Assembly: GCA_016932785.1 (NCBI GenBank)
Contig: JAFGCJ010000002.1
Span: 337,777 to 401,776, forward strand
DNA from: Candidatus Dojkabacteria bacterium
GTDB lineage: Bacteria; Patescibacteriota; Dojkabacteria; SC72; JAFGCJ01
Reading direction: 5' to 3'
Length of the DNA stretch: 64,000 nucleotides
Positions 1 through 64,000 of this stretch are shown here, one piece after another. Positions within the stretch are counted from its first letter, which is position 1. The number at the start of each line of letters is the position of its first letter. The position numbers and the translations under genes were made by a program. The notes beneath the pieces are model-generated. The model made no database searches. It was not told the origin of the DNA and was given only the letters and a program-made list of their open reading frames with translations.

Positions 1-628
1 ATACCTCAGGGTCCAACACATCTAGATCAACGTGAAGATATACTTTATCATTGGACTTATTAAGAGCTTGCTCTATTATAGAACTAGGTTCATTATTTCC
101 ATCGATCATACATACGTTGTTTTCTCCTATATACTCAACCTCGGGCTGATCCAGGTCCCTCGTACCAACCTTAATTAGATTCTCAATGGGCATATTTGTA
201 CTACAAATATCCGTAAAAGATTTATCACCGTCTCCGATGAGCACCCTGAGAGGCATTCCATGCAACGTCGCACTGGGAGAAGATTCCGGTCTATTAAGAT
301 CTCCGTGGGCATCTATCCAGATAATTGACATACCCGGATATTTCTTTAATAGATAGCTAATAGTGACAATACAGAAACTACAATCTCCGCCAAGTGTAAA
401 CAGCATATCCGGATCCTTCTGGAAAAGACATTCCTTAAATAGGCGAAGGTCCTTAAGCAGAACATCATAATTAAGAATTTTATTCTTCTTTTCACTTCCC
501 GAAGTATCAAATTCTGGTACTATCTCAAATTCAAACCTATCTCGAAGATTTTCATATAGATATTCAACACCGGAATAGAGTTCATCGGTAGTACCAGAGC
601 CTTGCCAAAGAGGGAAATAAAAAAACAT
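1..628 (-). CDS. Ureohydrolase (arginase/agmatinase/formimidoylglutamase family), 3' end cut by window edge
   Basis: Not in the ORF track because no stop lies in the window. My reverse-strand translation from the ATG at 626-628 reads MFFYFPLWQGSGTTDELY...LGGDCSF...IIWIDAHGDLN...VYLHVDLDVLDPEV. DAHxD and DxDxxDP are the Mn-binding signatures of the arginase fold. Confidence 0.8.
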   Translation of the reverse strand, partial: MFFYFPLWQGSGTTDELYSGVEYLYENLRDRFEFEIVPEFDTSGSEKKNKILNYDVLLKDLRLFKECLFQKDPDMLFTLGGDCSFCIVTISYLLKKYPGMSIIWIDAHGDLNRPESSPSATLHGMPLRVLIGDGDKSFTDICSTNMPIENLIKVGTRDLDQPEVEYIGENNVCMIDGNNEPSSIIEQALNKSNDKVYLHVDLDVLDPEV

Positions 629-814
629 ATTTATAATCGTAGAAAAATTTATTTGTCTATAGATCAACCTGAAATAACGTACCAATAAATACAACAAAAT
701 TCTGGAGTATTATAACTCAAAGAGTATTCATGGAAAAGACAAGTTCACCAATCTATTTAAATTTAAGTCCCTATATTCAACGATCATCACTCCATTGATA
801 TATAATTAAAAATA

Positions 815-1213
815 ATGAAAACATTTTTCGTTGTCATAGCTGTGGCAAAATATAAAGAAAAGATTTTACTGCTGAAAAGATCAGGGACCAGACATTTTTC
901 TCCGGAGAAATGGCAGCCAGTCTCCGGTTTTCCAAAAGAGAAGGAGTCGGCAGAAGAATGTGCACTACGTGAACTAAAAGAGGAAACGGGACTTACAGGG
1001 GAGATAAAAAATGAAAGTTCTGTATTTGAGTACGAAAACAAGTTCGGCCATTGGATAAACCTCGCATTTTTAATCGAGGTCCATAATACCAATGTCAACC
1101 TGAATCCTAAAGAACATTCAGATTTTGCATGGATTCTTCCAAAGGATTATGCTGAATTTGATTGTATCGAGGGCGTAAAGTTCGATTTGGAATTACTGGA
1201 ATTAGTGTCCTAG
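815..1213 (+). CDS. Nudix hydrolase
   Basis: 132 aa with a complete Nudix box, GFPKEKESAEECALRELKEETGL (Gx5Ex7REUxEExGU). TATAAT at 801-806 lies only 8 nt upstream of the ATG. Confidence 0.85.
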   Translation: MKTFFVVIAVAKYKEKILLLKRSGTRHFSPEKWQPVSGFPKEKESAEECALRELKEETGLTGEIKNESSVFEYENKFGHWINLAFLIEVHNTNVNLNPKEHSDFAWILPKDYAEFDCIEGVKFDLELLELVS

Positions 1214-1269
1214 ACTATCACTCAGGAGATGGATAAGTCTCCAAGAAAATATCAAATTCAAGTATACGA

Positions 1270-1308
1270 AAAGAGGTGCCGTATGGACAATCATATGAGC
1301 ACCTCTTT
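1270..1308. terminator. Hairpin between convergent genes (possible bidirectional terminator)
   Basis: AAAGAGGTGC (1270-1279) pairs perfectly with GCACCTCTTT (1299-1308) around a 19-nt loop, and a T-rich stretch follows on the + strand. The loop is long for a canonical intrinsic terminator. Confidence 0.4.
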
Positions 1309-1332
1309 GTTTCCTTACCTAATCCAAAACGG

Positions 1333-2400
1333 CTAGTACTGTATGACCTTTATGAAGTCAACATCAAAATCCTGTTGAACAGTCAAAACACCTAATCCAG
1401 GATAGAAATGTACCCCATCAATTGGTTCCATATCATAGTTGTCGTTCCAGTATTCTATTCCAAGCGCTGGGAATGGTTCAGGAAGATCTGTCTCACCAAC
1501 AAATTCCTCATTAACCCAGAATTTGACATGTTGATCACCTGAAGAATTCTCTGACCACTCCATCTTAAACTCTACCCATTCATGAATATCCACTTCATTC
1601 TCAGCATATAACGTCTCTCTATACACTAGCATGTCAGCAATACTCGTATAGAATGGATTGTCAGTTTTAAACACTGAGACTCCTAAACCAACAAGCTCTG
1701 GAGCAGCATCACCTGAATCGTCTGAGATGAGCTCAAGACCCATTGATCTAACTACATGGAACTCATTATTAGGATAATCGGCCGGCATATTCCAAAGGTA
1801 GATACCGGAAGATCCAAGAAAATCACCCGTTCCATCGGCATTATAAACATCTGACCACCTGACCTTTGTCGTAAGAGTAACTGGGTGGCCTAGCTCCGGT
1901 TCCCACCTGTTCGGTTCGTAATATGAGAACCCATGCGGCTGATCATCTAAAGCAGTTTCGTGATACTCCAACAGATTACCGTATTCATCGTAAAAAATTG
2001 GAAGGAACGGCTTAATCGTAAGCCTCATAAATCCGTTACCGTCCAACTCTTCCTCGTGCGTCACACATTCAGTACCCCCCACAATAGGTGAATAAGGATC
2101 ACTGGGATCCAGCGGCACTTCTGTTGAGCACTCCAAATTGTATCCTCTTTCGACGTATCCATTACTGGTTATTGTCCACCAGTAAGGCTCGCCCTCCGTA
2201 GGAATACTTGGCGGAACACCGTACATAAGAAAAATACTGTATGGTGTCCCGTAGTCAAAGGTCTCAAAGTTGTCGAGAATCATATTGGGCTGTGTAAGAT
2301 TCACTGTATTTGCAGAAGCAACCCTTACACCGAAACCCATTATTATCCCAACAGAACCAAGAGCCACAATGACCATAATCATAAGTCTCTTGAGGGACAT
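1333..2400 (-). CDS. Secreted hypothetical protein (beta-rich; function unknown)
   Basis: The ORF-track entry 1333..2502 opens at a GTG. The in-frame ATG at 2400 gives MSLKRLMIMVIVALGSVGIIMGFGVRVASA, a classical signal peptide, so I prefer 2400. No motif I can name. Confidence 0.6.
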   Translation of the reverse strand: MSLKRLMIMVIVALGSVGIIMGFGVRVASANTVNLTQPNMILDNFETFDYGTPYSIFLMYGVPPSIPTEGEPYWWTITSNGYVERGYNLECSTEVPLDPSDPYSPIVGGTECVTHEEELDGNGFMRLTIKPFLPIFYDEYGNLLEYHETALDDQPHGFSYYEPNRWEPELGHPVTLTTKVRWSDVYNADGTGDFLGSSGIYLWNMPADYPNNEFHVVRSMGLELISDDSGDAAPELVGLGVSVFKTDNPFYTSIADMLVYRETLYAENEVDIHEWVEFKMEWSENSSGDQHVKFWVNEEFVGETDLPEPFPALGIEYWNDNYDMEPIDGVHFYPGLGVLTVQQDFDVDFIKVIQY

Positions 2401-2665
2401 ACGGGAGAGGTAAAAATTTATTTTGGGAGAACGATAGACAAAGGAGGAATCGAACAATATTGTCTTTTTTGTTTCCCAGAAAGACTCTACTCTTACAGAC
2501 ACATCGTGTCAACAACCTATAATTAAATACTCCGCACACATGTTTTTTGCCCATATTACAGGGCTTAGAGCTACCCCCTAACTGTCAAATAATGACGACA
2601 AACACTATCGAGTCATCCTCATTACACTGACTCTGGTAAAATAATACAAATTTTAAGAAAATAAT

Positions 2666-3274
2666 ATGGAAACACTACGAAAAATAACAGAAGACGAGAT
2701 GATTGCACTCTTCTTAAAAGGAGAGTTGTCCTCTAGCAGATTCAAATCTGAAATCAACGATGCTGCAGAAAAACTAAAAATCGACACAAAGATATTGTCA
2801 CGTCCAAACCTCCAAAGCAATAATGAAAACCATCAACGTCGCGAACTTCTTGGCGAATTCAGAGGATATGGTAGAAACAAAGAATTGTTTGAAAATTTTC
2901 CGCAAAAGCTCGACTGGGAGATTGTAAAAATGAACAAAACAGAGTTATCAAAAGTTCTATACATTTCCTATAGCTATTGGCTAGAGCTATCAAACAATTC
3001 AAGACTTCCATCAAAGGCAGCAGAAAACATTCGAAAAGGGAAAATCGTTTACGACACACCAAATGACGGATTCATTAAGGCCGCAGAATTTCTTCGTGGT
3101 GGAGGCAGTTTCCCAATGATGATATTCGTAACAAACAGCTCTAGAAATAAAATCGTTGTGCTCGAGGGACACTTAAGACTTACCGCATACAATTTATCCC
3201 AAGAATGTATTCCAAAATCAATTGAAGCTGTACTGGGAGTTTCAGATGAGATTGAGAAATGGGATATGTTTTGA
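2666..3274 (+). CDS. Hypothetical protein; C-terminal part weakly resembles a ParB/sulfiredoxin-type core
   Basis: 202 aa. FPMMIFVTNSSRNKIVVLEGHLRLTAY...IPKSIEAVLGV resembles the strand-(D/E)GxHR-helix core of ParB/Srx domains, at motif level only. An extended -10, TGGTAAAAT, sits at 2634-2642. Confidence 0.55.
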   Translation: METLRKITEDEMIALFLKGELSSSRFKSEINDAAEKLKIDTKILSRPNLQSNNENHQRRELLGEFRGYGRNKELFENFPQKLDWEIVKMNKTELSKVLYISYSYWLELSNNSRLPSKAAENIRKGKIVYDTPNDGFIKAAEFLRGGGSFPMMIFVTNSSRNKIVVLEGHLRLTAYNLSQECIPKSIEAVLGVSDEIEKWDMF

Positions 3275-3382
3275 TTTCGCTTTTCACTATGCCTCTTTCT
3301 AACTAAAAACGTCGATTTTCCTCTTTGTATATCTATTTCTGATACAATCATATCTACACTAACATTGAAATTACTCATTAAT

Positions 3383-3829
3383 ATGATTGAAAGTAAACCC
3401 TATACTGGAAAGGTATCGATAAAAGGCATCGTCTTTGAAGACGGAAAGATCTGGCTTCGAAAAAATGAAAGAAACGAATGGGAACTACCTGGAGGAAAAC
3501 TTGATGTCGGCGAACAGCCAGAAGAAACAGTCGTTAGAGAGCTAGAGGAGGAGCTCGGATTCAAGACTAAAGTTGAGAAAATTATCGACGCATCAATGTA
3601 CACAATTCAAAAATCACCTAACACCAAAGTTGACGTTCTCGTTATCACCTATCTGTGCGAGCTAATAGAGAAGGTCGGAGACTTTGAGACGATGGGCGAA
3701 GCAGGAAAAGCTGAATTCGCAAACTTCGGCACAGATGAAATTATCAGTTTGAAGATGCCAGAATTTTATAAAGAAGCTATAAGAAAAGCGCATAAGGTGA
3801 AAAATGTTCAAAAACTCCCAAGCACATGA
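3383..3829 (+). CDS. Nudix hydrolase
   Basis: Nudix box GKLDVGEQPEETVVRELEEELGF. The ORF opens at TTG 3365; the first ATG is 3383 (MIESKPYTG), which I prefer. Confidence 0.85.
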   Translation: MIESKPYTGKVSIKGIVFEDGKIWLRKNERNEWELPGGKLDVGEQPEETVVRELEEELGFKTKVEKIIDASMYTIQKSPNTKVDVLVITYLCELIEKVGDFETMGEAGKAEFANFGTDEIISLKMPEFYKEAIRKAHKVKNVQKLPST

Positions 3830-3881
3830 ATTGATTGCTAGTACAAAGGAGATTTTATCCCAGATGGAAACGCCAGATTTT

Positions 3882-4883
3882 TTATTGCTCAGTATATTCT
3901 AGAGATTTTAGATCGATTACAACAGTCCTTATATCACCATTCACCAAATAATCATAATCATTTGGAATAATATGAGCTTCATCCTCATCAACATAAACAA
4001 TTTCCGAGGGGTCAGAGGAAGGAAGCATCTCGAAGGTCACAATTACAGTTTTTTTCCGACTATCAAGATCAATTACCCCCGTTTCACCCGATTCAAGAGT
4101 GTAAACAACATACTCTTCGTTTGCTCCAAGACCCATCCAATGACTAGCGCCAAAAGCGTAAATCTCACGCTCTGATCCACCATTTACTGAATATTGATAA
4201 ATTTTTCCAGTATAGTTATCCTCATCTCCATCATTTTCTGTTACTTTGTACTTAGTGTAGTAGATATACTTACCGTTATACGAAAAAACTGGTGCAGCAA
4301 CATATTCTGCTACTGCTTTACCATCGACTTTTAGGACGGTGTAGTCATCCTCATATAGTACCAACTCTGCTTCATGTTCACCTCCAGTATTTCCTAGCTC
4401 CATCAAAATTTCACCCTCCGAGCGTCTCACTTCTACTCCTTTTTCAATATTCTCGTTATAATTCCTCATTGTTGCTATATCCTGATTATCCCCTTCAGTC
4501 AGGTCTCCGCTTTTGATTGACTCATACAGAGCATCCATATTTTCTTCTGACTGCTTTTCTTTATCCTCGTCTGATAGATATGCCTCTGTTAAAACGCTTT
4601 TATAAGTGATTTCATCAGTTTGCCACCACACTAAGTACCTGCGCTTCAACTTAACAAAATATACAGTGATATCACCATCTGAGTTGGTGGTAAAAACAGT
4701 AACCTTGGGAGCAAACAGATGAACTTTTGTTATTAGGGTTTTAGATTTATCAACTTGTTCGTACAGTTGATTTCCAAATGATTTAACAAACATTAATGGG
4801 ACAAAAAGTACAATACCTACCAAAAGTAATAGCCCTACTAAAATGTAATATAGTTTTTTATTTGACCAGAAATGGATTTTCAT
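3882..4883 (-). CDS. Membrane-tethered extracytoplasmic protein with beta-blade-like C-terminal repeats (unknown function)
   Basis: 333 aa. N-terminal TM helix YYILVGLLLLVGIVLFVPLMFV. The C-terminal half (YNGKYIYYTKY...GKIYQYSVNGGSEREIY...EYVVYTLESGETGVIDL) looks like TolB/DUF5050-type propeller blades. It is the last gene of the megaprotein operon and overlaps the upstream gene by 26 nt. Confidence 0.6.
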   Translation of the reverse strand: MKIHFWSNKKLYYILVGLLLLVGIVLFVPLMFVKSFGNQLYEQVDKSKTLITKVHLFAPKVTVFTTNSDGDITVYFVKLKRRYLVWWQTDEITYKSVLTEAYLSDEDKEKQSEENMDALYESIKSGDLTEGDNQDIATMRNYNENIEKGVEVRRSEGEILMELGNTGGEHEAELVLYEDDYTVLKVDGKAVAEYVAAPVFSYNGKYIYYTKYKVTENDGDEDNYTGKIYQYSVNGGSEREIYAFGASHWMGLGANEEYVVYTLESGETGVIDLDSRKKTVIVTFEMLPSSDPSEIVYVDEDEAHIIPNDYDYLVNGDIRTVVIDLKSLEYTEQ

Positions 4884-5436
4884 TCCATGCTTCGATCATA
4901 TTATAAAACTCCTCGAGACTATTAGTTATCTCATAACCAATATCCTTCACAACTACTTCTTTATCAAATTGATTATAGGGAGAAACAATATCTATACCTT
5001 CAGAAAAATCCGAGTGAAATAACACCACTTGCCTTGACTCACTAAGCTCTATGCCTGAGTCTAAATGGCCCAGATTCTTCATTCCTCCATCAGAGTATAC
5101 TATTTCAAAGTACTCCCCATTTTTTATTTCGTTATTGTTAACATTAAAAATAAACAGAAATCTCCTCTGATCTTGATAAAAAGTACCTTCTCCATCATCG
5201 TAATCAACATCGATATGGAAATACAAAATATCTTGTGAACATTTATTGAATTTAGGCTCATTTCCACTACCAGAATCCAAACAATAGTTTTTTAGGATTT
5301 TTACATCCTTTGGTTCATAAATGTAATTTCTCTTAGTATTAGTTAGAACCCAGAATACAAGAAAGAAAATATTGAGTATGAATGAAACAGTAAACAGACT
5401 TATCAGCACTATCTTCTTCAAAGGCATGTTTCTCAT
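4858..5436 (-). CDS. Membrane-tethered hypothetical protein
   Basis: 192 aa with a single N-terminal TM helix (IVLISLFTVSFILNIFFLVFWVL). Same strand as the megaprotein gene and tightly packed with it. Confidence 0.6.
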   Translation of the reverse strand: MRNMPLKKIVLISLFTVSFILNIFFLVFWVLTNTKRNYIYEPKDVKILKNYCLDSGSGNEPKFNKCSQDILYFHIDVDYDDGEGTFYQDQRRFLFIFNVNNNEIKNGEYFEIVYSDGGMKNLGHLDSGIELSESRQVVLFHSDFSEGIDIVSPYNQFDKEVVVKDIGYEITNSLEEFYNMIEAWNENPFLVK

Positions 5437-5504
5437 TAATTACTTCCCTTCCGAAAAATTAATAAAGTAAAACTTGCGTTGTACCTAATTTTAGGAATAA
5501 AAAA

Positions 5505-6110
5505 TTAGATTTCCATCATACTAACTCTAATCTTGGTATCAGGATCTTCAATAAATTCTTTTTTAAATTCATCTTCCGAAAACCGAGGCTCGAACCTTAC
5601 ATATCCGACAACAATATTCTCGGAGTCATTCACACTCTCATAGCAAATCAAAACATAACCATCATCCAACCAAACAAATGCTGTATATTCTCCACGAATG
5701 CCAGATGTATAAATATATTCCATGTCCGATTGTCCATGTTCTTCCACAATTTTTTTATAAAGGCCTTCATCACCTGCCGCGAAACTTGTTTCAGATCTAT
5801 TTATCTCTGAACCATCCACATATACATATCCGTAACCAAGATATTCATACCGCCGAACTCCATTGACTTTCTCTTCTGTCTTGCCACCTTCATTGAATTC
5901 TATAAGATTTTCGTCCCCAATACATTCGAACAGCATATTTTCAAACTCTCCCAGCTTTTTTCCAATGGCATTATCTGTCACAAATAGCCTGTCTACCGGT
6001 TCGCAATCATACTCTTCCTTACCCAGAAAATGGTATACACCTACAACCGCAAACAGAATCATAATAAGAACACCTGTAATAAGTGTTACTGTCTTTTTTA
6101 CTTTCTTCAT
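5505..6110 (-). CDS. Membrane-tethered hypothetical protein
   Basis: 201 aa with a single N-terminal TM helix (VTLITGVLIMILFAVVGVYHF). It starts 17 nt after the megaprotein stop. Confidence 0.6.
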   Translation of the reverse strand: MKKVKKTVTLITGVLIMILFAVVGVYHFLGKEEYDCEPVDRLFVTDNAIGKKLGEFENMLFECIGDENLIEFNEGGKTEEKVNGVRRYEYLGYGYVYVDGSEINRSETSFAAGDEGLYKKIVEEHGQSDMEYIYTSGIRGEYTAFVWLDDGYVLICYESVNDSENIVVGYVRFEPRFSEDEFKKEFIEDPDTKIRVSMMEI

Positions 6111-6127
6111 GACTCAATAATAATAAA

Positions 6128-9100
6128 CTAAAACTTCTTATCAACAATCTTTTCTTTGTCTTCCAGTTTTTGCGTTCCGCCAGAAAAAGTACCCTTTTTA
6201 AACTGGAAAACTGCTACTGATTCAGCCCAATCCTCATAAGAATACGAGGATGCATAGTCAGTCACAAAATCTTCCAGAGTAATTGATTTAGAAGTATAGT
6301 CAACAGTCGTTGGTTTTGCCTTCGAATCAATAGCCCACGATTCGTAAATTACACTCATATTTTCAATCCATGAGATCTTAGAGAATTCACTCAACAGTTT
6401 TGCTGAATTACTAGCCTTATCGTATTCCTCATATGAATGTGCAAGTTCATGTGTAATCACAATTTTATATCCTTCTTCTTGATTAATATTTCCATACCGA
6501 GTGAACCCAGAAAAATTCATAGCACCATCGTAAACATATACATTCTTTGTCCCAGTATAATCATATGAAGCTGCGGCACTTGCATGACTTGCCTCCCTGA
6601 CAAACTCGTTTACATGACCATGATCATATAAATTACTTGGAAGGCTACCCAAGAGGCTATTTATCCATTCCAATTCCTTATCTGTCCAGCTTCCAGCCCC
6701 ATCCACAAGATCGATTCCATACTTGTCACCAATATTTCCTTTTTTATCTTCCTTTATCTCTACTGTATTACTCCTATCCGATATAAGTGGCTCATCCCCA
6801 GAAGTAAAAGAGATTTCTACATCACCATCTGCATTGGTATGAAATTTAGTTGTATCCCATATCTTTGTTTGAGTGAAGATTTTATCCCCAACATTTAGAT
6901 CATGTTTATCTTTGTTATCCAGCTCGAGATCTTTTTCCCATCTACCATCACTTGAATCGTTCCATATCCATCCAACATCTTGATCTTTTTTCCAAGGTCT
7001 ATCCTCTCTAAAATTGAGACCAACATGATCCAGCTCATCTTCAAATTTGATAGTTTCCTCATCAGTATACACATTTGAACAAAAAATAAAGCAGCTTTTA
7101 CCAAAAAAGCTTTTGTACTTAACTTCAAAGTCAGCCTTTCTATGCTTGTAAACAGCGACCCCATTCAATACAGCTTTAGAGCCATTATATTTAGTTGTTA
7201 CATAAGTAATCTCTGGGGCAGGAATGTAGTAGTCTTTGACCTTAATATCAAAGTCACCTCCCTCTTTTTTGGTAACCTCAAGATTGACCCAGGGTTTTCC
7301 TAAGCTATTTCCATCTTTCCCAGCCCATTTATCCTTATAGTTACCAGAAGGAGCAGTCGCACTTGCTGGCTTACCTCCTGAACTTGGAACACCGTCACAA
7401 ACAACATTACTCCCCCCTCCAATATATGCCCCTGGATTAACATCCTTACCATTAACATAAACCCCGAAATGCAGGTGCGTCCCTGCCTTATCACCGGATA
7501 AACTAGACCACACATTACCGGTATTACCCATATGACCAAGCTTTTCGCCTACATTATCAAGTCTCTCCCCAAGACCGACAACAGAAGGACTATCATTATC
7601 CAAGTGCCAATACGTTGAAACGATACCATTATCGTGTGTCACATCAACATAATTAGGAGAACCGCCTTTAACCCCACCCTGCTGTTTAACCTTAGTGGCC
7701 GTTCCTGGTGCCATTGGGTATATTGGTTCCCTCCAAGACACCTCAGGTCCGCCAAGCAAGGCAAAGTCCACACCTCCATGATCCGGTCTGGATGCTGTCC
7801 TGTATCCTGATGTAAGTACAACTTTGTCACTATGAACAGGATGGGAATACTCACCTCCAGGTGTATAACAAGCTGGACAGTCTCCACTTCTGACACTATC
7901 ACTAACTGAATCTGATTTGTTCTTCGCTCTGTCAACAACCTTTACTGTAGCAGTATACAATACGTCTCCACATGTTATTCTACCTATCAAATTACTAGTA
8001 GAGTATCTTCCGTGATTATCTAGATTTGCATTTAATACCCTACTATAATATCTTGAACTCACATGGATCTCTGCAGTTGCTCCGGCTTCTCCTTTTACTG
8101 ACAACGTTAGATACTCCTCTCCAATTGCACCGCGTTTATCAAGATATATCACCGGTTCCTCAGGCCTCACCGTATCCCTCTCAATTGTGTGCTTTGTAAG
8201 ACCTGACGCATTTCCAGCAGCGTCAGTAGATATTATTTGAACAGTATAATTTCCATCTTGGCACACCCCAGTCCTCCTTGTACCAATCATATTTACACAT
8301 CCGCTCCGCTCATCAGACGAACTTCCAAGAGGCACATTCTGATCCTTCACCTGGTTTCCAGGCGTTTGAGTAAAGATATATCTAGAAAAACTCTGAGGAC
8401 CAAAAGCTGTAAATTCAAGATCACTTAGGGATTCTGCATGAGTCACCAAGTTAATTGAGAGATCTTTTGTTACAGAGGCTTGATTACCCATTCTCCATTC
8501 AGGTGTTGGATCATAGCTCACACTTTTTGTTCTTATTACTTCTGGATTAATCGGTCGCTTGTTATCATAATAGACTACCTCATCTTCGGAAATAATTGAC
8601 TTGTTACCGGCACGGTCAACAGACTTTATTTGAAATACATAGTCTTTCCCGTTTTTCGTTAAAGGATAGTTGAAAGAATAGGCACAGACATCTTTGTCCT
8701 GAACATTTACTGTATCAGCGATCTTATCAGATGCAAGGCTTTGAGCACACTCTCCCGTAACAAGATCCGTTGTACTAACAAGCTTTGCGTCAACGTAGAA
8801 TTCCATATTTGTGTTTTCCTCTGACCATCCCTTAACCTTGATCTGATTCTCCTCATGCACAAACTCAGGAACCAGACGGCCCTCGGCGATATACCCTGGC
8901 TTAGTGTTAATACCATTGTAATTACCCCAATCACTTGTATCGATATTAGGTGTATTCGGTGAAGTATTATCTACAAAAAATACCTGACCCTCACGCACAG
9001 AATTACCGGCAAGGTCCGATACCTCAACCGTTGTGCAATACCTGCCTTCTACAGCATTACCCGAAAGGACAAACGAGCCATTAGCCTGAGAAAGATCATC

Positions 9101-12100
9101 AGAAGCCACAATAAGGTCATCTATTGCCCCCGTTTGGATCGGAAGAGGAGATGCAAGAAATCCCTGAAGAAACTTTTTTGAACGGCTGGTCTCCCAGAAA
9201 GGAAGATCTCCCCGATCTGACGATCTAAGATTACTCCCATAAATTTCATAGGTTGCACTACTATTTATACACTGATCCGGATCAGATGCCTCTTGTTTAT
9301 CTATTGATATAGCATAACTTAAGCTTTCATTTGCCAGTACATTAAGATCTACAACTGAACCCGATCTCCTCCATTGATTAGAGGTATTTACCTGATCAAT
9401 TTGCGGATCAATTTTATCGATAACAACAGTCTTGGGATCTATAGATTGAGAAGTATTCAAACCAAGAGTAGCAAAAACGTCCAGTGGAATAGTATAAACA
9501 CTTGTATCCGGACTGCTGTAATCTGGCACCGTAGAAACATCTACATTACAATTCCATATGCCTACTGCGCTGGCTGTCGTAGAACATATAGTATTACCTG
9601 AGTTATCCTTGACTTCAATTAGTGCCCCAGGATCGCTTGCTCCTTTTATCTGAATCAGCTTACTATTTGAATAAAAGATATCGTTATAATAATTAGTATT
9701 GGAAACAATTCCACCAACGACCTTATCAATATCTAAGATAATCGGGGTTAAAGGAATATTTCCGTCAACAGTAAAACCGGCTGTAAGACTTTGGACCTCT
9801 ACATCAAGTTTACCCTCGAATTTGACTTCATAAAGTCCCTGAAGACTAGATGGTAAAGGATAGTAAAAATCCCATGTACAGGTGGTACTGTTACATGCCG
9901 TGTAAGGTGTCGTACCATCAACAAATATTTTGTATAACTTAGTAACATTGTCTCCTGTAATATAACCGATATTATTCCAGTCAGTACTCGATGGGAGCAC
10001 GTCAACCATTGAATGATCCGCAAAAGATAATCGCACCCGTTCAGTTCCCTGGTAAACAGTAGACCGCATAATCACATACCTTAAAGCATCAATATCAGCC
10101 TGAGTTATATCTTCTCCGTTATCTAATTTATCAAGAATTGCCTGATATGCAGCAGGATCGTTCGTACCGGTGAGAGCCGGAATTATCTCGACATTTTCAA
10201 ACGGAGGATTTGATGTCGTAGTGACTTTTACCTGGTTTGAAGGAGGAGTCTCATTTCCGTATTTATCCAAGGCAGTCGCAGTAATATAATGCTCATCCTG
10301 AGAATTTACCCTGGGCAGCATAACAATTGTTGAAAAGAAACCGTTATCATCAACCGTGGTATAGTATTCAGTGTCACACTCACCCGAAATGGCCATCGTA
10401 TCTACACAAATCTTGACCTCAAGCATACTGTCAGTTCCTGTATTTGTCGATACAAGCGAAAGAGGTGCCTGGCCTTGAACATTGATAACTCCGCGACTGG
10501 AGTAACTATCATTCTTGGGATAAGTGATGACGACACTATCTGAAAGCTCTGTTGCTGCATATAAACTTGCAGGAGTTGTTTCAAAGTTAATCCCATCTGT
10601 AGTTAACACTTTCAATTGATAAGTATAGGTACCATCACCAACAAAATTGCCTCCAGTATCTCTGCCATCCCATGGGATACTATTAGGTGGCGTCCCCCCG
10701 GCAGTGAAAGATCTTACAACATTTCCGTCTGAATCTTTTATCTCAAGTTCATAGGTATCTATCTGACCATTTGTTGAAATATCTGTAAAATTCACTCCAT
10801 CCTGATTACCATCTCCATTCGGTGAAAAATACTCTATATCCGTATTAAGCGACAATGTTACAGCGAAAAGATCAACATTTACGGATATGGATTGACTGGA
10901 AGTATTTAGGCCAGTCGACGGATAAACATCGGCATTGTCTTTCGTATCTACTTGTATCTGGTTCGTGACATTACCTGGTGTTACAGTGTCCCTTTCTAAC
11001 TGGAAATCTACAACAGACCAATCACATATTTCTTTAATTCCATCAGTCTCAGGACTACCACTCGCATGACAGCTCGTGACTTCTACCCTGGAGGGATTTG
11101 AGACAGAATCAGAAACATCAAATGTCTCACTGTCTACCAATCCATCACCATCCAGATCCCCCAAAGGCAAACTCAAGTCTATCTGAGAATTTTTCTCAGC
11201 AGTTCCAGTAAGCTGAATTTTCGAATAATTAAATAGATTTCCTTCTGACGGAGAAACAAGATCGCTTTGAATATTGCTGTCTAACTCAAAATATTCAGTA
11301 CTATCAATTGCGGAGGTACCTGCTACATCGCTCGCTCTGGTAGTAATAGTATAGTCTCCATCAGGTGTCAGATCTGACGTAAATACAAATTTATAAGTAC
11401 AGGAAGGAGCACCGGAATTACCATAATTTCCAGGACCATCACACGTTTGCTGGATATTCCCCAAAGACGGCTGTGTGTTTACCCCATCATTCGCAAGCAC
11501 AAGCTCGCCGTTAACCGGATGCGTCAATGAAATGAAGAGACTATCGGAATCAATACCCGAGATGTACTCATTACTTCCGTCATCATATCCAGTATCTGAA
11601 AGGCTCACGGTAACCTCAGGTTTTCTATTGTTATTCAGATCGTCTGGAGAGACAGAATCAATTGAAGGAGCTGACCGTTCCTGGTAGTAGCTCACAACAA
11701 CCTGATTTGTGTTATGAACATAATCAGTAACATCGAAAGTGAACGTATTGGCTCCAAGAAGCAACGTGTCATCATAAGAGAATAGACCAAGACCGTCGAG
11801 AGTTAAAGCTGTCTGAACACTACTCTGATTGTTTGTAATACTTGCAACAGCATCAGCCTCCGTTTGTCCGTTTATAGTTATATCACTATCATTAAACCAA
11901 CTCCCGGACACCGGGGTAGAAATATTAATATCTGCGGGAATATTATCAACAATAACCACATTGGAATCGTCAACTTCTTCGTTACCAGCCTTATCGGTTA
12001 CACTGAGTCTTAGCGTATACGGACCATCCGGAACAAATGCACTACTGTTATCCCGCCCATCCCAAACAAATTGATGGGAAACTGGAGTTTCTGATCCTGC

Positions 12101-13384
12101 TGGAAGAACATCGGTAATTGTTCGTACAACATTGCTACCTGAATCGAGTACCTCCAGCCTTGTATTGTCAGGATATTTCTCCTGCCAATCAAAATCTACT
12201 ACCGAGTCATCAAACTGGCCATCTTGATTTTGAGGAGAAATCCTCTCATTTGTTACAGAGACTCCACTCACCAAAGGAAATACTGAATCCTGAGTTGAAG
12301 ATACAGAGGAGCTCCATCCCCCAGTATTATAAAGACGATCCCGCGCACGAACACGATAATAATATTCCACATCATCAGTCAAAGAAGCAAAGGTATAGCT
12401 GTTTGTATCAACCCACCCAGATGAACCATCCGGCGATCCAAACGCTGGATCATCATCCATCTGAAAATTGTATTGAATTCCACCGATAAGATTATCCGAC
12501 CCGGCGGTGGAATTAACACCATTCTGAGTACCGGCCGTGAATTCAGGTTCCGAATTCATACTAACTCCAGTCGGTGCAGTAGTATCAACAACAAACGATC
12601 TCCATCCTGTATAGGTACTACATTCATCAGTTGTATCACAGTTCCTGGCACGCCAAGTCCAATGACCATCCGACAAAGTACGATTCCTGGTATACGTTTG
12701 GTCGTTTGAATTAAGAGTCTGATTGTAGTCGAGATTCCCACCTTCATTCTTTCTTACCTGAGATTCAAGTCTGATCCACTGATAGAAGTCAGGATCAAAA
12801 GACCGAGTAACAAAATCCACACTGCACCCCTGTCCTGTCCCAGAAGTATTACAGGTAACTCCGCTATATGCGGCATTATTTCTAGGACCCATCTCCCAAA
12901 GGCTCTGCGGTCTAATCATACTCGGTTGATTGGGCGGCTGATTATAGTTCTCAGCAAAATCAGCAACTTCAAGAATCGAGAACCAGCTCGTATGCCAATG
13001 AACCCACGCTATGACCTCATGATTTGTTAGTGCTGCGGTATTAACATTATCACAGAATCTATAATAGTAGCCTCCAGGATAAACTATCCTATTCGTAGTC
13101 CAGCAACTCGCCGCCTCACTCCACTCGACCCAAGGTTCATATGTACCCCTTATATAACAGATGTTATCGCCAAAATCCGGTGAAAGCTCGCCACAATCAG
13201 GATAGTCAAGTGTTGAGTAAGCTTCTACTGGATTCAGCTTGGCTGAGCTAAGAAAAATACCTCCATATGATGTAAACAACATAACAAAAAGGAGAAACAA
13301 GACACGGAAACGACCCCAAAGCCTTTTAGAGGCTAACTTTCTAAGAAAAGGGGCAGATATAGTAATATAACTATGAGGTTTCAT
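6128..13384 (-). CDS. Giant (2,418 aa) secreted/surface protein: Cys/Trp-rich N-domain, Fn3/Ig-like and FlgD-Ig-like modules, M23 (LytM) peptidase domain, terminal HExxH domain
   Basis: Uninterrupted 7,257-nt ORF with an N-terminal signal/anchor. Fn3-type signature YYYRVRARD..N. FlgD-Ig-type units (FSPNGDGNQDG...WDGRD...GDGTYTY). M23 core HGGVDF (7763-7780) and THLHFGVY (HLHF at 7466-7477). HELAH at 6437-6451 and EDWAES at 6218-6235. Confidence 0.9.
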   Translation of the reverse strand: MKPHSYITISAPFLRKLASKRLWGRFRVLFLLFVMLFTSYGGIFLSSAKLNPVEAYSTLDYPDCGELSPDFGDNICYIRGTYEPWVEWSEAASCWTTNRIVYPGGYYYRFCDNVNTAALTNHEVIAWVHWHTSWFSILEVADFAENYNQPPNQPSMIRPQSLWEMGPRNNAAYSGVTCNTSGTGQGCSVDFVTRSFDPDFYQWIRLESQVRKNEGGNLDYNQTLNSNDQTYTRNRTLSDGHWTWRARNCDTTDECSTYTGWRSFVVDTTAPTGVSMNSEPEFTAGTQNGVNSTAGSDNLIGGIQYNFQMDDDPAFGSPDGSSGWVDTNSYTFASLTDDVEYYYRVRARDRLYNTGGWSSSVSSTQDSVFPLVSGVSVTNERISPQNQDGQFDDSVVDFDWQEKYPDNTRLEVLDSGSNVVRTITDVLPAGSETPVSHQFVWDGRDNSSAFVPDGPYTLRLSVTDKAGNEEVDDSNVVIVDNIPADINISTPVSGSWFNDSDITINGQTEADAVASITNNQSSVQTALTLDGLGLFSYDDTLLLGANTFTFDVTDYVHNTNQVVVSYYQERSAPSIDSVSPDDLNNNRKPEVTVSLSDTGYDDGSNEYISGIDSDSLFISLTHPVNGELVLANDGVNTQPSLGNIQQTCDGPGNYGNSGAPSCTYKFVFTSDLTPDGDYTITTRASDVAGTSAIDSTEYFELDSNIQSDLVSPSEGNLFNYSKIQLTGTAEKNSQIDLSLPLGDLDGDGLVDSETFDVSDSVSNPSRVEVTSCHASGSPETDGIKEICDWSVVDFQLERDTVTPGNVTNQIQVDTKDNADVYPSTGLNTSSQSISVNVDLFAVTLSLNTDIEYFSPNGDGNQDGVNFTDISTNGQIDTYELEIKDSDGNVVRSFTAGGTPPNSIPWDGRDTGGNFVGDGTYTYQLKVLTTDGINFETTPASLYAATELSDSVVITYPKNDSYSSRGVINVQGQAPLSLVSTNTGTDSMLEVKICVDTMAISGECDTEYYTTVDDNGFFSTIVMLPRVNSQDEHYITATALDKYGNETPPSNQVKVTTTSNPPFENVEIIPALTGTNDPAAYQAILDKLDNGEDITQADIDALRYVIMRSTVYQGTERVRLSFADHSMVDVLPSSTDWNNIGYITGDNVTKLYKIFVDGTTPYTACNSTTCTWDFYYPLPSSLQGLYEVKFEGKLDVEVQSLTAGFTVDGNIPLTPIILDIDKVVGGIVSNTNYYNDIFYSNSKLIQIKGASDPGALIEVKDNSGNTICSTTASAVGIWNCNVDVSTVPDYSSPDTSVYTIPLDVFATLGLNTSQSIDPKTVVIDKIDPQIDQVNTSNQWRRSGSVVDLNVLANESLSYAISIDKQEASDPDQCINSSATYEIYGSNLRSSDRGDLPFWETSRSKKFLQGFLASPLPIQTGAIDDLIVASDDLSQANGSFVLSGNAVEGRYCTTVEVSDLAGNSVREGQVFFVDNTSPNTPNIDTSDWGNYNGINTKPGYIAEGRLVPEFVHEENQIKVKGWSEENTNMEFYVDAKLVSTTDLVTGECAQSLASDKIADTVNVQDKDVCAYSFNYPLTKNGKDYVFQIKSVDRAGNKSIISEDEVVYYDNKRPINPEVIRTKSVSYDPTPEWRMGNQASVTKDLSINLVTHAESLSDLEFTAFGPQSFSRYIFTQTPGNQVKDQNVPLGSSSDERSGCVNMIGTRRTGVCQDGNYTVQIISTDAAGNASGLTKHTIERDTVRPEEPVIYLDKRGAIGEEYLTLSVKGEAGATAEIHVSSRYYSRVLNANLDNHGRYSTSNLIGRITCGDVLYTATVKVVDRAKNKSDSVSDSVRSGDCPACYTPGGEYSHPVHSDKVVLTSGYRTASRPDHGGVDFALLGGPEVSWREPIYPMAPGTATKVKQQGGVKGGSPNYVDVTHDNGIVSTYWHLDNDSPSVVGLGERLDNVGEKLGHMGNTGNVWSSLSGDKAGTHLHFGVYVNGKDVNPGAYIGGGSNVVCDGVPSSGGKPASATAPSGNYKDKWAGKDGNSLGKPWVNLEVTKKEGGDFDIKVKDYYIPAPEITYVTTKYNGSKAVLNGVAVYKHRKADFEVKYKSFFGKSCFIFCSNVYTDEETIKFEDELDHVGLNFREDRPWKKDQDVGWIWNDSSDGRWEKDLELDNKDKHDLNVGDKIFTQTKIWDTTKFHTNADGDVEISFTSGDEPLISDRSNTVEIKEDKKGNIGDKYGIDLVDGAGSWTDKELEWINSLLGSLPSNLYDHGHVNEFVREASHASAAASYDYTGTKNVYVYDGAMNFSGFTRYGNINQEEGYKIVITHELAHSYEEYDKASNSAKLLSEFSKISWIENMSVIYESWAIDSKAKPTTVDYTSKSITLEDFVTDYASSYSYEDWAESVAVFQFKKGTFSGGTQKLEDKEKIVDKKF

Positions 13385-13410
13385 AGGTCACTACTAAGAT
13401 ATTTATCGAA

Positions 13411-13419
13411 ATTATACCA
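13411..13419 (-). promoter_or_regulatory. Extended -10 element (TGGTATAAT) upstream of the megaprotein gene
   Basis: The reverse complement of 13411-13419 reads TGGTATAAT, 26 nt upstream of the ATG at 13384. Confidence 0.45.
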
Positions 13420-13474
13420 GAACGAAGTAATAAGATCGAATTTGGGAAGGGTACTATCCCCTAAGTATGGTTTC

Positions 13475-13927
13475 TTAGAACTTTTCGTCAGGTGTAAAGC
13501 CTTCCACAAAATCAGGCATATGTTTACTCCGGTCAAGATATTCCTCTAGAGTATTGGTCTTTCTTCTTAACTCTTCCTCTCTCCCAAGCGTCATTATACT
13601 ATCACCTGATGCTATACCTGCACTATCAGACTCTTCCAAATCCTCAAAGACCTTCACCTCCAATAGCGGTCCGCACCCAGCACTCCAGTTTTCAAGTTTA
13701 TGCACCCATACATCAGTCATTCTTTTACCATCTAGATTCCAAACAAAGACAATGTGATACCTGCCTTCTGCTAAATTGTTCTTAGAATATAATTTCTCGA
13801 GGTGTTGCTTAATATCATCTTCATCCGCGAAAATATCTCTTATGGGATTCTCATCCTTAACCGGATACACTATTAAATCCACAGATCCAATTTTGAAGCT
13901 AAAAGGAATATATTGTCCAGGTTTCAT
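13475..13927 (-). CDS. Hypothetical cytoplasmic protein
   Basis: 150-aa ORF with no TM segment and no recognisable motif. Confidence 0.55.
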   Translation of the reverse strand: MKPGQYIPFSFKIGSVDLIVYPVKDENPIRDIFADEDDIKQHLEKLYSKNNLAEGRYHIVFVWNLDGKRMTDVWVHKLENWSAGCGPLLEVKVFEDLEESDSAGIASGDSIMTLGREEELRRKTNTLEEYLDRSKHMPDFVEGFTPDEKF

Positions 13928-14000
13928 AATAAAGATTTGATAATTTATCAGATCTTTAATAATTGTATCATATGGACTTCATCCTACACTCACTATTTTC

Positions 14001-14936
14001 TCACTTACTGCCTAGCGTGACTAAGTTTCTTGGCTTCCCCTTGATACAGGAGATTATAGTTTCAGTCCAGTCATTAATATTGTTTTCAAGTGACCTATCA
14101 GTATACCAAGCAAGAGGCGCCGTAATAAAAACATTACCTTTAACATCAGCCATTTTAATTTCCGCACTCTCAAAGGCTAGACCTCCAAGTTTACTCTTAC
14201 CTACTCGTTTTAATAGGTATTCTTTATCCCAAATTTCATCACTTACGATACTAACAAAGTATGAGTTACTTTTTAAATTTTCCAACATTTTTTTATCAAG
14301 TAAATTATGGGTCTCTTTCGACTCAATTACAGTAGGAAAGACAACATCGCATTTTTGCAGCAACGACTTCAAACTCAAGTACTTTTCATTTACCTTCTTC
14401 TTGCGTCTTGACCAATAATAAGTCTTCATCCCTAAACCATCAGCTAGCTTTATAATTCTTTTTCCAATATGACCTAGCCCTATAACCCCGACACTTTTAG
14501 AAGTAAGTTCATTCATAAGCGTTTCATCAGTAAATTCGTACTTGAAGTCATTCTTCAATTGAATAGGAAATCTTTTGAAAAGTGAAATCATCATGTAGAT
14601 GGCATACTCAGCAACAGCATTAGTTGAATAATATGGAACATTTGTAACCTTTACTCCTTCCGATTTACAGAAATCTAAATCCAAGAAACCATAGCTAGTA
14701 GTGACTAGACATATATACTTAACACTGTTCAAACTTTTATAGAACTCAGCTGGAATCTTCCAATCAAAAGGTACCGGGGATAACGCAACTATTTTATCAT
14801 TCTCATTACTAAGCCTATCTAGTTTACTAAGCTCAATCCTTTCATCATTTATCCACTCAACATGAGAGTATTTTTCAAGCCTATTTAGGCTTTGCTTGTT
14901 ATACTCTTCCTTTGTTGAGATTATTACAACGTTCAT
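14001..14936 (-). CDS. D-isomer-specific 2-hydroxyacid dehydrogenase family protein (NAD-binding)
   Basis: 311 aa. Rossmann fingerprint VGVIGLGHIGKRIIKLADGLGM and the overall layout of glycerate/phosphoglycerate dehydrogenase-like enzymes. Confidence 0.8.
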   Translation of the reverse strand: MNVVIISTKEEYNKQSLNRLEKYSHVEWINDERIELSKLDRLSNENDKIVALSPVPFDWKIPAEFYKSLNSVKYICLVTTSYGFLDLDFCKSEGVKVTNVPYYSTNAVAEYAIYMMISLFKRFPIQLKNDFKYEFTDETLMNELTSKSVGVIGLGHIGKRIIKLADGLGMKTYYWSRRKKKVNEKYLSLKSLLQKCDVVFPTVIESKETHNLLDKKMLENLKSNSYFVSIVSDEIWDKEYLLKRVGKSKLGGLAFESAEIKMADVKGNVFITAPLAWYTDRSLENNINDWTETIISCIKGKPRNLVTLGSK

Positions 14937-15003
14937 TTAATACAATTATATTGCTGGTAACTCAGGAAGTAAATGAGGAATGACTGTTACTATGGAATTA
15001 AAA

Positions 15004-15076
15004 TGAGCCCGCAGGGAGTCGAACCCTGAACCTAGCGGTTAAGAGCCGCTTGCTCTGCCAGTTGAGCTACGGGCCC
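15004..15076 (-). tRNA. tRNA-Lys (anticodon CUU)
   Basis: The reverse complement GGGCCCGTAGCTCAACTGGCAGAGCAAGCGGCTCTTAACCGCTAGGTTCAGGGTTCGACTCCCTGCGGGCTCA folds as a cloverleaf. It has a 7-bp acceptor stem, anticodon arm AGCGG/CTCTTAA/CCGCT and T-loop TTCGACT. CCA is not encoded. Confidence 0.95.
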
Positions 15077-15118
15077 AAAAATAAGCATCATCAAAGAACA
15101 CCTTCTAAAACAGGCCTT

Positions 15119-15147
15119 ATTATAATCGCAAACAACAAAAATCTCAA
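15119..15147 (-). promoter_or_regulatory. Sigma-70-like promoter for tRNA-Lys
   Basis: The minus strand reads TTGAGA (15142-15147), a 17-nt spacer, then TATAAT (15119-15124), about 40 nt upstream of the tRNA 5' end. Confidence 0.5.
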
Positions 15148-15209
15148 AGGCTAAAACCCCGGGAAAAACGACCCCAACATCAACGACCGACTGCAACACC
15201 CGACAGATC

Positions 15210-17495
15210 CTATTGAGGCACCTCTTCCTCGTCGGTATCTGAATTAACGGCATCATTTGATTCTCCGTTATCAGAATTTTCCTCAACATTTTCCTGAGGA
15301 AATTCTATGTCTTCACTTCCTTCAGGAGTTACTTCTTGCCCTTCCCCCAAAGAGTTTAGAGCATTAAGAACCTGAGTATAAGCATCCGATTCACCTAGCC
15401 CATTTGAATCCAGTATGTTCAGAATTATCTGCAGTTGTTCTCTTGCTCCAGAAACATTCCCCATCTTCTGATACTGCACAGCAAGATCATACCTTGCGTC
15501 CAGTAGAAGCGGTTGGAGAGTCAAAGCCCTCTTCAGTTCATCAAGAGATTCTTCTCCATAACCAGCGAGAGACAGTATCACGCCCTTCTGATGATGCAGT
15601 TGAGGTTTATAAGGGTCATACTCAATCGCTCTATTGATAGATGCCAACGCAGCATCTCCGTAACCGCCATTAGTTATCTTAATTAACTCTTGATATATGT
15701 AAATCCTGGATTCCCAATTCCTTACATTGATAGGACTCAAGTCTGTTGCCTTTTTTCCACTTTCCAAAGCTACAGAAAGCATTGTCTTCATTTCATCCTG
15801 ATAGCTAGTTTCTTCGGATTCAGATTCCATGTTCGCATATTCCTTGAGAATATTTATAGCCATCACGGCATAATCTCTCCTATAACTATCGCGATATCCG
15901 ACAGTATCAATGGCCTTTCCTATTCCATTGAATACATCCGCCATTTTTTCGATCCTATCGTCTTCATCAGATTTTATCTTAGATGCTTCATACAGCGCAT
16001 TCTGATAATAAACCTCTCCCCTGTACATCCTGTATACCCAAATACCTCCACCGAGCAAAAGAACAACCGCAGGAACAAGCATGACATACGGAAGTATATC
16101 GTTCTCTTCTACAGCAATCTTTTCCTTCGACAATGAAAGACTGAGCTTTACTTTTTCAGCTAATCTCGGGTTGGAAAGAGCTCTTAAAGCAACTGTAAAC
16201 CCGAGCATCATCCAGAGCAGGTACCAAATATTTATTGTAAAAAAAACAAATAGACTAGATATTATCACAAGAAGTATAGAAGACGACAAAGATACAAGCA
16301 TTGTATTAAAAGGAAAAACATGATTCTCCTTGTATATTCGAACCAGCCATACAACAATCATAGTAAACAGAGCACCCCATGCAGCAAGGCCTAAAACACC
16401 TGTATTACCAAGTATTTCAAGGATCTGACTTGATGATCTCGAAAACCTCATGCTCCAATTATCAGTTTCGTTATACGATTCAGGTCTGTAACGAGTAAAG
16501 TCATACGCAAAGGTATCCGGACCACTTCCCAGTAGACCGTTACCTGCCGATTTCGAAAGGGTTTCGGTAGCAATTGACCATGAAACATCATACTGTAAAC
16601 GAGGCTGATTTATGTAATCGTCGTCTCCTAACACCAAGGCATTAGAAACAGTATCCACATTCCTCACAATGAAAACCAAGACAACAAAGACCAAAATGGG
16701 AAGTAAAAACCTCACGGAGGACTTCGCAAATGATCCTGCGCTCATCAAAACCAGCACAACAGAAGCAATTAGTAAGCTCCACAGGAGTGCCCCAGGCCAG
16801 CTCCAGAAATTACCCGTCGAAATAATGAACCCACACAAATTGAACATTAGAGTGATTAGAGCAAATATAGAAGATGTAAGATTTTTTGTTTTTGATATAA
16901 GAAGACCAAAACCCACAGGTATCAATATCAAAAAGAAAAACGGAAGAACCTGATCTGAACCTACGGACGAGAAACTTCTTATTTCTGAAAATTCGTATCT
17001 TTCAAATGCAGAAAAAATATAGATGCCGAAATACTGAAGAGTCGAAATAAGACCGACCAAGGCACCCGAGATTGTTAAACCCCACATAAATAGTTCTACA
17101 ACCCTTTTAGTTTTTACAACATGCCGCAGGACAATCGTGAGCATCAGCATGAAAAAAAGTACAACAACACCCTCACTCATCCTCCCTGAAAATCCAATAA
17201 GACTGGTTATCTTATCCTCTGAAAAAACAAACGACAACAAAACCGAGGCAAAAATTGCTATAAGTCCAACATCAAAACTTGTTTTCCAAAAGCTCAGCTG
17301 CCCTTTAAAAGATATATTGACCAGCCACGCGACAAGAATAATGAGCATAAACGAAATAAATAGCATCGACTTGTTAAATTCGTAGAACTCAGAAGTGAAA
17401 GGAAGAAACATAACAGGCAAAAGCAGGGTCATAACAAAAACCCCATATTGAGTGATGTAATCAGTCACTTTTAATATTCGCGATCGCAACTCCAT
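15210..17495 (-). CDS. O-antigen ligase/polymerase-like polytopic membrane protein fused to C-terminal TPR repeats
   Basis: 761 aa with more than 10 hydrophobic helices. The periplasmic-loop motif GLLGSGPDTFAYDF is typical of the Wzy_C/WaaL family. The C-terminal ~250 aa have TPR-like repeats (AIEYDPYKPQLHHQKGVIL..., ALTLQPLLLDARYDLAVQYQKMG) and an acidic tail. Confidence 0.65.
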   Translation of the reverse strand: MELRSRILKVTDYITQYGVFVMTLLLPVMFLPFTSEFYEFNKSMLFISFMLIILVAWLVNISFKGQLSFWKTSFDVGLIAIFASVLLSFVFSEDKITSLIGFSGRMSEGVVVLFFMLMLTIVLRHVVKTKRVVELFMWGLTISGALVGLISTLQYFGIYIFSAFERYEFSEIRSFSSVGSDQVLPFFFLILIPVGFGLLISKTKNLTSSIFALITLMFNLCGFIISTGNFWSWPGALLWSLLIASVVLVLMSAGSFAKSSVRFLLPILVFVVLVFIVRNVDTVSNALVLGDDDYINQPRLQYDVSWSIATETLSKSAGNGLLGSGPDTFAYDFTRYRPESYNETDNWSMRFSRSSSQILEILGNTGVLGLAAWGALFTMIVVWLVRIYKENHVFPFNTMLVSLSSSILLVIISSLFVFFTINIWYLLWMMLGFTVALRALSNPRLAEKVKLSLSLSKEKIAVEENDILPYVMLVPAVVLLLGGGIWVYRMYRGEVYYQNALYEASKIKSDEDDRIEKMADVFNGIGKAIDTVGYRDSYRRDYAVMAINILKEYANMESESEETSYQDEMKTMLSVALESGKKATDLSPINVRNWESRIYIYQELIKITNGGYGDAALASINRAIEYDPYKPQLHHQKGVILSLAGYGEESLDELKRALTLQPLLLDARYDLAVQYQKMGNVSGAREQLQIILNILDSNGLGESDAYTQVLNALNSLGEGQEVTPEGSEDIEFPQENVEENSDNGESNDAVNSDTDEEEVPQ

Positions 17496-17666
17496 AGGGA
17501 TAATCAGATAAATTTAAAATTTCTCTTCGAAAAACACTAGTCATAATAGAAAATTCTATAAGACCCAAAACGCTTTTCTAATAGCTTTTTTTGTTGTAAA
17601 AACGATCATACACACCACATAAAGGCAAGTCAAGACACATTGAATGAATTACAGTAATCGCCTAAA

Positions 17667-18194
17667 CTATATATTGTTTAATATCTTTTCAACGTATTTT
17701 CTCAGCCTTGATAAGTCTGAGCCTTTTTCCAACATTGTCTCTATATCAGATTTCTTTTGCGGCGAAATAAATCCCAGATCATAAATAACATCTACGACAA
17801 AACAACCGGTAGTCTCAGCTGAATGCTCAGACTGAATGTAAGCCTTCCACAAATCGAAGATTCTTCTATAGCTTATTCCTTCGGCAAGAAATCTGTCCAC
17901 AACCATTCCGGCAAGACCAACTCTCTCAAACTCCTCCGTGGACATTTGGTCGGAATCCAGAGAGAAAAATTCTTCGGCCTCAACAAGTATATCAATATTT
18001 TTTCCCTCGGCACACGACACTCTGCAAAGATTAAAAGTTTCAAGATGTCCCCTCTTCCTACTTTTGGCAAGACGGATACCTTTGGCTACAACTGTAAACC
18101 GCCCTCTTTTTCTTCCAAACAGGGTTACAAGTTTATCACTCTCGCCAAGATCTCTTGATTTGATTACTGCAACTTCGTCTCTATATACAGCCAC
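17667..18194 (-). CDS. recO: DNA repair protein RecO (short form)
   Basis: 175 aa. The N-terminal OB-fold signature AVIKSRDLGESDKLVTLFGRKRGRFTVVAKGIR is typical of RecO. Confidence 0.75.
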   Translation of the reverse strand: MAVYRDEVAVIKSRDLGESDKLVTLFGRKRGRFTVVAKGIRLAKSRKRGHLETFNLCRVSCAEGKNIDILVEAEEFFSLDSDQMSTEEFERVGLAGMVVDRFLAEGISYRRIFDLWKAYIQSEHSAETTGCFVVDVIYDLGFISPQKKSDIETMLEKGSDLSRLRKYVEKILNNI

Positions 18195-18232
18195 TCAAAT
18201 AAATACAAGATCAAATTACATAGAAATTTATT

Positions 18233-18871
18233 CTACCAAGCACCAATTCTAAACAAAACAACGATTGGAGTCTTGATCAAAATTATTATATCCATAAGTA
18301 CTGTTCGTTCTCTGGCATATTCAGCATCCATCTTAAGCCTTTGTTTTATAGTCAATTCATTTCTGCCTGAAACCTGCCAAAGACCGGTAATTCCAGGTCT
18401 AACTGATGTTACAGTATTAACCAAGAACTCAAGATTCTCATCCTTCAACTTCATAAGTTCTTCAACATAATAGGGCCTCGGACCAATAATACTCATCTGT
18501 CCAATAATCACGTTCACAAGCTGAGGAATCTCATCTAAATCCCAACGCCTTAGAAACCGACCCACTGACGTAACCCTTGGATCCTCTTTAGAAGGCAACT
18601 TGCAATTCCTGCTGGAAAGTTTCTTCGCTATTTTTCTGTAACTTGGATTAGATTTCAACAAATTATGCGCCTGTGGAATCATAGAACGAAATTTATACAT
18701 CCTGAACCTTTTTCCCCCTTTTCCAACTCTCTCCGGATCATCCGAAAAAATAGGTCCACCCGTACCATCAAACAGAATTAAGACAGAAATAATAAACAGC
18801 AGAGGCAAAAGAACACAGAGAAGAATCACAGCTAAAATACAGTCGGAAATCCGCTTTACTAATTCATACAT
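18233..18871 (-). CDS. PglC/WbaP-type monotopic phosphoglycosyl transferase (initiating sugar-phosphate transferase)
   Basis: 212 aa. N-terminal re-entrant helix, then FRMYKFRSM ... DEIPQLVNVIIGQMSIIGPRP, the bacterial sugar transferase signature. Confidence 0.9.
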   Translation of the reverse strand: MYELVKRISDCILAVILLCVLLPLLFIISVLILFDGTGGPIFSDDPERVGKGGKRFRMYKFRSMIPQAHNLLKSNPSYRKIAKKLSSRNCKLPSKEDPRVTSVGRFLRRWDLDEIPQLVNVIIGQMSIIGPRPYYVEELMKLKDENLEFLVNTVTSVRPGITGLWQVSGRNELTIKQRLKMDAEYARERTVLMDIIILIKTPIVVLFRIGAW

Positions 18872-18882
18872 TGAACTTTCGA

Positions 18883-20022
18883 TTAAATATTTTCAGAAAT
18901 GTAACTAAGAATTCTTTTAACAAATCTATCTCTGCTGAAATTGGTAGCTCTTTCTCTCACTTTTTCCAGATCGAATTTTTCTAAATCAAAGCTTTTCAAG
19001 ACTTCAGACAGGGCATCAACCGAAAATTCGTCTATCAGGATCCCAGTCTCATTATTAACAACAGATTCCGTTACCCCACCGGAATTAAAGGCGATTACTG
19101 GAGTACCAAGAGCCATGGATTCAATGGGTACTATGCCGAAGTCCTCGTCTGGACATGGAAAGATGAAAGCCCTGGCAGCAGCAACCACTTTGTTTCTCTC
19201 ATTATCAGAAACTCTTCCAAGAAATTCTATGTTACTAGATATGCCAGATTCATCAGCAACTTTCTCAAGATACTTACGATAGCTTCCATCACCTATGATC
19301 TTCAATTTTTTCCCAGCTTTACTACATGCCTTGATAGCCATATCTACACGTTTATACTCCTCCAGCCTACCGAAATACACATAGTAATCCTGTTTTGGTT
19401 CACTAATCTCAAGCAATTTTTCAACCTCAACTGGAGGATATATAACTGCAGAATCCCTTTTGTAAAATTTCTTAACTCGAGATTGAGTTACTTTAGAGTT
19501 ACAGATTAATTTGTCAGGTCTGTCAGCCGTCTGTCTATCCCAAATCCTCCAGAAATGCTCCAAGGGAGGAAGTATTACCTTCTTATACAGAAATCCCAGA
19601 CGCCCATGAGTTGCCGTTGGAAGTCCCCAAAGAAACCGGGGAATATTATGAATGTAAGAAAAGTGCCTGCAGTCAGTAGGAACAACTACACCCTTGGCAT
19701 AACCAGAAAATGTCGAGCTAATAACCAAATCATAATCATCGAATTTGAATTGTTCTACAGCAAATTGGTAGAACAATTTATATTGATGTTCCAATTTTTT
19801 CCTAAAAGGAAGTTTGGCCACAAAAGATGTTCTTATATCCCAATTATCTAACCGAGGTTCAAAACTTTCTGGAAAATAAGTTACAGTATAAACAGGCGCT
19901 TTAGGCCAAATCTCATGAAACACACGAAGTACCCTCTCAGCACCACCATCTTCCGTAAGAAAATCATGTACCAAGGCAACTCTCAGATCTTTAATTTTCT
20001 GAAATTTTGTTAATTCCTTCAT
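18883..20022 (-). CDS. Glycosyltransferase family 4
   Basis: 379 aa. N-terminal LRVALVHDFLTEDGGAERV and a C-terminal GT-B E..G..P.E motif (FPCPDEDFGIVPIESMALGTPVIAFNSGG). Confidence 0.85.
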   Translation of the reverse strand: MKELTKFQKIKDLRVALVHDFLTEDGGAERVLRVFHEIWPKAPVYTVTYFPESFEPRLDNWDIRTSFVAKLPFRKKLEHQYKLFYQFAVEQFKFDDYDLVISSTFSGYAKGVVVPTDCRHFSYIHNIPRFLWGLPTATHGRLGFLYKKVILPPLEHFWRIWDRQTADRPDKLICNSKVTQSRVKKFYKRDSAVIYPPVEVEKLLEISEPKQDYYVYFGRLEEYKRVDMAIKACSKAGKKLKIIGDGSYRKYLEKVADESGISSNIEFLGRVSDNERNKVVAAARAFIFPCPDEDFGIVPIESMALGTPVIAFNSGGVTESVVNNETGILIDEFSVDALSEVLKSFDLEKFDLEKVRERATNFSRDRFVKRILSYISENI

Positions 20023-21121
20023 TTACTAAATTCTTTATTTTTTCTAGAAATAGATTTTCTGAAAACTCCCTGGCCCTACCAGTCAAATCTTTCCTATCAA
20101 AGTCCATAGTTTCAAAATCCCTTATCGTGTCACAAAGAGACTCAACGGTCTGTCTGTCAAAAAACACCCCCGTCTCTTTATCAATCACCGTCTCAGCTAC
20201 ACCTCCCTTATTATAAGCTATGACAGGTGTTCCGCAAGCCATAGACTCAACAGGTGTTAACCCAAAATCTTCAACTCCAGGAAAAAGAAATGCACGGGCA
20301 CGACTCATTAGACTCTTCTTCTCCTGAGTTGAACAATAACCCAAAAATGTAACATTTGGGCCGGCAAGTGATTTCAGATATTTTGCATCAGGACCTTCAC
20401 CCACAACTATCAACCTTCTATTTAGCCGATTACAAGCCTCAACGGCAAGATCAATCCTTTTATAATCATAAAGTCGAGAAACAACAAGGTAAAAATTCGT
20501 ACCATACTTGTTCTCGTCTCTTTCCCCGTCAGGCATTGTTCCCACACCCTCATTCCAAAAACTAAGATCAACTCCAGGATGCACCACATGAGATTCTCTC
20601 CGATAAACCTTCTTTACCTTTCGACTAACAAAATTTGATATTGAAACAAGCTCGTTAGGCCTCTTTGATGCCTCCAAATCCCAAACTCGAAGATAAAAAT
20701 CCATAACGGGAGTAACACTCTTAATGATACTTCGAGATCGACTAGCTCTTGTATTCGAAATACCTCCCCATTGATACCTTGGAGGGGTGCAAATAATCCC
20801 CAGATGAAAAGTTTGAGGACCTGTTATCACGCCTTTGGCACAACCGGCTGAGATACTTAATACAAGGTCGTAACCGGAAAAGTCGAATTGCTCGAACGCA
20901 ATCGGAGATAATGGAGTGTAATGTCGATACAGTATCTTCCTAAACGGAAGTCCCTGAATGAAAGATGTGTGGACGTTGTTTTTTTTCAGGTACGAATATC
21001 TATTTGCATTGTATACAGAGGTAAAAATATCAGCCTTAGGATAGGCTTTAAGTAGTGCCTTTAGTAGTTCATCGGCACCACCGGGTCGTACTAGAGAGTC
21101 TGTGGCAATTGCAACTTTCAT
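19991..21121 (-). CDS. Glycosyltransferase family 4
   Basis: The ORF-track start at 21193 is a GTG. The ATG at 21121 gives MKVAIATDSLVRPGGADELL, a typical GT4 N-terminus. C-terminal motif FPGVEDFGLTPVESMACGTPVIAYNKGG. Confidence 0.85.
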   Translation of the reverse strand: MKVAIATDSLVRPGGADELLKALLKAYPKADIFTSVYNANRYSYLKKNNVHTSFIQGLPFRKILYRHYTPLSPIAFEQFDFSGYDLVLSISAGCAKGVITGPQTFHLGIICTPPRYQWGGISNTRASRSRSIIKSVTPVMDFYLRVWDLEASKRPNELVSISNFVSRKVKKVYRRESHVVHPGVDLSFWNEGVGTMPDGERDENKYGTNFYLVVSRLYDYKRIDLAVEACNRLNRRLIVVGEGPDAKYLKSLAGPNVTFLGYCSTQEKKSLMSRARAFLFPGVEDFGLTPVESMACGTPVIAYNKGGVAETVIDKETGVFFDRQTVESLCDTIRDFETMDFDRKDLTGRAREFSENLFLEKIKNLVNEGINKISEN

Positions 21122-21176
21122 TGGGATGATGATATCACATAAGCTTATAGTTGGGGGTCTGACCCCCAACGCCAGT

Positions 21177-21205
21177 TTGACATTAAACACCACTTCGTCT
21201 TTAAT
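21177..21205 (+). promoter_or_regulatory. Sigma-70-like promoter of the oxidoreductase operon
   Basis: TTGACA (21177-21182), a 17-nt spacer, then TTTAAT (21200-21205). A GGAG Shine-Dalgarno at 21244-21247 lies 7 nt before the ATG at 21255. Confidence 0.45.
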
Positions 21206-21254
21206 GGTAAAGCTGGGACGAATAGAACCCTAGTATTTGTATTGGAGAAAAATC

Positions 21255-22370
21255 ATGCCCCAAAAGGAAAACAGACAATTCTTACAAGGAAATGTAGTTG
21301 CAGCACACGCAGCTCTAGCCGCCGGAGCAACACATTTCTACGGCTATCCAATAACCCCCTCCTCCGAAATATTAGAAACATGGGTCAATCTTGTCGGAGA
21401 CCCAGCAAAACCTAACAAAAGTCCCGTAACCAAAGAACCTCTTCAATATTTGCAATGCGAAGACGAAATGACATCTGGCTTTGCAATGATAGGATCATGT
21501 CTTGCCGGCAAAAAAGCGTTTACAACGACAGCAGGTCCCGGGAACATTCTAATGCAAGACGCTTTCTCAGCAGCAGAGGCACTCAGAATACCAACTGTAG
21601 CATTGATTATGCAGAGAGGAGGCCTCTCCACTTCAACGGTAATTTACTCCCAAGAAGAAGTTACTTTGACATGCTTAGGAGGAAATGGCGAAGGGTTTAG
21701 AGTTGTCTATTCTCCTCACAACATTCAGGAACTATATGACTACACAATCAAAGCTTTTAATACCGCATGGAAATATCGGTACCCAACATTTGTTCTGGGC
21801 GACGGATATCAGGGGAAAATGCACGGAGAAGTAAATCTTCACACGATGGACCCAAAATCTTACGTCAAACCTAAGCCCATACTACTCAGCAATAAAGGGA
21901 AAAACAAGAAATCTGTAAACTTGCGTAACTGCTACGATCAGGAGGAGGAAATTTATGAAATCATTGAAAAATATAGAAAAGACTTTGCAAGAGACTCAAA
22001 GAAAATAGCGGAAAGTGAGTCACTATTCCTTGATGACGCAGAAAGCGTAATTATATCGCATGGAATTGTGTCAACAGCTGCGAAGGAAGCTGTCGGAAGA
22101 CTTAGGAAACATGGCCAAAAAATAGGATTTTGGAGACCAATAACTCTACGCCCAATCGACCTGCCTGGTCTACTCAAGGCAGTAAAGGGTAAAAAGGAAA
22201 TCATCTACATAGAGTCTGCACTCGGACAACTTTCTCGTTTGATTAACGATGAACTAATGAGCTCAAACGATAATCGTGTCCGAAATGTCCGAATTAAAAC
22301 AATGTTCAAGCCAGCTCTTGGTATTTCACCTAGAGATATAACTGATTTTATAAGCAAAAATGTCAGCTAG
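21255..22370 (+). CDS. 2-oxoacid:ferredoxin oxidoreductase, alpha subunit
   Basis: MPQKENRQFLQGNVVAAHAALAAGATHFYGYPITPSSEILE is the canonical N-terminus of KorA/PorA-type subunits. The ORF opens at TTG 21237, but ATG 21255 has the SD. Confidence 0.9.
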   Translation: MPQKENRQFLQGNVVAAHAALAAGATHFYGYPITPSSEILETWVNLVGDPAKPNKSPVTKEPLQYLQCEDEMTSGFAMIGSCLAGKKAFTTTAGPGNILMQDAFSAAEALRIPTVALIMQRGGLSTSTVIYSQEEVTLTCLGGNGEGFRVVYSPHNIQELYDYTIKAFNTAWKYRYPTFVLGDGYQGKMHGEVNLHTMDPKSYVKPKPILLSNKGKNKKSVNLRNCYDQEEEIYEIIEKYRKDFARDSKKIAESESLFLDDAESVIISHGIVSTAAKEAVGRLRKHGQKIGFWRPITLRPIDLPGLLKAVKGKKEIIYIESALGQLSRLINDELMSSNDNRVRNVRIKTMFKPALGISPRDITDFISKNVS

Positions 22371-23148
22371 AAGAAGACCTCCAAAAAATAAAAGCTCCCA
22401 GAAAAATTCCGCCAGCAATAGCGTTCTTCCGTCTTTTCCTAAATGTTACAAGAAGAACTCCAAACCACATAAGTTTTGCCCTGGTTGCGGTCATCCTATT
22501 GTTTTGAAGATGCTTGGACAGGCGATTGACGAATTAAAAATCCAGAATAAGTCTGTCTTTTTGATTGATATCGGATGCTCTCTACTAGCCTGGGATTTTT
22601 ATAATATTGATACAACCCAAACTCATCATGGAAGAACAATACCCGTTGCACTAGGATTCAAAAGAGCAAATCCAGAGGCAGTAGTAATTGCCTACCTCGG
22701 AGATGGAGGAGCCTACTCGATCGGTATGCAACATTTGGTTCATGCCACACTCAGAAACGAGAATATTACAACAATAGTAGTAAACAACATGAATTATGGA
22801 ATGACCGGTGGCCAGATGGCTCCTACTACCATTACTGAGCAGCCACCTACAACAACTGCACCATTTGGTAGAAAAGAAAAATACCTTGGTACTCCTCTTA
22901 AAGGACCTGAGATGCTTGAAAAGATAGGCGTCCCAGGACAATATATCGCCAGAATGAGCGTTGATGTACCACCACAGCTGAAGTTGACTCTAAAGAAGGC
23001 ACTGCAACACCAAATGGACAAAAAAGGATTCAGCTTTGTTGAGGCCCTCTCATATTGTCCAAACAATTGGAAGACAAATGCAGCAGAAACTATAGCCACC
23101 CTACAAAAGGCTAAGCAAGAATTTCCTACTTATGAAAAGGAACTATGA
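22360..23148 (+). CDS. 2-oxoacid:ferredoxin oxidoreductase, beta (TPP-binding) subunit
   Basis: FCPGCGHPIVLKMLGQAI and the TPP motif GDGGAYSIGMQHLVHA...NNMNYGMTGGQ. It overlaps the alpha stop by 11 nt. Confidence 0.9.
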   Translation: MSARRRPPKNKSSQKNSASNSVLPSFPKCYKKNSKPHKFCPGCGHPIVLKMLGQAIDELKIQNKSVFLIDIGCSLLAWDFYNIDTTQTHHGRTIPVALGFKRANPEAVVIAYLGDGGAYSIGMQHLVHATLRNENITTIVVNNMNYGMTGGQMAPTTITEQPPTTTAPFGRKEKYLGTPLKGPEMLEKIGVPGQYIARMSVDVPPQLKLTLKKALQHQMDKKGFSFVEALSYCPNNWKTNAAETIATLQKAKQEFPTYEKEL

Positions 23149-23732
23149 ACTGCAACCTATCTGACAACCAAAAATCAATTAAGATAATGTTAGTTGGAGA
23201 AGGAGGCCAAGGAGTACAAACAATTGCAAAACTCCTGGCTAAAGCAGCCTTCGCAAAAGACTATCATACAAGTTACATCCCAAACTTTGGAACTGAACAG
23301 AGAGGAGGAATCTCTATTGCATTTCTCCAGGTTGCCTGCGAAGAAATAGTATCACCTAAATTTGTCGACCCGAACGTTTTCATTATTTTAAGCAGCAGAG
23401 ATATTAATCGAACACTTCGGTACATCACAAAAAACACAACAGTAATTTATGATAAATATTTGGTAAAGAAGGAAATAGTTGAAAAGTTAAAGAAGCAATC
23501 CCCAACTGTTGTAGGTGTAGATGCATTCGAACTTGCCACAGAAAAGCTATCTGAGAGAAGTCTCAATATCTTGATCCTTGGAATATTGATAGGGTTCGTA
23601 GATTGTACTCTTATCGAAAAGATCACCGAGATAATGGACAAGAAATTCCAAAAGTACTACGACAAAAAGCCCGAACTTAAAAAACTTAATCATGAAGCAC
23701 TTACACTAGGTTTAAATTTAACAACAGCCTGA
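23145..23732 (+). CDS. 2-oxoacid:ferredoxin oxidoreductase, gamma subunit
   Basis: VGEGGQGVQTIAKLLAKAAFAKDYHTSYIPNFGTEQRGG is the gamma-subunit signature. ATGA overlap with the beta subunit. Confidence 0.85.
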   Translation: MNCNLSDNQKSIKIMLVGEGGQGVQTIAKLLAKAAFAKDYHTSYIPNFGTEQRGGISIAFLQVACEEIVSPKFVDPNVFIILSSRDINRTLRYITKNTTVIYDKYLVKKEIVEKLKKQSPTVVGVDAFELATEKLSERSLNILILGILIGFVDCTLIEKITEIMDKKFQKYYDKKPELKKLNHEALTLGLNLTTA

Positions 23733-23733
23733 C

Positions 23734-23994
23734 ATAAAAAAGGATTTCAAACCAGTCACAACAGAAAATAAAGAAAGAAAACACACCGTATTCGCAGGCC
23801 TGTGCAAAGGTTGCAGAATTTGCCAGGAGGTTTGTCCCATGAAGTGCATCGGTCTCGATCCAAAAGTAAGGGGCGTTTATAACAACAAGATAGTAAAGGC
23901 CGATGTCGATAAATGCACTGCTTGCGGCTTATGTGAGCAGAGATGTCCTGACAACGCAATCCGGGTGGAGAAGAAAAAGAAAGCTAAAAAATAG
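23734..23994 (+). CDS. 2x[4Fe-4S] ferredoxin-type delta subunit; start codon unresolved
   Basis: Not in the ORF track. My translation of the frame open from 23722 gives ...HTVFAGLCKGCRICQEVCPMKCIGLDPKVRGVYNNKIVKADVDKCTACGLCEQRCPDNAIRVEKKKKAKK*. It has two CxxCxxCxxxCP motifs. There is no ATG/GTG/TTG before the first cluster, so the 5' coordinate is provisional (ATA at 23734). Confidence 0.7.
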   Translation: MKKDFKPVTTENKERKHTVFAGLCKGCRICQEVCPMKCIGLDPKVRGVYNNKIVKADVDKCTACGLCEQRCPDNAIRVEKKKKAKK

Positions 23995-24032
23995 TACTTG
24001 AAGAATCACCCACCATATTAATCAATTGACCC

Positions 24033-24587
24033 CTATTTCAGAATCTTCTCTCTATAGTATTGAAGTTCGGCAATGGAAATTTTGATATCATCGAGAGCTT
24101 GATGTTTTTTATCTTTTACAAATGGCTCAACCTCCGGGTACCACATCCTTTTAGCCTCCTTAAACGCGGTAACATCAATATTCCTATAGTGAAAATACTC
24201 GTCCAAATCAGGCATATATAGCTTCAGAAAAGCTCTGTCTACATGTACAGAATTGCCACACAACGGGGCCGTATGATATTCACAATGCTTAGAAACAAAG
24301 TCCAAAGTCTTCTTCTCCGCCTCTTTTAAGCTGACCCTCGACTTCCTTACTTCATCGATAAATCCTGTACCATTGAATATTCTTTTTGCATCAGGCCAAA
24401 TATTATCAAGAACTTCTTCAGACTGATGAACTATTATTTCAGGACCTTCAGCTATAACGTCGAGATTTTCATCAGTAATAAGGGTAGCAATCTGAATTAT
24501 CGCATGTTTAATGGGATTCGGACCCGTCATTTCCAGATCAATCCAGACAAGATTGGGTCCTATTGTTGGGTAGACAGGATTAGCCAT
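24033..24587 (-). CDS. orn: Oligoribonuclease
   Basis: 184 aa. DEDDh exonuclease motifs LVWIDLEMTG, CGNSVHVDRAFL and HYRNIDVTAFKE, with Orn-like length. Confidence 0.9.
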   Translation of the reverse strand: MANPVYPTIGPNLVWIDLEMTGPNPIKHAIIQIATLITDENLDVIAEGPEIIVHQSEEVLDNIWPDAKRIFNGTGFIDEVRKSRVSLKEAEKKTLDFVSKHCEYHTAPLCGNSVHVDRAFLKLYMPDLDEYFHYRNIDVTAFKEAKRMWYPEVEPFVKDKKHQALDDIKISIAELQYYREKILK

Positions 24588-24604
24588 AATTCGGTTGATT
24601 CAAT

Positions 24605-25018
24605 TTATTTCACAGAAACAATGACCTCTCGTTCGCGAGGACGATTATCAAAGTCTACAAGGACAATCTGCTGCCAAGTCCCAAGTAGGATTTTACCATT
24701 CTCAATAGGTATCACAAGATCAGGCTTCAAAAAACTTGCCCTAACATGGGAAAATCCGTTTCCATCGCCCCACTTTTCATTATGGGCGTATTCTAAGGAC
24801 TTAGGAAAAAGCCGCTCGAATGCCTTCTTCAGATCAGATTCCAGACCAGGTTCGAACTCAATAGTGGTTATTCCTGCTGTAGAACCATTAACAAAAACCA
24901 GGACAGAACCTTCTTGAACCTTTGATTTGGATATAACAGATGAAACCTTTTCTGTAATGTTTATTATGTCACAGAAACCCTGAGTTTTAAGCTTCAGACG
25001 CTCAGTCATACTCCTCAA
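24605..25018 (-). CDS. YjbQ/UPF0047 family protein (secondary thiamine-phosphate synthase-like)
   Basis: 137 aa. GSVLVFVNGSTAGITTIEFEPG...NGFSHVRASFL...GTWQQIVLVDFDNRPRER matches the YjbQ family pattern. Confidence 0.9.
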   Translation of the reverse strand: MRSMTERLKLKTQGFCDIINITEKVSSVISKSKVQEGSVLVFVNGSTAGITTIEFEPGLESDLKKAFERLFPKSLEYAHNEKWGDGNGFSHVRASFLKPDLVIPIENGKILLGTWQQIVLVDFDNRPREREVIVSVK

Positions 25019-25173
25019 ATCGAAGTTACATACGATAATAGTTTAATATATTGACCGGCAAAATGAAAACGATATAGTCTATGGGATATTTCGTCGGACT
25101 TATACATCAAAGTTATCCACAGTACCAAAACTCTGCGCTGATTTATTTTTATAATAAAAGCGTTTCTTACGTC

Positions 25174-25202
25174 TTGACATAATCGTAGAACTCATATAGG
25201 CT
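25174..25202 (+). promoter_or_regulatory. Candidate promoter of the orphan small RNA
   Basis: TTGACA (25174-25179), then either a 17-nt spacer to TAGGCT (25197-25202) or a 15-nt spacer to TATAGG. The -10 is imperfect. Confidence 0.4.
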
Positions 25203-25204
25203 TA

Positions 25205-25323
25205 AAGATGTAGCCAGGTAGTTGAAAACTAGGTGCACGTTGGGTGAGTTTGCCTAGTACGGGATTTTAGAGGTGACTCTATTTTTCCGTCAAACCCAGA
25301 GAAGCTATCTGGCTACATTTTTT
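25205..25323 (+). ncRNA. Candidate structured small RNA of unknown class (~120 nt)
   Basis: A 14-bp closing stem pairs 25208-25221 with 25305-25318 (one G-U), immediately followed by T6 (25318-25323). Two internal hairpins: 25228-25233/25253-25258, and 25259-25264/25285-25290 capped by TAGAG-GTGA-CTCTA (GNRA loop). A pseudoknot is possible between TGGGT (25241-25245) and ACCCA (25294-25298). It lies in a 440-nt gap, on the opposite strand to both neighbours. Confidence 0.45.
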
Positions 25324-25427
25324 ATGCAGATTTCATCAGCTGAACTCTTGTGAAATATTGAATAAACCAGTATGGTCTTCAGAACCACATATCACGGTAA
25401 GGACAAAACTGACAAGAAATAATAGAC

Positions 25428-25450
25428 GGCGTCTTACATAATAAGACGCC
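25428..25450 (-). terminator. Intrinsic terminator-like hairpin after the small basic ORF
   Basis: GGCGTCTTA-cataa-TAAGACGCC is a perfect 9-bp stem. It lies 7 nt downstream of the stop at 25458, and a T-rich tract (GTCTATTATTTCTTG) follows on the minus strand. Confidence 0.6.
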
Positions 25451-25457
25451 TCTCTAC

Positions 25458-25580
25458 CTACTTCTTTCTAGAAGCTGTTCTTTTCTTGGTAGACCTCTTC
25501 TTTGGCTTAGCAGACCTCTTAGCCCTTACAGGCTTTCTTGCCTTAGTAGACCTCTTTGCAGATTTCTTCTTGGTCGCCAC
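25458..25580 (-). CDS. 40-aa Lys/Arg-rich (histone H1-like/nucleoid-type) small protein, GTG start
   Basis: My translation: (V/M)ATKKKSAKRSTKARKPVRAKRSAKPKKRSTKKRTASRKK*. Three KRS(T/A)K units match three agacctctt DNA repeats. GTG is the only possible start after an in-frame TAA, and a perfect terminator hairpin follows. Below the ORF-track size cutoff. Confidence 0.4.
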   Translation of the reverse strand: MATKKKSAKRSTKARKPVRAKRSAKPKKRSTKKRTASRKK

Positions 25581-25705
25581 TTGAAAAGAATTAAAAAGTT
25601 ATTGATAACAAATCTATACTAAACAATACAGTTGTCAATAACCCATAAAAAATCGGAAAAGAATTACGAAATTTCTAGAACAGTTGAAAAGAAGATCAGT
25701 TAAAA

Positions 25706-25779
25706 TGGACCCTACTGGACTCGAACCAGTGACCTTACGAATGTGAGTCGTACGCTCTAGCCAGCTGAGCTAAGGGTCC
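25706..25779 (-). tRNA. tRNA-Val (anticodon CAC)
   Basis: The reverse complement GGACCCTTAGCTCAGCTGGCTAGAGCGTACGACTCACATTCGTAAGGTCACTGGTTCGAGTCCAGTAGGGTCCA folds as a cloverleaf with anticodon arm TACGA/CTCACAT/TCGTA and T-loop TTCGAGT. CCA is not encoded. Confidence 0.95.
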
Positions 25780-25832
25780 ATAAGCCTTACTCGGCATATT
25801 TTAAAACTTTTGTACGGAAATATAAAATGTAA

Positions 25833-26255
25833 CTATTCGTTATCAAGGACATCCAAAACATCAGAAAGATCCATATCTCCATCTGGTCCGGACTCCTCTG
25901 TATCTTCATCCATCTCTGAAGACCCAGGAAATATATCCCCCAAACCTTCTTCGTTGATTATTTTCTCCATCTCATCGTCAACAACAGTACTATCATCTCC
26001 TGCAGCCTGAGCACTATCATCTCCAGAGTCATCACTAGCATTGGCAACATCTTTGGAAACAGCAACATCATTCTCAACCTCTTCGGTCTCCCTCTCTTCA
26101 ACAGAATCAAAATCCATAGGGGAATCACACGACTCACAGTAAATAACCCGTTCCTCCTCTACTCCGCAATTCGGGCAATGTAGCTTTATTACAGTAACCT
26201 TAGAAGAACTGGCAGGTACTTTTGTTTTTTTCTTCTTCGATTTCTTTTGGGGCAT
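25833..26255 (-). CDS. Zinc-ribbon protein with basic N-terminus and long acidic tail (unknown function)
   Basis: 140 aa: MPQKKSKKKKTKVP, then CPNCG...(14)...CESC (a four-Cys ribbon), then about 90 aa rich in D/E. Confidence 0.6.
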   Translation of the reverse strand: MPQKKSKKKKTKVPASSSKVTVIKLHCPNCGVEEERVIYCESCDSPMDFDSVEERETEEVENDVAVSKDVANASDDSGDDSAQAAGDDSTVVDDEMEKIINEEGLGDIFPGSSEMDEDTEESGPDGDMDLSDVLDVLDNE

Positions 26256-26261
26256 ATAAAT

Positions 26262-26270
26262 ATAATATCA
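26262..26270 (-). promoter_or_regulatory. Extended -10 (TGATATTAT) 6 nt upstream of the ATG at 26255
   Basis: The minus strand reads TTGCAC-16 nt-TGATATTAT-ATTTAT-ATG. This geometry predicts a transcript starting at or next to the start codon. Confidence 0.45.
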
Positions 26271-26340
26271 TAAAAAGGTGGGGGTGCAAGAAGGAGAAGA
26301 AAACTGGAGAATGAGGTAGATCACACGACGTAAAGGTTTT

Positions 26341-26412
26341 CCGGAGATCCGTAATTGAAGTTGTCGTGCTGGGCGGCACATGTAGAAGATTCTTCAATTA
26401 TCGGATCTCCGG
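26341..26412. repeat. Long imperfect inverted repeat (20-bp arms, 31-nt spacer)
   Basis: CCGGAGATCCGTAATTGAAG (26341-26360) pairs with CTTCAATTATCGGATCTCCGG (26392-26412): 11 bp + 1-nt bulge + 9 bp. The spacer holds a small GTGC...GCAC hairpin. No U-tract on either strand. Confidence 0.7.
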
Positions 26413-26426
26413 GTGTATGCAGAACT

Positions 26427-26807
26427 TCAGTTTGAAGGTTCGGAGACTGGAGGCTCATTTCCGTTTCCATTCATGAGTTTCTCAGCCTCCGCCTGAAGAT
26501 CAACATCAAGAAGGCCTTCCTGAACCCGCTCCAATAGCTCGTATAGCCGCTGTGCTTCCCACATATCTATTTCCCCTTGAGCAAAGGCTCTCGCGATTCC
26601 CTCCTCCGAGAGAACAATTTCTTTCTCTGCAAGAGAAGCTATCGCCTGAGTATCCTTTTCCCTTTGAATTTCATCGAGCCGATCGCCCACCCAGGGAAAA
26701 CCACCTGAAAGAGCGAACAGCGCAACAGCTACCAGGCCCAGCAAAAGCCAAGACCGTCGTGGTCCCCTCCTCGAGACCTTTACGAGAGTCCGCGCAACCG
26801 ATGACAT
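26427..26807 (-). CDS. Hypothetical single-pass membrane protein encoded in a G+C-rich islet
   Basis: 126 aa: Arg-rich N-terminus, TM helix WLLLGLVAVALFALSGGF, then an acidic helical region. The opposite strand is also open (26552-26902), as expected in G+C-rich DNA, so coding status is not certain. Confidence 0.5.
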   Translation of the reverse strand: MSSVARTLVKVSRRGPRRSWLLLGLVAVALFALSGGFPWVGDRLDEIQREKDTQAIASLAEKEIVLSEEGIARAFAQGEIDMWEAQRLYELLERVQEGLLDVDLQAEAEKLMNGNGNEPPVSEPSN

Positions 26808-26926
26808 ATCTCAAACACCTCCGTGTTTATCTATGCCGCCCTATATTCTTCCATGAAAATAATAGCCAAACCGACATCGCAAATCAAGCACAGAATACAT
26901 GAAGAATGTTGTCACAACAGGACAAA

Positions 26927-29900
26927 TTACTCATACTTTGGATAACAGCACTTCTTGTATTTCTTACCACTACCGCAGGGACACGGATCATTCCGTCCCA
27001 CTTTCTTACCTTTAGTTATAGTCTTCTGCTTCGAGACCTTACCAGGCCTTCTGTCCACCATTGCAGCTGTCGTCTTTGCTGCCTTATCCCCGGGGCTGAC
27101 TTTAGAGGCCTCCTCTTTCACAGCCTGAGCCCTTTCCACATCTACATCAGAGCTCTTCTTCACAACACTTACCTTAAAGAATCTTCTGACAATGTTGTCC
27201 TCCATTTGAGCAAGCATCTTGTCAAACATTGCAAACCCTTCGTTTTTATATTCCACAAGAGGATTCTTCTGAGCATATCCGCGAAGGCCAATACCATGAC
27301 GAAGATCTGTCATAAGATCAAGATGCTCAATCCAAAGATTATCAATTGTTTGCAGTATAAGAACTCGCTCTACCTCACCAATTACTTCGTCTCCCAGACT
27401 CAGGATATGGATAACATATGAGGAAATCAATAATTTGTGCAGCTCAGACAAGCGCTTCTCTACAGACCATCCGTTGGAATAGAATTTTTTCTCTAAATCC
27501 TTCCAACCTTTATAACCAATTTTCTTTGAGGCCTCGTCCGCCAGTTCTACGGGAATTACATCAAGAACTCCGGCCAAAACCTTACGTTCCTCAAGATCGT
27601 CAACTTTCGAGTCATCCCGAACCTGAGAACCAATAATAAAGTCAATATGTTGAGCCGCAAGCTTCAATACCCATAATCTCAAAGGTCGAGAAAAGATACT
27701 ACCCTCACCAAGTTCTAAAATTTTCCACGACCCCGGATCCTTAATAGAAAAGTTACTGAGAGATTGAGCCATCTCAGCAACGGCAGATTCTTTCAGTTTG
27801 GAAAAATCATATTTAATAGATTTTTTCTTAGTGTCTCCCCCCTCGGCATCTACTTTCTGTCCTGCCAGTATGGTCAGAATCTTTCTTCGCAAATCGTAGA
27901 TTATCTCCCTCTGCTGATTTAGCACATCATCATATTCAACAAGATGCTTACGGGTATCGAAATGATATGCCTCTACTCTTTTTTGTGCTGATTCTATGGT
28001 CCGTCCAATAATACCGGCTTCAATAGGTACCGAGTCGTCCATTCCAACACTGGAAAGTATTCCGGACATAGCGTTTCCACCAAATAACCGCATAAGATCA
28101 TCCTCGAAGGAAACATAGAATCTCGAAGATCCAGGATCACCTTGGCGACCGGATCTTCCACGAAGCTGATTATCAATACGACGCGACTCGTGACGTTCAG
28201 TTCCAATCACATGAAGACCCCCAAGTTCCTTCACACCATGTCCCAAGGCAATATCTGTTCCTCTACCTGCCATATTGGTAGCAATAGTAACCTGTCCCTT
28301 TTTCCCAGCTTCCGCTACTATTTTCGCTTCTTTCTCGTGCTGCTTTGCGTTCAACACGTTATGGGCAATTCCTTCTTTATTAAGCATGCTGGATAACAAC
28401 TCTGAATTCTCAACAGAGGTCGTCCCCACAAGCATAGGTTGACCTTTTTCGTGCCTCTGTTTTATTTCTTTTACAACCGCTCTAAATTTTCCCTCCTTTG
28501 TTCTGAATACAAAGTCCGGAAGATCTTTTCTTATAACAGGAAGATTCGTTGGGATTACAACAACCTCAAGATCATATATATTGGCAAACTCCTCAGCTTC
28601 AGTAAGGGCCGTCGCCGTCATCCCTGAAAGAAAATCATACAAACGAAAATAGTTCTGGAAAGTAATGGTCGCCAAAGTTCTAGATTCCTTCTTGATCTCT
28701 ACACCCTCTTTTGCCTCTATAGCTTGGTGCAATCCTTCACTGTATCGCCGTCCTGGCAAAACACGACCAGTAAATTCATCAACGATTAGTACCTGATTAT
28801 CCTTAATAATGTACTGATCATCCTTGGTATATAGCTCCTTGGCCTTGAGTGCATTATCAAGATGATGAACTTGTGCATAATTTTCCCAGATATTATCAAC
28901 TGAAAGTATCTTCTCCACTCTATCCACTCCCTCGTCAGTAAGAGAAACAGAATGGGCCTTTTCATCAACCAGGTAATCCTGAGGCGGCTTTAGCTGCCTC
29001 GCGACATTTGCAAACTGGAGGTACATTTCATTTGAGTCTTGGGCTTGAGAAGAAATAATCAGAGGAGTTCTAGCTTCATCGATTAGAATAGAGTCACATT
29101 CGTCGACAATAGCAAAATAAAGAGGCCCCTGAACTCTCTGACTCAACGAATGAGCCATATTATCCCGAAGATAATCAAAACCAAACTCATTGTTGGTGCC
29201 ATAAATAATGTCACAGGCATAGGCTTCTGATTTACTACACCTTTGAAGATTTACTCCCGACATATGGTCATACTTAAGCCGGCCAACCTCCGAGCGAAGC
29301 TTTTCTCGCTCTTCAATTTTCTTCTGGGCTTCGTCTCCTTTCAGATCAACAGCTTCTTTGTCAGTAATAAATTTGTAGGCCGCCCCTGGAGTAATAACGC
29401 CAACCTTCATACCCAGAGCACCATATATGTGTCCTGCCCATTCACCGTCTCTTCTTGCAAGATAGTCATTTACGGTTACAAGATGAACACCTTTACCCAT
29501 CAAAGCGTAAAGAAAAAGCGGACATGTAGCTACAAGCGTTTTACCCTCTCCAGTAAAGTGTTCTATCACATACCCATGAGCCTGAAATATACCCGCCAAA
29601 ATCTGAACATCGAAATGTCTATGATTAGTCTGACGCCTTGAAGACTCTCTCACTCTTGCATATATTTCTGGAAGAATCTCCAAAAGCCTTTCCCTATCAT
29701 CTTTCTGCCGCTTATTCTTTTGTTCTTCTGTTAAGGCTGGAAGAAAAGGATCTCTCTCCCTTCTTGATTTTTCTAAGTCTATACCCAGTTTTTTCCTGAA
29801 ATCCTCAGCTGTTTTCATTAGCTCAGTATCAGAGAGCTTCTGAACCGACTCCTCAAGACCATTAATCCCCTCAACAATAGGTTTGAATTTCTTTAGCTGT

Positions 29901-29941
29901 CTCTCATTGGAGTCAAAGAATTTTGATAAAAAATTCAGCAT
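26927..29941 (-). CDS. secA: Preprotein translocase ATPase SecA
   Basis: The ATG at 29941 gives MLNFLSKFFDSNERQLKKFKPIV, the canonical SecA N-terminus; the ORF-track start at 29995 adds 18 atypical residues. Walker A FTGEGKTLV, DEAD-like IVDECDSILIDEARTPLIIS, and a C-terminal zinc finger CPCGSGKKYKKCC. Confidence 0.95.
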   Translation of the reverse strand: MLNFLSKFFDSNERQLKKFKPIVEGINGLEESVQKLSDTELMKTAEDFRKKLGIDLEKSRRERDPFLPALTEEQKNKRQKDDRERLLEILPEIYARVRESSRRQTNHRHFDVQILAGIFQAHGYVIEHFTGEGKTLVATCPLFLYALMGKGVHLVTVNDYLARRDGEWAGHIYGALGMKVGVITPGAAYKFITDKEAVDLKGDEAQKKIEEREKLRSEVGRLKYDHMSGVNLQRCSKSEAYACDIIYGTNNEFGFDYLRDNMAHSLSQRVQGPLYFAIVDECDSILIDEARTPLIISSQAQDSNEMYLQFANVARQLKPPQDYLVDEKAHSVSLTDEGVDRVEKILSVDNIWENYAQVHHLDNALKAKELYTKDDQYIIKDNQVLIVDEFTGRVLPGRRYSEGLHQAIEAKEGVEIKKESRTLATITFQNYFRLYDFLSGMTATALTEAEEFANIYDLEVVVIPTNLPVIRKDLPDFVFRTKEGKFRAVVKEIKQRHEKGQPMLVGTTSVENSELLSSMLNKEGIAHNVLNAKQHEKEAKIVAEAGKKGQVTIATNMAGRGTDIALGHGVKELGGLHVIGTERHESRRIDNQLRGRSGRQGDPGSSRFYVSFEDDLMRLFGGNAMSGILSSVGMDDSVPIEAGIIGRTIESAQKRVEAYHFDTRKHLVEYDDVLNQQREIIYDLRRKILTILAGQKVDAEGGDTKKKSIKYDFSKLKESAVAEMAQSLSNFSIKDPGSWKILELGEGSIFSRPLRLWVLKLAAQHIDFIIGSQVRDDSKVDDLEERKVLAGVLDVIPVELADEASKKIGYKGWKDLEKKFYSNGWSVEKRLSELHKLLISSYVIHILSLGDEVIGEVERVLILQTIDNLWIEHLDLMTDLRHGIGLRGYAQKNPLVEYKNEGFAMFDKMLAQMEDNIVRRFFKVSVVKKSSDVDVERAQAVKEEASKVSPGDKAAKTTAAMVDRRPGKVSKQKTITKGKKVGRNDPCPCGSGKKYKKCCYPKYE

Positions 29942-29950
29942 AACGAAGTG

Positions 29951-29959
29951 ATTATAACA
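29951..29959 (-). promoter_or_regulatory. Extended -10 (TGTTATAAT) 9 nt upstream of the secA ATG
   Basis: The minus strand reads TGTTATAAT-CACTTCGTT-ATG, with no Shine-Dalgarno in between. Confidence 0.45.
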
Positions 29960-30030
29960 TGCATAGCAATCATTGCGGGATGAAAAATATGTCAAAACCG
30001 AATTTTAAGAATTTTTTAATCTCTCGAGTC

Positions 30031-30036
30031 TACAAT
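30031..30036 (+). promoter_or_regulatory. -10-like hexamer (TACAAT) 6 nt upstream of the ATG at 30043
   Basis: TACAAT-TAGAAC-ATG. The upstream region is AT-rich with no good -35. Confidence 0.35.
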
Positions 30037-30042
30037 TAGAAC

Positions 30043-33000
30043 ATGAAAAAAATCACTTTATACTTATGCCTATCCGTAACTATTTTCCTTATATTCAGCA
30101 AACAAGACTCCATCGCCAAGATTCAGCACGTCGACATACGTTCAGACACCTATGTTGAGGAAATGTATCCTACAGTATCTCCATGGAACAACAAGAATCT
30201 CTATATCGGGAAGGACACATGGTATGGGAAAGGGAAGACAAGAGCATACGTAAGAGCAGATCTCACTGGGTTGGAGAATCTCGGAATTATCGGTAGGGAC
30301 ATCGTCAACGCTAACCTATACCTTTACCAATACGAAAATGAAGGAAACTCCCCCTACACTTTACTCGCGTTCCGTCCAAAAGAGAACTGGAACGAACGCT
30401 TAGTAAACTGGAGCAATCAACCTAATAATCTTGAGCAGATTTCATCAAATTCCCAATCAAACTCGAACGGATGGAAGAAGATAGATATTACGAAATACGT
30501 AAAGAACGCATTGGACGATGACCTTAATTACGGCGTCAACATAAAACTTAAGACTGAAGATTCACCAGCAATAATTTTCTGGTCAACAGCCTGTGTCGGG
30601 ACACCAACTCCACCATCATGCAATCCAACCGAAAAACCTTATGTCCAGGTAGAATTCACTCCCAATGCGCCTCCAAACCCACCTGTTCTCCTCGATCCGC
30701 AGGATGATATTTTCCTTCAGGCAGGACTCATCCACTTTGAAGCCAACTCTTCTACCGATCCTAATGGCGAAAAAATACAGTATCGGCTAGAAATATCAAA
30801 ATCCGACAGCTTCGAAACACTAATATATAAAAGCCAGCTTTCAGATATACCAAGATTTGACTATACCCTGTCGGAAGAATCCAAGTATTTTTGGCGCATG
30901 GCGTCAATAGACGAGCACGGAGAAATCTCGGGAAAAACGTATTCAGAAACAAGAACATTCTTTATAGATAAAACACCTCCAACAGTACCAATAATAGATC
31001 CCGAGCCTCCATTCACAAACGGCACCGAAAATACAATCACCTGGTCAAGTTCCTCAGATAATTATGCAAAGACAATCACATATAGAGCCGAGATAAGCGA
31101 GACAGAGGACTTTAGCAAGAATGTCAACTCATCGGAATGGTTGACTGATCTTAGTACAAAGTTCACTAACCTAGAGGACAACAAACACTATTATTATAGG
31201 GTAAAATCACGCGACGATGCAAAAAATACATCTGAATATTCATCCGTTGTTTCTTCAACACAGGACAACAACCCGCCGCAGATCAAAGACTTTCGCCTAA
31301 GCACGTCATTGATCTCACCATTTAACCCATCAAGCAAATCAGTTCGCGACTACACAGAAATCAAAGGTAAGATCGAAGATCCCACCCTAAGATCATGGAA
31401 ACTACTAGTAGTAGATCAGAACCACAAGAATGTATCAACACTTAAAGCTGAAAACAATGTTTTTTCATTCAGCTGGCCACAGGACGATTCCCGAATTTCG
31501 AAATTATCAGATGGAAAATATTTCGCTTACATCAATGCAACTGATAGCTTCGGGAAAACAATGAATTCCAAATCGCTGGAAATAACAATTGATGATACGA
31601 GCCCAGCTACTCCTACTATTGAAAATCCAAAAAGCGAGTCATACTCAAATTCCCACTCAATAACTCTTATCTCCAAAGTCGAGAAAAACACATCAAACAA
31701 TATATATCTAAACGATATTCTACAGGCTCGAAGACTAGCTATTAGTAAGATATCACAAGACATCAAAATACCTAAAGACGGAAAACACTCAATAAAAGTA
31801 GAGTCCCTCGACGAAGCAGGCAACAAAAGTTCAACCACTGTTACAGTAAATATTGACACATCGCCTCCTAACGCGCCAGAAATAGAGTTACATCCAGACT
31901 CAAAAGCCAATTCTATTTCTATAAGTATTAAAGGCGAGAAAGAGACCACTGCAAAAATCTATATTAACGGAAAACTCACAAAATCTTTCACGCATACCGA
32001 TAATAAAAAGACAGACATTGTAAAAAAATGGACAGTCAACCAAGAGTACAAAGTTTTCGCGACACTTGTAGACAGGGCTGGAAATATAAGTCCCAAATCA
32101 AAAATAAGAAGCTACAAAACTCCGGACTCAAATGTTCTTGGTACCGGAATGGGCTTTGGAGACATAACCAACTATCCCAAGGCTCCCAAGATAAAGACCT
32201 GCACCATTAAGGTTCATAAAGACAGGAAAATATACGACATAAAAAACTGTAACATATCCGCACCATCACTTGCTGAAATAGAAAATAGAGGTAAAAATGG
32301 CAACATATACTGGCTAACACTGTACGGATCAGCACAAAAGAAACTCAAAATTAAACTCGAGAAATACAGATGCAAGAAAAAAAGCATCTTCGATCCAAGA
32401 ACCTGGTTTTTTTGTATAGATCAAAAATACAAACAGGAAACCAAGACGGTAACACCAAGACTCGAGATAATCTCTAGGCTAAGTAATGGCAAAGAGCTGT
32501 ACGAGTACAAAAAATCAATTAATACGAAAGGCAATTTCTACTCAGACGACTACACCTGGTACGATCCAAACAATAAAAAAGTCTCTTCAAAAAGTATCCT
32601 ATCAGGTTATCTTAAAGTTGAAGGTATATGGATAGACTATCAATACAAAAGTGGAAAATCTAATAGCATCAAAGTACCTAAGGAGTCCAAGAATAGTGGA
32701 AAATACTTTTCTTTTGTATTCAATGAAATTATAGGCGTAACTCAATGGCATGGTTATACTGCATACCAAAGCCCCCATACAGGAATAGACTTCGGGGCAG
32801 TAGAAAAAAAGATCATTTCACCAGCAAACGGTTATATCCGAGCGGTTGGATGGGATAGTTATTACGGCCAATGTCTTTCCGGAGGAAATTACATACGAAT
32901 CGAACATGATAACGGCATGCACACTGTCTATATGCACCTGAAAAACTACACCAACAGCCAGGGGAAAAAATGGAAAGTCGGGCAAAGAATTCTCCGTGGA

Positions 33001-33210
33001 CAACAGGTGGGAATCAGCGGAAACTCAGGAGCATGGAACTGCCAACCGCTCGGATATCATCTACATTTTGAACTTAGAAAAAGCAGAAGTCAATCCACCC
33101 ATCTAAATCCTGTCCCCTACATAGACATTAATTGGAACCTCATACACACAATCGGCTCTCAAAATAATCCCGGCAGACTAACTGGCGATAATCCACATCC
33201 AAGTTATTAA
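30043..33210 (+). CDS. Secreted 1,055-aa protein: DNRLRE/CBM96-like N-domain, Fn3/Ig-like and FlgD-Ig-like modules, C-terminal M23 peptidase
   Basis: Signal peptide MKKITLYLCLSVTIFLIFS. DNRLRE-type pattern (DTYVEEMYP...RAYVRADLTGL...ANLYLYQY...ENWNERLVNWSNQP). Fn3 signature YYYRVKSRDDAKN. M23 core HTGIDFGA (32776-32799) and HLHF (33058-33069). Confidence 0.9.
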   Translation: MKKITLYLCLSVTIFLIFSKQDSIAKIQHVDIRSDTYVEEMYPTVSPWNNKNLYIGKDTWYGKGKTRAYVRADLTGLENLGIIGRDIVNANLYLYQYENEGNSPYTLLAFRPKENWNERLVNWSNQPNNLEQISSNSQSNSNGWKKIDITKYVKNALDDDLNYGVNIKLKTEDSPAIIFWSTACVGTPTPPSCNPTEKPYVQVEFTPNAPPNPPVLLDPQDDIFLQAGLIHFEANSSTDPNGEKIQYRLEISKSDSFETLIYKSQLSDIPRFDYTLSEESKYFWRMASIDEHGEISGKTYSETRTFFIDKTPPTVPIIDPEPPFTNGTENTITWSSSSDNYAKTITYRAEISETEDFSKNVNSSEWLTDLSTKFTNLEDNKHYYYRVKSRDDAKNTSEYSSVVSSTQDNNPPQIKDFRLSTSLISPFNPSSKSVRDYTEIKGKIEDPTLRSWKLLVVDQNHKNVSTLKAENNVFSFSWPQDDSRISKLSDGKYFAYINATDSFGKTMNSKSLEITIDDTSPATPTIENPKSESYSNSHSITLISKVEKNTSNNIYLNDILQARRLAISKISQDIKIPKDGKHSIKVESLDEAGNKSSTTVTVNIDTSPPNAPEIELHPDSKANSISISIKGEKETTAKIYINGKLTKSFTHTDNKKTDIVKKWTVNQEYKVFATLVDRAGNISPKSKIRSYKTPDSNVLGTGMGFGDITNYPKAPKIKTCTIKVHKDRKIYDIKNCNISAPSLAEIENRGKNGNIYWLTLYGSAQKKLKIKLEKYRCKKKSIFDPRTWFFCIDQKYKQETKTVTPRLEIISRLSNGKELYEYKKSINTKGNFYSDDYTWYDPNNKKVSSKSILSGYLKVEGIWIDYQYKSGKSNSIKVPKESKNSGKYFSFVFNEIIGVTQWHGYTAYQSPHTGIDFGAVEKKIISPANGYIRAVGWDSYYGQCLSGGNYIRIEHDNGMHTVYMHLKNYTNSQGKKWKVGQRILRGQQVGISGNSGAWNCQPLGYHLHFELRKSRSQSTHLNPVPYIDINWNLIHTIGSQNNPGRLTGDNPHPSY

Positions 33211-33219
33211 TAATTAAAA

Positions 33220-34191
33220 ATGAAGCTAAAACGTCTAATAATCATTGCAGGTGCAGCTCTAGCTACTTACATCACAATTTCTTTATTAAGTTATTTCTTC
33301 GATGGTAAAACATCACCAGAAATCCCCAATACACATCAGACACTATTTTTCACGGGAATATACCCAAAAAAAGTTCTCTGGATTAATAAGCAGGTTCTTG
33401 TAGCTCTCGAAGAAAATTCAATAATAATCTACGACACTAATGAAAGGACTGTAAGAAAAAAAATTGAGATTAATCAGCCAATAATAGATATACAAGTGAA
33501 TTCGGAAAAGATTTTCATCATATCCAAAGACAATGATAACTCAATAGTCTACAAAATTTCCGAAAATGGGGAAGTTGAGAATACTGTCAAATTCCCCAAG
33601 GCCGACACAATAGTTATCCAAGATAAATACAGCTGTCATACCAAAAGCTTCGAAATAAAAAGCCCAGAAGAAGTAGCTTCCATAATAACAATATATAAGG
33701 ACAGAAAAATAATTAATGAAATCAGATCATCTCTTTCAGTAAAGCCCCTAAACTGTGACTCCAAAAAGCTCTATCTAGTAAAGTCAAGCCCTGTTCTAGA
33801 GAACCACCTATACTCCTGGGAAAATAACAAAATAAAAAATCTCACTCTAAATCGTGAGGATATTCTTTCGATAGGTATCTCACAGAACATGAAATTGATA
33901 GCTATAGAAACAGATACCTCTATCGAAGTACTATCAGACTCATCAAAAATAATTAACTCAGCTAATTACAATGGACAACCTTGGTATCTAACACCTAACA
34001 AAATACTTTTTCTCGAAAATTCAGACAATAGATACGAAGTGAAATCCTACATTCTAGAGGAATCAGAGAAAAAGATTGAAACCATATTTGAATCAGAGGA
34101 AAATTTCACAGATATCATACCATCACCAGATGAAAACAATTTCATACTACTATCAGAATTCGGAGAGTTATGGATATCAAAGAGAAAGTAG
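33220..34191 (+). CDS. Membrane-tethered beta-rich protein (unknown function)
   Basis: 323 aa. N-terminal TM helix LIIIAGAALATYITISLLSYFF, followed by repetitive short beta-strand-like segments. It starts 9 nt after the M23 protein stop. Confidence 0.6.
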   Translation: MKLKRLIIIAGAALATYITISLLSYFFDGKTSPEIPNTHQTLFFTGIYPKKVLWINKQVLVALEENSIIIYDTNERTVRKKIEINQPIIDIQVNSEKIFIISKDNDNSIVYKISENGEVENTVKFPKADTIVIQDKYSCHTKSFEIKSPEEVASIITIYKDRKIINEIRSSLSVKPLNCDSKKLYLVKSSPVLENHLYSWENNKIKNLTLNREDILSIGISQNMKLIAIETDTSIEVLSDSSKIINSANYNGQPWYLTPNKILFLENSDNRYEVKSYILEESEKKIETIFESEENFTDIIPSPDENNFILLSEFGELWISKRK

Positions 34192-34713
34192 AAACCTCTT
34201 ATTGTAGTTATTCATCTCATCTTCGTATTTCTCAACATCATCCCTGTAATTTTCATATAGCTGCGGCAGGTCCTTACTATCATCCCAAGTATCGTTCTCC
34301 TCAGCGCATTTTTCAGCAACTGACTGAACTGCCTCGAGATATTCTACAGCTGAATTACAAACATCTTCCTGATTATCACTTAGTTGTCTAGCCGCGAAAT
34401 TTAAGTTTTTCCATTTTGACTCAAGATTTTTTACTGCTTCAACATTATCAGATGCTTTCTTTTCAACATTTTCACATCCTTTAAAAGTTAAACCTTCTTC
34501 AGTATCAACAAGGAGGTTTACTTCATCGACATAATCCATTATCTGCTCTACATACGAGTATGATCTGCTGCCAACAATGAATCCGACCAATCGAACAACA
34601 AACAGAATAAAGAAGACGGCACCTACTGCACATCCTCCAATAATGATGTATCTCAGATATGGAATTATCCTATATTTGCTATTTCCTTTAACAGATTCCA
34701 TAGGTAAGGCCAA
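34177..34713 (-). CDS. Membrane-tethered hypothetical protein
   Basis: 178 aa. TM helix YIIIGGCAVGAVFFILFVVRLVGFIV followed by a helical acidic domain. Its 3' end overlaps the convergent gene by 15 nt. Confidence 0.5.
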   Translation of the reverse strand: MALPMESVKGNSKYRIIPYLRYIIIGGCAVGAVFFILFVVRLVGFIVGSRSYSYVEQIMDYVDEVNLLVDTEEGLTFKGCENVEKKASDNVEAVKNLESKWKNLNFAARQLSDNQEDVCNSAVEYLEAVQSVAEKCAEENDTWDDSKDLPQLYENYRDDVEKYEDEMNNYNKRFLLSL

Positions 34714-35171
34714 AAAATAATAAGACCTGTCACCGCAGACGCTATAGAGCTCACCAGTACAGCGCCGGCACTTACATCTTTTGCGTAACGAATATTTACT
34801 TTGTACTCCTTAGACACTGTGTCGCATACTGCCTCAATAACACTGTTAAATGCCTCCGATATAAGCACAAGTCCTGCAACTAGAGCCAAAGCAACCCAGT
34901 CCGAATGTCCTATCCCCAAAATCAAGCCGCCAACAACAACAAGAGCAAGGGCGACAATCTGAATTCTAAAGTTACGCTCGTTCTTTAATATGAGCTTTAG
35001 TCCTGAAACAGCAAATCTGTAACTTTCGAAAAAGTTTCTTGCGTCGTACTTATGATTCTTTCTATTAGAGTTTTCTTCAACATAACAGATATTCTCGGGA
35101 CAAGAGCATGACTGAGCATTGTCAGAAGTGTTATTTTGTCCATCTATTTCAGAGTTTTTTTCTTTTTCCAT
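34665..35171 (-). CDS. dgkA: Diacylglycerol/undecaprenol kinase family protein (DgkA) with N-terminal extension
   Basis: The core RFAVSGLKLILKNERNFRIQ...SEAFNSVIEAVCD...AKDVSAGAVLV matches the prokaryotic DAGK family. About 45 extra N-terminal residues contain SCSCPENIC. Confidence 0.8.
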   Translation of the reverse strand: MEKEKNSEIDGQNNTSDNAQSCSCPENICYVEENSNRKNHKYDARNFFESYRFAVSGLKLILKNERNFRIQIVALALVVVGGLILGIGHSDWVALALVAGLVLISEAFNSVIEAVCDTVSKEYKVNIRYAKDVSAGAVLVSSIASAVTGLIIFWPYLWNLLKEIANIG

Positions 35172-36393
35172 TTGCAGCTACCTGTTCTAATATCTTATAT
35201 GTCTGAGCTGCCGTATTTTCCCAGGTATAGCCTTCAGACCTAATCATCCCAGATTCTCCTAGTTCCTGAGCAAATGTGTCATCAGTAGTAACTTTGTAGT
35301 AGGCTTGCGCAACTGCTTCGGTATCCTCAGGATCAACCAGCAATGCACCATCTCCCAGTACCTCAGGATAGCATGATCTATTGCTTGCAACAACCGGAGC
35401 CCCACATCTCATGGCTTCAAGAGGAGCAAACCCAAATCCTTCATATAACGAAAGATGCGTAAATACACTACAACCACATATGAGGTCATTCAGGTCTTCG
35501 TCTTCAAAAAAGCCCGTGAAATAAACATATTCCTCAAGACCAAGGTCTGCTATAAGATATCTAACCTCTGCAAGAAAGGTATTCCTCATATCAAGTCTGG
35601 TAAAATCACCTCCCGCCAAGACCAGATACGGAGGATATTTTTCTGATTGACTCTTGTACATTTTCCTTAAAGCGGCATAGGCTTTGATCAATCCCGGTAC
35701 ATTCTTATTTTTCTCTACCCCAGAGTAATACATAATATACCCTGTCTTAATAACCTCTTTCGGCAGGTATTTCAGGAGAACATCCATATCCGGTTCCACT
35801 TTCCGAAATCTATCTGAAATCCCAAGGTAAACAGGCAAAACTTTTTCCTTAGGTATCTTTACATACTTAAGAAGATCCTCCTTAGTTTTAATAGAGTTCG
35901 TAATTACTCGATCGGCTTTTGCAACACGTCTAAGAGCATTATGATACTGGAACTTTCTTATCCAATCGAGGTATTTGGGAGCTGAGGAATATCTATTCAA
36001 TATGGGAAATGCTAAATCATGAATCATTACAACTGTCTTGGTTTTCCTTAACGGAAACCCTCTCCAAAAGTAGGGGCAAAAATACACATCCGGAATCTCC
36101 TCCCTCAAAAGAGCATCAATAGCTGGTCTATACTGCCTAAGCCACCAAACAAAATTCAATTTATCCGATGCCCTACATGGCCCGATATTTATGGTACGGA
36201 TAATATCAGGATAATCTCGAATTGTAGACTCAATCGTTGTCGGAGAATTGAATGTCAATAGATAGTAGATATCGTCGCGAGAATTATCATGACTTTGTTT
36301 CACCATATTAGAGACAACTTCTTGGGTATACCTACCTGGCCCACGATTCGCAAACTGGTCCTGAGTTGTTGTCGCATCTATAACAATCTTCAT
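35149..36393 (-). CDS. Glycosyltransferase family 4
   Basis: 414 aa with a GT-B C-terminal motif: LSLYEGFGFAPLEAMRCGAPVVASNRSCYPEVLGDGALLVDPED. Confidence 0.85.
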   Translation of the reverse strand: MKIVIDATTTQDQFANRGPGRYTQEVVSNMVKQSHDNSRDDIYYLLTFNSPTTIESTIRDYPDIIRTINIGPCRASDKLNFVWWLRQYRPAIDALLREEIPDVYFCPYFWRGFPLRKTKTVVMIHDLAFPILNRYSSAPKYLDWIRKFQYHNALRRVAKADRVITNSIKTKEDLLKYVKIPKEKVLPVYLGISDRFRKVEPDMDVLLKYLPKEVIKTGYIMYYSGVEKNKNVPGLIKAYAALRKMYKSQSEKYPPYLVLAGGDFTRLDMRNTFLAEVRYLIADLGLEEYVYFTGFFEDEDLNDLICGCSVFTHLSLYEGFGFAPLEAMRCGAPVVASNRSCYPEVLGDGALLVDPEDTEAVAQAYYKVTTDDTFAQELGESGMIRSEGYTWENTAAQTYKILEQVAANGKRKKL

Positions 36394-36440
36394 TTCGATT
36401 TATCGCGAATTATACATCACTAACAAACCAGTGCAAAACA

Positions 36441-38285
36441 TCAATCTTCGACAACCCTATAAACATAAAGAGTTTTATTCTTAAGCTCAACCTTCTTCTC
36501 CAAAACAAGCCATTCTTGACTTTCAAGCAAATCTAGACTCCCATAATCCCCTTTGTCTTCATACCCTTCCAATACGATGAATCCAACTTCACTGATTTCA
36601 TATTTCTCAATTTTTTTCTTGAAAACATTGATGTCGTACCACTTGAATGCATAGTACTCACCCGGTTCGGGAACATACAGCATACCCTTCTTCGGGACCC
36701 ACTCAAGTAGATGCCAGTTCCACTGCGGATCAAACTCTAAGTCTTTACTATAAAAAGCGGGTAGATGAGTCCAACCTATATCATTCATCCAAACTCCATC
36801 TTCTTCATCAAAGTTGTTCATTACTTCTCTGCATTCCATATTTACTCCCCACTTAAGTGTCTGAGAAACTTGACCGTTAAGCAAAAGAAATGCCAGACTA
36901 ACAGATGCAGTTATTGAGCCAAGCAAAAACACATATGCAGATTTGAATAAAAAGAAATTCTTATCTTTAAATCGACGAGCGAAGCAGAAAAATGCAAGAC
37001 CCGAGATGAGTATGACATTTAGTAGAGCTTTAATCACAACAAAATCCTCCTCAAAAAACAATCCTACAGCAACCAGTAGAAACGTAATTAAAACAGAAAA
37101 TATAACTAACCTCTTTCGTCGCAAACCCTCTTTCAGGAAAAACACATACATGATCACAATCAGAGGCACAACAGGAAACAGATATCTGCCATAGGAAGCC
37201 CGGAATATATATACCCCAAGATATGAGAAAAGAATACACGAAGACATCACCATATTAAAACGACTTTTTTTGACCCATTCTATAAACGAGCTTAAACTGA
37301 ATAGAACAACGGGAACAATAATTATCTTAGGGACAGATATAAACGTAAAAGTTCTTGGATACACAAGCTTCCCAAAATAGGACAAAAACAAATTTACAGC
37401 TCGAAAACCCATCTTCAGGAATCCTGGACTTCCATCATAAATTGGTATGTTATATATGGTTTTGGCCTCTTCCTCAACGAGATTGGCCGTCGCAAATTTA
37501 GGAGTAAAATGAGTAGCCGCCCATTCAAATCCATTTTGAATCAAGCCAAGAGTATTCGCCAGAAAGATGTTTACAGGAATAATTGGCGTGCAAAACATTA
37601 ATATTATGAAGACAACAGACGGAAGAAGCAACAAGAATGTTCTTCCCAGAACCGTCTTTAGTAAATTTGCCGTACTCTTCTTGTTCTTCCTCCAAGCCTC
37701 TATACAAATATACAGAATAAAACCAGGGATAATAGCAAAAAAAACATGATCTTTAGCATCAAGAACCAAAACCAACAGAAGTCCTTGTAGTATCCAGCTC
37801 TTCTTTTCAAGCACTATATAAATAAAGAGTAAAAGAGAAAAAACGGCCGGAATCTCTCTGTAGTATGTAGGAACAAGTTTCAAAAAATCGAAAGTAGTTG
37901 CAAAAAGAAATACCCCAGCAAGGGCCCAACCCCGAAGTTTGAAGAATTTCTTAAGTATTAAATAGAAAAGAACACATGATGCCGCCCCTAAAAATATATG
38001 AAACAGAGTAGCAACAAATACTGAAGGCCCAGTAACCCAATAAACAATAGCCACAGGAATTTTGAACAGAAATCCATGAACACCGACAGCATAGTTGCCT
38101 ATCCACTTTCCCTGTCTTAAAAGCTCAGAAATAATCATGGTCTCCCGCAGGTAAATACTTTCGTCTGAAACAATGTTTCTGAAAAAAGTAACCGCAATGC
38201 CATAACAGACTACCCCAAAAACAAGAATCCAGAGCCCATATTTTTCTATAAAGCTGCGAATTTTTTTATTAAACATTGTCGGCAA
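36441..38285 (-). CDS. GT-C-type polytopic membrane glycosyltransferase (ArnT/PMT-like) with soluble C-terminal domain
   Basis: 614 aa with about 12 hydrophobic helices, an acidic first loop (VSDESIYLRE) and a ~140-aa C-terminal soluble domain. Assignment rests on architecture and context only. Confidence 0.6.
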   Translation of the reverse strand: MPTMFNKKIRSFIEKYGLWILVFGVVCYGIAVTFFRNIVSDESIYLRETMIISELLRQGKWIGNYAVGVHGFLFKIPVAIVYWVTGPSVFVATLFHIFLGAASCVLFYLILKKFFKLRGWALAGVFLFATTFDFLKLVPTYYREIPAVFSLLLFIYIVLEKKSWILQGLLLVLVLDAKDHVFFAIIPGFILYICIEAWRKNKKSTANLLKTVLGRTFLLLLPSVVFIILMFCTPIIPVNIFLANTLGLIQNGFEWAATHFTPKFATANLVEEEAKTIYNIPIYDGSPGFLKMGFRAVNLFLSYFGKLVYPRTFTFISVPKIIIVPVVLFSLSSFIEWVKKSRFNMVMSSCILFSYLGVYIFRASYGRYLFPVVPLIVIMYVFFLKEGLRRKRLVIFSVLITFLLVAVGLFFEEDFVVIKALLNVILISGLAFFCFARRFKDKNFFLFKSAYVFLLGSITASVSLAFLLLNGQVSQTLKWGVNMECREVMNNFDEEDGVWMNDIGWTHLPAFYSKDLEFDPQWNWHLLEWVPKKGMLYVPEPGEYYAFKWYDINVFKKKIEKYEISEVGFIVLEGYEDKGDYGSLDLLESQEWLVLEKKVELKNKTLYVYRVVED

Positions 38286-38393
38286 GCGGAAATATAATTT
38301 CCCGGAACACCCAAAAAGATTTTATCACAATGAAACTAAGTTTACTTTGGTACATCCAAATGGTATAAACTCTTTCAAGAAATGATAATCATC

Positions 38394-38525
38394 ATGGACC
38401 TAACAATACTGGCATTGACTCTCTTGCATCTGATTCAGATGATATTCTATGATCAAATGATCACATACAGCCTTGTAATAGCATCGTTCTTGCTTATAAC
38501 TAGATTTTTCTTCGGGAAAAAATGA
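38394..38525 (+). CDS. Possible 43-aa hydrophobic peptide
   Basis: My translation: MDLTILALTLLHLIQMIFYDQMITYSLVIASFLLITRFFFGKK*. Its stop overlaps the next ATG (ATGA). Confidence 0.25.
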   Translation: MDLTILALTLLHLIQMIFYDQMITYSLVIASFLLITRFFFGKK

Positions 38526-38782
38526 TTGAGACTCTACTAATTATATCTATTCTAACAGTTGCATTTTTCAATATACACCTAACATTGAGCGATCTGCTTA
38601 CCACAATCAAAGCGACCTCAAAAATTGACTCCTCAAGAATTTCCTTTGCATTGGCAATTGCTATCTGTGGCTCGGCTTTTTTCTATCTCAAGCTTGGCAA
38701 CAAAAGTCCCATTTCGTTACCTATACTTTTCCTGGCGTGCCTACTTCTTTTCTGGATTGGAATGAAAATCTCTAACAAATAG
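38522..38782 (+). CDS. Small membrane protein (3 predicted TM segments)
   Basis: 86-aa ORF, strongly hydrophobic, on the opposite strand to the flanking glycosylation genes. Confidence 0.4.
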   Translation: MIETLLIISILTVAFFNIHLTLSDLLTTIKATSKIDSSRISFALAIAICGSAFFYLKLGNKSPISLPILFLACLLLFWIGMKISNK

Positions 38783-38789
38783 CAACATG

Positions 38790-39377
38790 TTATTGCCTGT
38801 CGAATTTATTTAACAGGCGCGAAAGAATAATTCTGCTATATTCAATGATTGATCCAGCCCTATAAACAGGGACAAAGTCAAGATCACCTTCATAATTTTC
38901 CCCGTCTACAAGAAGAACACCATCTTTATAGGAGTCTCCCACTGAATACTTTAGTTCAGGACAATAATCTTGCCCAGATATTGTAAAAAAATACATTTTG
39001 CCACGAGAATTATCTATTTCCTTAAATCTAAAATTCATAGCATTGCATTTATTTACAAAGGGGCTTTGACGCAATACTGCATGCCGAACAACATCACCCT
39101 TACTGTCACGGACATCAATCTCAACATCCTTTGAAGGAGCAACACAATTATTAACAACAAGATCGAACCCCACCAGATTATTCTCGGTGGCAATAAAAGT
39201 CTGTTCCACTCTATTATCATCGACTTCAATTAATTCATAACCATCTTCTGCAAAATTCTGAGGCACAAAAATTTGAACAGTGTCATACTCTCTTACAATC
39301 AAAAGGTAACCAAAAGGGCTAAGAATTACCAATATAAAAATTGCACATAATATTTTTCCCAAAATCTTCTTTTTCAT
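38790..39377 (-). CDS. Membrane-tethered beta-sandwich-like protein; looks like a detached C-terminal domain of GT-C enzymes
   Basis: 195 aa with an N-terminal TM helix. The pattern VEQTFIATENNLVGFDLVV...VEIDVRDSKGDVV...FRFKEIDNSRGKMYFFTI...DGVLLVDGENYEGDLDF resembles C-terminal domains that I recall being fused to ArnT-like proteins. 4-nt overlap with the upstream membrane protein. Confidence 0.5.
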   Translation of the reverse strand: MKKKILGKILCAIFILVILSPFGYLLIVREYDTVQIFVPQNFAEDGYELIEVDDNRVEQTFIATENNLVGFDLVVNNCVAPSKDVEIDVRDSKGDVVRHAVLRQSPFVNKCNAMNFRFKEIDNSRGKMYFFTISGQDYCPELKYSVGDSYKDGVLLVDGENYEGDLDFVPVYRAGSIIEYSRIILSRLLNKFDRQ

Positions 39378-40756
39378 AAATAATACCTAGTCAAAATAAG
39401 CACGACACAAAAGAAATTGAAGAGAAACATTCCACATACAAGAATCCTGCATATTGCCTTCACAAATTTCGTCGGTACAATGCTAGTCAAACCGACAACC
39501 AAGATTGCAGCAATTGGAAAAAGTATAGGAAAGTAATACCGGCCCTGCGTGGGGAAACTAGTGTAACAGGTAGTATAAAAAACCCTAAGAAACATATACG
39601 AGAGAAAAGCCTCAAAAGCTACCACCAGGCTAACCAGAATTATAACATTCTTATCTTTTTTTCTTGACCTGAAATCTCTAACTGTTTTGTAAATAAACCT
39701 CAGTACAGCGATTATACACACCACTGCCGCTATAGCATAAACATACTTGGGAAGAAGTGTGTCCAACCACCCAAAATTACCGACAAAATTCTGGAACACA
39801 ATCTTATACCTGGGAAAAACGGCTGCTTCAACATACCTGAAAAACGGAAGATTCCTACAATTATCAACGTATTCAACAAAGTTATCCCGAACTATACCTG
39901 TATTCCCAGCTGGATTCGGATAAAGACTTTTAAACAGGATCACATTCCGAATAAAATATGCCAGAGGTATAACCATCGGAACAGCGAACACTACGAACTC
40001 TTTCCACCTAAATTTCTTTATGATTCTTATCCCAAATACAAAACATATTATCGGCACAAAGATTAGAAACTGTGCCTTTGATAATATTCCCAAGACGCAC
40101 CACAGGGAAGCTGCTACATAATCTATCAACACCAATTCCTTTCGGTTAAAAGCTTTAAGCACATAGTAAATTGAAGCCATAGAAGAGGTAAAAAGAAGTA
40201 CATCATTATTCACCCCTGAACTTATAAACATATACATCGGCCAAAAATTAGCTACGGTCACAATAGCTAATCTCACATACTTGTTTTTTGTTAAAAATCT
40301 AGACGCTCTTTCGGAGTAAATAAAAGATGCCACTGAAAGAGCAACACCAACTATACGAAGGATAAACAACACTGTCATCATTCCAAAACCTGAAAACATT
40401 GCATAAAAGATAGCTCCAATTATATAGTACGCCGGAGGATGATTGAAGACGTGGGCCGCATTAAATGAATCAACATCAGTAGAAGATTGTTTTTCGAAGT
40501 CGAAGTGATAATTCCAATTATGAAAGACTCTGTTTGATTGATTTACTTCAATTTCCTTCTCTATCGAAGGCGAATCCTCTAGAAAGTTGCTATCATATAT
40601 ATCGCTTCTATTCGGAATCCTTAGATTCTCAGCAATAAATTGGACATATCGAAGATGAGCCTGCTCATCAGGAACCTGAAAGGGAGGAATTATTGTAACC
40701 CATAGAAAACCCAGCACAATAAATAGAACAAGCAGGTTTTTAAAAGGTTTTTCCAC
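39374..40756 (-). CDS. DUF2142-like polytopic membrane protein (putative GT-C glycosyltransferase)
   Basis: 460 aa with more than 10 TM helices. The N-terminal loop IIPPFQVPDEQAHLRYV carries the PDE..H motif I associate with DUF2142. Confidence 0.6.
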   Translation of the reverse strand: MEKPFKNLLVLFIVLGFLWVTIIPPFQVPDEQAHLRYVQFIAENLRIPNRSDIYDSNFLEDSPSIEKEIEVNQSNRVFHNWNYHFDFEKQSSTDVDSFNAAHVFNHPPAYYIIGAIFYAMFSGFGMMTVLFILRIVGVALSVASFIYSERASRFLTKNKYVRLAIVTVANFWPMYMFISSGVNNDVLLFTSSMASIYYVLKAFNRKELVLIDYVAASLWCVLGILSKAQFLIFVPIICFVFGIRIIKKFRWKEFVVFAVPMVIPLAYFIRNVILFKSLYPNPAGNTGIVRDNFVEYVDNCRNLPFFRYVEAAVFPRYKIVFQNFVGNFGWLDTLLPKYVYAIAAVVCIIAVLRFIYKTVRDFRSRKKDKNVIILVSLVVAFEAFLSYMFLRVFYTTCYTSFPTQGRYYFPILFPIAAILVVGLTSIVPTKFVKAICRILVCGMFLFNFFCVVLILTRYYL

Positions 40757-40824
40757 AAAAATACAATCTAAATTAACTTAAAAATTATACTCTACTCAAG
40801 TATTTTTGTTAAAAGCTTCATAAA

Positions 40825-40833
40825 TGCTATAAT
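40825..40833 (+). promoter_or_regulatory. Extended -10 (TGCTATAAT) upstream of the S8 protease gene
   Basis: TGCTATAAT at 40825-40833. It argues against the TTG at 40835 as the start and favours ATG 40853 or 40862. Confidence 0.45.
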
Positions 40834-40852
40834 ATTGAAAATAACTTCATCT

Positions 40853-43819
40853 ATGCTCATCATGAGAAGGAAACTGCGAGTTGCCATTCTTTCACTTTTC
40901 CTAGTTTTTTCAGTTGTATTAATAGCAGGCCTGTTTATCTCACAAAGAGTACATTCAGAGAATGACCGACTATGGGATGAAGTCTATGAAATGACATCTG
41001 ACGAAAAGGAATTTGCTCTGGACAGAATTATTGTTAAGTTCAAAGACAACGCATCGGAGAAAGAAATCAAGAAGAGTTTATCCAGTACCACCGTCGATAT
41101 AGAAAAAACAAACCTAATATCAAAAAGAAACGTCTACTCTATTTACATTTCCGAAGAAAGATCAACAGACGAGGCTGCCAAGTTCAGCCTTTCCGGATTA
41201 AGTTCAAAAACATCAGAGGACCGGGATGGGCGGGAAGAAAAAATTGCCACTCTCCGAGAAGCACTTCTTGGATATCTCAAGGATCCAAACGTCGAGATAG
41301 CTCAACCAAGCTATGTCCATAGATTCTCCACCTGGATCACAAACGGCGTCAGAGATCTTCCCGATGACTATAACGCGTCAGAACACTGGTACTATGACAA
41401 AGGAAATCTGGGACAAATGTGGCAAGACCAGGACTGCGGTACCGGAGGATCCGGATGCGGCGGCGACAACAATATTGTTGTCGCAGTCTTAGATTCAGGT
41501 CTTGCATACGAGGACCACACAACCGACTATTTTCCAGCCTACACAGGAGATCCCACAGCTTATGACTTCTATACCGCATCAGAATATAACAACAGTAACG
41601 GATTCTCTTTATACACAAATTCAGATGAGACCGGATGCGATGATGGCGACGATGACGACGGAAACGGATATATCGATGACTGTCACGGCCTAAACGCTTA
41701 CGAACAGGCAATCTGCAACTATAACTCATGCACAACATCGCAAGAATCTGAAATCGGCCATCCAAATGACGACTACGGGCATGGAACATTTGTAACAGGA
41801 CTTATATCTTCGATTGTAGAAAATAACGCCGGAAGTATATCACCAGCCCCTAATGTATCAATAATGCCAATAAAGATTTCCGAGAGAGTCTCACACAGTT
41901 TACCAATGTATGTCGGAGACCCTCCTTCACCAGCGATTTTCACCGAAACAATTATCTATGGAATTGAATATGCGATATCAGAAGGTGCAGATGTAATCAA
42001 TATGAGCTACGGATCAAGCAGTTCAAACTATATAGAAGAATACTTCATTAAGGAAGCATACAACAACGGCATAACTCTAGTAGCCGCTGCAGGTAATGGC
42101 TTTGGAGATGCAATAGAATATCCGGCAGCATACTCTGAGGTAATAGCCGTAGGAGCAACAGACAGCTCAGACAACAGAGCAAACTACTCAAATAGAGGAA
42201 GCGAAATGGACTTAGTTGCTGCTGTCGGAGATGGATCCGGTACCGGAAACGCAGCATGGCAGCAAAGTATTACTATGCTTGACACCAATGACTACGGCAC
42301 CTGTCTTGTCACTGAATATACTGATGAAACATCTTGTACCACAAATGGATACTCATGGATTGGAGGAAGATGTATCGATCCCTACAATGAAAATGCCTTC
42401 GACTGCATTACATCAGGACTTGACTGGGAAATCGGTGACTATAGTGCAACATCTACATTTCATGGAATTGGAACCTCATACGCATCACCGCAGGTAAGTG
42501 CCGCAGCAGCATTAATAAAGGGATCGGCAAATTACCCACAAAAACCTAGCGAAATAAGGAACTTTCTTAGAATAAATACAACATCACTCTCTAGCGGTTT
42601 TTCTAAGGATTTTGGTTTTGGACTTCTCAACTTCGAAGGCATAACAAATTTCGACTATGTTATGAGATTGATCCATAGCGGTAACTCAAGAGGAAATACG
42701 GATATCAGTGACTGGGACTATGGATACTGGAAATCCGAATGTATGAACAGCGGATTTCTTCATGGTCTAAGCATGAACACAAGCACATATGATCTTAACG
42801 GCATGGTTTGTGACGATACAGGTACTGACCTTATTGAACCTAGTTCTTCCTACAGCGTTCACACATTTAACGGTGGGAACTCTCGCGGTTCTACGAACTC
42901 CGGAGACTGGGACTACGGTTATTGGAAAGGCGAATGTGGTAATAATGAATACATTACAGGCACGAGTATGAAAACTTCCACCAGGGATAGTCAATCTATA
43001 CTTTGTAGAGAATATAACGATGATAACATCGCCATGTCTTGGGAATATAAAAAGTACACAATCCCAGGCGGCGATCGTGGATATGGTTCAACAGCGGCCG
43101 GCGATTGGGACTATGGTTACTGGAAATCCCAATGCAGTGTATATGAGATGGCCGTTGGTGTAAGTATGAGCCCAACATCCAGACATGATCACGGACTCTT
43201 ATGCCGAAGATATGAAGAAATCCCAAGCGGACACATGATAAGATTTTATGATGGCAGCAATTCCAGAGGGACTACTGCAGCCGGAGACTGGGCCTACGGC
43301 AGATGGAAAGGTGAGTGTAATGAAGCTAGCTTTGTAAAAGGTACCAGCATGAATCCGTCAACAGGTCAGCCAAGTGCTATGCTGTGCAAAGACGAAGATC
43401 CGTACCTTCTCGACAGTCCTCTTTCATACAATGTATATACTTACAACGGAGGCAACGATCGAGGATCAACAGCATCTGGAGACTGGGACTTTGGATACTG
43501 GAAGGGCGAATGTGCTGATGACGAGTTTATCGCAGGATTTAGCATGTATCCAAGCAGTGCTGGAAGCAATGCGTACGATCCATATTCCATAATATGTAAA
43601 AAATACGATCCCAGTAAGATAGATATAACATCGAACTATACAGCTTACGTTTACTATGGAAGTGAAGACCCAAGAGGAGATACTTCTACAGGAGACTGGA
43701 ATTATGGAAACTGGAAAGGCGAATGCGCATCAAACGAGATAATGACAGGAGTTAGTATGAACCCTTCCACAAAGATGCCTCACGCAATACTTTGTAGGGA
43801 ATACACTGTCGTACCCTAG
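40853..43819 (+). CDS. Secreted subtilisin-like serine protease (S8) with N-terminal prodomain and six C-terminal Cys-pair repeats
   Basis: Catalytic triad contexts VVAVLDSGLAYEDH, DDYGHGTFVTGLI and HGIGTSYASPQVSAAAALI. Ca-binding-type insert DDDGNGYIDDCHG. Prodomain-like LDRIIVKFKDNASEKEI...NVEIAQPSY. Signal anchor RVAILSLFLVFSVVLIAGLFI. Confidence 0.9.
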   Translation: MLIMRRKLRVAILSLFLVFSVVLIAGLFISQRVHSENDRLWDEVYEMTSDEKEFALDRIIVKFKDNASEKEIKKSLSSTTVDIEKTNLISKRNVYSIYISEERSTDEAAKFSLSGLSSKTSEDRDGREEKIATLREALLGYLKDPNVEIAQPSYVHRFSTWITNGVRDLPDDYNASEHWYYDKGNLGQMWQDQDCGTGGSGCGGDNNIVVAVLDSGLAYEDHTTDYFPAYTGDPTAYDFYTASEYNNSNGFSLYTNSDETGCDDGDDDDGNGYIDDCHGLNAYEQAICNYNSCTTSQESEIGHPNDDYGHGTFVTGLISSIVENNAGSISPAPNVSIMPIKISERVSHSLPMYVGDPPSPAIFTETIIYGIEYAISEGADVINMSYGSSSSNYIEEYFIKEAYNNGITLVAAAGNGFGDAIEYPAAYSEVIAVGATDSSDNRANYSNRGSEMDLVAAVGDGSGTGNAAWQQSITMLDTNDYGTCLVTEYTDETSCTTNGYSWIGGRCIDPYNENAFDCITSGLDWEIGDYSATSTFHGIGTSYASPQVSAAAALIKGSANYPQKPSEIRNFLRINTTSLSSGFSKDFGFGLLNFEGITNFDYVMRLIHSGNSRGNTDISDWDYGYWKSECMNSGFLHGLSMNTSTYDLNGMVCDDTGTDLIEPSSSYSVHTFNGGNSRGSTNSGDWDYGYWKGECGNNEYITGTSMKTSTRDSQSILCREYNDDNIAMSWEYKKYTIPGGDRGYGSTAAGDWDYGYWKSQCSVYEMAVGVSMSPTSRHDHGLLCRRYEEIPSGHMIRFYDGSNSRGTTAAGDWAYGRWKGECNEASFVKGTSMNPSTGQPSAMLCKDEDPYLLDSPLSYNVYTYNGGNDRGSTASGDWDFGYWKGECADDEFIAGFSMYPSSAGSNAYDPYSIICKKYDPSKIDITSNYTAYVYYGSEDPRGDTSTGDWNYGNWKGECASNEIMTGVSMNPSTKMPHAILCREYTVVP
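42674..43816 (+). repeat. Six tandem coding repeats (61-71 aa period) with consensus GGNSRGsT..GDWDYGYWKGEC....f..G.SM.pS......ilC..Y
   Basis: The DW(D/A/N) codons recur at 42710, 42905, 43103, 43286, 43481 and 43694, giving spacings of 195, 198, 183, 195 and 213 nt. Each unit has exactly two Cys. Confidence 0.85.
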
Positions 43820-43908
43820 ACGTAATTAAAACCAAAGACAGATACAGAAGGGACAATAGTGCTTGAGCTTCTTGTAAACTAATCGAAATACCAATAAAAT
43901 ATCCCTCG

Positions 43909-45438
43909 ATGAAGGCAAATTCTAAGGTAGTAGTACGCGGCTCAATAATAATGTTTATTGGAATTGTCGCCCGTACAATAATACTTTTCATAAGAAAAAT
44001 CTATATCGGTCGAGCTCTTGGTGCTGAAATATTAGGCTCATTTACTCTTGCGCACACAATATTCCAGATTGTTACACTCATTAGCCTTTTTGGGCTATAT
44101 AGAACTATAAACCGGTTTTCCCCTCAGTTCAGAACAGAAAAAAACGATAACAAGCTTAATACCCTGATAGGCACATTTCTAAAATTCTCAGTCTTACTCA
44201 GTATCGTTTTTACAATTATTGTCTTCGGTTGTGCCCCCTTCTTTTCAGATCTGTTCAATGATCAGCAGCTCGCTCAAGAACTGAGAATCCTCATTTTATG
44301 CACACCACTCTTTATAGGTATAAGACTACTCGTAGCCATCTCTACAAGTTTTGAAAACACGAAACTTGAAGCACTAATAGAGCATATCATGTTGACTATT
44401 ACCACAACTGTCGCCCTCGTAATTCTTGTATCCCTAGGAATCAGGGAACACGCAATATCCTACTCGTTCTTAATAGGATATGTCCTAAACCTCGCGCTCA
44501 CTGTATTTCTCACAAGGTACACAAATTTAAAGCATTTGAAGTTTTCAAAATTACTAAAAAACTTCGACAAGAGATATCTTTTTTACTCTATACCAATATT
44601 CATTTTTTCAGTATTAACATTTCTTACTCAATGGTTTGACACCTTCATATTAGGCTACTTTAATTCCAGCGAAGACGTCGGTGTTTATAATATAGCCCTC
44701 ACAATTTCAACATTGCCCACTCTTCTCTCAAGTTCCTTGAGTACAAGTTTCTTCCCTACAGTATCAAGACTTATTTCTTCTGGTGAACTCAAAGAGACTA
44801 AAAGACTGTATCGAGATATTATAAGAATTCTTTTGTTTATTACAGTTCCTTTAATGGCAACTCTAGTAGCATTTTCAAATGAAATACTTGGAGTTTTTGG
44901 AAAAGAATTTCATTCAAGCAATTTCCTAATGCTCTATCTCATATTCGGTGCACTCTTCACAATTGTTACTGGCCCTATTGACCTTGTTCTTACAGCATTA
45001 GACAAACAGAAAATGGTCACTGTTAATGCAATAATTTCTATCGTTGTATCAATAATCCTGAGTTTCTTGCTAATTCCAAAATACGGAATTTTAGGTGCAG
45101 CAATAGCAAACTCAGCAGCCATTTCGACACAAAGATTGCTTGGCTTGATCGAACTGAAGTTAATCAAAAACTTTACACCCTACACAATGAAGACATATTT
45201 TATTATTTTTGTCGGATCAGTACTCAGCTTATCACTGTATCTACTCAAGCCCTATGTCATTCCTGAAGTCATATACTCAAACATGTTACTGGCTATTGGA
45301 TTCCTGGCACTTTGCACTGTTGGTTCATATTCGGCATTCCTCATAATCGTTGTTCTTTTTAAACTTTATCACGAGAAAGACAAAAACCTTATAATAACAA
45401 CTATTAGAAAATTCATACCAAATGGCCTCCCAAATTAA
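43909..45438 (+). CDS. Wzx-like polysaccharide/oligosaccharide flippase (MOP superfamily)
   Basis: 509 aa with about 14 TM helices. The N-terminus VVRGSIIMFIGIVARTIILFIRKIYIGRALGAEILGSF is typical of polysaccharide biosynthesis (Wzx) proteins, and the gene is embedded among GT genes. Confidence 0.7.
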   Translation: MKANSKVVVRGSIIMFIGIVARTIILFIRKIYIGRALGAEILGSFTLAHTIFQIVTLISLFGLYRTINRFSPQFRTEKNDNKLNTLIGTFLKFSVLLSIVFTIIVFGCAPFFSDLFNDQQLAQELRILILCTPLFIGIRLLVAISTSFENTKLEALIEHIMLTITTTVALVILVSLGIREHAISYSFLIGYVLNLALTVFLTRYTNLKHLKFSKLLKNFDKRYLFYSIPIFIFSVLTFLTQWFDTFILGYFNSSEDVGVYNIALTISTLPTLLSSSLSTSFFPTVSRLISSGELKETKRLYRDIIRILLFITVPLMATLVAFSNEILGVFGKEFHSSNFLMLYLIFGALFTIVTGPIDLVLTALDKQKMVTVNAIISIVVSIILSFLLIPKYGILGAAIANSAAISTQRLLGLIELKLIKNFTPYTMKTYFIIFVGSVLSLSLYLLKPYVIPEVIYSNMLLAIGFLALCTVGSYSAFLIIVVLFKLYHEKDKNLIITTIRKFIPNGLPN

Positions 45439-46519
45439 GAAAAACACCCTTTACTACTTCATAGAAAAGTTTGATAAACATTATCTGACTAAAAACATCG
45501 GTATATTTGCAAAATACCTTAGCAATGATTTCAATATAGAATTCATTTCATTAAAAATTACCTCAGATCTAAAAGGTGTCCCCTACGTAGTAACCAAAAT
45601 ACCCTTTATAAAGCTGCTAAACAATCAGATTTACTTTCCATGGAAAGTGCTAATCAAAACAAAGAGAAATGACGTGCTCTGGGCTTACCCCGGACATTTC
45701 GGTGCGTTTGTAGCCATGGTTATATCTAGAATAAAAGGCTCCATACTACTTCTAAAAAGCGACTCCTTTCCTCTCTTCAAAAACATCAGAAATCCACAAA
45801 ACTTGCAAAACAAAATCAGCAATTACTTGCTCTACAGACTTCCAATTCGAGCTTCTAACATAATAATCGCCGAAACAAAGTCTACCAGAGACTTTCTTAC
45901 CCAAAGATGGCATATAGCTGAAGAAAAAATAGTCATGGTTCCAAACGGAATAATTCTGTCCGAATACAAAAAAATTGATAAATCGCTAGGAAATATACAG
46001 AGAAACAAATCTATCCTCTACCTCGCAAGAATTACTAAAACAAAAGGTTTTGATTTATTTATAGAGGCCATCAAGAAATTCAAAGACGAATACCGAATAG
46101 ATGTAGCCGGACCCGTAGAAGAACCTGAGATCTTTAATAAATATAAGAATGTTTTTGACCACCCTACCATTAACTATCACGGCCCTCTCTACGAGAAAGA
46201 TCTTTTCCGAATGCTAAAGAGATCGTATATTTTCGTAAATTCATCTAGAAGCGAGGGGTACAACAATACAATACCAAAAGCTCTATTTTTTGGATGCAAA
46301 GTTGTAGCTACCAACGTTGGCGAGACAAGAGATATTCTAAAAGACGGAGAATTTGGGATTCTATGCAAACCGGAGAAGGATCATCTCGAAGCTGCAATAG
46401 AAAAATGCATTGACTGGGATCCGGACTGGAAAGGAATACGCAAATACCTCTCCAATGAATTGAACTGGGAGAAAAATATAATTCCACTGAAAAGATCAAT
46501 TAAAAATTGTATGAAATAG
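45422..46519 (+). CDS. Glycosyltransferase family 4
   Basis: 365 aa with a GT-B C-terminal motif: NSSRSEGYNNTIPKALFFGCKVVATNVGETRDILKDGEFGILCKP. Confidence 0.8.
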   Translation: MASQIKKNTLYYFIEKFDKHYLTKNIGIFAKYLSNDFNIEFISLKITSDLKGVPYVVTKIPFIKLLNNQIYFPWKVLIKTKRNDVLWAYPGHFGAFVAMVISRIKGSILLLKSDSFPLFKNIRNPQNLQNKISNYLLYRLPIRASNIIIAETKSTRDFLTQRWHIAEEKIVMVPNGIILSEYKKIDKSLGNIQRNKSILYLARITKTKGFDLFIEAIKKFKDEYRIDVAGPVEEPEIFNKYKNVFDHPTINYHGPLYEKDLFRMLKRSYIFVNSSRSEGYNNTIPKALFFGCKVVATNVGETRDILKDGEFGILCKPEKDHLEAAIEKCIDWDPDWKGIRKYLSNELNWEKNIIPLKRSIKNCMK

Positions 46520-46522
46520 AGA

Positions 46523-47494
46523 ATGTCAAAAAATACCATTCGAAATATAGAAAAATCTGACAGGAACAAATGTATTCTTTCTAATCTTCCCAAAACCGAA
46601 TTCTGCATCCTCATGCTCAACTGGAATACTACAAAAGATACCATAGAAGCATTGGAATCCATGAAAAAACTCGAGATGAATAAAATGGAGGTATTTCTAC
46701 TCTTCGTAGGTGAAAAAAAAGAGGAAATCGAAAGAATTCAAAATGTGTTTCCGACGATCCACATATACCAGGTACCAAAGAATCTTGGCTTTGCCGAAGG
46801 TAATAACTACCTTTACCGAAAAGCAATTGCGATGTTCGACCCAAAATATATACTTCTCCTTAACACTGACGTAGTGGTTAAGGAGAATCTTCTCTCTACT
46901 CTATCCAAGATATTAGAAAACGACCCGAACATTGGAATTGCGGGGGTTACAAACTATTATTACCACGACCCCAGTAAGATTTGGTACAACGGAGGGAAAA
47001 TAAACAAGATTTCTGGAACAACATCACACGTTGAAGACAAAATATCTACAGAAAGGCTCTACCAAGAAACCGGATATGTGGTCGGAAGCTGCCTTGCCAT
47101 CAGAACTGAAATCGTAAGAAAACTAGCAGAGATATTCGACAGCAAACTATTTTCGTACACTGAGGACGTAGATTTGAACTTAAATGTACAAGAACTAGGA
47201 TACAAGACAGTCGTAACATCAAGAACAAGTATCCTCCACAAAGTAAGTCCAGTTGCCCCAAAGAATACTCCATTTAGAATGTTCTTCGAATCCAGAAACA
47301 GAATTCTTGTAATGAGAAGACACACAGATACTCTTGGATTCCTGGTCTTCATAACAAATTTCCTCATATTCAAAATACCAATATGGATTATAAGGGTAAT
47401 TGTTTCCGGTAATATAAGCTCAGTCGCAGCAATATTCAAGGGAGTTCTGGACGGCCTTGGGCTAATTTCTAGTAATTCAGACTATACAAAATAA
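46523..47494 (+). CDS. Glycosyltransferase family 2
   Basis: 323 aa. GT-A N-terminus CILMLNWNTTKDTIEALESM, GFAEGNN, a DxD-like LLNTDVVV, and a C-terminal TM region. Confidence 0.85.
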   Translation: MSKNTIRNIEKSDRNKCILSNLPKTEFCILMLNWNTTKDTIEALESMKKLEMNKMEVFLLFVGEKKEEIERIQNVFPTIHIYQVPKNLGFAEGNNYLYRKAIAMFDPKYILLLNTDVVVKENLLSTLSKILENDPNIGIAGVTNYYYHDPSKIWYNGGKINKISGTTSHVEDKISTERLYQETGYVVGSCLAIRTEIVRKLAEIFDSKLFSYTEDVDLNLNVQELGYKTVVTSRTSILHKVSPVAPKNTPFRMFFESRNRILVMRRHTDTLGFLVFITNFLIFKIPIWIIRVIVSGNISSVAAIFKGVLDGLGLISSNSDYTK

Positions 47495-49001
47495 CCCTAA
47501 AATTTCCTCTATCGTCAGTAAACTCTTCCTCAAAAACAGGAGTGACTTCCTGGAGCGATGAAACATTTTTCAATATGCGCTCGTTTGTATCCGAATAATC
47601 ATTTCCAGTATAGTCGACAAGAAGGTATATTAATTTATTTTCAATTATATATTTGTCGTTTAGCAGATCTATCCTACTTCTATTCCATCCAATATTTGTA
47701 TTTTGATCAGCAACACCCGAATTTCCATCAAAACAATACAGTGTTATTGAAGGCCAACTTACATACATCATATTATCGACATACCCCTCTCCTTCATCAC
47801 GAAAATACTCACACAGTTCTTTATGCGGTTGCCACCGATACCTAAAGTCGGAAACGTTCAAATCAACATACGTGACCAAAATCCATACGACTACGAGCAT
47901 CTGGAAAAGAGTAGTCATCCTACTGGATTTAAAATATGAAGCGACCCAATCTATAAAGACGGCCACAAAAACAAGCATGGGAAATATAACATAGTACGGA
48001 TATCTGCTGCCATGTGAAAAGGATGTATATTGTATGGAGAACAGAAAGAAAGTTACCGAAACCCACGATGCAAGATAAAGCACTTGGCTATTTCTAAAAA
48101 TCTTTTTACTGAATAGAACATATATAAACCCCAAAACACCAACAAGTAAAACGTACCGGTTCATATAAAACGTAATTCCATGAATAAAGCTCATCAACCC
48201 TATCTTTGAAAAGCTATTCAAAAGATTGTACTGAACCGCAGTTGTAACAAGACTAACATCGGAGGTGGACATATCGGGTTTGACAATATACTTCCGGACA
48301 AAATAGAAAGAAACACCAAAAATCAAAACCACGCCAGCTAGAACAAAGATTTCTTTGCTAAAAAGTTTCTTTTTCATAGAAATTACCTCTACAAGATAGC
48401 CGACACCAAAAGATACAAAAAGAAGTAACGCCGTAAGATGAGACATAAAAGAAAGACCAAACAAAAGACCTGCAAGTACAATAAAAATCATCCTGCCATT
48501 TTCGCGACCCTTTGTCCATAAAAGGAGCCCTATTACAAAGAATCCTACAACAAAGGGTGCTTTTTCTGCATCTGAAGAAAAAATCAAGAAATATTTGCTG
48601 AAAAGCACTAAACTCAATAGTACCAACCTGCTGAACTTTGACTTAAAGATTTTTTTTCCCAGGTAATCTAGAGCAAAGACTGAAGCTACAAATATTATAG
48701 ACGTAAGCAAATAGGTAGCCACAAAAATATCAGTAATCAGATACTTGTGGACAAAACCTATGAGAACAGGCATTAGAAATGGCCTCGTGCCAAGAACACT
48801 GAATCCCTCTTCCATGAAGGTAATTGATTTGACAATCATAGCGTAACTGTCTGCCGTGGCAAATCCAACTTCTCGAAGCTGAATATATTCATTAATCTTT
48901 AGGAGCAGATATATCAAACCTATTATTACAAGTGTACAACGAAACCAAAGATCCTCACGTTTTAGCAACTTTTCCAATGTTTTATTAAACTTGCTCTTCA
49001 C
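47469..49001 (-). CDS. GT-C-type polytopic membrane glycosyltransferase (ArnT/PMT-like)
   Basis: 510 aa with about 11 TM helices followed by a ~130-aa soluble C-terminal domain. Assignment rests on architecture and context only. Confidence 0.55.
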   Translation of the reverse strand: MKSKFNKTLEKLLKREDLWFRCTLVIIGLIYLLLKINEYIQLREVGFATADSYAMIVKSITFMEEGFSVLGTRPFLMPVLIGFVHKYLITDIFVATYLLTSIIFVASVFALDYLGKKIFKSKFSRLVLLSLVLFSKYFLIFSSDAEKAPFVVGFFVIGLLLWTKGRENGRMIFIVLAGLLFGLSFMSHLTALLLFVSFGVGYLVEVISMKKKLFSKEIFVLAGVVLIFGVSFYFVRKYIVKPDMSTSDVSLVTTAVQYNLLNSFSKIGLMSFIHGITFYMNRYVLLVGVLGFIYVLFSKKIFRNSQVLYLASWVSVTFFLFSIQYTSFSHGSRYPYYVIFPMLVFVAVFIDWVASYFKSSRMTTLFQMLVVVWILVTYVDLNVSDFRYRWQPHKELCEYFRDEGEGYVDNMMYVSWPSITLYCFDGNSGVADQNTNIGWNRSRIDLLNDKYIIENKLIYLLVDYTGNDYSDTNERILKNVSSLQEVTPVFEEEFTDDRGNFRVILYSLNY

Positions 49002-50149
49002 TTCGATTTTGTTTCTTCAAAATTAATGCCGCCCGCAATATATTCCCACTCAAATGGCTTAATTAGCTTCTCCATTCTAAGAATATCTTCCCTGCCAACA
49101 AGATCAGTCTTTCCTATTATTTTTTCCAGAGCATCAGAGAAATCCTTTCCCAGTTGCGCTATTTTAAGATTCGGAAAATCAACATCGATACCTTCAGCAC
49201 CAATTGGTGTCGAAATTACATATTTACCATTTCTCAATGCCTCAAAGATCTTAATTCTTGTCCCTCCCCCTGAGCTTAGTGGTACAAGACAAACATCTGC
49301 AGCACTAATATAATCCTCCAATATCTCAACAAATCCTACCACATCAACAAAATCATATGACTCAAGCTTATCTTTGAGATCTTCGGGAATCTCCCCGCTT
49401 CCTACGATCAACAGGCGTACGCTCTTGCTATGTAGTTGAAGAACAGGAACTACATATTTCAAAATATGCTCGAGAGCTTCTATATTTGGAGCGTATTTGA
49501 AATGGCCGTTGAAGTAGAATACCTGCTCGTCTTTAATTCCAAGTTCGCTTCGAACCTTCTCTCTTGCCTTCGGATTAAGTTGATACTTTTTTGAATCGAC
49601 ACCATTCCTTATAACTTGAATCTTGCTTGATACAACCCCCAGCTGATTAATCAGGAAATTCCGATCTACTTCAGACGTGCAAGTAATCCCCATAGCAAAA
49701 CGACAAAGGAAGTATTCGTAAATCTTTGCTATTCTCCAGATAGGATTTCCAACTCTCTTGAATCTTATGAATTCAACGTTCTGTTCATCCACAAAGTAAG
49801 GTACTCCAAATATTCTTAGCCAAAATGCATAAAGCCCCAGCCAAAATGAATTCACATAAACCAAATCTATTTTCTCCTTCCAGACAAGAAGTAGAAGTCT
49901 GATCATCAGCACAGGATTCATCATAGATATGATCCTGTTTGACGAATTAATAATAGGAATAGAATCAAAAGTTGGAGTAAGATCACCCTCATTCCTAACA
50001 ACAATAAAAACTTTGTAACGCTTAGCTAAAACCGAGTTCAGGTAAAAAATCCTGGTGGTTGCTCCCGAATAGGTATGATATGGATTGTAAGGACTAAGAG
50101 ACAGTATCTTTTTTATTTTCATAGTATCTATATGATCTCTTAAAAACAC
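48998..50149 (-). CDS. Glycosyltransferase family 4
   Basis: 383 aa. VRLLIVGSGEIPEDL...VCLVPLSSGGGTRIKIFEALRNGKYVISTPIGAEGI. An alternative start at 50122 gives MKIKKILSLSPY. Confidence 0.85.
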   Translation of the reverse strand: MFLRDHIDTMKIKKILSLSPYNPYHTYSGATTRIFYLNSVLAKRYKVFIVVRNEGDLTPTFDSIPIINSSNRIISMMNPVLMIRLLLLVWKEKIDLVYVNSFWLGLYAFWLRIFGVPYFVDEQNVEFIRFKRVGNPIWRIAKIYEYFLCRFAMGITCTSEVDRNFLINQLGVVSSKIQVIRNGVDSKKYQLNPKAREKVRSELGIKDEQVFYFNGHFKYAPNIEALEHILKYVVPVLQLHSKSVRLLIVGSGEIPEDLKDKLESYDFVDVVGFVEILEDYISAADVCLVPLSSGGGTRIKIFEALRNGKYVISTPIGAEGIDVDFPNLKIAQLGKDFSDALEKIIGKTDLVGREDILRMEKLIKPFEWEYIAGGINFEETKSK

Positions 50150-50993
50150 CTAAAAACCCAAGGAACTGGAGGAAAAACTGGTAGGTAGTTAAAAACAGCA
50201 CCATAGGAAAGTATTTCGTAAACAGAGACATCCTAAGTATCTGGAGCGCAGACCTCAAGCCATTCTTTATCTTCCCCCCACCCATTTTCCCACTTTTTTT
50301 CAAATCCTGATGCCCAGCTCCCCTTTCTATATGCCATTTTGTAAAATCAGCCAAACTCCCTCGTGCTTCATGATACACCGTCGCTTCAGGTACATAGAGA
50401 AATTTTATGTGTTTTTCCTTAAGCCTATCGCTAAGCTCTACATCCTCATTACCGGATTTTTGCTTATGACTAAAGCCCCCACATTCTAATAGTATTTGTC
50501 TTTCTATAGCAAAATTCCCTGTACACAGATGACCGGTATAATTATCTTCATCAACCTTCCACATCACCTTAAATCCAGGATAACCGCCACCCGGAAAACC
50601 CAGCCAGCTTATCGAGTCGGTAATATAACCCTGACCTAAAGGTATATGGATTCCTGATGTTGTTACCTTTTCCTTCCCTTCAATAATCGACCGGGAGATA
50701 GAAGCAAGCCATTTATTATTCATCGGATTCTGATCGTCATCAATCCAAACGATTACTTCACCGTGGGATTTATCTACACCTAACTGGCGGTAATAGCCAA
50801 AACCCTTGTTCATATCTTCCTCAAAGATCTTCACTCGATCGTCATGTGGTAGATTATCCCTTTCTAGTTTCCCCTTAGGCTGAGGAATTAGTACGACCTC
50901 AAAATCAAAATTCACATCCTGTTCCAATATCTGCTTTACAAGTGTATAAAGATTCTCACGAACAATCGTTATTATTACTACAGATACTTTCAC
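50094..50993 (-). CDS. Glycosyltransferase family 2
   Basis: 299 aa: MKVSVVIITIVRENLYTL..., DxD region VIVWIDDDQNP, and a C-terminal hydrophobic segment. Confidence 0.85.
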   Translation of the reverse strand: MKVSVVIITIVRENLYTLVKQILEQDVNFDFEVVLIPQPKGKLERDNLPHDDRVKIFEEDMNKGFGYYRQLGVDKSHGEVIVWIDDDQNPMNNKWLASISRSIIEGKEKVTTSGIHIPLGQGYITDSISWLGFPGGGYPGFKVMWKVDEDNYTGHLCTGNFAIERQILLECGGFSHKQKSGNEDVELSDRLKEKHIKFLYVPEATVYHEARGSLADFTKWHIERGAGHQDLKKSGKMGGGKIKNGLRSALQILRMSLFTKYFPMVLFLTTYQFFLQFLGFLGVFKRSYRYYENKKDTVS

Positions 50994-51009
50994 CAGGATA
51001 TAGATAATT

Positions 51010-51954
51010 TTATTTTTCTATCCTTTTAAGCCTTTCCAGCATGTCCTCAATAAGTCTTCGATTCACGGCAAGAAGTTCCGCAAGTATACCCAGTACAAAA
51101 ATCTGAACACCAATGACCAAGGATACAGCTCCAACAATAACCGACTGAACATGTCCTGTTCCATTTCCGGCCAGATAATAATAAAGAAAACGTCCCAGTA
51201 GGGCTAAACCTGCGATGAAAAACCCAGAAGAGAAGACACAAAAGGTCTTGAAGGGTTCATATACTGCATACATCCGAAGAATCGTACTTCCTGATTTTTT
51301 AACTTTTGTCCATATATTTTTAATGAGTCTGGACTCCCGTGTCTTAGGATTTGTTTTTATTTTCACCCAGGCAATATCAATTCCCTTCTTATTGGCCTGC
51401 ATTAATGTGTCAACTGTATAGGTGTAATTAGTAATTATGTTTATCTTTTGAAGAGCCTCCTTTGAATACGCCCGAAAACCACTCACAGCATCAGGAACCT
51501 TTTGACCCGAGAGAAATTGTGTTACAAAGCTTCCAAATTTCTGAAGAACTTTCTTAAATGGGCTGAATTCGTCAATCTTCGCAGTTTGCCGATCACCTAT
51601 AACTATTTCCGCCCTATTTTCTACAATAGGTCTGACCAAATCTGGAATAGCCTCCGATGGATACTGATTATCACCATCGGTATTAACTAATATGTCGGCC
51701 CCGTGTCTTAGCGCGTTATCTACTCCAAGTTTGAATGCTCTTCCAAGCCATCTTCTATTCTTTCCACGAAACGAGACAACATGCTGAACCCCAAGCTCCC
51801 TGGCAACCTTGACAGTATTGTCTGTACTACCGTCATCGATAATCTGATATTCAATCGTATCTATACCCTCAATTTTCTTAGGCATATTCTTAAATACAAG
51901 TGGGAGTGTTTCCTCTTCGTTAATACACGGAACCTGGATTATCAACTTCATCAT
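51010..51954 (-). CDS. GtrB/DPM1-like polyprenyl-phosphate glycosyltransferase (GT2 with two C-terminal TM helices)
   Basis: 314 aa: KLIIQVPCINEEETLPLV, YQIIDDGSTDNT, VNTDGDNQYP, and two C-terminal TM helices (FCVFSSGFFIAGLALLG, VGAVSLVIGVQIFVLGILAELL). Confidence 0.85.
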   Translation of the reverse strand: MMKLIIQVPCINEEETLPLVFKNMPKKIEGIDTIEYQIIDDGSTDNTVKVARELGVQHVVSFRGKNRRWLGRAFKLGVDNALRHGADILVNTDGDNQYPSEAIPDLVRPIVENRAEIVIGDRQTAKIDEFSPFKKVLQKFGSFVTQFLSGQKVPDAVSGFRAYSKEALQKINIITNYTYTVDTLMQANKKGIDIAWVKIKTNPKTRESRLIKNIWTKVKKSGSTILRMYAVYEPFKTFCVFSSGFFIAGLALLGRFLYYYLAGNGTGHVQSVIVGAVSLVIGVQIFVLGILAELLAVNRRLIEDMLERLKRIEK

Positions 51955-52011
51955 TTTTTAGTTTTAAATTTATAATTCATCAACAATCTATGTAATACCG
52001 AATTCTGAATT

Positions 52012-55000
52012 CTACTCACTTTCCAAGTCAATAACAACCTCATCAACAAGATAACTGGAATAGAAATCATCCAAATCGGGTGGCCCCAAAAACCTGAAGT
52101 CTATATCCTCTCCCAGTTTATAACTGTCAGTGTACTCAATCTCCGAATAGTACCAACCATCAATTTCCCTCACATTAAGATTACTCCTCGAAACAGCAAT
52201 TTCATCACTTTTATCTATATCAGTGAAATAATATCGGAAGGGATAGAAATATGACTCGGGCGAAAAAGAATATATTGTGTAATTGGAGGAAATCATATTT
52301 GAAAGACATGTCAATGATATCGAATCCAGACTCTCATCACCCAATTCAAAAATCCTGGAATCTTTGTACACAATAGGCAAGAGATCCCTCTGACTTGGTG
52401 TTCCGCCAGATCCAGATGCATTGCAGTCATTCTCTGAGAAAAAATCCTCACCAACAACTCGACTTCGCTCAATAACTGTCTCCATCGGAATAAAGTACAA
52501 GTTTGTATCTTCCTCAAATGTTATGCTACCACCAAAAATGGATGAATCCAAAGTGCTAAAAACCAGCTTGTCTGAATTTATCCTGATCCTTCGAAACACA
52601 ATATCGGAACTCATTCGTCCAGCAACATTCCAGTATCCTGGCGCCCTAAGACTTATCTTATATAGACCCTCATCAAGATCATGCTTAAGTAGATTTATAC
52701 TCAAATTTGTATCAGAGTGAAACAGGACATTGGCATAATCTTCAACATATGTTGAAGCAACAATATTTCCTGAAGAATCCGAAATATCGATAACAAATTC
52801 ATCTAGCCCTATCTTATTATTCAAATCATCATAGACTATTTCTAAATCAAGTACATCGCCCAAAACAGTATAAAAAATGATATCTCCAGAGATATCTATT
52901 TCCTGATCTATTTCACCTCCGTTATATTCGAAACTATTATAGTAATCAGCTAGAACAAGTTTTTGCTCACTTTCGAGATAGGAGTCAGTATACGAATACT
53001 TGTCGACCCCAACAAAACTTCCCTCATCAAGATTCGAACTAAGTACTGCCTCAAGGTTCCCATCTCTTTGTAATTTTGATCTCGAGTAGACAAAGTGATC
53101 TCCATACTGCTGTTTTTCTGTAAAATTTACCAGATCCTTATCAAAGAGTAGTCTTGGAGAATCAAAAATCTTCCTGCCATACGAGCTTTCTGGTTGAAAA
53201 TACACAGGTCCCGATGATTTCAACTTTTGACCCACAACAGTCTTAACATTCTTTTCCTCAAAGAATGGTGAATATTTCAGAATGTAAGAATTGCTTTCAG
53301 AATTACTTGCCAAATCAGACTTTCCAAAACTTTCCGTTACTGATATTCCGAGAGGAGATATATACTTGTAGATCGTATTGGAGAACAAAGCAAAGGGAGA
53401 TACAGCAACCAAAACAAGAAATATCTTCACCACCCACTCCTCAGTTTCAGAAAGTTTCAAGCCCTCTCTAAAATGAAATGCAGGCAGAAGTAATCCGCAT
53501 ATAATAGATATTGCCAAGAACATCCTCCTAAGAACTATAGGTGAATCGACAAGAAGAATATAAGCCGTTAGCATAAAAGAAAGAATTGAAAGGTACAAAA
53601 TCACCCTTCCTAACAACTTTCGAAGTCTTATTGGAATCCTTCCGACCGTTTTTTCCCACAAGAAATCCCTGGTCTTCACAATAAAATCAAGATTCAACCA
53701 GACAAGAATAACAAGATCAAATAACAGAAAGACAATCCCAAGAACTATTGGAATAAAAGTTATCCTCTCAATTTCAGCATAATCATTAATGAAAATTCTA
53801 AAATGTTCAATACTCTGCCAGAGATTTGGGTGCATGATACTTGTCTCATACCTATTCAAAATAAAAGCTCCCAGTGCTGCCAATATTAAGCCAACAGCCA
53901 AAACAAGGATGTTTATTAAAAGTACAATCTTTCCAATCCGAGCCTTGTTATCACCAATCCTTTTAAAGGACAATCTTAAGTACTCTTTCTCTTTTACAAA
54001 TTTCATCAAAATGCCACCAACAACCAGGTAGCTAACCAGCAATGCCAATACAATAAGAACATACTCAGACAAGGTAACAACTTTTTCAAAATCACTCTTA
54101 ACAACTTCGTCACTGACAGCTTCCGGAGCCACTGTTTCGAGAATGGCAGACACATCACCCCACCCCATCGAAAGAACCGCAGGGTTAAGAACAATTATGT
54201 TGCCATCACCAGGACCACCCTCAAATAAAAGGACCATATTTATGCCTCTGTAACTTACAAGAACATCCGTTGCAAGATCACTGGATATGTTCTCCAGCTC
54301 TTCACCAGAAGGAAAATAATCACTAAAAATATCATCTATCTCAGCCTCCCCACTTACATCATCCGACACTATTTCCTTTTCCCTTCTAATATCCAAATAC
54401 TCCTCTGCATCTCTATTATCATAGATGACGACATCCTTACCAGACTTAATATACGATTCGATCTGAGTTCTTTTCCCTTCAAAGTCAAAATAAGGACCAA
54501 TAACTCCAACATTTGTAATAAATGGAACCTTGAGCTCATACAACATCATAGAATAAGCACTACTTCTCTTAGACAAAATCTGAAGCTCATATTCTCCAAT
54601 CTCAGGCAAGTCTATTACCATCATTGTCCCTGCTCCAATAACAAATTCTTTTCCCGAGGGAGCTCTGATAAGGAGAGACACATCCGAAAGTTCTGTTCCC
54701 AAACCCTTCACCTCCGAAACTTCGCCGACATCAAGTTCTAACGCCACATCTGAAGGACTAAATAACTCAAACTTATGGACAGTACCATATGAAAATCTCT
54801 CGTCCTTCCCATCAATAAGAATTCCAAGCATTTCATCCTCATCAACTTTCTCTGCTTTACTGACATCAATTAGACTACTTACAATGAAATCGGAAACGGA
54901 ATCATCAATCAGCACAGGCTTTTCTGAAGCAAAGGCTATGCTTGGCAAGAGCAAAGATACCAATACAAAAAGACCAATTATCACAAACCTCTTTCGAAGC

Positions 55001-55014
55001 ATATTTTTTGCCAT
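52012..55014 (-). CDS. Uncharacterised 1,000-aa polytopic membrane protein with large N- and C-terminal extracytoplasmic domains
   Basis: Signal peptide (FVIIGLFVLVSLLLPSIAFA), a ~300-aa domain, about 7 TM helices (aa ~320-620), then a ~380-aa C-terminal domain. No motif recognised. Confidence 0.7.
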   Translation of the reverse strand: MAKNMLRKRFVIIGLFVLVSLLLPSIAFASEKPVLIDDSVSDFIVSSLIDVSKAEKVDEDEMLGILIDGKDERFSYGTVHKFELFSPSDVALELDVGEVSEVKGLGTELSDVSLLIRAPSGKEFVIGAGTMMVIDLPEIGEYELQILSKRSSAYSMMLYELKVPFITNVGVIGPYFDFEGKRTQIESYIKSGKDVVIYDNRDAEEYLDIRREKEIVSDDVSGEAEIDDIFSDYFPSGEELENISSDLATDVLVSYRGINMVLLFEGGPGDGNIIVLNPAVLSMGWGDVSAILETVAPEAVSDEVVKSDFEKVVTLSEYVLIVLALLVSYLVVGGILMKFVKEKEYLRLSFKRIGDNKARIGKIVLLINILVLAVGLILAALGAFILNRYETSIMHPNLWQSIEHFRIFINDYAEIERITFIPIVLGIVFLLFDLVILVWLNLDFIVKTRDFLWEKTVGRIPIRLRKLLGRVILYLSILSFMLTAYILLVDSPIVLRRMFLAISIICGLLLPAFHFREGLKLSETEEWVVKIFLVLVAVSPFALFSNTIYKYISPLGISVTESFGKSDLASNSESNSYILKYSPFFEEKNVKTVVGQKLKSSGPVYFQPESSYGRKIFDSPRLLFDKDLVNFTEKQQYGDHFVYSRSKLQRDGNLEAVLSSNLDEGSFVGVDKYSYTDSYLESEQKLVLADYYNSFEYNGGEIDQEIDISGDIIFYTVLGDVLDLEIVYDDLNNKIGLDEFVIDISDSSGNIVASTYVEDYANVLFHSDTNLSINLLKHDLDEGLYKISLRAPGYWNVAGRMSSDIVFRRIRINSDKLVFSTLDSSIFGGSITFEEDTNLYFIPMETVIERSRVVGEDFFSENDCNASGSGGTPSQRDLLPIVYKDSRIFELGDESLDSISLTCLSNMISSNYTIYSFSPESYFYPFRYYFTDIDKSDEIAVSRSNLNVREIDGWYYSEIEYTDSYKLGEDIDFRFLGPPDLDDFYSSYLVDEVVIDLESE

Positions 55015-55071
55015 AAGAAAATATAAATAAAGGTCAAAATATATTATCAGAAAAAGGTTTTCACTTCAATC

Positions 55072-55962
55072 TTACTTTTTCCCGTACATTTTGGACTTAA
55101 CGTCTTTTGTAATAAAAGACAGATAATCTTTTCCAGTAACTTTGCACCAGACCCACTCAAGGGAGAACCTTATAAATTCAGCAACAGCCGGTAACAGTCC
55201 AATTCTATTTTTTATACTCTTAACTCTGTTAATATTGTTATACAAATTCCTCTTAAAAGAACCCCAACTCCCTGAGGTAGCCATGTGATCGTGCCAAACA
55301 ACTGCACTTCCATCATAGATAATCTTCCATCCTGCCTCCTTAAGCCTAAGACAGAAATCCACATCCTCATAATAAAAGAATATGTCTTTGCTAAATCCCC
55401 CAATATCCTTAAAAGCTTCTGCCCTAATAAGTAAAGCCCCGCCACACAAGCAATCTACCTCCTCAATTCTATCCAGTCTTTCGGTATCTTTTTCATGATC
55501 AAACCTATCAAATCCCCGATAATAACGGTCAATAACCATTCCTGCTGAATTTATAAGACCTCTATCAGCAAGGCTTGAATGCAGAATCTTTGGCCCCACA
55601 ATAGCAATTCTTTTATCTTTTTCGGCAGTAGACACCAGCTCTGAAATCCAACGACTGTCAACATCCATGTCATTATTTAAACAGGCATAATATTGATAGC
55701 CAGGACATTGACTGACAGCAAGATTTATTGCTCGGCCATATCCCATGTTACTATTACTACATAGAACCTTCACATTCGGATAATTTTCCTTCAAAAAGGA
55801 AACAGACTCATCTACCGAATTGTTGTCAACGACAACACGATCGAGCATGTCATAATCTGTTCTTACAACTGATGGTAAATGCTTCTTCAGAAGCTTCAGG
55901 CCATTATAGTTAACCAAAATCAGAAGAACTCTAGGATTTTTACTTGATGAGTTCATAGTCAT
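55072..55962 (-). CDS. Glycosyltransferase family 2
   Basis: 296 aa: VLLILVNYNGLKLLKKHLPSV, VVVDNNSVDES, GYGRAINLAV, and LNNDMDVD (DxD). Confidence 0.85.
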   Translation of the reverse strand: MTMNSSSKNPRVLLILVNYNGLKLLKKHLPSVVRTDYDMLDRVVVDNNSVDESVSFLKENYPNVKVLCSNSNMGYGRAINLAVSQCPGYQYYACLNNDMDVDSRWISELVSTAEKDKRIAIVGPKILHSSLADRGLINSAGMVIDRYYRGFDRFDHEKDTERLDRIEEVDCLCGGALLIRAEAFKDIGGFSKDIFFYYEDVDFCLRLKEAGWKIIYDGSAVVWHDHMATSGSWGSFKRNLYNNINRVKSIKNRIGLLPAVAEFIRFSLEWVWCKVTGKDYLSFITKDVKSKMYGKK

Positions 55963-57152
55963 TCGCGTATCACTTTAGCAGACCTTCTTCCCCTGTCAAA
56001 TTTTGCAAGCTCAGTCTCAAGGTACTTTCTGAAGTTCGTAATAAACCTCTTCTTTCCAAAATTAACAGCATGCTTTCTCATCTTCGTCCGATCCCAGCCC
56101 TTTGTCCGATCTACATGAGCAAACTTCTCAATAGTATCCACCAGATCATGGACCGTATGTCTGTAGAAGAATATTCCATTTGCCTTAGATCTGTATTTTT
56201 TACCAACAGGAGGATTTACCGGTATTACTGTTTCAAGAACTCCCCCAGCTGCATAGGCAATAACTGGAGTCCCCGAAGAAATAGCCTCAAGCGGAATAAT
56301 TCCAAAATCTTCGACTCCTGGAGAAACCAACGCTTTTGCTTTTGCATAGAGATCCCTAAGTTCTTCGTCCGACTTCCATCCAAGAAATTCTATATTTTCT
56401 TTTGCCCGCCTCATAAAGAGCCTTCTATACCTACCATATGAACCTACAATCTTTAGCGGTAGTCCTAAGCGATTAAATGCTGAAATTGCAAGATCTACCC
56501 TCTTACTTGGTTCAAAAGTTGTAACCATTAAATAGTAGTCTTCTTTTTGGGCATAAAGCTTATAAAAATCAGTATCAACTGGCGGATAAATTACAACTGA
56601 ATCCCTTCTATAGATTTTCTCAATTCTGTCAGCGACATGTTTTGAATCAGCAATAAATTTATCTACCCTGTTAGACGAGATAACATCCCACATGCGTAGA
56701 TAATTAAGCTGAGGAGCAATAGCCATCCTCTGCCAGAGAGGAAGTGTACTACTTTCACCAAAATACTCATCATACATCTCCCATGCATATCTCATTGGAG
56801 TATATGAATACGAAACATGTAGCACACTGTGCGGAACAATTACTCCCTTTGCAACACAAGAACTGCCACTTAAAACAAGATCGTAGTCCCTAAAATCAAA
56901 CTGTTCGATTGCTGTAGGGGCAAGGGAAAAAAAGTATCTGTAGAATTTTGACTTAAAAGGTATCTTCTGAAGAAACGTCGTGAAGATCTTATGACTTTCA
57001 ATCTTACTGGATACACTTCCCTTAACATGAATGAGAGTGTATATATCAGCCTCAGGAAAAATATCACAAAAACACTCCAGACATTTCTCTGCTCCCCCCA
57101 TTCTGGTAAGCCAATCGTGAACAAGAGCAACTTTTAATTTTTTTATTTCCAC
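55959..57152 (-). CDS. Glycosyltransferase family 4
   Basis: 397 aa: LKVALVHDWLTRMGGAEKCLE and SPGVEDFGIIPLEAISSGTPVIAYAAGG. Paralogous in pattern to 18883-20022 and 19991-21121. Confidence 0.85.
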   Translation of the reverse strand: MEIKKLKVALVHDWLTRMGGAEKCLECFCDIFPEADIYTLIHVKGSVSSKIESHKIFTTFLQKIPFKSKFYRYFFSLAPTAIEQFDFRDYDLVLSGSSCVAKGVIVPHSVLHVSYSYTPMRYAWEMYDEYFGESSTLPLWQRMAIAPQLNYLRMWDVISSNRVDKFIADSKHVADRIEKIYRRDSVVIYPPVDTDFYKLYAQKEDYYLMVTTFEPSKRVDLAISAFNRLGLPLKIVGSYGRYRRLFMRRAKENIEFLGWKSDEELRDLYAKAKALVSPGVEDFGIIPLEAISSGTPVIAYAAGGVLETVIPVNPPVGKKYRSKANGIFFYRHTVHDLVDTIEKFAHVDRTKGWDRTKMRKHAVNFGKKRFITNFRKYLETELAKFDRGRRSAKVIRE

Positions 57153-57238
57153 ACCGTCTTACTACGAAGTTATTTGTAGCTTTAAGGTATTTTACAACAA
57201 CTTTTTGATAATTTCATCCCGGAGTATTTTATAATAGG

Positions 57239-57943
57239 CTAAACCGTTACTACCCGACTCGAAGATTTTATCTTGCTCTCTTTAATCTTTCCCACAATAA
57301 AGTCGACAATAAGGATAGATACGCCCAAGAAACACAATCCTAGTCCCAAAAAGAAAAACTTGTTTTCAAAAAGACCAACACCCGGTAACTTTTCTGAATC
57401 GTCGGTAGTGGATGATGGTATGCTAGAAACTACACTATAGGTACCACCTTGTGGACGAGACTCTAATATGTTTTCAGGAGGACTACCCGTATCTTTTACA
57501 TAGGACTTCCACTCACCATCGGTCCCATCAAATTCGAAGTTTAAATTGACAGCTCCTTCGACAGACGGCCTAAATGTAAATCTGGCAAAAATTCCTGAGC
57601 TACTTTCTGAATTGTAATAGGGATCAAGACAGAAACCAGTAATCTTGATCCACCCATTTTCATTGTCAACGGCATATTCATCCTCAGGATACTGACAGTA
57701 TAGATCACCATGCTCGGCTTTAGTAACCTGGAGTTTGTTCGGATCAAATCGTATTACAGCTCGTGCAGTAGTAGTATTATTACCATCGGTATTAAGCATT
57801 ATATCAACAGCAAAATCCTTAGTTAACACAGCATAACCCGAGGAAGGATAAAGCCGCACATCTACAGCAGCAAAGGCGGGAGTCACCGCAACCCCCAGCA
57901 ACATAAATAAACTAACACAGAAGACCAACAATGTTTTTCTCAT
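57239..57943 (-). CDS. Secreted cohesin-domain-like protein with C-terminal membrane anchor
   Basis: 234 aa. Signal peptide MRKTLLVFCVSLFMLLGVAVTPAFA. VDVRLYPSSG...FAVDIMLNT...ARAVIRFDPNKLQV...GIFARFTFRPSVEGAVNLNF resembles the cohesin pattern. The C-terminus has LPGVG, then a hydrophobic helix, then a basic tail. Confidence 0.5.
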   Translation of the reverse strand: MRKTLLVFCVSLFMLLGVAVTPAFAAVDVRLYPSSGYAVLTKDFAVDIMLNTDGNNTTTARAVIRFDPNKLQVTKAEHGDLYCQYPEDEYAVDNENGWIKITGFCLDPYYNSESSSGIFARFTFRPSVEGAVNLNFEFDGTDGEWKSYVKDTGSPPENILESRPQGGTYSVVSSIPSSTTDDSEKLPGVGLFENKFFFLGLGLCFLGVSILIVDFIVGKIKESKIKSSSRVVTV

Positions 57944-58044
57944 AATACCAATTCTATTCCGATGGAAGATAACGAGTCAAGCTACCTCCAAAAACAACCT
58001 ATTAAACAATATCTCTCCCTATAATTATAAGCACAAGGAATCTT

Positions 58045-59766
58045 TCAGTTCATTGAATGATAGATCCCAAAATCTGCCTCCGCAACTTCAGAAATACCCC
58101 GATAATCTTCAATCAAATCTTCAGATGTCTTATTCTGAGGTTTAACCAGAAAAGATCTCTCACCAATAGAACGTTGAACAATCCCCCCAAGACTGGAATG
58201 GATTTGATTCTGTCTAGAAGAACTCACCCCCTCATTGAAGGTAACAATAAAAGGCTCCATGGAAAATTTGTCCCTAATGGTACGCCAAAGTTCCGTTCTA
58301 CTTCTATCATATCCCAGTGCCCAAATGCCTATACCTCCCAAGTTTTTTGCGTTTACAAAGTCATATTTTGCACCAAGACTATTCGGATCATCGTAATATC
58401 CCTGCCAGTACTCAGGACCACCTGAAGGATCAGGCCAGCGATATCTATACCAGGTAAGTTTCTCCCCACTATCCCATTGGATTGTAGAGCTGTTGTGCCA
58501 GGCATCATACTTCGAGTCCACGACATTTCCATAGGTTGAAATCGCACCGTCTGCTATTACTGTTGCGTTTTTATAAGGCCAAGTACTACCACTTACTGGG
58601 AATTCAAGACCGTAATAAGGAACCCCCATTAATATCTTGTACCCGCGAGTCAGAGCAGCTATATCATTCATCGACCGGGAAACGTTGTACCAGTACTGCG
58701 CTCCGTAAAGAGGAGACTCCGGTCCAGCCATCTTGCCGCTAAAGTATGAGGTAGAATGAAAATCATATGACATCACCATTATATGATCCACTGAGGTTTT
58801 TCCCAAAGCATTGACATCATATAGAAGAGGATTTATACCCGATGTCGCAAGAATATCAACGCTTACATGCGAGCCAGGCCGTGCGGCATGAACTCTATCC
58901 GCGATTTCATCGACAAAACCCGCAAACCTCAGACGATTGGTTGAACTCGCTGTACCGATATACTCAAAATCTATGTTCACTCCGTCAGTATTTTTTGCTT
59001 CCATTTCATAGATGATATTATCTGCCAAACGATCGATAGCTGCAGGATTTGCAATTAACTGCTCAATACTAGGTTTATCAAAGTTTTTAATCGTCATCAC
59101 AACTTTTGTACCATTAGCATGAGCCTCACTTATGATATTTCTCATTATCTGACTGTTCCATCCTTCCCACCCGGATTTGTCTCCGCAAGAACTTTGACCA
59201 CCAACGCACACTTTAACTAAACTCCCATCTGGAAAACACGCAACCGAGAAATATGCTAGTACGCTAAGTTTATCCATTTGAAAATACTGCGAGTAAGAGT
59301 CAATTACCCAGTAAGGAGCAAATCCAAGTACTGTCTTTTTCAGATTTGTATTCGTCGGCGGAGTATAGGCACTAAAATCCCTAACTGAGGCATCCCGAAC
59401 TTCACGGTCATTTACCCCATCAAATTGATACTCTTTATCAGAATAATAGTCACTTTCAATTTGATGAACAGTCGTGGCGGGGTTCACAATAGGAACTCTT
59501 AAGGAAGCAACATCTGAATCAGATTTCTCACTAGTCTCACCTATCGAGCCTTCAACCGATTCACTTGATTGCTTATGGCCTTCAGGTTCTGTCCCGAGCT
59601 CCTGAGATGAATCATCGTTTGAAAATCCGCTTCCTATTTCCGAATCAGTAATTCTTATCTCATCATACGAACCTAAATTTGCATATACCAATACAGACAC
59701 CAGTAATGTCGAAAATGCTAAAACCATAACTAACCAAAAACGTCTTTTTAACACAGAATTTTTCAT
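58045..59766 (-). CDS. Glycoside hydrolase family 18 (chitinase-like) with C-terminal subtilase-prodomain-like domain
   Basis: 573 aa with an N-terminal signal anchor. The GH18 catalytic motif DGVNIDFEY (DxxDxDxE) is encoded at ~58960-58986. The C-terminal 70 aa are PFIVTFNEGVSSSRQNQIHSSLGG...EDLIEDYRGISEVAEADFGIY. Confidence 0.85.
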   Translation of the reverse strand: MKNSVLKRRFWLVMVLAFSTLLVSVLVYANLGSYDEIRITDSEIGSGFSNDDSSQELGTEPEGHKQSSESVEGSIGETSEKSDSDVASLRVPIVNPATTVHQIESDYYSDKEYQFDGVNDREVRDASVRDFSAYTPPTNTNLKKTVLGFAPYWVIDSYSQYFQMDKLSVLAYFSVACFPDGSLVKVCVGGQSSCGDKSGWEGWNSQIMRNIISEAHANGTKVVMTIKNFDKPSIEQLIANPAAIDRLADNIIYEMEAKNTDGVNIDFEYIGTASSTNRLRFAGFVDEIADRVHAARPGSHVSVDILATSGINPLLYDVNALGKTSVDHIMVMSYDFHSTSYFSGKMAGPESPLYGAQYWYNVSRSMNDIAALTRGYKILMGVPYYGLEFPVSGSTWPYKNATVIADGAISTYGNVVDSKYDAWHNSSTIQWDSGEKLTWYRYRWPDPSGGPEYWQGYYDDPNSLGAKYDFVNAKNLGGIGIWALGYDRSRTELWRTIRDKFSMEPFIVTFNEGVSSSRQNQIHSSLGGIVQRSIGERSFLVKPQNKTSEDLIEDYRGISEVAEADFGIYHSMN

Positions 59767-59799
59767 TAATTAAGCTGTTACATTGTAGCACATATTTAA

Positions 59800-59808
59800 T
59801 GTTATAAT
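59800..59808 (+). promoter_or_regulatory. Extended -10 (TGTTATAAT) 11 nt upstream of the uppP ATG
   Basis: TGTTATAAT-GTGACTCTATT-ATG, with no Shine-Dalgarno. Confidence 0.45.
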
Positions 59809-59819
59809 GTGACTCTATT

Positions 59820-60599
59820 ATGGTATACCAAGAGTTTGCCTACACACTAATTGCTGGAATTATTCAGGGAATAACAGAAGTATTACCGGTATCAAGTTCT
59901 GGACATCTCATAATCGTTTCTGAGATTTTTGACCATAGCCTCACTCTATCTGAAATTGCAGTTCTTCATCTCGGAACTCTTGTCGCAATTATTATCGTGA
60001 CAAAGGACAAATTTAAACACCTAAAGAACCCTAAGGTTCTTTTTAACATTCTATTGAGCATAATACCTGCCGGAGTCATCGGTTTTTTCTTTGATGATTT
60101 AATAGAGGAGACTCTTCATGGCATCCTTGTTATCACATTATCCTTGATATTCTGGGGTATAGTTATGATCCTAACAGACCAAAGAACTAAAAAGTCCAAA
60201 TTCAAGATTAATGAAATAAATGAAATTACCCCCAAAGAGTCTATAATTGTGGGGCTAGGACAGTGTCTAGCTTTTATCCCCGGAACATCAAGGTCAGGTA
60301 TAACAACTCTTTTCGGCATATTCAGCGGTATTTCCCCCGATACGGCACTAAGCTTTTCATTTCTTAGTGGGATTCCGCTTATAGCAGCTTCCGGATTTTT
60401 CTCAGTTATAGACATGATTTCTGAGAAGGAAAACACTATGAATCTACCCTCCATACTTATTGCCCTTATTACTTCCCTGGTAACCGGAATTATAGCGGGA
60501 ATTCTGCTAAAGAAGTTCATAAAGAAAGGTATTCTTACTGTCTGTGGTGTCTACAGAATAATTCTTGCGATAGTACTATTTTCAGTATTCCTTCTATAA
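59820..60599 (+). CDS. uppP: Undecaprenyl-diphosphate phosphatase
   Basis: 259 aa with the BacA/UppP motifs GITEVLPVSSSGHLII and PGTSRSGITT. Confidence 0.9.
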   Translation: MVYQEFAYTLIAGIIQGITEVLPVSSSGHLIIVSEIFDHSLTLSEIAVLHLGTLVAIIIVTKDKFKHLKNPKVLFNILLSIIPAGVIGFFFDDLIEETLHGILVITLSLIFWGIVMILTDQRTKKSKFKINEINEITPKESIIVGLGQCLAFIPGTSRSGITTLFGIFSGISPDTALSFSFLSGIPLIAASGFFSVIDMISEKENTMNLPSILIALITSLVTGIIAGILLKKFIKKGILTVCGVYRIILAIVLFSVFLL

Positions 60600-62237
60600 A
60601 TCAGAATCTCTTGTCAAGAAAGGAAGAAGATCCATACCTGTCATATCGCTTGTCGGCTGCAAGCCAAGCATTGAGAGAATAGTAACACCAACATCAGCAA
60701 GAATCCCACGTTCTACAGCTCCTGTTCCTGTTCCAATTTTGACTGACTTCTCAGCCGGAGGAAATACCTTCATTCCACGTCCGACTACAATAGGAACTGG
60801 ATACAAGGTATGAGCTGTATCAACAGCTCCTGTTAATTCATCAATCATGACATCACAATTACCATGGTCGGCAGTAACCAGGAATTGTCCTCGCATTTCA
60901 ATAACCTTCTGAACAATATCTCTTACACATTGATCGACAAACTCAACTGCCTGTACTGTTGCATCGAGTACACCTGTATGCCCAAGCATATCAGGATTTG
61001 CAAAGTTAACCAGGACAAAATCATAAGAACCAAGACCAAGCCTGTAAACAACCTCATCCCTTACAATTTCAGCACTCATCTTTGGGGTCTCAGAATACAG
61101 TTTAACCTTAGGCGAAGGAATACTAAAGAATTCTTCTCCCTCGTTTGGATCCTCTCTTCCGCCATTAAAGAAGTATGTCACGTGAGCACTTTTTTCAGTT
61201 TCAGCAATATGCAGCTGAGTCATCCCGGCAGAGCTTAGTACCGAAGAAACAGTAGAACGTATATGATGCGACTTGAACAGGACCTCAACAGGAAGATTCT
61301 CTTCATAACCCGTCATTGTAAGAAAGTGCAGATCCTTCACAAGCTTTTTCCTCTTAAATCCATCCCATTTGTCTAAAACAAAAGCCTTTGTTATCTGTCG
61401 CGCCCTATCCTCACGATAGTTGTAGAAAATTACAACATCTCGATCCTGCACAGGACCTACAGGAATACCATCATCATCAACAATGGTTGTTGGTTTGAAC
61501 AAATAATCATCCTCACCCTCCCTATACGCTTGCTGCAAAATCTCCATAGAGCTTTTGGCTTCCCGCTCCCCCTTACCCAGCATTGCCATGTAAGTAGCTT
61601 CCGTCCTCTCCCACCGATTATTTCGGTCCATAGCGTACCATCTCCCTGACATGGATGCTATTCTGCCTACTCCCAGATCCCGAATTTTCGCGTTGAGCAT
61701 ACTGAGGTAAACATATCCGTCTTTACTATTCGTATCTCTCCCGTCAAGGAAAACATGAATGAACGGATCTATTTTTCTCTGGGCACATATCTTCATTAGC
61801 TCAAAGAGGTGCTCTATATGACCATGCACACCACCAGCACTAAGTATTCCCACTAAATGTAGATTAGTTCCTCTCTTCCCCACCTCCTCCATAGCATTAA
61901 CAAGACTAGGAATATTGGCGAACTTGCCTGTACGGATAGAGTCATTAATCCTGGAAAGACTCTGATAAACTATTTGACCTGCACCAATATTAAGGTGGCC
62001 AACCTCCGAATTTCCCGGATTACCACGTGGAAGTCCGACCTCGTTACCAGAAGCCTTTAACAATGCATGAGGGCAACGGGTCCACAATGAGTCAAGGGTT
62101 GGAGTATCTGCAAGTAAAACAGCATTACCTCCATCTCCATCCTTAATGCCGAGACCATCTAGAATTATCAAAACACACGGCTTCTTCTTCACTGTAGTTT
62201 TATGACTTTTGATTGAGTTTGTAACATCCGAGCTCAC
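60594..62237 (-). CDS. gpmI: 2,3-bisphosphoglycerate-independent phosphoglycerate mutase
   Basis: 547 aa: VLIILDGLG, SEVGHLNIGAG, GILSAGGVHGHIEHL, NFANPDMLGHTG and TADHGN. GTG start at 62237. Confidence 0.9.
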   Translation of the reverse strand: MSSDVTNSIKSHKTTVKKKPCVLIILDGLGIKDGDGGNAVLLADTPTLDSLWTRCPHALLKASGNEVGLPRGNPGNSEVGHLNIGAGQIVYQSLSRINDSIRTGKFANIPSLVNAMEEVGKRGTNLHLVGILSAGGVHGHIEHLFELMKICAQRKIDPFIHVFLDGRDTNSKDGYVYLSMLNAKIRDLGVGRIASMSGRWYAMDRNNRWERTEATYMAMLGKGEREAKSSMEILQQAYREGEDDYLFKPTTIVDDDGIPVGPVQDRDVVIFYNYREDRARQITKAFVLDKWDGFKRKKLVKDLHFLTMTGYEENLPVEVLFKSHHIRSTVSSVLSSAGMTQLHIAETEKSAHVTYFFNGGREDPNEGEEFFSIPSPKVKLYSETPKMSAEIVRDEVVYRLGLGSYDFVLVNFANPDMLGHTGVLDATVQAVEFVDQCVRDIVQKVIEMRGQFLVTADHGNCDVMIDELTGAVDTAHTLYPVPIVVGRGMKVFPPAEKSVKIGTGTGAVERGILADVGVTILSMLGLQPTSDMTGMDLLPFLTRDSDL

Positions 62238-62355
62238 CGTCTAATGAAGATACTTCATTAACATCAAATTGTCCAGAATCCAGATATTCTCTTATATTAA
62301 TTCCTGTATTTCGGATGATAAATGCTGTCGATTGAGTTATACTTCATAGTGAATT

Positions 62356-63450
62356 ATGGATAGCAAAATTTCAGAACTCAAAAAAAGAATAGCCCAGATA
62401 GTAGACTCTCTTGACATAAATGGGCTCAAAAATAAGAAAGGTGAACTCCAAACAGCTTCCATGGAGGAGGATTTCTGGAATAACCAAACTAGAGCTCAGC
62501 AGATTCTGCAGGAAATAAGTCAGATAGACGAAATAGTGTCAACAATAGAACAGCTTAAAGAAGAAATAAGTACAATTGAAGAGCTCTGGAAACTGGCACA
62601 AAAAGATGAATCCTCAGATAAAACCTTAATGGAAGGAGATTTAAAGGAACTTGAAGAGAAACTGAAAAAGTTTGAAGTTCTAAGATTTCTTTCAGATAAA
62701 TATGACAAGAAAGGCGCCATTCTTTCCGTATATGCAGGACAAGGCGGTACAGAAGCAAATGACTGGGCTGAGATGCTTCTCAGAATGTATCTCAGGTATG
62801 CTGAAAAGCAAGGTTGGAAGGCTGAGATAACACACAAAATTAAGGGTGACGAAGCTGGAATAAGTACGGCAACAGTTATAATCGAAGGCAAATATGCCTT
62901 CGGAATGCTAAAACATGAAAAAGGAACCCATAGACTAGTAAGGTTATCTCCCTTTAATGCCCAAAACCTCAGACAAACATCTTTTGCAGGAGTCGAGATC
63001 CTTCCGCTATTTGACGAAGATGACTCAAAGGAATTCGATATCAAAAGTGATGATATAGAATTTAAAGCCGTACGTTCAGGAGGTCCTGGAGGGCAGTATG
63101 TAAATAAAACATCAACAGCTGTAACAATTACTCATAAAGATACTGGAATAGTCGTCCAATCATCAGAGCATAGAAGTCAACACCAAAACAAACAAGCAGC
63201 ATTACAGATGCTTAAAGCAAAATTGTGGGAACTTGAGGAAGAAAAGAAAGAGAAAGAAAGAAAAAGAATTAAGGGAGAATACAAAGCTGCTGCATGGGGA
63301 AACCAGATAAGAAACTACGTTCTTCACCCGTATAAACTAGTAAAGGATCTAAGAACGAATGTCGAGATAACAGACCCTCAATCGGTACTAGATGGTAATC
63401 TAGACGAACTAATTGAAGCCGAGATCTTAATTGATAAGAATGAAAAATAA
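62356..63450 (+). CDS. prfB: Peptide chain release factor 2 (single uninterrupted ORF, no programmed frameshift)
   Basis: 364 aa. GGQ motif SGGPGGQYVNKTSTAV and the RF2-specific SPF tripeptide (RLSPFNAQN). The reading frame is continuous from the ATG at 62356. Confidence 0.95.
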   Translation: MDSKISELKKRIAQIVDSLDINGLKNKKGELQTASMEEDFWNNQTRAQQILQEISQIDEIVSTIEQLKEEISTIEELWKLAQKDESSDKTLMEGDLKELEEKLKKFEVLRFLSDKYDKKGAILSVYAGQGGTEANDWAEMLLRMYLRYAEKQGWKAEITHKIKGDEAGISTATVIIEGKYAFGMLKHEKGTHRLVRLSPFNAQNLRQTSFAGVEILPLFDEDDSKEFDIKSDDIEFKAVRSGGPGGQYVNKTSTAVTITHKDTGIVVQSSEHRSQHQNKQAALQMLKAKLWELEEEKKEKERKRIKGEYKAAAWGNQIRNYVLHPYKLVKDLRTNVEITDPQSVLDGNLDELIEAEILIDKNEK

Positions 63451-63469
63451 ACTGTCCAAATAACACGCT

Positions 63470-63498
63470 TTGAATTTCACTTTTCCAAATGGCATAAT
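63470..63498 (+). promoter_or_regulatory. Promoter with extended -10 upstream of ftsE
   Basis: TTGAAT (63470-63475), then a 14-nt gap to the TG motif (17 nt to the CATAAT hexamer), then TGGCATAAT (63490-63498), 9 nt before the ATG at 63508. Confidence 0.45.
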
Positions 63499-63507
63499 AC
63501 ACTAGCA

Positions 63508-64000
63508 ATGGTAAGTTTCAAAAAAGTTACAAAGATATACGAGCCCGATATAGTAGCATTAAATAACGTTTCATTCGAAATTGAGGACGGGGAATTTATG
63601 TTCATAGTTGGCCCATCAGGTGCAGGAAAATCTACACTTATCAGACTTCTTATCAGACAGGAACTTCCAACCGAGGGAGATATTCTTTTCGACGACATAG
63701 ATGTCGCAAAGATTTCCAAAAAAATGCTACCGGTTTTCAGACAACACATTGGTGTCGTGTTTCAGGATTATAAACTTCTCGATACTAAGACAGTCAGGGA
63801 AAATATTGAGTTCGCACTAGAAATTACCGGAAAACCCGACGAAGAGATACAGGACACAACAGAGCGGCTCCTTGAGGTTGTTAGATTAAGCGACCGGGAT
63901 TATCTTTTTCCACCCCAGTTGTCTGGAGGTGAAAAACAACGAGCAGGAATCGCAAGAGCTCTCGCAAATGACCCTTCATTTCTCATAGCGGACGAGCCTA
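63508..64000 (+). CDS. ftsE: Cell-division ABC transporter ATP-binding protein FtsE, 3' end cut by window edge
   Basis: Not in the ORF track (no stop in the window). My translation: MVSFKKVTKIYEPDIVALNNVSFEIEDGEFMFIVGPSGAGKSTLIRLLIRQELPTEGDILFDD...LSGGEKQRAGIARALANDPSFLIADEP. It shows Walker A, the ABC signature and the start of Walker B. Confidence 0.9.
   Translation, partial: MVSFKKVTKIYEPDIVALNNVSFEIEDGEFMFIVGPSGAGKSTLIRLLIRQELPTEGDILFDDIDVAKISKKMLPVFRQHIGVVFQDYKLLDTKTVRENIEFALEITGKPDEEIQDTTERLLEVVRLSDRDYLFPPQLSGGEKQRAGIARALANDPSFLIADEP

Follow-up and report, generated by a model that had tools for sequence, protein, structure and literature searches.

The window, by which we mean the whole 64-kb stretch of DNA analysed here, is ordinary chromosome and carries the POR operon, orn, yjbQ, secA, recO, iPGM and RF-1 together with genes for glycosyltransferases and large surface proteins. 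Its SecA gene (26927-29995, - strand) finds its best named matches in Candidatus Dojkabacteria (Patescibacteria/CPR), and the nearest SecA among 5.8 billion proteins shares just 73% identity with it. Among the scanned ORFs of the 64 kb, we found no reverse transcriptase, Ro/TROVE, Cas, integrase or transposase domains. Neither phage genes nor CRISPR arrays nor tandem repeats were found in the window. In two giant predicted surface proteins (6128-13384, - strand, 2418 aa; 30043-33210, + strand, 1055 aa), Ig-like repeats and CBM96 occur together with an M23 peptidase domain; these may be cell-wall-lytic proteins of an episymbiont, and the M23 protein adjoining SecA is kept in relatives. In another part of the window, the POR and orn operons converge with a gap of 38 nt between them, and transcription from each may run antisense into the other.

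The element considered here lies in an intergenic gap of 439 nt (25019-25457), within a compact genome. The gap is bordered by yjbQ on one side and by a small basic ORF on the other, both on the - strand. A preliminary description had given its length as 440 nt; all the coordinates which that description assigned to the candidate RNA agree with the sequence and, in line with its statement that no ORF is present, the structure contains none of at least 30 aa. The gene downstream is the convergent 40-aa basic ORF, no + strand ORF follows, and no + strand gene was found within 1.2 kb upstream. The signals and structural parts of the element, in order of position, are the following.

25051-25078, + strand: alternative upstream promoter-like site, TTGACC-16-TATAGT, 10 of 12 positions (consensus match only)
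25174-25179, + strand: -35 box TTGACA of the proximal candidate promoter (read from sequence)
25197-25202, + strand: -10 box TAGGCT, after a 17-nt spacer (read from sequence)
25204-25223, + strand: P1, 5' arm of the 20-bp closing helix, the transcribed part probably beginning at ~25208 (fold)
25224-25227, + strand: J1/2, junction GAAA (MFE and centroid structure)
25228-25258, + strand: P2, hairpin with an 8-bp stem (two G.U) and an apical loop of ~13-15 nt, CACGUUGGGUGAGUU (fold)
25259-25290, + strand: P3, hairpin of 6 bp, a symmetric UUU/UUU internal loop, 5 bp and a GUGA tetraloop (fold)
25264-25293, - strand: opposite-strand promoter-like site inside P3/J3-1, TTGACG-18-TAAAAT, 10 of 12 positions (consensus match only)
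25291-25302, + strand: J3/1, 12-nt single-stranded C/A-rich junction, CAAACCCAGAGA (fold)
25296-25312, + strand: local alternative hairpin before the T6 tail (also flagged)
25303-25322, + strand: P1, 3' arm of the closing helix (fold)
25318-25323, + strand: T6 run, U-tail of an intrinsic terminator, overlapping the last P1 pairs (sequence)

The convergent neighbour deserves a word of its own. The basic ORF (25458-25580, - strand, 40 aa) encodes three KRS(T/A)K repeats and belongs to a unit spanning 25428-25638, with TTGACA-16-TAGATT as a strong promoter and a hairpin of its own (25450->25428) as terminator. The ORF begins with GTG, lacks a Shine-Dalgarno sequence and has not been recorded as a called gene; an exact look-up of its 40-aa protein likewise returned nothing on record. 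Either a tiny basic protein of an unusual kind or a further non-coding unit would fit.

The promoter of the basic ORF is of the sigma-70 type, like those of the two tRNA units: the tRNA-Val and tRNA-Lys genes have TTGAGA-17-TATAAT and TTGATA-16-TATATT. Since these promoters are good examples of the type, the sigma-70 consensus applies in this host, and the proximal site of the element can be judged against it. Its -35 box is perfect; TAGGCT matches TATAAT at 3 of 6 positions, T1, A2 and T6 among them, and is a weak -10 box. Motifs of the form TTGACA-N16-18-TANNNT are not enriched in the window (4 found versus 2.8 expected over 128 kb, both strands), and the motif is informative only through its position, 6 nt before the helix; we estimate the chance of such a motif within 10 nt of the helix at ~2e-4. 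From the usual distance between the -10 box and the start, the RNA is predicted to begin at ~25208-25210. Its 5' end is nevertheless uncertain, because the -10 box is weak and the + strand promoter-like site lying 120 nt upstream scores higher than the proximal one. If that upstream site were used, it would give a transcript of ~240 nt with the terminator unchanged. The - strand site inside P3/J3-1, if active, would give yjbQ a 5' UTR antisense to the 5' half of the RNA.

The fold, computed on 25200-25325, consists of one dominant structure, a three-way junction. The preliminary description had proposed a 14-bp closing helix, and the 14-nt arm ATGTAGCCAGGTAG (25208-25221) is indeed complementary to CTATCTGGCTACAT (25305-25318); that length was an understatement, however, since P1 extends to 20 uninterrupted pairs (25204-25223/25303-25322). 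Three of these are G.U pairs, which form on the + strand only. The two inner hairpins described within the helix, one of them capped by a GUGA tetraloop of the GNRA type (25273-25276), and the run of the 3' arm into T6 are borne out by both sequence and fold. The loop of P2 has, by prediction, two options: it can form a 3-bp CAC/GUG helix or join a pseudoknot.

This fold is far more stable than expected for its composition. Its MFE of -50.7 kcal/mol compares with -28.9 +/- 3.3 in 200 dinucleotide shuffles (z = -6.7), and the candidate RNA ranks first of 6388 when the stability of 120-nt sliding windows on both strands of the 64 kb is corrected for GC. P1 is the longest helix of the window (Watson-Crick and G.U pairs, arms at most 150 nt apart); none of 40 random 64-kb Markov-1 sequences reached 20 bp, their maxima being 13-19. 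The structure is also well defined, the MFE pairs having a mean probability of 0.93 and the ensemble a diversity of 5.9. Finally, the stability is strand-specific: the energy is -50.7 kcal/mol on the + strand versus -32.2 on the - strand, and the six non-Watson-Crick pairs, each a G.U on the + strand, would all be A.C on the other. Imperfect pairs that are without exception G.U, and on the + strand alone, bear the mark of selection on a + strand RNA, not of a DNA palindrome.

Two other helices of the window may be mentioned. A second long inverted repeat at 26341-26412 is near-perfect over 20 bp, CCGGAGATCCGTAATTGAAG ... CTTCAATTATCGGATCTCCGG, and lies in a 170-nt gap that separates two - strand genes of 126 aa and 140 aa. 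In stability it takes second place among the 120-nt windows of the 64 kb; either strand can fold (z -3.3 and -5.4), and a clear U-run is lacking. The second longest uninterrupted helix of the window (18 bp, Watson-Crick and G.U pairs) is found at 45785-45846 on the - strand, inside or at the end of the glycosyltransferase cluster.

A tertiary contact between the P2 loop and the junction had also been suggested. TGGGT in the P2 loop (25241-25245) is complementary to ACCCA in J3/1 (25294-25298), and this pairing can be extended to 6 bp (25240-25245/25294-25299). The duplex would bring -9.3 kcal/mol, while disrupting the 3-bp apical helix costs +3.6, so that the pseudoknot is energetically plausible. 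The complementarity itself lies only marginally beyond chance, as 112 of 2000 shuffles (5.6%) equal it. We regard the pseudoknot proposed earlier as plausible, not as established.

We compared the element with known RNA families by querying the 4227 models of Rfam 15 with sequences of 481 nt and 136 nt, both at the gathering cut-offs and, with filters as lax as possible, at E <= 10. No family reached its gathering score for the candidate RNA. At E <= 10 the output was junk only (isrD, mir-71, SNORD110, DLEU2_5), with 15-17 bits against cut-offs of 37-64. The earlier comparison, which found no match to tRNA, 4.5S/SRP, 6S or common riboswitch cores, agrees with this cmscan-type check, where nothing credible appears even at E <= 10. 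Because CPR RNase P RNAs are often too diverged and fall below the Rfam cut-offs (Lui et al. 2021, PMC8172020), the motifs of the families were also checked by eye. In the literature, we found no described CPR sRNA of a comparable kind.

The search for homologues in relatives relied on a single-sequence covariance model, R1, built from the candidate RNA. Around eight SecA homologues, nine loci were collected, which represent seven distinct relatives, with ~10-20 kb per relative and a SecA identity to the host of 66-73%. SecA and one or two small lineage-specific genes are kept in most of these loci, and tRNA-Val comes next in the four loci where a tRNA-Val was found. Past the 3' end of tRNA-Val(CAC) the DNA is different in every relative examined. 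In L085, the closest relative with enough sequence, a convergent 302-aa gene begins 26 nt after tRNA-Val; in L082 a DUF87/TrwB-like gene follows, and in L084 Bax1-I and an S8 peptidase. The fact that no two relatives agree here marks the region past tRNA-Val (24605-25705) as a hot spot for rearrangement or insertion.

yjbQ itself fits into this picture of a variable region. The search of protein records returned no close homologue of YjbQ, none being above 66% identity. The matches in genome contigs reach at most 64% identity and are scattered across many phyla, which suggests that the yjbQ of the window was acquired horizontally. An exact YjbQ look-up returned only a 100% identical contig from the same organism.

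With model R1, we detected no homologue in the SecA-syntenic loci of the seven relatives, even with the filters off on seven loci, and none in 80 yjbQ loci from other phyla. On the window, only the element itself scores, and weakly its reverse strand. nhmmer and blastn of the RNA against 84 loci gave no match, nor did blastn against phage and plasmid records. A metagenome scan for the putative pseudoknot strands, GTTGGGTGA-N35-55-AAACCCAGAGAA, gave 8 matches, all attributable to chance, and three viral pattern scans gave chance matches or none; R1 scored none of the sequences picked up by these pattern scans. Altogether, no homologue was found in the 110 fetched loci (~1.2 Mb by our sum). The sole other copy is on the Logan contig L088, 100% identical over 6 kb and hence from the same organism, whose DNA is present in sequencing run SRR13394437; a second copy was found neither within the 64 kb nor in the fetched loci. 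A 25-nt similarity between the promoter region and 17367-17391 lies in coding sequence, and we put it down to chance. Likewise, when targets of J3/1, the P2 loop and the P3 apex were looked for in the 64 kb, only self-antisense was found.

Over a distance of roughly genus to family, the element therefore appears not to be conserved at its syntenic position and, with no homologue found, there is no covariation to be read. The preliminary description had announced that lack of conservation or covariation of the helices in relatives would speak against the RNA, and taken literally this is the outcome; the relatives are distant, however. At a SecA identity of 66-73%, with a one-sequence model of short reach and only ~10-20 kb seen for each, absence from them is weak evidence.

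How can these observations be reconciled? The reading that we favour, with moderate confidence, is a lineage-restricted sRNA of ~114 nt with transcription of its own, in which the long terminal helix would serve both to protect the ends and to stop the polymerase. An independently transcribed structured sRNA had already been proposed. The position of the promoter before the helix, the stable strand-specific fold and the U-run speak for it, and the lack of a homologue and of covariation against. The case made here from sequence and computed fold supports an orphan sRNA candidate, a putative lineage-restricted bacterial sRNA gene. On the other hand, the suggestion that it is possibly a new class draws no support beyond the missing database match, no homologue having appeared in the loci searched. 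It could still be the first member of an unrecognised class of compact, pseudoknotted, end-closed CPR RNAs, whose other members have diverged or moved too far for a single-sequence model to find, for example protein-bound scaffolds, trans-acting aptamer-like RNAs or small ribozymes; we see this as a long shot.

For the favoured sRNA, we infer transcription and both RNA ends from the signals listed above, and propose the following course of events. The RNA gene would be 25208-25323 on the + strand, the polymerase starting ~6-8 nt after TAGGCT and producing an RNA of ~114 nt. This RNA would adopt the three-way junction, its first and last 15-16 transcribed bases pairing as P1, and P1 with the U-run would serve as intrinsic terminator. 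A paired 5' triphosphate end and a paired, U-tailed 3' end should, from what is generally known of RNA decay, resist 5'-end-dependent and 3'-exonucleolytic degradation; P1, by burying both ends, might thus make the RNA long-lived. The P2 and P3 hairpins would stand on the P1 stalk, and a pseudoknot could form between J3/1 and the loop of P2. We take these two segments as the probable working surfaces; they may either be locked as a compact fold bound by a protein or ligand, or be freed to pair with a target RNA. In view of the closed ends, the GNRA loop and the possible pseudoknot, we lean, by pure inference, towards a folded regulatory or scaffold RNA bound by a protein or ligand rather than a seed-pairing sRNA.

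Alternatively, the element could be a branched intrinsic terminator or transcriptional insulator, the RNA product of which has no function. P1 and U6 would halt + strand transcription before it enters the basic ORF and tRNA-Val in antisense. That transcription would come either from POR read-through across orn-yjbQ in antisense or from incidental promoters in the AT-rich divergent region. Between orn and the POR delta (ferredoxin) gene that converges on it, 38 nt (23995-24032) are free of any terminator hairpin, so that the candidate element is the next strong stop on the + strand. Relatives also provide comparable objects. In L084, a cloverleaf-shaped element (15297-15368) with a 14-bp closing helix, three hairpins of 4-6 bp and a U-run lies just after the Bax1-I gene; this branched element, too, has no Rfam family match. 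In L082, a hairpin of ~45 bp followed by U6 lies at a gene 3' end (13975-14090). Perfect intergenic palindromes of 14-22 bp are found in other Dojkabacteria contigs (L016 ~4550-4600, L081 7063-7103, L110 14447-14474). Branched or oversized terminators and very long intergenic hairpins thus seem to be a habit of the clade, and it is these branched hairpins with U-runs at the 3' ends of genes that keep the plain-terminator reading alive. As a separate observation, the palindrome of L081 directly follows tRNA-Val.

The L084 and L082 terminators resemble the candidate in their long closing helix, sense-strand G.U pairs, small inner hairpins and immediate U-run. They differ in standing directly after a protein gene of the same strand, whereas the candidate has a promoter-like site and no upstream gene; sequence similarity between the candidate RNA and either of them was not detected. 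As expected of an intrinsic terminator, a stable helix (20 bp) is followed by a U-run (T6), but a 79-nt branched interior takes the place of the loop, and helix closure across 79 nt would make for inefficient termination. Nor does the element stand at the 3' end of a gene-encoding unit: with no + strand gene within 1.2 kb upstream, only read-through of the POR operon could use it. Moreover, a terminator can do without a promoter 6 nt upstream whose -35 box is perfect and whose -10 box is correctly spaced, and without two well-formed inner hairpins, a GNRA loop and a complementary pair of loop and junction. All considered, we find the terminator or insulator unlikely, though it is the main rival of the sRNA reading.

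A further possibility is that the element works at the DNA level as a palindrome, or is a relic in a variable region, with no RNA function. It could be a MITE-like element, a recombination or integration scar by tRNA-Val, or the decaying terminator of a lost gene. The interval past tRNA-Val that differs in every relative examined, a yjbQ without close homologue whose matches are scattered over phyla, and the terminal inverted repeats of 18-20 bp borne by the element are all consistent with such an origin. A MITE would share these inverted repeats; within the 64 kb the element is a single copy, and no copy was found in any fetched locus. We saw no target-site duplication in its flanks and no direct repeat of the tRNA-Val 3' end, the mark of an att site, and no integrase or transposase was found in the scanned ORFs of the 64 kb. 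Above all, the six imperfect pairs, all of them G.U on one strand, argue for selection at the RNA level. Both the palindrome and the relic, in any of its variants, are in our opinion quite improbable.

The promoter-like sites of the region allow yet another reading, in which the RNA forms a cis-antisense pair with the yjbQ-orn mRNA and the two transcripts regulate each other. In one version, yjbQ would be transcribed from the - strand site (25293->25264), with a long 5' UTR fully complementary to the 5' half of the RNA; in the other, a + strand RNA starting at 25085 would overlap a yjbQ UTR starting at ~25144. Both the - strand site and the upstream + strand one (25051-25078) match the consensus at 10 of 12 positions, but these are consensus matches in AT-rich DNA, where 1.5 kb yielded 13 sites, and with the - strand candidate that lies nearer (25180->25151), the UTR of yjbQ would not overlap the element. 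Antisense action does not, besides, require an elaborate fold, and we hold either version to be very unlikely. As to a highly diverged housekeeping RNA (4.5S/SRP, 6S or Y RNA) missed by the Rfam models, the size and closed 5'/3' ends that 4.5S and Y RNAs have in common with the candidate and the precedent of the CPR RNase P RNAs cited above speak for it, but it is most improbable, given that no such family appears at E <= 10 with the laxest filters, that the SRP helix-8 motifs, the 6S bubble and the Y RNA T-loop are all absent, that relatives should carry such an RNA and none was found there, and that no Ro/TROVE gene was found among the scanned ORFs of the window.

To our knowledge, almost nothing has been established on regulatory RNAs in CPR/Patescibacteria, whose genomes are tiny and encode few recognisable regulators. 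A validated stable structured sRNA would open an entry point to them. The present value of the element is that of a well-defined candidate for metatranscriptome mapping, as a single-genome prediction and not a discovery.

Comparison with known systems helps to place the candidate sRNA. 4.5S/SRP RNA, 6S RNA and YrlA share with it a comparable length, a long helix joining the 5' and 3' ends and an independent gene; the candidate differs from them in having no helix-8 loops, bubble, T-arm, bulged Ro helix, nearby rsr or conservation. SRP RNA is a single long hairpin with the symmetric and asymmetric loops of helix 8 and a GGAA-type tetraloop. The candidate is a three-way junction without GGAAG/AGCAGC motifs or helix-8 loops, and matches neither SRP form (4.5S, Bacteria_small_SRP) in Rfam. 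6S RNA is a rod of ~150-200 nt with a large central bubble mimicking an open promoter. The candidate is ~114 nt long, branched, devoid of a central bubble and again without Rfam match. In bacterial Y RNAs (YrlA), whose genes are linked to rsr (TROVE), the terminal helix is bulged and binds Ro, and a tRNA-like module carries a T-loop. Here P1 has no bulge, neither ARAGORN nor Rfam finds a tRNA-like module, and no TROVE domain is present in the ORFs of the window.

Several other systems were rejected. Around its three-way junction, the hammerhead ribozyme has a conserved core made up of CUGANGA and GAAA, as well as a UH cleavage site. A type II hammerhead could claim the GAAA of J1/2, but J3/1, CAAACCCAGAGA, has no CUGANGA box, and there is no Rfam match. 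Retron msr-msd regions have terminal a1/a2 inverted repeats and a reverse transcriptase gene directly downstream; terminal repeats are present here, yet the ORFs of the 64 kb contain no reverse transcriptase domain. A reading as attC was discarded too, core motifs or partner genes being missing. The structure cannot be a leader, since the next downstream gene is convergent; besides, P1 is itself the terminator stem, and no riboswitch family matches. Purine-type and related three-way-junction riboswitches share with the candidate the P1-P2-P3 layout and a possible tertiary contact of the P2 loop, but they precede a gene of the same strand, which is lacking here, and a 20-bp P1 fused to the terminator cannot switch. 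The pRNA of phi29 (RF00044), also of ~120 nt, has its three-way junction set on a long helix of the 5' and 3' ends, and its loops are complementary. The likeness is architectural only; the complementary partner in the candidate is a junction strand and not a second loop, and a phi29-type pRNA was rejected for lack of an Rfam match, of phage genes in the 64 kb and of similarity to phage records.

A conserved RNA class is recognised by homologues with covarying pairs, and the 110 loci yielded none. A stand-alone sRNA gene is recognised by its own promoter, a discrete transcript and a terminator; here promoter-like and terminator signals are at the right places, and the transcript is a prediction. 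With generic genes of this kind, which have a sigma-70 promoter, ~100 nt and a Rho-independent terminator, the candidate would share its arrangement as an intergenic promoter-to-terminator unit, the lack of an ORF, a length of ~114 nt and restriction to one lineage. It departs from the classical base-pairing sRNAs, which expose a seed, often at the 5' end, and finish on a short local terminator, in that both its ends would be locked in a duplex of 15-20 bp.

Follow-up and report, generated by a model that had tools for sequence, protein, structure and literature searches.

In the FtsEX-EnvC, FtsEX-RipC and FtsEX-PcsB systems a membrane-embedded partner, encoded adjacently, governs a peptidoglycan hydrolase of the M23/LytM fold or of another type, in the setting of the envelope and cell division. 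The partner in these systems is the polytopic, ABC-type FtsX with its ATPase FtsE, and EnvC itself is catalytically degenerate. The role of EnvC and NlpD has been described (PMC9662197). Another bicistronic hydrolase-partner pair is Tse1-Tsi1, in which the T6SS delivers Tse1, an amidase of NlpC/P60 type, and the hydrolase is blocked by its periplasmic immunity protein Tsi1, a small β-propeller fragment of three sheets (PMC3391265). Secreted M23 endopeptidases, lysostaphin, LytM, zoocin A, ShyA and MepM among them, share the motifs that define M23, namely H(x)nD and HxH together with a His residue ∼30–40 residues before HxH (PMC9662197).

The locus described here lies in a 64,000-nucleotide stretch of DNA from a Candidatus Dojkabacteria bacterium, referred to below as the window. 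Its two genes, A and B, are best explained, with a probability of roughly 0.55, as a two-gene operon encoding an exported M23 hydrolase and a membrane propeller that keeps the hydrolase at the cell surface or controls it there. Both reading frames, and the 9 nt between them, have exactly the coordinates given in an earlier, sequence-only reading:

30043..33210, + strand: gene A, a 1,055-aa secreted multidomain M23 peptidase (NCBI name 'DNRLRE domain-containing protein')
30043..30117, + strand: Sec-type signal peptide of gene A, aa 1-25, MKKITLYLCLSVTIFLIFSKQDSIA with K following, read from the translation
30136..30603, + strand: DNRLRE/CBM96 domain of gene A, aa 32-187 (Pfam and NCBIfam)
30664..31593, + strand: two Fn3-like modules and a FlgD-Ig/Big_13-like module of gene A, aa 208-517
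31594..32142, + strand: further Ig-like modules of gene A, aa 518-700, each closed by D-x-T/S-x-P
32185..32682, + strand: Cys-rich domain of gene A, aa ∼715-880, with C720, C736 and C777 invariant in the orthologue alignment
32773..33093, + strand: M23 peptidase domain of gene A, aa 911-1017 (Pfam PF01551, invariant residues)
33103..33207, + strand: family-specific C-terminal tail of gene A, NPVPYIDINWNLIHT...NPGRLTGDNPHPSY
33211..33219, + strand: spacer between genes A and B, 9 nt, TAATTAAAA
33220..34191, + strand: gene B, a 323-aa single-pass membrane protein
33223-33300, + strand: N-terminal TM helix of gene B, aa 2-27
33337-34185, + strand: predicted extracytoplasmic seven-bladed β-propeller of gene B, aa 40-322 (AlphaFold2)

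The signal peptide of gene A has a positive n-region, a hydrophobic core and a putative S-I-A cleavage site. The domain that follows scores above the cut-offs both in Pfam (CBM96, PF24517: aa 32-181, 5.9e-17, 62.4 bits against 26) and in NCBIfam (DNRLRE domain, NF033679: 3.2e-23, 82.6 bits against 34), as the sequence-only reading had anticipated; a glycan-binding-type domain is thus supported, with carbohydrate binding predicted. Alginate is the ligand of the founding CBM96 member (PMC9971899), a specificity that is not to be assumed for gene A. In the next segment Pfam finds Big_13 at 1.2e-12 and gives weak matches to fn3 and Ig_Rha78A_N; the further Ig-like modules give weak Pfam matches to Glucodextran_B and Cadherin-like domains, and NCBIfam places an OmpL47-type domain at aa 569-603. 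The D-x-T-x-P linkers that had been remarked upon are present at aa 309, 517 and 605, with DNNPP at 408, and the pattern D-x-[TS]-x-P occurs three times where 0.6 would be expected (p ∼0.02).

Full-length orthologues of gene A share 28–46% identity, and in some lineages the protein is shortened to 365–694 aa. These shortened proteins still contain positions 703-1050 of the A-family profile: the M23 domain is always kept, the tail nearly always, and the partner gene always. Most of them also keep the Cys-rich domain, which has no Pfam match. The M23 domain belongs clearly to Peptidase_M23 (PF01551; 1.3e-18, 67.4 bits against a cut-off of 28.7). Its core had been located correctly, with 32776-32799 encoding H912-TGID916-FGA and 33058-33069 encoding H1006-L-H1008-F, and H965 is also there, so that the complete set of motifs, H912-x3-D916, H965 and H1006-L-H1008, is present. 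All five residues are invariant in 8/8 orthologues, and the catalytic motifs recur in at least 20 A-family members. As judged from these residues, the domain is catalytically intact and is predicted to act as a peptidoglycan endopeptidase. Gene A shares its motifs with the secreted M23 endopeptidases but differs from them in lacking SH3b, LysM and any other domain that targets peptidoglycan; it carries instead the DNRLRE/CBM96 domain, the Fn3/Ig stalk, the Cys-rich domain and, at its C-terminus, a unique tail.

This tail carries a GxNPHP motif at a constant distance of two residues from the C-terminus. It was found in all 24 motif-matching A-family ORFs of the scanned set and in L082 and L083; the A-family proteins of L005/L012 and L025 lack it, as do the ORFs belonging to the generic M23 loci (L027-L080). 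The A protein of L025 appears to be C-terminally truncated.

Gene B has the N-terminal TM helix and all-β character that the sequence-only reading ascribed to it. An AlphaFold2 model built from a 24-sequence alignment (pLDDT 92.1, pTM 0.82) contains 28 strands, and gene B is confidently predicted to be a TM helix followed by a closed ring of seven four-stranded blades. Foldseek comparison with the PDB returns more than 1,100 matches at E≤1e-3, the top ones being seven-bladed WD40-type propellers (TM 0.53–0.62). By sequence gene B does not fall within the WD40 families, its best Pfam E-values of 0.01–0.04 lying far under the cut-offs, and it has no NCBIfam match; the B-family profile reaches only IFT144 (5e-6) and Pwp2 (3e-3) among PDB sequences. 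The third-best Foldseek match is Lp49 of Leptospira (PDB 3bws; E 8.2e-10, TMq 0.54), a surface-associated propeller that is not known to be linked to any M23 enzyme, but the two sequences are only 16% identical and eukaryotic WD40 proteins give scores just as good, so that the match reflects the generic propeller fold. The B family comprises 28 representative clusters, in which C139, P176, C179 and a C-terminal GELWI are conserved. The conserved Cys pairs of A and B are consistent with an extracytoplasmic location of both proteins.

Like the FtsEX systems, the locus would place a membrane-embedded partner beside a peptidoglycan hydrolase. It differs from FtsEX-EnvC in that the partner is single-pass with a β-propeller ectodomain, where FtsX has four TM segments and a periplasmic loop and is accompanied by FtsE, and in that the M23 domain of gene A has all its catalytic residues. 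Gene calls in the loci that were read include neither ftsE nor ftsX.

The indication that A and B belong together comes from related loci. Wherever downstream sequence was available, the A-family gene was followed on the same strand by a gene with an N-terminal hydrophobic segment (24/24 distinct loci: the window, L001-L007, L009, L010, L013, L015-L021, L023-L026, L082 and L083), although this segment is weak in L024/L025 (KD 1.12). By comparison, 11/49 (∼22%) of the gene-sized ORFs of the window have an N-terminal TM segment. The B-family HMM matches 17 of the 24 downstream genes. Four others make up another group, possibly homologous to B, with an hhalign probability of 64%, an E-value of 6.7e-5 and 159–203 colinear columns, depending on the alignment, and the partners in L005, L018 and L021 have no detectable similarity to B. 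The L005/L012 lineage, the only one with a full-length A protein that lacks the tail, also carries a clearly unrelated 456-aa partner. Seen from the partner side, a tail-bearing M23 gene of the A type lies directly upstream in 4/4 loci (the window and three fetched), and a B-family gene was found in 0/54 generic M23 loci. The pair is single-copy in each fetched locus and extends through Candidatus Dojkabacteria and other MAGs labelled Patescibacteria. We conclude that the pairing, as judged from gene order, is non-accidental and functional. The sequence-only reading had reached the same conclusion from a supposed paralogy of two-gene modules; that argument does not hold, and the conclusion stands because adjacency is conserved, as the co-occurrence comparison it proposed now bears out.

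An unlikely alternative is that A is lytic against a host or competitor and that B is a membrane-anchored inhibitor that blocks the M23 groove and shields the producer's own peptidoglycan. An enzyme followed by a tightly coupled small gene is the order found in effector-immunity operons, with its glycan-binding tip and long stalk A looks like a device for targeting, and the inhibition of Tse1 by Tsi1 provides a precedent for a partial β-propeller acting on a peptidoglycan hydrolase (PMC3391265). The present pair differs from Tse1-Tsi1, however, in its Sec-exported M23 enzyme, its complete, TM-anchored seven-bladed propeller and its core syntenic locus, with no secretion-system island. Gene B does evolve fast, with 26% identity where A has 70%, but the enzyme core does not: the identities of the M23-plus-tail region and of SecA are 70% and 73% in one comparison, and 45% and 48% in another. 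Divergence in arms-race pairs is usual on both sides, whereas here only B diverges. Nor is the locus variable, polymorphic, mobile, multi-copy or co-diversifying; it is single-copy within each of the fetched loci and occupies one syntenic, apparently vertically inherited site beside secA. The slow, SecA-like rate of the M23-plus-tail region would agree with a core function. The immunity known for secreted M23 bacteriocins is also unlike B, since Lif and Zif are of FemABX type, according to work cited in the reference list of PMC9662197, and the partner adjoining A is a propeller.

Adjacency could also reflect no more than conserved gene order in small, compact genomes, A and B being functionally independent envelope proteins. 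The genes on either side of the pair are relevant here:

26927..29995, − strand: secA, a conserved flank of the pair, its translation closing with a SEC-C-type CPCGSGKKYKKCC motif
34665..35171, − strand: dagK, a DAGK_prokar-family kinase and the conserved opposite flank (Pfam PF01219, 5.9e-30)

A secA gene adjoins the pair in most loci (phmmer), with SecA Pfam domains in the orthologous flanking genes, the dagK flank is conserved in both locus types, and a GT4 flank is conserved too. Gene order near secA is generally well kept, and part of the adjacency signal is therefore due to slow genome rearrangement. The slot behind A can hold proteins without detectable similarity, as in L005, L018 and L021. 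Against independence, the A-B block has been flipped as one unit between secA and dagK with its internal order kept, and the pair persists in L009 and L020, where the fetched flanks showed no secA. In every locus the two genes overlap or lie very close together (−26 to +73 nt), the 9-nt spacer of the window contains no terminator-like site, and the hydrophobic segment downstream of A far exceeds its background frequency. We regard independence as rather unlikely.

The remaining alternative is that the pair is a smaller copy of a second locus in the window, which centres on a large M23 protein:

6128-13384: megaprotein, 2,418 aa
11837..12943, − strand: Fn3/FlgD-Ig segment of the megaprotein homologous to A, aa 148-516
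7433..7780, − strand: M23 domain of the megaprotein, aa 1869-1984, with H1869, D1873, H1927, H1970 and H1972 (Pfam 3.6e-11)
3882..4883, − strand: TM-anchored ORFan, the supposed partner of the megaprotein

Much of the resemblance between the large proteins is real. Residues 208-554 of A align with 148-516 of the megaprotein at 29% identity over 378 columns (BLASTP E 8e-26), an alignment that takes in both the EDNKHYYYRV.../DDVEYYYRV... match made by eye and the ISPFN/ISPQN element with its subsequent FlgD-Ig/Big_13 unit. The further Ig-like modules of A match aa 1446-1829 of the megaprotein (BLASTP), and the two M23 domains, that of the megaprotein also active-looking, are related at 3e-07, as well as in profile matches. 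D-x-[TS]-x-P occurs five times in the megaprotein where 1.8 would be expected (p ∼0.035). The 'same design' proposed for the two proteins thus extends to the Fn3/Ig modules and M23, but not further: Pfam and NCBIfam give no DNRLRE/CBM96 match in the megaprotein, which also lacks the Cys-rich domain and the GxNPHP tail; its M23 domain lies within the chain, and the C-terminal region beyond it contains HExxH. On these comparisons A and the megaprotein are homologous at the domain level only.

The supposed partners are another matter. Gene B and 3882-4883 show no significant similarity, either in BLASTP (E 0.46) or in hhalign (probabilities of 1.3% and 0.3% for profile against sequence, and of 0.2%), and the sequence-only reading had itself named such a result as one that would speak against it. 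All that is left of their 'same layout' is the N-terminal TM segment, common to ∼22% of window ORFs. A search of 5.8 billion proteins found no homologue of 3882-4883, and it has no PDB or Pfam match. It is not a neighbour of the megaprotein, from which it is separated by the genes at 5505-6110 and 4858-5436, both unrelated to B, and the megaprotein has no B-family neighbour. Since the two 'partner' proteins are unrelated, the A-B pair does not duplicate the megaprotein locus. The features travelling with the partner (the tail, the Cys-rich domain and CBM96) are missing from the megaprotein. The proposal that 30043-34191 and 3882-13384 represent paralogous two-gene modules with homologous tethered β-rich partners is highly improbable and, at the level of sequence and profile, already refuted.

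We return to the operon of an exported hydrolase and its membrane propeller. Gene A would be a Sec-exported peptidoglycan endopeptidase with an invariant core, made up of the Cys-rich domain, a complete M23 domain and the ...PGRL(T/S)GxNPHPxx tail. Ahead of this core would stand a variable, dispensable N-terminal extension, a DNRLRE/CBM96 tip on an Fn3/Ig stalk, whose modules are common by descent to those of the megaprotein. Gene B would be co-transcribed with A, and often translationally coupled to it. The rapid divergence of B relative to A is unexpected for a tight, co-adapted interface between the two proteins. Against a match between tail and propeller stands the conservation of the tail in L018 and L021, where the partners have no detectable relationship to B. 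The most likely role of B is to keep the hydrolase at the surface of the cell or to control it there, the propeller serving as a membrane-tethered receptor or regulator for an otherwise anchorless enzyme. The M23 end would be held at the surface in this way, possibly via the free C-terminal tail, with the CBM96/Ig stalk pointing outward, and may thereby confine or gate the cleavage of peptidoglycan cross-links.

In this window from a Candidatus Dojkabacteria (Patescibacteria/CPR) MAG, the open reading frames at 30043-33210 and 33220-34191, both on the forward strand, exist as the sequence-only reading described them. They lie 9 nt apart (TAATTAAAA), and each is identical to an NCBI protein with a JW710_ locus tag. 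The first encodes a secreted M23 peptidase of 1,055 amino acids, here called A, and the second a protein of 323 amino acids with an N-terminal transmembrane helix, here called B. No terminator-like site separates them; a promoter and terminator scan was uninformative, with counts no higher than expected from shuffled sequence and nothing between the two genes.

A is an M23 family member that carries a DNRLRE/CBM96 domain. Pfam places CBM96 at residues 32-181 (5.9e-17) and Peptidase_M23 at residues 911-1017 (1.3e-18), with matches also to Big_13 and to several weak Fn3/Ig-type families, and NCBIfam recognises the DNRLRE domain at 3.2e-23, above its cut-off. The stretches previously assigned to the M23 core do encode H912-TGI-D916 and H1006-L-H1008, and these residues, together with H965, are invariant across eight orthologues. 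A residue set of this type is what defines an active M23 enzyme (PMC9662197). The D-x-T/S-x-P linkers that had been pointed out are likewise present, marking the C-terminal ends of Ig-like modules; their enrichment is modest, with 3 in A where 0.6 would be expected and 5, where 1.8 would be, in the 2,418-residue megaprotein encoded at 6128-13384 on the reverse strand.

Proteins of the A family range in length from 365 to 1,055 residues. The M23 domain is present in every member and a Cys-rich domain in most, whereas the CBM96 domain and Ig stalk are dispensable. The Cys-rich domain directly precedes the M23 domain, is kept in most of the shortened members, is not found in the megaprotein and has no match in Pfam or NCBIfam. 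In all but two lineages the C-terminus has the form ...DWNxIxT...PGRL(T/S)GxNPHPxx, and its GxNPHP motif stays two residues from the end of the chain whatever the length of the protein. This tail is restricted to the one M23 subfamily; neither the megaprotein nor the open reading frames of generic M23 loci have it. The lineages that lack it are L005/L012, where the gene directly downstream encodes a clearly unrelated 456-aa protein, and L025, where the A protein seems to be truncated at its C-terminus.

Conserved C-terminal features of A (window coordinates)
32185-32682, forward strand: Cys-rich domain, residues ~715-880 of A, with invariant C720, C736 and C777 and the motif CKxKSxxDPRTWF-C
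33103-33207, forward strand: ultra-conserved tail, residues 1021-1055 of A, with which A-type genes of fetched loci L001-L026, L082 and L083 also end, apart from L005/L012 and L025

A word-indexed homologue search with B returned only B itself, and it took an exhaustive HMMER search to recover the family, with 28 representative clusters; 17 of these score E<=1e-10, most having lengths of 290-370 aa. Every member with an examined gene neighbourhood comes from this lineage. An AlphaFold2 model calculated from a 24-sequence alignment is confident (pLDDT 92.1, pTM 0.82), and supersedes a poor single-sequence model (pLDDT 55). It comprises a helix at residues 2-27 followed by 28 strands, arranged as seven four-stranded blades. 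The top Foldseek matches in the PDB are seven-bladed WD40-type propellers (Vps11, 3.5e-10; Lp49, 8.2e-10; eIF3i, TM 0.62), and the B-family profile also matches WD40 proteins weakly at the sequence level. B thus has a propeller fold, yet it belongs to no curated sequence family, as no Pfam or NCBIfam model reached threshold. Invariant or nearly invariant in the family are C139, P176, C179 and a C-terminal GELWI strand; the conserved Cys pair and the positive residues that precede the transmembrane helix suggest that the propeller faces outside.

As the partner genes of L006, L010, L013, L015, L017, L019, L020 and L024-L025 show, the B family includes long forms of 323-371 aa and short forms of 213-274 aa. 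The short forms seem to lack the segment equivalent to residues ~224-290 of B and would therefore have fewer blades; partner length does not follow the length of the M23 protein. One 3,056-aa protein (P0035, L081 5001-14171) gave five matches to residues 128-159 of B. Its gene context is unrelated, so these are probably spurious, repeat-level matches, and it has faint Pfam matches to BNR, Y_Y_Y and Por_Secre_tail (T9SS-type).

Loci of the A family were collected from A orthologues (28-46% identity), from two collection scans with their alignment and from partner-side look-ups, which gave 24 distinct informative loci after duplicates were dropped; for some MAGs (Saccharibacteria, Nomurabacteria) the deposited taxon name is used. 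In all 24, A is followed in the same orientation by a gene whose product has an N-terminal hydrophobic segment and whose start lies between -26 and +73 nt from the end of A. The B-family HMM is matched by 17 of these genes, including P0031 and P0037, which were counted from the HMMER search. Four further partners, without an HMM match, are related to one another at ~1e-24 to 1e-7 and possibly also to B, to judge from profile alignment (hhalign probability 64%, E 6.7e-5; 159-203 colinear columns, the number varying with the alignment). The other three (L005/L012, 456 aa; L018; L021) have no detectable relation to B. Viewed from the partner side, the gene upstream of B-family members is an A-type M23 gene in four of four cases (the window and three fetched loci), and no B-family gene occurs in 54 generic M23 loci from the metagenome scan. 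The comparison across related genomes that the sequence-only reading proposed, run here as an adjacency survey, therefore places an N-terminally hydrophobic partner next to A in every informative locus, and the pairing is non-accidental on evidence separate from the paralogy argument first made for it. A and its partner form a conserved, syntenic, probably co-translated pair, single-copy per fetched locus, in every related locus examined.

The two proteins evolve at different rates. The M23 domain plus tail is 70-72% identical to that of the window where SecA is 65-73% identical, and 42-49% where SecA is 48-51%; the corresponding identity of B is ~25% in the first set and undetectable in the second.

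A is a secreted, active-looking M23 endopeptidase, B a membrane-anchored seven-bladed propeller, and the pair is conserved. The reading that we favour, with a probability of roughly 0.55, is that they are an interacting hydrolase and its membrane receptor or regulator. The propeller would tether the hydrolase, which has no anchor of its own, to the cell surface, regulate it there, or both; the free C-terminal tail of A may mediate the contact with B, and its predicted glycan-binding tip would project outward. A growing class of wall hydrolases, FtsEX-EnvC and its relatives among them, is controlled by membrane partners. A and B would resemble FtsEX-EnvC in joining a membrane partner to a wall hydrolase, but differ in the nature of that partner and in that the M23 domain of A is catalytically complete. 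Literature searches on M23 with propeller, Dojkabacteria peptidoglycan and Patescibacteria M23 found no description of such a cassette. A more ambitious joint reading, which we regard as doubtful, would make the ultra-conserved, position-locked PGRL(T/S)GxNPHPxx tail a docking ligand for the propeller, in a new Patescibacteria-specific tether and gate that replaces sortase, LysM or SH3b anchoring, with the CBM96/Ig stalk reaching host glycan and the pair serving as part of an episymbiont apparatus for host attachment or for breaching the host wall.

B might alternatively be an inhibitor or immunity protein for A, as Tsi1, a partial propeller, offers a precedent for such a role (PMC3391265). 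Against it stand the core, syntenic position of the locus and the slow evolution of the enzyme, and we consider this role unlikely.

In most loci the pair is flanked by secA and a gene for a DAGK_prokar-family kinase (window 26927-36393; L001-L026). The order is either secA(-), A(+), B(+), dagK(-), GT4(-) or, with all genes on the forward strand, dagK, trmD, A, B, secA, and one order turns into the other when the A-B block is inverted as a whole. The pair is also present in L009 and L020, where the fetched flanks showed no secA. That A and B are merely conserved neighbours, with no working relationship, is improbable. A functional link of secA to the pair was considered and set aside, since conserved synteny explains that adjacency equally well and no secA was found in the fetched flanks of L009 and L020. 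Where the genes are co-directional in L003/L004, secA is called as starting at 10014 and shares 4 nt with the partner gene, which ends at 10017. Envelope-related neighbours of the pair include GT4, DUF2142 and an S8 subtilase. Two large envelope proteins other than A and the megaprotein, one of them an S8 subtilase, are encoded nearby in the window. The small gene convergent with B has no Pfam family; homologues (E 1e-10 to 1e-29) occupy the same position, between partner and dagK, in L001, L002 and L007.

Other envelope-type genes near the pair (window coordinates)
34177-34713, reverse strand: 178-aa N-terminally anchored protein, convergent with B and overlapping its 3' end by 15 nt
40835-43819, forward strand: S8 subtilase, 994 aa; hydrophobic N-terminal segment, fervidolysin-like prodomain
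52012-55014, reverse strand: 1,000-aa protein with ~7 predicted transmembrane segments and no Pfam match

The sequence-only reading also saw A and B as one of two paralogous modules, the other being the megaprotein and its proposed partner at 3882-4883 (reverse strand). Its by-eye alignment of A with the megaprotein, including the ISP(F/Q)N FlgD-Ig-like unit, is borne out: BLASTP finds a significant match between A 208-554 and megaprotein 148-516 (E 8e-26, 29% identity) that encloses it and takes in ISPFN/ISPQN as well as the FlgD-Ig/Big_13 unit. BLASTP also matches the two M23 domains, at 3e-07. The megaprotein has no CBM96 or DNRLRE match in Pfam or NCBIfam, its M23 domain is internal, and the A-family profile matches only its Fn3/Ig modules and M23 domain, leaving the N-terminal domain, Cys-rich domain and tail unmatched. 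Two N-terminally anchored open reading frames (5505-6110 and 4858-5436), neither related to B or its family, separate the megaprotein from 3882-4883. B has no similarity to the latter by BLASTP (E 0.46), and B-family profiles of 24 or 33 sequences give hhalign probabilities of 1.3% and 0.3%. A word-indexed search of 5.8 billion proteins with 3882-4883 found only itself, and it has no match in Pfam or the PDB. An N-terminal hydrophobic segment occurs in 11 of the 49 gene-sized open reading frames of the window, so its presence in both B and 3882-4883 carries little information. With partners that are unrelated, the outcome that the sequence-only reading had itself named as counting against it, and with 3882-4883 not adjoining the megaprotein, the paralogous-module inference fails and is very unlikely to be right. 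Giant surface proteins with common domains and membrane-anchored neighbours are not evidence of module paralogy where about one-fifth of proteins have such a segment.

The megaprotein is followed on the same strand by three anchored open reading frames in series (5505-6110, 4858-5436 and 3882-4883, together 3882-6110), with no Pfam match and no similarity to each other or to B; 4858-5436 and 3882-4883 share 26 nt, and NCBI places the start of 3882-4883 later (303 aa). Beyond its M23 domain, the megaprotein carries an HExxH motif (VITHELAHSYEE) in its C-terminal region (window 6206-6277, reverse strand; residues 2370-2393), which, with a weak Peptidase_Mx match there (E 0.029), may mark a further metallopeptidase domain.

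Most Patescibacteria (CPR) are believed to live as episymbionts, and to have a peptidoglycan wall, a reduced genome and few regulators of wall remodelling that can be recognised as such. The GxNPHP tail provides a concrete, testable hypothesis of A-B interaction, and the 28 clusters of B homologues represent an uncharacterised family outside Pfam and NCBIfam models. A cell-wall endopeptidase that evolves at the slow pace of SecA and is constantly coupled to an anchored propeller makes a promising candidate for a core function of the envelope, which may be cell separation or the making of wall openings or, alternatively, action at the host interface.

Follow-up and report, generated by a model that had tools for sequence, protein, structure and literature searches.

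The window analysed here, a stretch of 64,000 nucleotides from Candidatus Dojkabacteria bacterium, carries on its forward strand an open reading frame (40835..43819, the maximal ORF from a TTG codon; product of 994 aa) that encodes a predicted secreted S8 serine protease followed by two C-terminal modules of three repeats each. In the corresponding NCBI protein (MBN2100746.1), the start is placed at the ATG at 40862 instead of the TTG. The basic and hydrophobic N-terminus (MRRKLRVAILSLFLVFSVVLIAGLFISQRVHS; 40862..40957), picked out by eye, is taken for a signal peptide or a signal anchor, and is followed by a Fervidolysin-like N-terminal prodomain (PF22148; aa 54-116, 40994..41182; E 2.3e-4, with a score barely over the gathering score) and by a Peptidase_S8 catalytic domain (aa 212-596, 41468..42622; Pfam E 2.7e-31, 109.4 bits, the cut-off being 21.8). 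The S8 motifs VLDSG (D220), HGT (H316), AAAGNG (N421) and GTSYASP (S548) occur in this order; judged by these motifs, the catalytic Asp, His and Ser and the oxyanion Asn all appear to be in place. The Peptidase_S8 domain holds two Cys-bearing inserts, and hardly any linker separates it from the modules that follow.

Alignment and HMM comparison divide the C-terminal region, also on the forward strand, into six repeats: repeat 1 (aa 606-670, 42650..42844; DWD at 42710, Cys 636/659), repeat 2 (aa 671-736, 42845..43042; DWD at 42905, Cys 701/724), repeat 3 (aa 737-797, 43043..43225; DWD at 43103, Cys 767/790), repeat 4 (aa 798-862, 43226..43420; DWA at 43286, Cys 828/851), repeat 5 (aa 863-933, 43421..43633; DWD at 43481, Cys 893/921), in which 5 extra residues lengthen the loop ahead of its last strand, and repeat 6 (aa 934-994, 43634..43816; DWN at 43694, Cys 964/987). 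The pattern D-W...K-x-E-C...G-x-S...L-C, together with one Cys pair, is invariant among them, the W, K, G and Cys pair being present in 6/6. An earlier note on this DNA had described six units of 61-71 aa, each with two Cys, whose DNA copies have diverged. All six DW(D/A/N) codon positions are borne out and give a spacing of 61-71 aa, the region contains 12 Cys, two in each unit, and pairwise identity among the repeats amounts to 35-54% for protein and about 57-67% for DNA. Additionally, Tandem Repeats Finder sees no array at the repeat region of the DNA, so the copies must be old. The boundary given in the earlier note for the first repeat needs correction, since the unit takes in the beta-strand that leads into the GN(S)RG loop and therefore starts ~8 residues further upstream, at about 42650. 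Local alignments of repeat against repeat score 14-32 SD over shuffled controls for all pairs, and an HMM built from the repeats of other organisms recovers six copies within the ORF (independent E 1e-12 to 2e-19) and zero copies outside it in a six-frame translation of the 64-kb window.

These repeats do not behave as independent units. The C-terminal ~390 residues hold an undescribed module of ~185-190 aa twice in tandem: module 1 (repeats 1-3; aa 606-792, 42650..43210; independent E 1.8e-59, AF2 pLDDT about 90) and module 2 (repeats 4-6; aa 800-989, 43232..43801; independent E 2e-61, AF2 pLDDT 93.4, pTM 0.90). Both match full-length (model positions 5-185 and 7-185) a module profile that was built from modules of other organisms. 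Across the family, exactly three repeats are found in 147/150 modules and exactly three motif copies in 154/180 proteins; one full module is present in 166 proteins and two modules back to back in about ten, one protein aligns with three overlapping stretches of the module profile, and fractional sets of repeats are seen only as partial or overlapping profile matches. Thus, the six repeats described earlier are retained, but as two tandem triplets instead of six independent modules. Profiles specific to repeat slots 1, 2 and 3 do not tell the window repeats 1, 2 and 3 apart, so the partition into 1-3 and 4-6 relies on the full-length module-profile matches, the architecture of the family and the structural model. 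The two-module layout is also kept in the orthologue P0049, which belongs to another low-GC lineage, probably within the CPR; module 2 shares 56% identity with its P0049 counterpart, compared with 46% for module 1 of the window protein. A reading of the six repeats as a six-bladed propeller was rejected, as Foldseek returns no propeller match and the family comes in threes.

The AF2 models, including that of the six-repeat array (pLDDT 90.3, pTM 0.85), are all-beta, with one four-strand pattern common to 6/6 repeats. As modelled, the module would consist of three ~62-aa repeats with pseudo-threefold symmetry, in each of which a predicted Cys-Cys staple joins strand 2 to strand 4, and the strand order, judged from DSSP, suggests an up-and-down meander that the N-terminal strand closes. 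Each repeat contributes a long conserved loop, D-x-R...G-D-W-(D)-x-G-(Y/F)-(Y/W/F)-K-x-E-C. A Foldseek search of these models against the PDB gives no match at E <= 0.001; among the weak matches are beta-prism entries (ipomoelin, Parkia lectin and Vip3), at E 0.004-2, TM <= 0.36 and an rmsd above 12 A.

The earlier note recognised no named domain in the repeat, in agreement with the lack of a match in Pfam-A, NCBIfam or PDB sequences. Specifically, Pfam-A and NCBIfam yield no credible or recurring family for the 381-aa tail (E <= 1) or for 27 modules and 88 single repeats (E <= 10), ZirS_C being matched at noise level by 2/27 modules and 3/88 repeats, at E >= 0.0045; the module profile has 0 matches to PDB sequences at E <= 10, and a literature search found no description of the module. 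Several candidates were considered and set aside. The PNGase PAW domain was matched in the mouse protein with E 0.037 by a profile of the six repeats, and this lead was dropped because the match vanished (none at E <= 10) with the richer 88-repeat profile; likewise, the Pfam PAW model has no match in the tail, the 27 modules or the 88 repeats. Dermatopontin (PF14704) reaches an hhalign probability of 0.3-0.5%, whether one sequence or a profile of 22 dermatopontin sequences is used, and its Pfam model gives a weak match in 1/27 modules (E 0.073). The hairpin repeats of the beta-flower fold (PMC10584680) are much shorter, and none of its Pfam families matches. Beta-trefoils (CBM13, CBM92, ricin-B) show no sequence match in Pfam or PDB and no Foldseek neighbour. 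Of other Pfam models, Jacalin and B_lectin do not match even at E <= 10, and the PPC and P-domain models do not match the tail or the 27 modules. Collectively, the three-repeat module is a real, undescribed domain family.

With the 27-module profile, this family comprises 718 representative clusters (at 50% identity) at E <= 1e-3, and 349 at E <= 1e-30. Members with organism names, which are few, are mostly Myxococcota, along with Duganella, Pyrinomonadaceae and the Candidatus Dojkabacteria bacterium studied here; a degenerate DNA motif scan of genomes retrieved 7 loci only, 6 labelled as myxobacteria or uncultured delta proteobacterium and 1 labelled Comamonas. The earlier note had named a failure of the Cys and aromatic positions to be conserved in homologues as evidence against its reading, and over 447 repeats these positions are conserved: W in 99%, the two Cys in 99% and 96%, together with K in 96%, G in 98%, D in 91% and S in 87%, while aromatic residues fill the two positions ahead of the Lys in 60% and 73%. 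In 4/4 repeats that are devoid of the first Cys, the second is absent too, and 13 apparent losses of a single Cys mostly reflect a second Cys placed in an alignment insert, at least one being a truncated sequence. Such joint loss fits a disulfide, although the likely anaerobic life of this CPR bacterium tempers the proposal that the Cys pairs are oxidised. The near-invariant W, K, G and C could nevertheless be purely structural rather than part of a binding site.

The module occurs in a wide range of contexts. Among 179 proteins, it is C-terminal in 99, alone in 42 (proteins of ~200-250 aa), N-terminal in 20 and internal in 18. Its partners include proteases (S8, M57, trypsin (S1), neprosin, C1, C25 and astacin), glycan-acting enzymes (GH18, GH19, GH16, GH5, SKN1/KRE6 and the PNGase F C-domain) and CHAP, PI-PLC-X, aerolysin, PAN, PA14, ricin-B, CBM6 and FG-GAP domains. 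In some GH and CHAP fusions (P0003, P0005, P0016) the module has no other accessory domain beside it; of these, P0003 is a GH19 enzyme whose N-terminus bears the module. In myxobacterial GH19 clades with a CBM13-bearing sister group, appended modules resisted annotation (PMC10875029). The Dojkabacteria protease gene itself lies within an envelope-glycan cluster encoding a DUF2142 membrane protein, a Wzx/MurJ-like flippase and many GT2 and GT4 proteins, and M23 peptidases and a GH18 enzyme are encoded nearby.

This spread over enzymes and positions, with stand-alone forms, is typical of a mobile, multivalent targeting module of the lectin or CBM type. We therefore favour, at somewhat better than even chances, a tail made of two mobile, non-catalytic, lectin- or CBM-like modules that hold the protease on a surface polymer. 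The targeting or binding role proposed in the earlier note is compatible with the fusions to GH18, GH19, GH16, GH5, CHAP, M57, S1, astacin, PI-PLC and aerolysin, and with the stand-alone forms; binding itself, a glycan as ligand and one site per repeat are inferred. With one acidic and aromatic site proposed for each repeat, a module would have three and the protease six, and together these could hold the enzyme by avidity on a repetitive surface polymer, most likely a glycan carried by a host or prey cell or by detrital cell wall; such docking would raise the local concentration of the protease. As the substrates of the partner enzymes are very different, the ligand is not readable from the partners and need not be a glycan. 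A more ambitious reading, which we hold to be doubtful, takes the module as a new lectin/CBM fold, a disulfide-stapled, pseudo-threefold three-sheet prism without a solved relative, serving as a shared address label that recognises a conserved cell-surface glycan, with the six-site array docking the Dojkabacteria protease on its host. The users of such a label would be Myxococcota and Duganella predators and this Candidatus Dojkabacteria (CPR) bacterium, on proteases, glycanases, lipases and pore-forming toxins.

The position of the gene inside the envelope-glycan cluster (DUF2142, Wzx/MurJ-like flippase, GT2 and GT4), and the GT4/GT2 gene that comes next after the orthologue P0049 as well, would also suit modules that bind the producer's own envelope glycan and retain the protease there, as SLH or cell-wall-binding domains do. 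However, the other flanking genes of P0049 are not conserved, the module is found in Gram-negative Myxococcota on secreted enzymes and small stand-alone proteins, and the module of P0006 is followed by a distinct MYXO-CTERM sorting tag, which means that anchoring there is done by another element; self-retention thus appears improbable. We give the same low credence to the repeats recognising a protein (substrate, S-layer or receptor) instead of a carbohydrate, to which the many protease partners, one aerolysin-type toxin and the co-occurring PAN/Apple and FG-GAP domains, both often mediators of protein contacts, would point. Fusion to GH18, GH19, GH16, GH5 and CHAP enzymes, sometimes as the sole accessory domain, is on the other hand a classic CBM position, and sugar sites typically show a conserved acidic and aromatic motif of this kind (PMC11039641); neither observation is decisive.

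Least probable in our estimate is a ligand-free tail for folding, secretion or protease resistance, similar to the PPC and P-domains of subtilases and possibly cleaved off. S8 enzymes commonly bear C-terminal extensions, in 99 of 179 family members the module lies at the C-terminal end, and in the protease the two modules abut the catalytic domain and are modelled as one array with the pTM of 0.85 given above. Yet the N-terminal, internal and stand-alone forms (20, 18 and 42 proteins), the enzymes of unrelated folds that carry the module and the failure of the PPC and P-domain models to match speak against such an appendage, and a mere spacer would poorly explain a long, surface-type loop conserved in all three repeats.

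If the module is a binding domain, as the favoured lectin- or CBM-like reading has it, it would define a new family among CBMs or lectins, with several hundred sequence clusters and possibly a fold that has no solved relative. Many secreted proteins that are now called "hypothetical" in myxobacteria and other bacteria of the soil would thereby gain an annotation. Its ligand would tell what these predators and a tiny-genome Candidatus Dojkabacteria (CPR) bacterium grip on their targets. Host recognition and attachment by CPR bacteria are largely unknown (PMC12206443), and a putative six-site array on a secreted protease, with M23 peptidases and a GH18 enzyme encoded in the vicinity, provides a concrete candidate here. 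Being small, confidently modelled and repeat-symmetric, the module should be easy to express and crystallise.

Several known systems resemble the module in part. Dermatopontin is likewise extracellular and built of repeated Cys-bounded segments, with a short motif that resembles that of the module, W-x-x-x-C-x3-hydrophobic-x-G-x-x-S...C; its conserved DRxW precedes the second Cys, whereas the counterpart in the module precedes the first, and by every sequence comparison run here the two appear not to be homologous. The PPC and P-domain extensions of subtilases share with the module its place after the S8 catalytic domain of a secreted protease, but the module, which has no sequence match to them, is found in various positions on enzymes of several classes, as well as by itself. 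Beta-prism lectins and domains (jacalin-type, Vip3 C-terminal) are pseudo-threefold and all-beta, with three four-stranded sheets, and are the sole recurring theme among the weak Foldseek matches; the up-and-down meander suggested by the model differs from the Greek keys of jacalin. Compared with the beta-trefoils of CBM13 (ricin-B type) and CBM92, the module has longer repeats (~62 aa against ~45) that are disulfide-stapled in the model, and a D-W...K-x-E-C motif in place of QxW or WExF. CBM92 and CBM13 are three-subdomain multivalent CBMs that have an aromatic and an acidic residue in each subdomain and are borne by enzymes with diverse substrates (PMC11039641). Like the module, these beta-trefoils combine three pseudo-repeats, 12 strands in total and an aromatic-containing motif in every repeat, and they too are found on secreted enzymes with very different substrates as well as in stand-alone form.

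The tail of the S8 protease encoded by ORF 40835..43819 (+) comprises six repeats, as the earlier note had described. The note's interpretation is supported in part; its reading as a six-unit array needs revision, since the tail consists of two modules, each with three repeats, from an undescribed family of considerable size. The DW(D/A/N) codons lie exactly at 42710, 42905, 43103, 43286, 43481 and 43694, with 61-71 residues between neighbours, and each unit carries two cysteines (12 in the tail). The copies are indeed diverged (35-54% protein and 57-67% DNA identity among the six units), every pair aligns 14-32 SD above shuffled controls, and Tandem Repeats Finder detected no array at the DNA level. 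An HMM built exclusively from repeats of other organisms finds six copies in this protein (independent E 1e-12 to 2e-19), and yields no further copies in the rest of the window. The bin 42001..44000 has the highest GC of its neighbourhood (0.427; flanking bins 0.355-0.391) and a positive GC skew, nearly all other window bins being negative; this peak may simply reflect repeats rich in Gly, Asp, Trp and Ser.

The natural unit of the tail is the triplet rather than the single repeat. Used as a query, the 381-aa tail retrieved 25 proteins with three motif copies apiece, the first copy being degenerate in two. A module profile built from an alignment of 27 triplets and searched against 1.84 billion cluster representatives matched 718 clusters at E <= 1e-3 and 349 at E <= 1e-30. 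Exactly three motif copies were found in 154 of 180 sequences and three repeats in 147 of 150 modules; 166 proteins carry one end-to-end match to the profile, and about ten carry two, back to back. In the window protein the profile matches in full twice, at aa 606-792 and 800-989. Its division into repeats 1-3 and 4-6 is based on these matches, the family architecture and the structural models; position-specific profiles of repeat slots 1-3 did not separate the slots in this protein. Module 2 shares 56% identity with its counterpart, module 2 of the orthologue P0049, but only 46% with module 1 of the window protein itself, and thus the duplication is older than the split of the two lineages, the duplicated layout having been retained since. 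P0049, which aligns over its full length (38.7% identity), comes from a low-GC contig and presumably, like the window, from a CPR (Patescibacteria) bacterium.

The pattern shared by 447 repeats reads F...G-D-x-R...G-D-W-(D)-x-G-(Y/F)-(Y/W/F)-K-x-E-C...(Y)-V-x-G-V-S...H-x-(I/L)-L-C, with W at 99%, G at 98%, K at 96%, D at 91% and S at 87%, and the first and second Cys at 99% and 96%. In all four repeats without the first Cys the second is missing too. A further 13 repeats appear to have lost one Cys only; in most of them the alignment assigns the second Cys to an insert, and one or more of the sequences are truncated. Such joint loss is what a disulfide pair predicts, and one disulfide per unit is plausible. 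The Cys and aromatic positions are thus conserved in homologues; a lack of such conservation would have refuted the earlier note's proposal. In many members from myxobacteria a C-C doublet that ends the repeat and a first-strand Cys of the same repeat form an additional Cys pair, which the CPR proteins lack.

The view that the repeat belongs to no recognised domain also stands: a confident match to a described family, which would have refuted it, did not emerge. Pfam-A (2025 copy) and NCBIfam (2026) gave no credible match for the tail, 27 modules or 88 single repeats (modules and repeats to E <= 10); against all PDB sequences, the module profile had no matches and the repeat profile only noise-level ones. 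The PNGase PAW domain, a marginal match at E 0.037 with a six-sequence profile, disappeared with a richer one. Dermatopontin, considered for a motif resemblance and one weak Pfam match, was rejected by hhalign against real dermatopontins (probability 0.3-0.5%).

AlphaFold2 models of module 2 (27-sequence alignment; pLDDT 93.4, pTM 0.90) and of the six-repeat tail (pLDDT 90.3, pTM 0.85) are all-beta. Each modelled repeat has a strand, a loop of ~20 residues with D-x-R...G-D-W-D-x-G, and then three strands with short turns, the cysteines lying after strand 2 and in strand 4. From the DSSP strings, strands 2-4 and strand 1 of the next repeat can be read as a four-stranded meander sheet, and three such sheets would close via the N-terminal strand. 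Foldseek returned no PDB match at E <= 0.001 for either model. Its weak top hits (TM <= 0.36) were the Vip3 toxin and jacalin-type beta-prism lectins for both models and transferrin-binding protein B for the six-repeat model only; beta-trefoil and propeller folds were absent from both PDB lists. In BFVD, two unnamed viral proteins matched (E about 3e-4, TM 0.38-0.47). The fold is perhaps new.

The first 600 residues of the protease comprise a leader that is both basic and hydrophobic, then a Fervidolysin-like prodomain and Peptidase_S8 (aa 212-596, E 2.7e-31 in a Pfam scan), with the motifs around D220, H316, N421 and S548 all intact. Where translation starts is uncertain: the longest possible ORF begins at TTG 40835 (MKITSSMLIM..., 994 aa), the public record (MBN2100746.1) nine codons downstream at ATG 40862 (MRRKL...), and the Logan assembly version has 988 aa. 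Two Cys-bearing inserts interrupt the catalytic domain, one Asp-rich at 41636..41731 (DETGCDDGDDDDGNGYIDDC...C...C; Cys 268, 283, 294, 299) and one at 42302..42406 that separates the oxyanion Asn from the catalytic Ser (Cys 490, 501, 513, 524). All 22 cysteines of the protein could be paired.

Across 179 proteins the module is C-terminal in 99, alone in 42 (about 200-250 aa including the leader), N-terminal in 20 and internal in 18. Its partners include proteases (S8, M57, trypsin, neprosin, papain C1, C25, astacin), glycan-active domains (GH18, GH19, GH16, GH5, SKN1/KRE6, a GH79 C-domain, a PNGase F C-domain), other lytic or toxin domains (CHAP, PI-PLC-X, aerolysin) and other binding domains (PAN, PA14, ricin-B, CBM6, F5/8-C). 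Named sources are the myxobacterial Myxococcus, Pyxidicoccus, Cystobacter, Minicystis, Vitiosangium, Corallococcus, Archangium and Polyangiaceae, as well as Duganella, Pyrinomonadaceae and this Dojkabacteria bacterium. A degenerate DNA motif scan also matched at 742-777 of BNCN01000022.1, labelled Comamonas sp. KCTC 72670; this label looks doubtful, because the locus encodes an M57 metalloprotease with the module, as in Myxococcus and Corallococcus proteins, on a contig of 68% GC.

Near the protease gene lie other secreted lytic enzymes: a 1055-aa protein (30043..33210, +) with CBM96 and bacterial Ig-like domains followed by Peptidase_M23 at the C-terminus, and probably working as a large, secreted hydrolase of cell walls; a 2418-aa protein (6128..13384, -) with several Ig-like domains (Big_13, FlgD_ig, Big_6) and Peptidase_M23, the second large M23 enzyme of a very small genome; and a 573-aa protein (58045..59766, -) with a GH18 (chitinase-type) domain, here in a CPR bacterium. 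The GH18, S8 and M23 enzymes look like a lytic toolkit, which suits an organism living off other cells. For four large ORFs of 1000 (52012..55014, -), 761 (15210..17495, -), 614 (36441..38285, -) and 510 aa (47469..49001, -), Pfam searches at E <= 1e-3 or 1e-4 returned nothing.

The module is most likely a multivalent lectin- or CBM-like targeting module, given its free placement on unrelated secreted lytic enzymes, its occurrence as a free protein, its threefold internal symmetry and the conserved acidic/aromatic loop of each repeat. Its partners act on proteins, chitin, glucans, peptidoglycan and lipids; because these substrates are so varied, an "address" shared by target cells is a likelier ligand than the catalytic substrate, and our best guess is a glycan. 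Binding to the producer's own envelope glycan, by which the protease would be self-retained, is suggested by the long envelope-glycan cluster around the gene (35149..57152), which encodes a DUF2142 membrane protein (39374..40756), a flippase of the Wzx/MurJ-like kind (43909..45438) and eight or more glycosyltransferases of GT2 or GT4 type, and by the GT gene that P0049 also adjoins. However, Gram-negative bacteria carry the module on proteins that are secreted or free, and a separate MYXO-CTERM tag is present in one member, so that self-retention appears improbable. A protein ligand seems to us equally improbable, and a ligand-free appendage for maturation or stability less probable still, as it does not go well with modules that lie at the N-terminus, inside a protein or on their own.

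As a kind of domain, a targeting accessory to a secreted hydrolase is familiar, whereas the family is new; a new fold together with an identified ligand would add to its interest. In a survey of myxobacterial GH19 enzymes, the modules appended in some clades "could not be annotated", and a sister group has CBM13 (PMC10875029); P0003 is itself a GH19 enzyme and has the present module at its N-terminus. The best-studied parallel to the targeting module proposed here is CBM92, which has three subdomains with one Trp motif apiece and three working sites, and occurs on enzymes with diverse substrates (PMC11039641). From this parallel and the hallmarks of a targeting module, each module may offer up to three putative sites, and through avidity the two modules together could keep the protease attached to a repetitive polymer on a surface.
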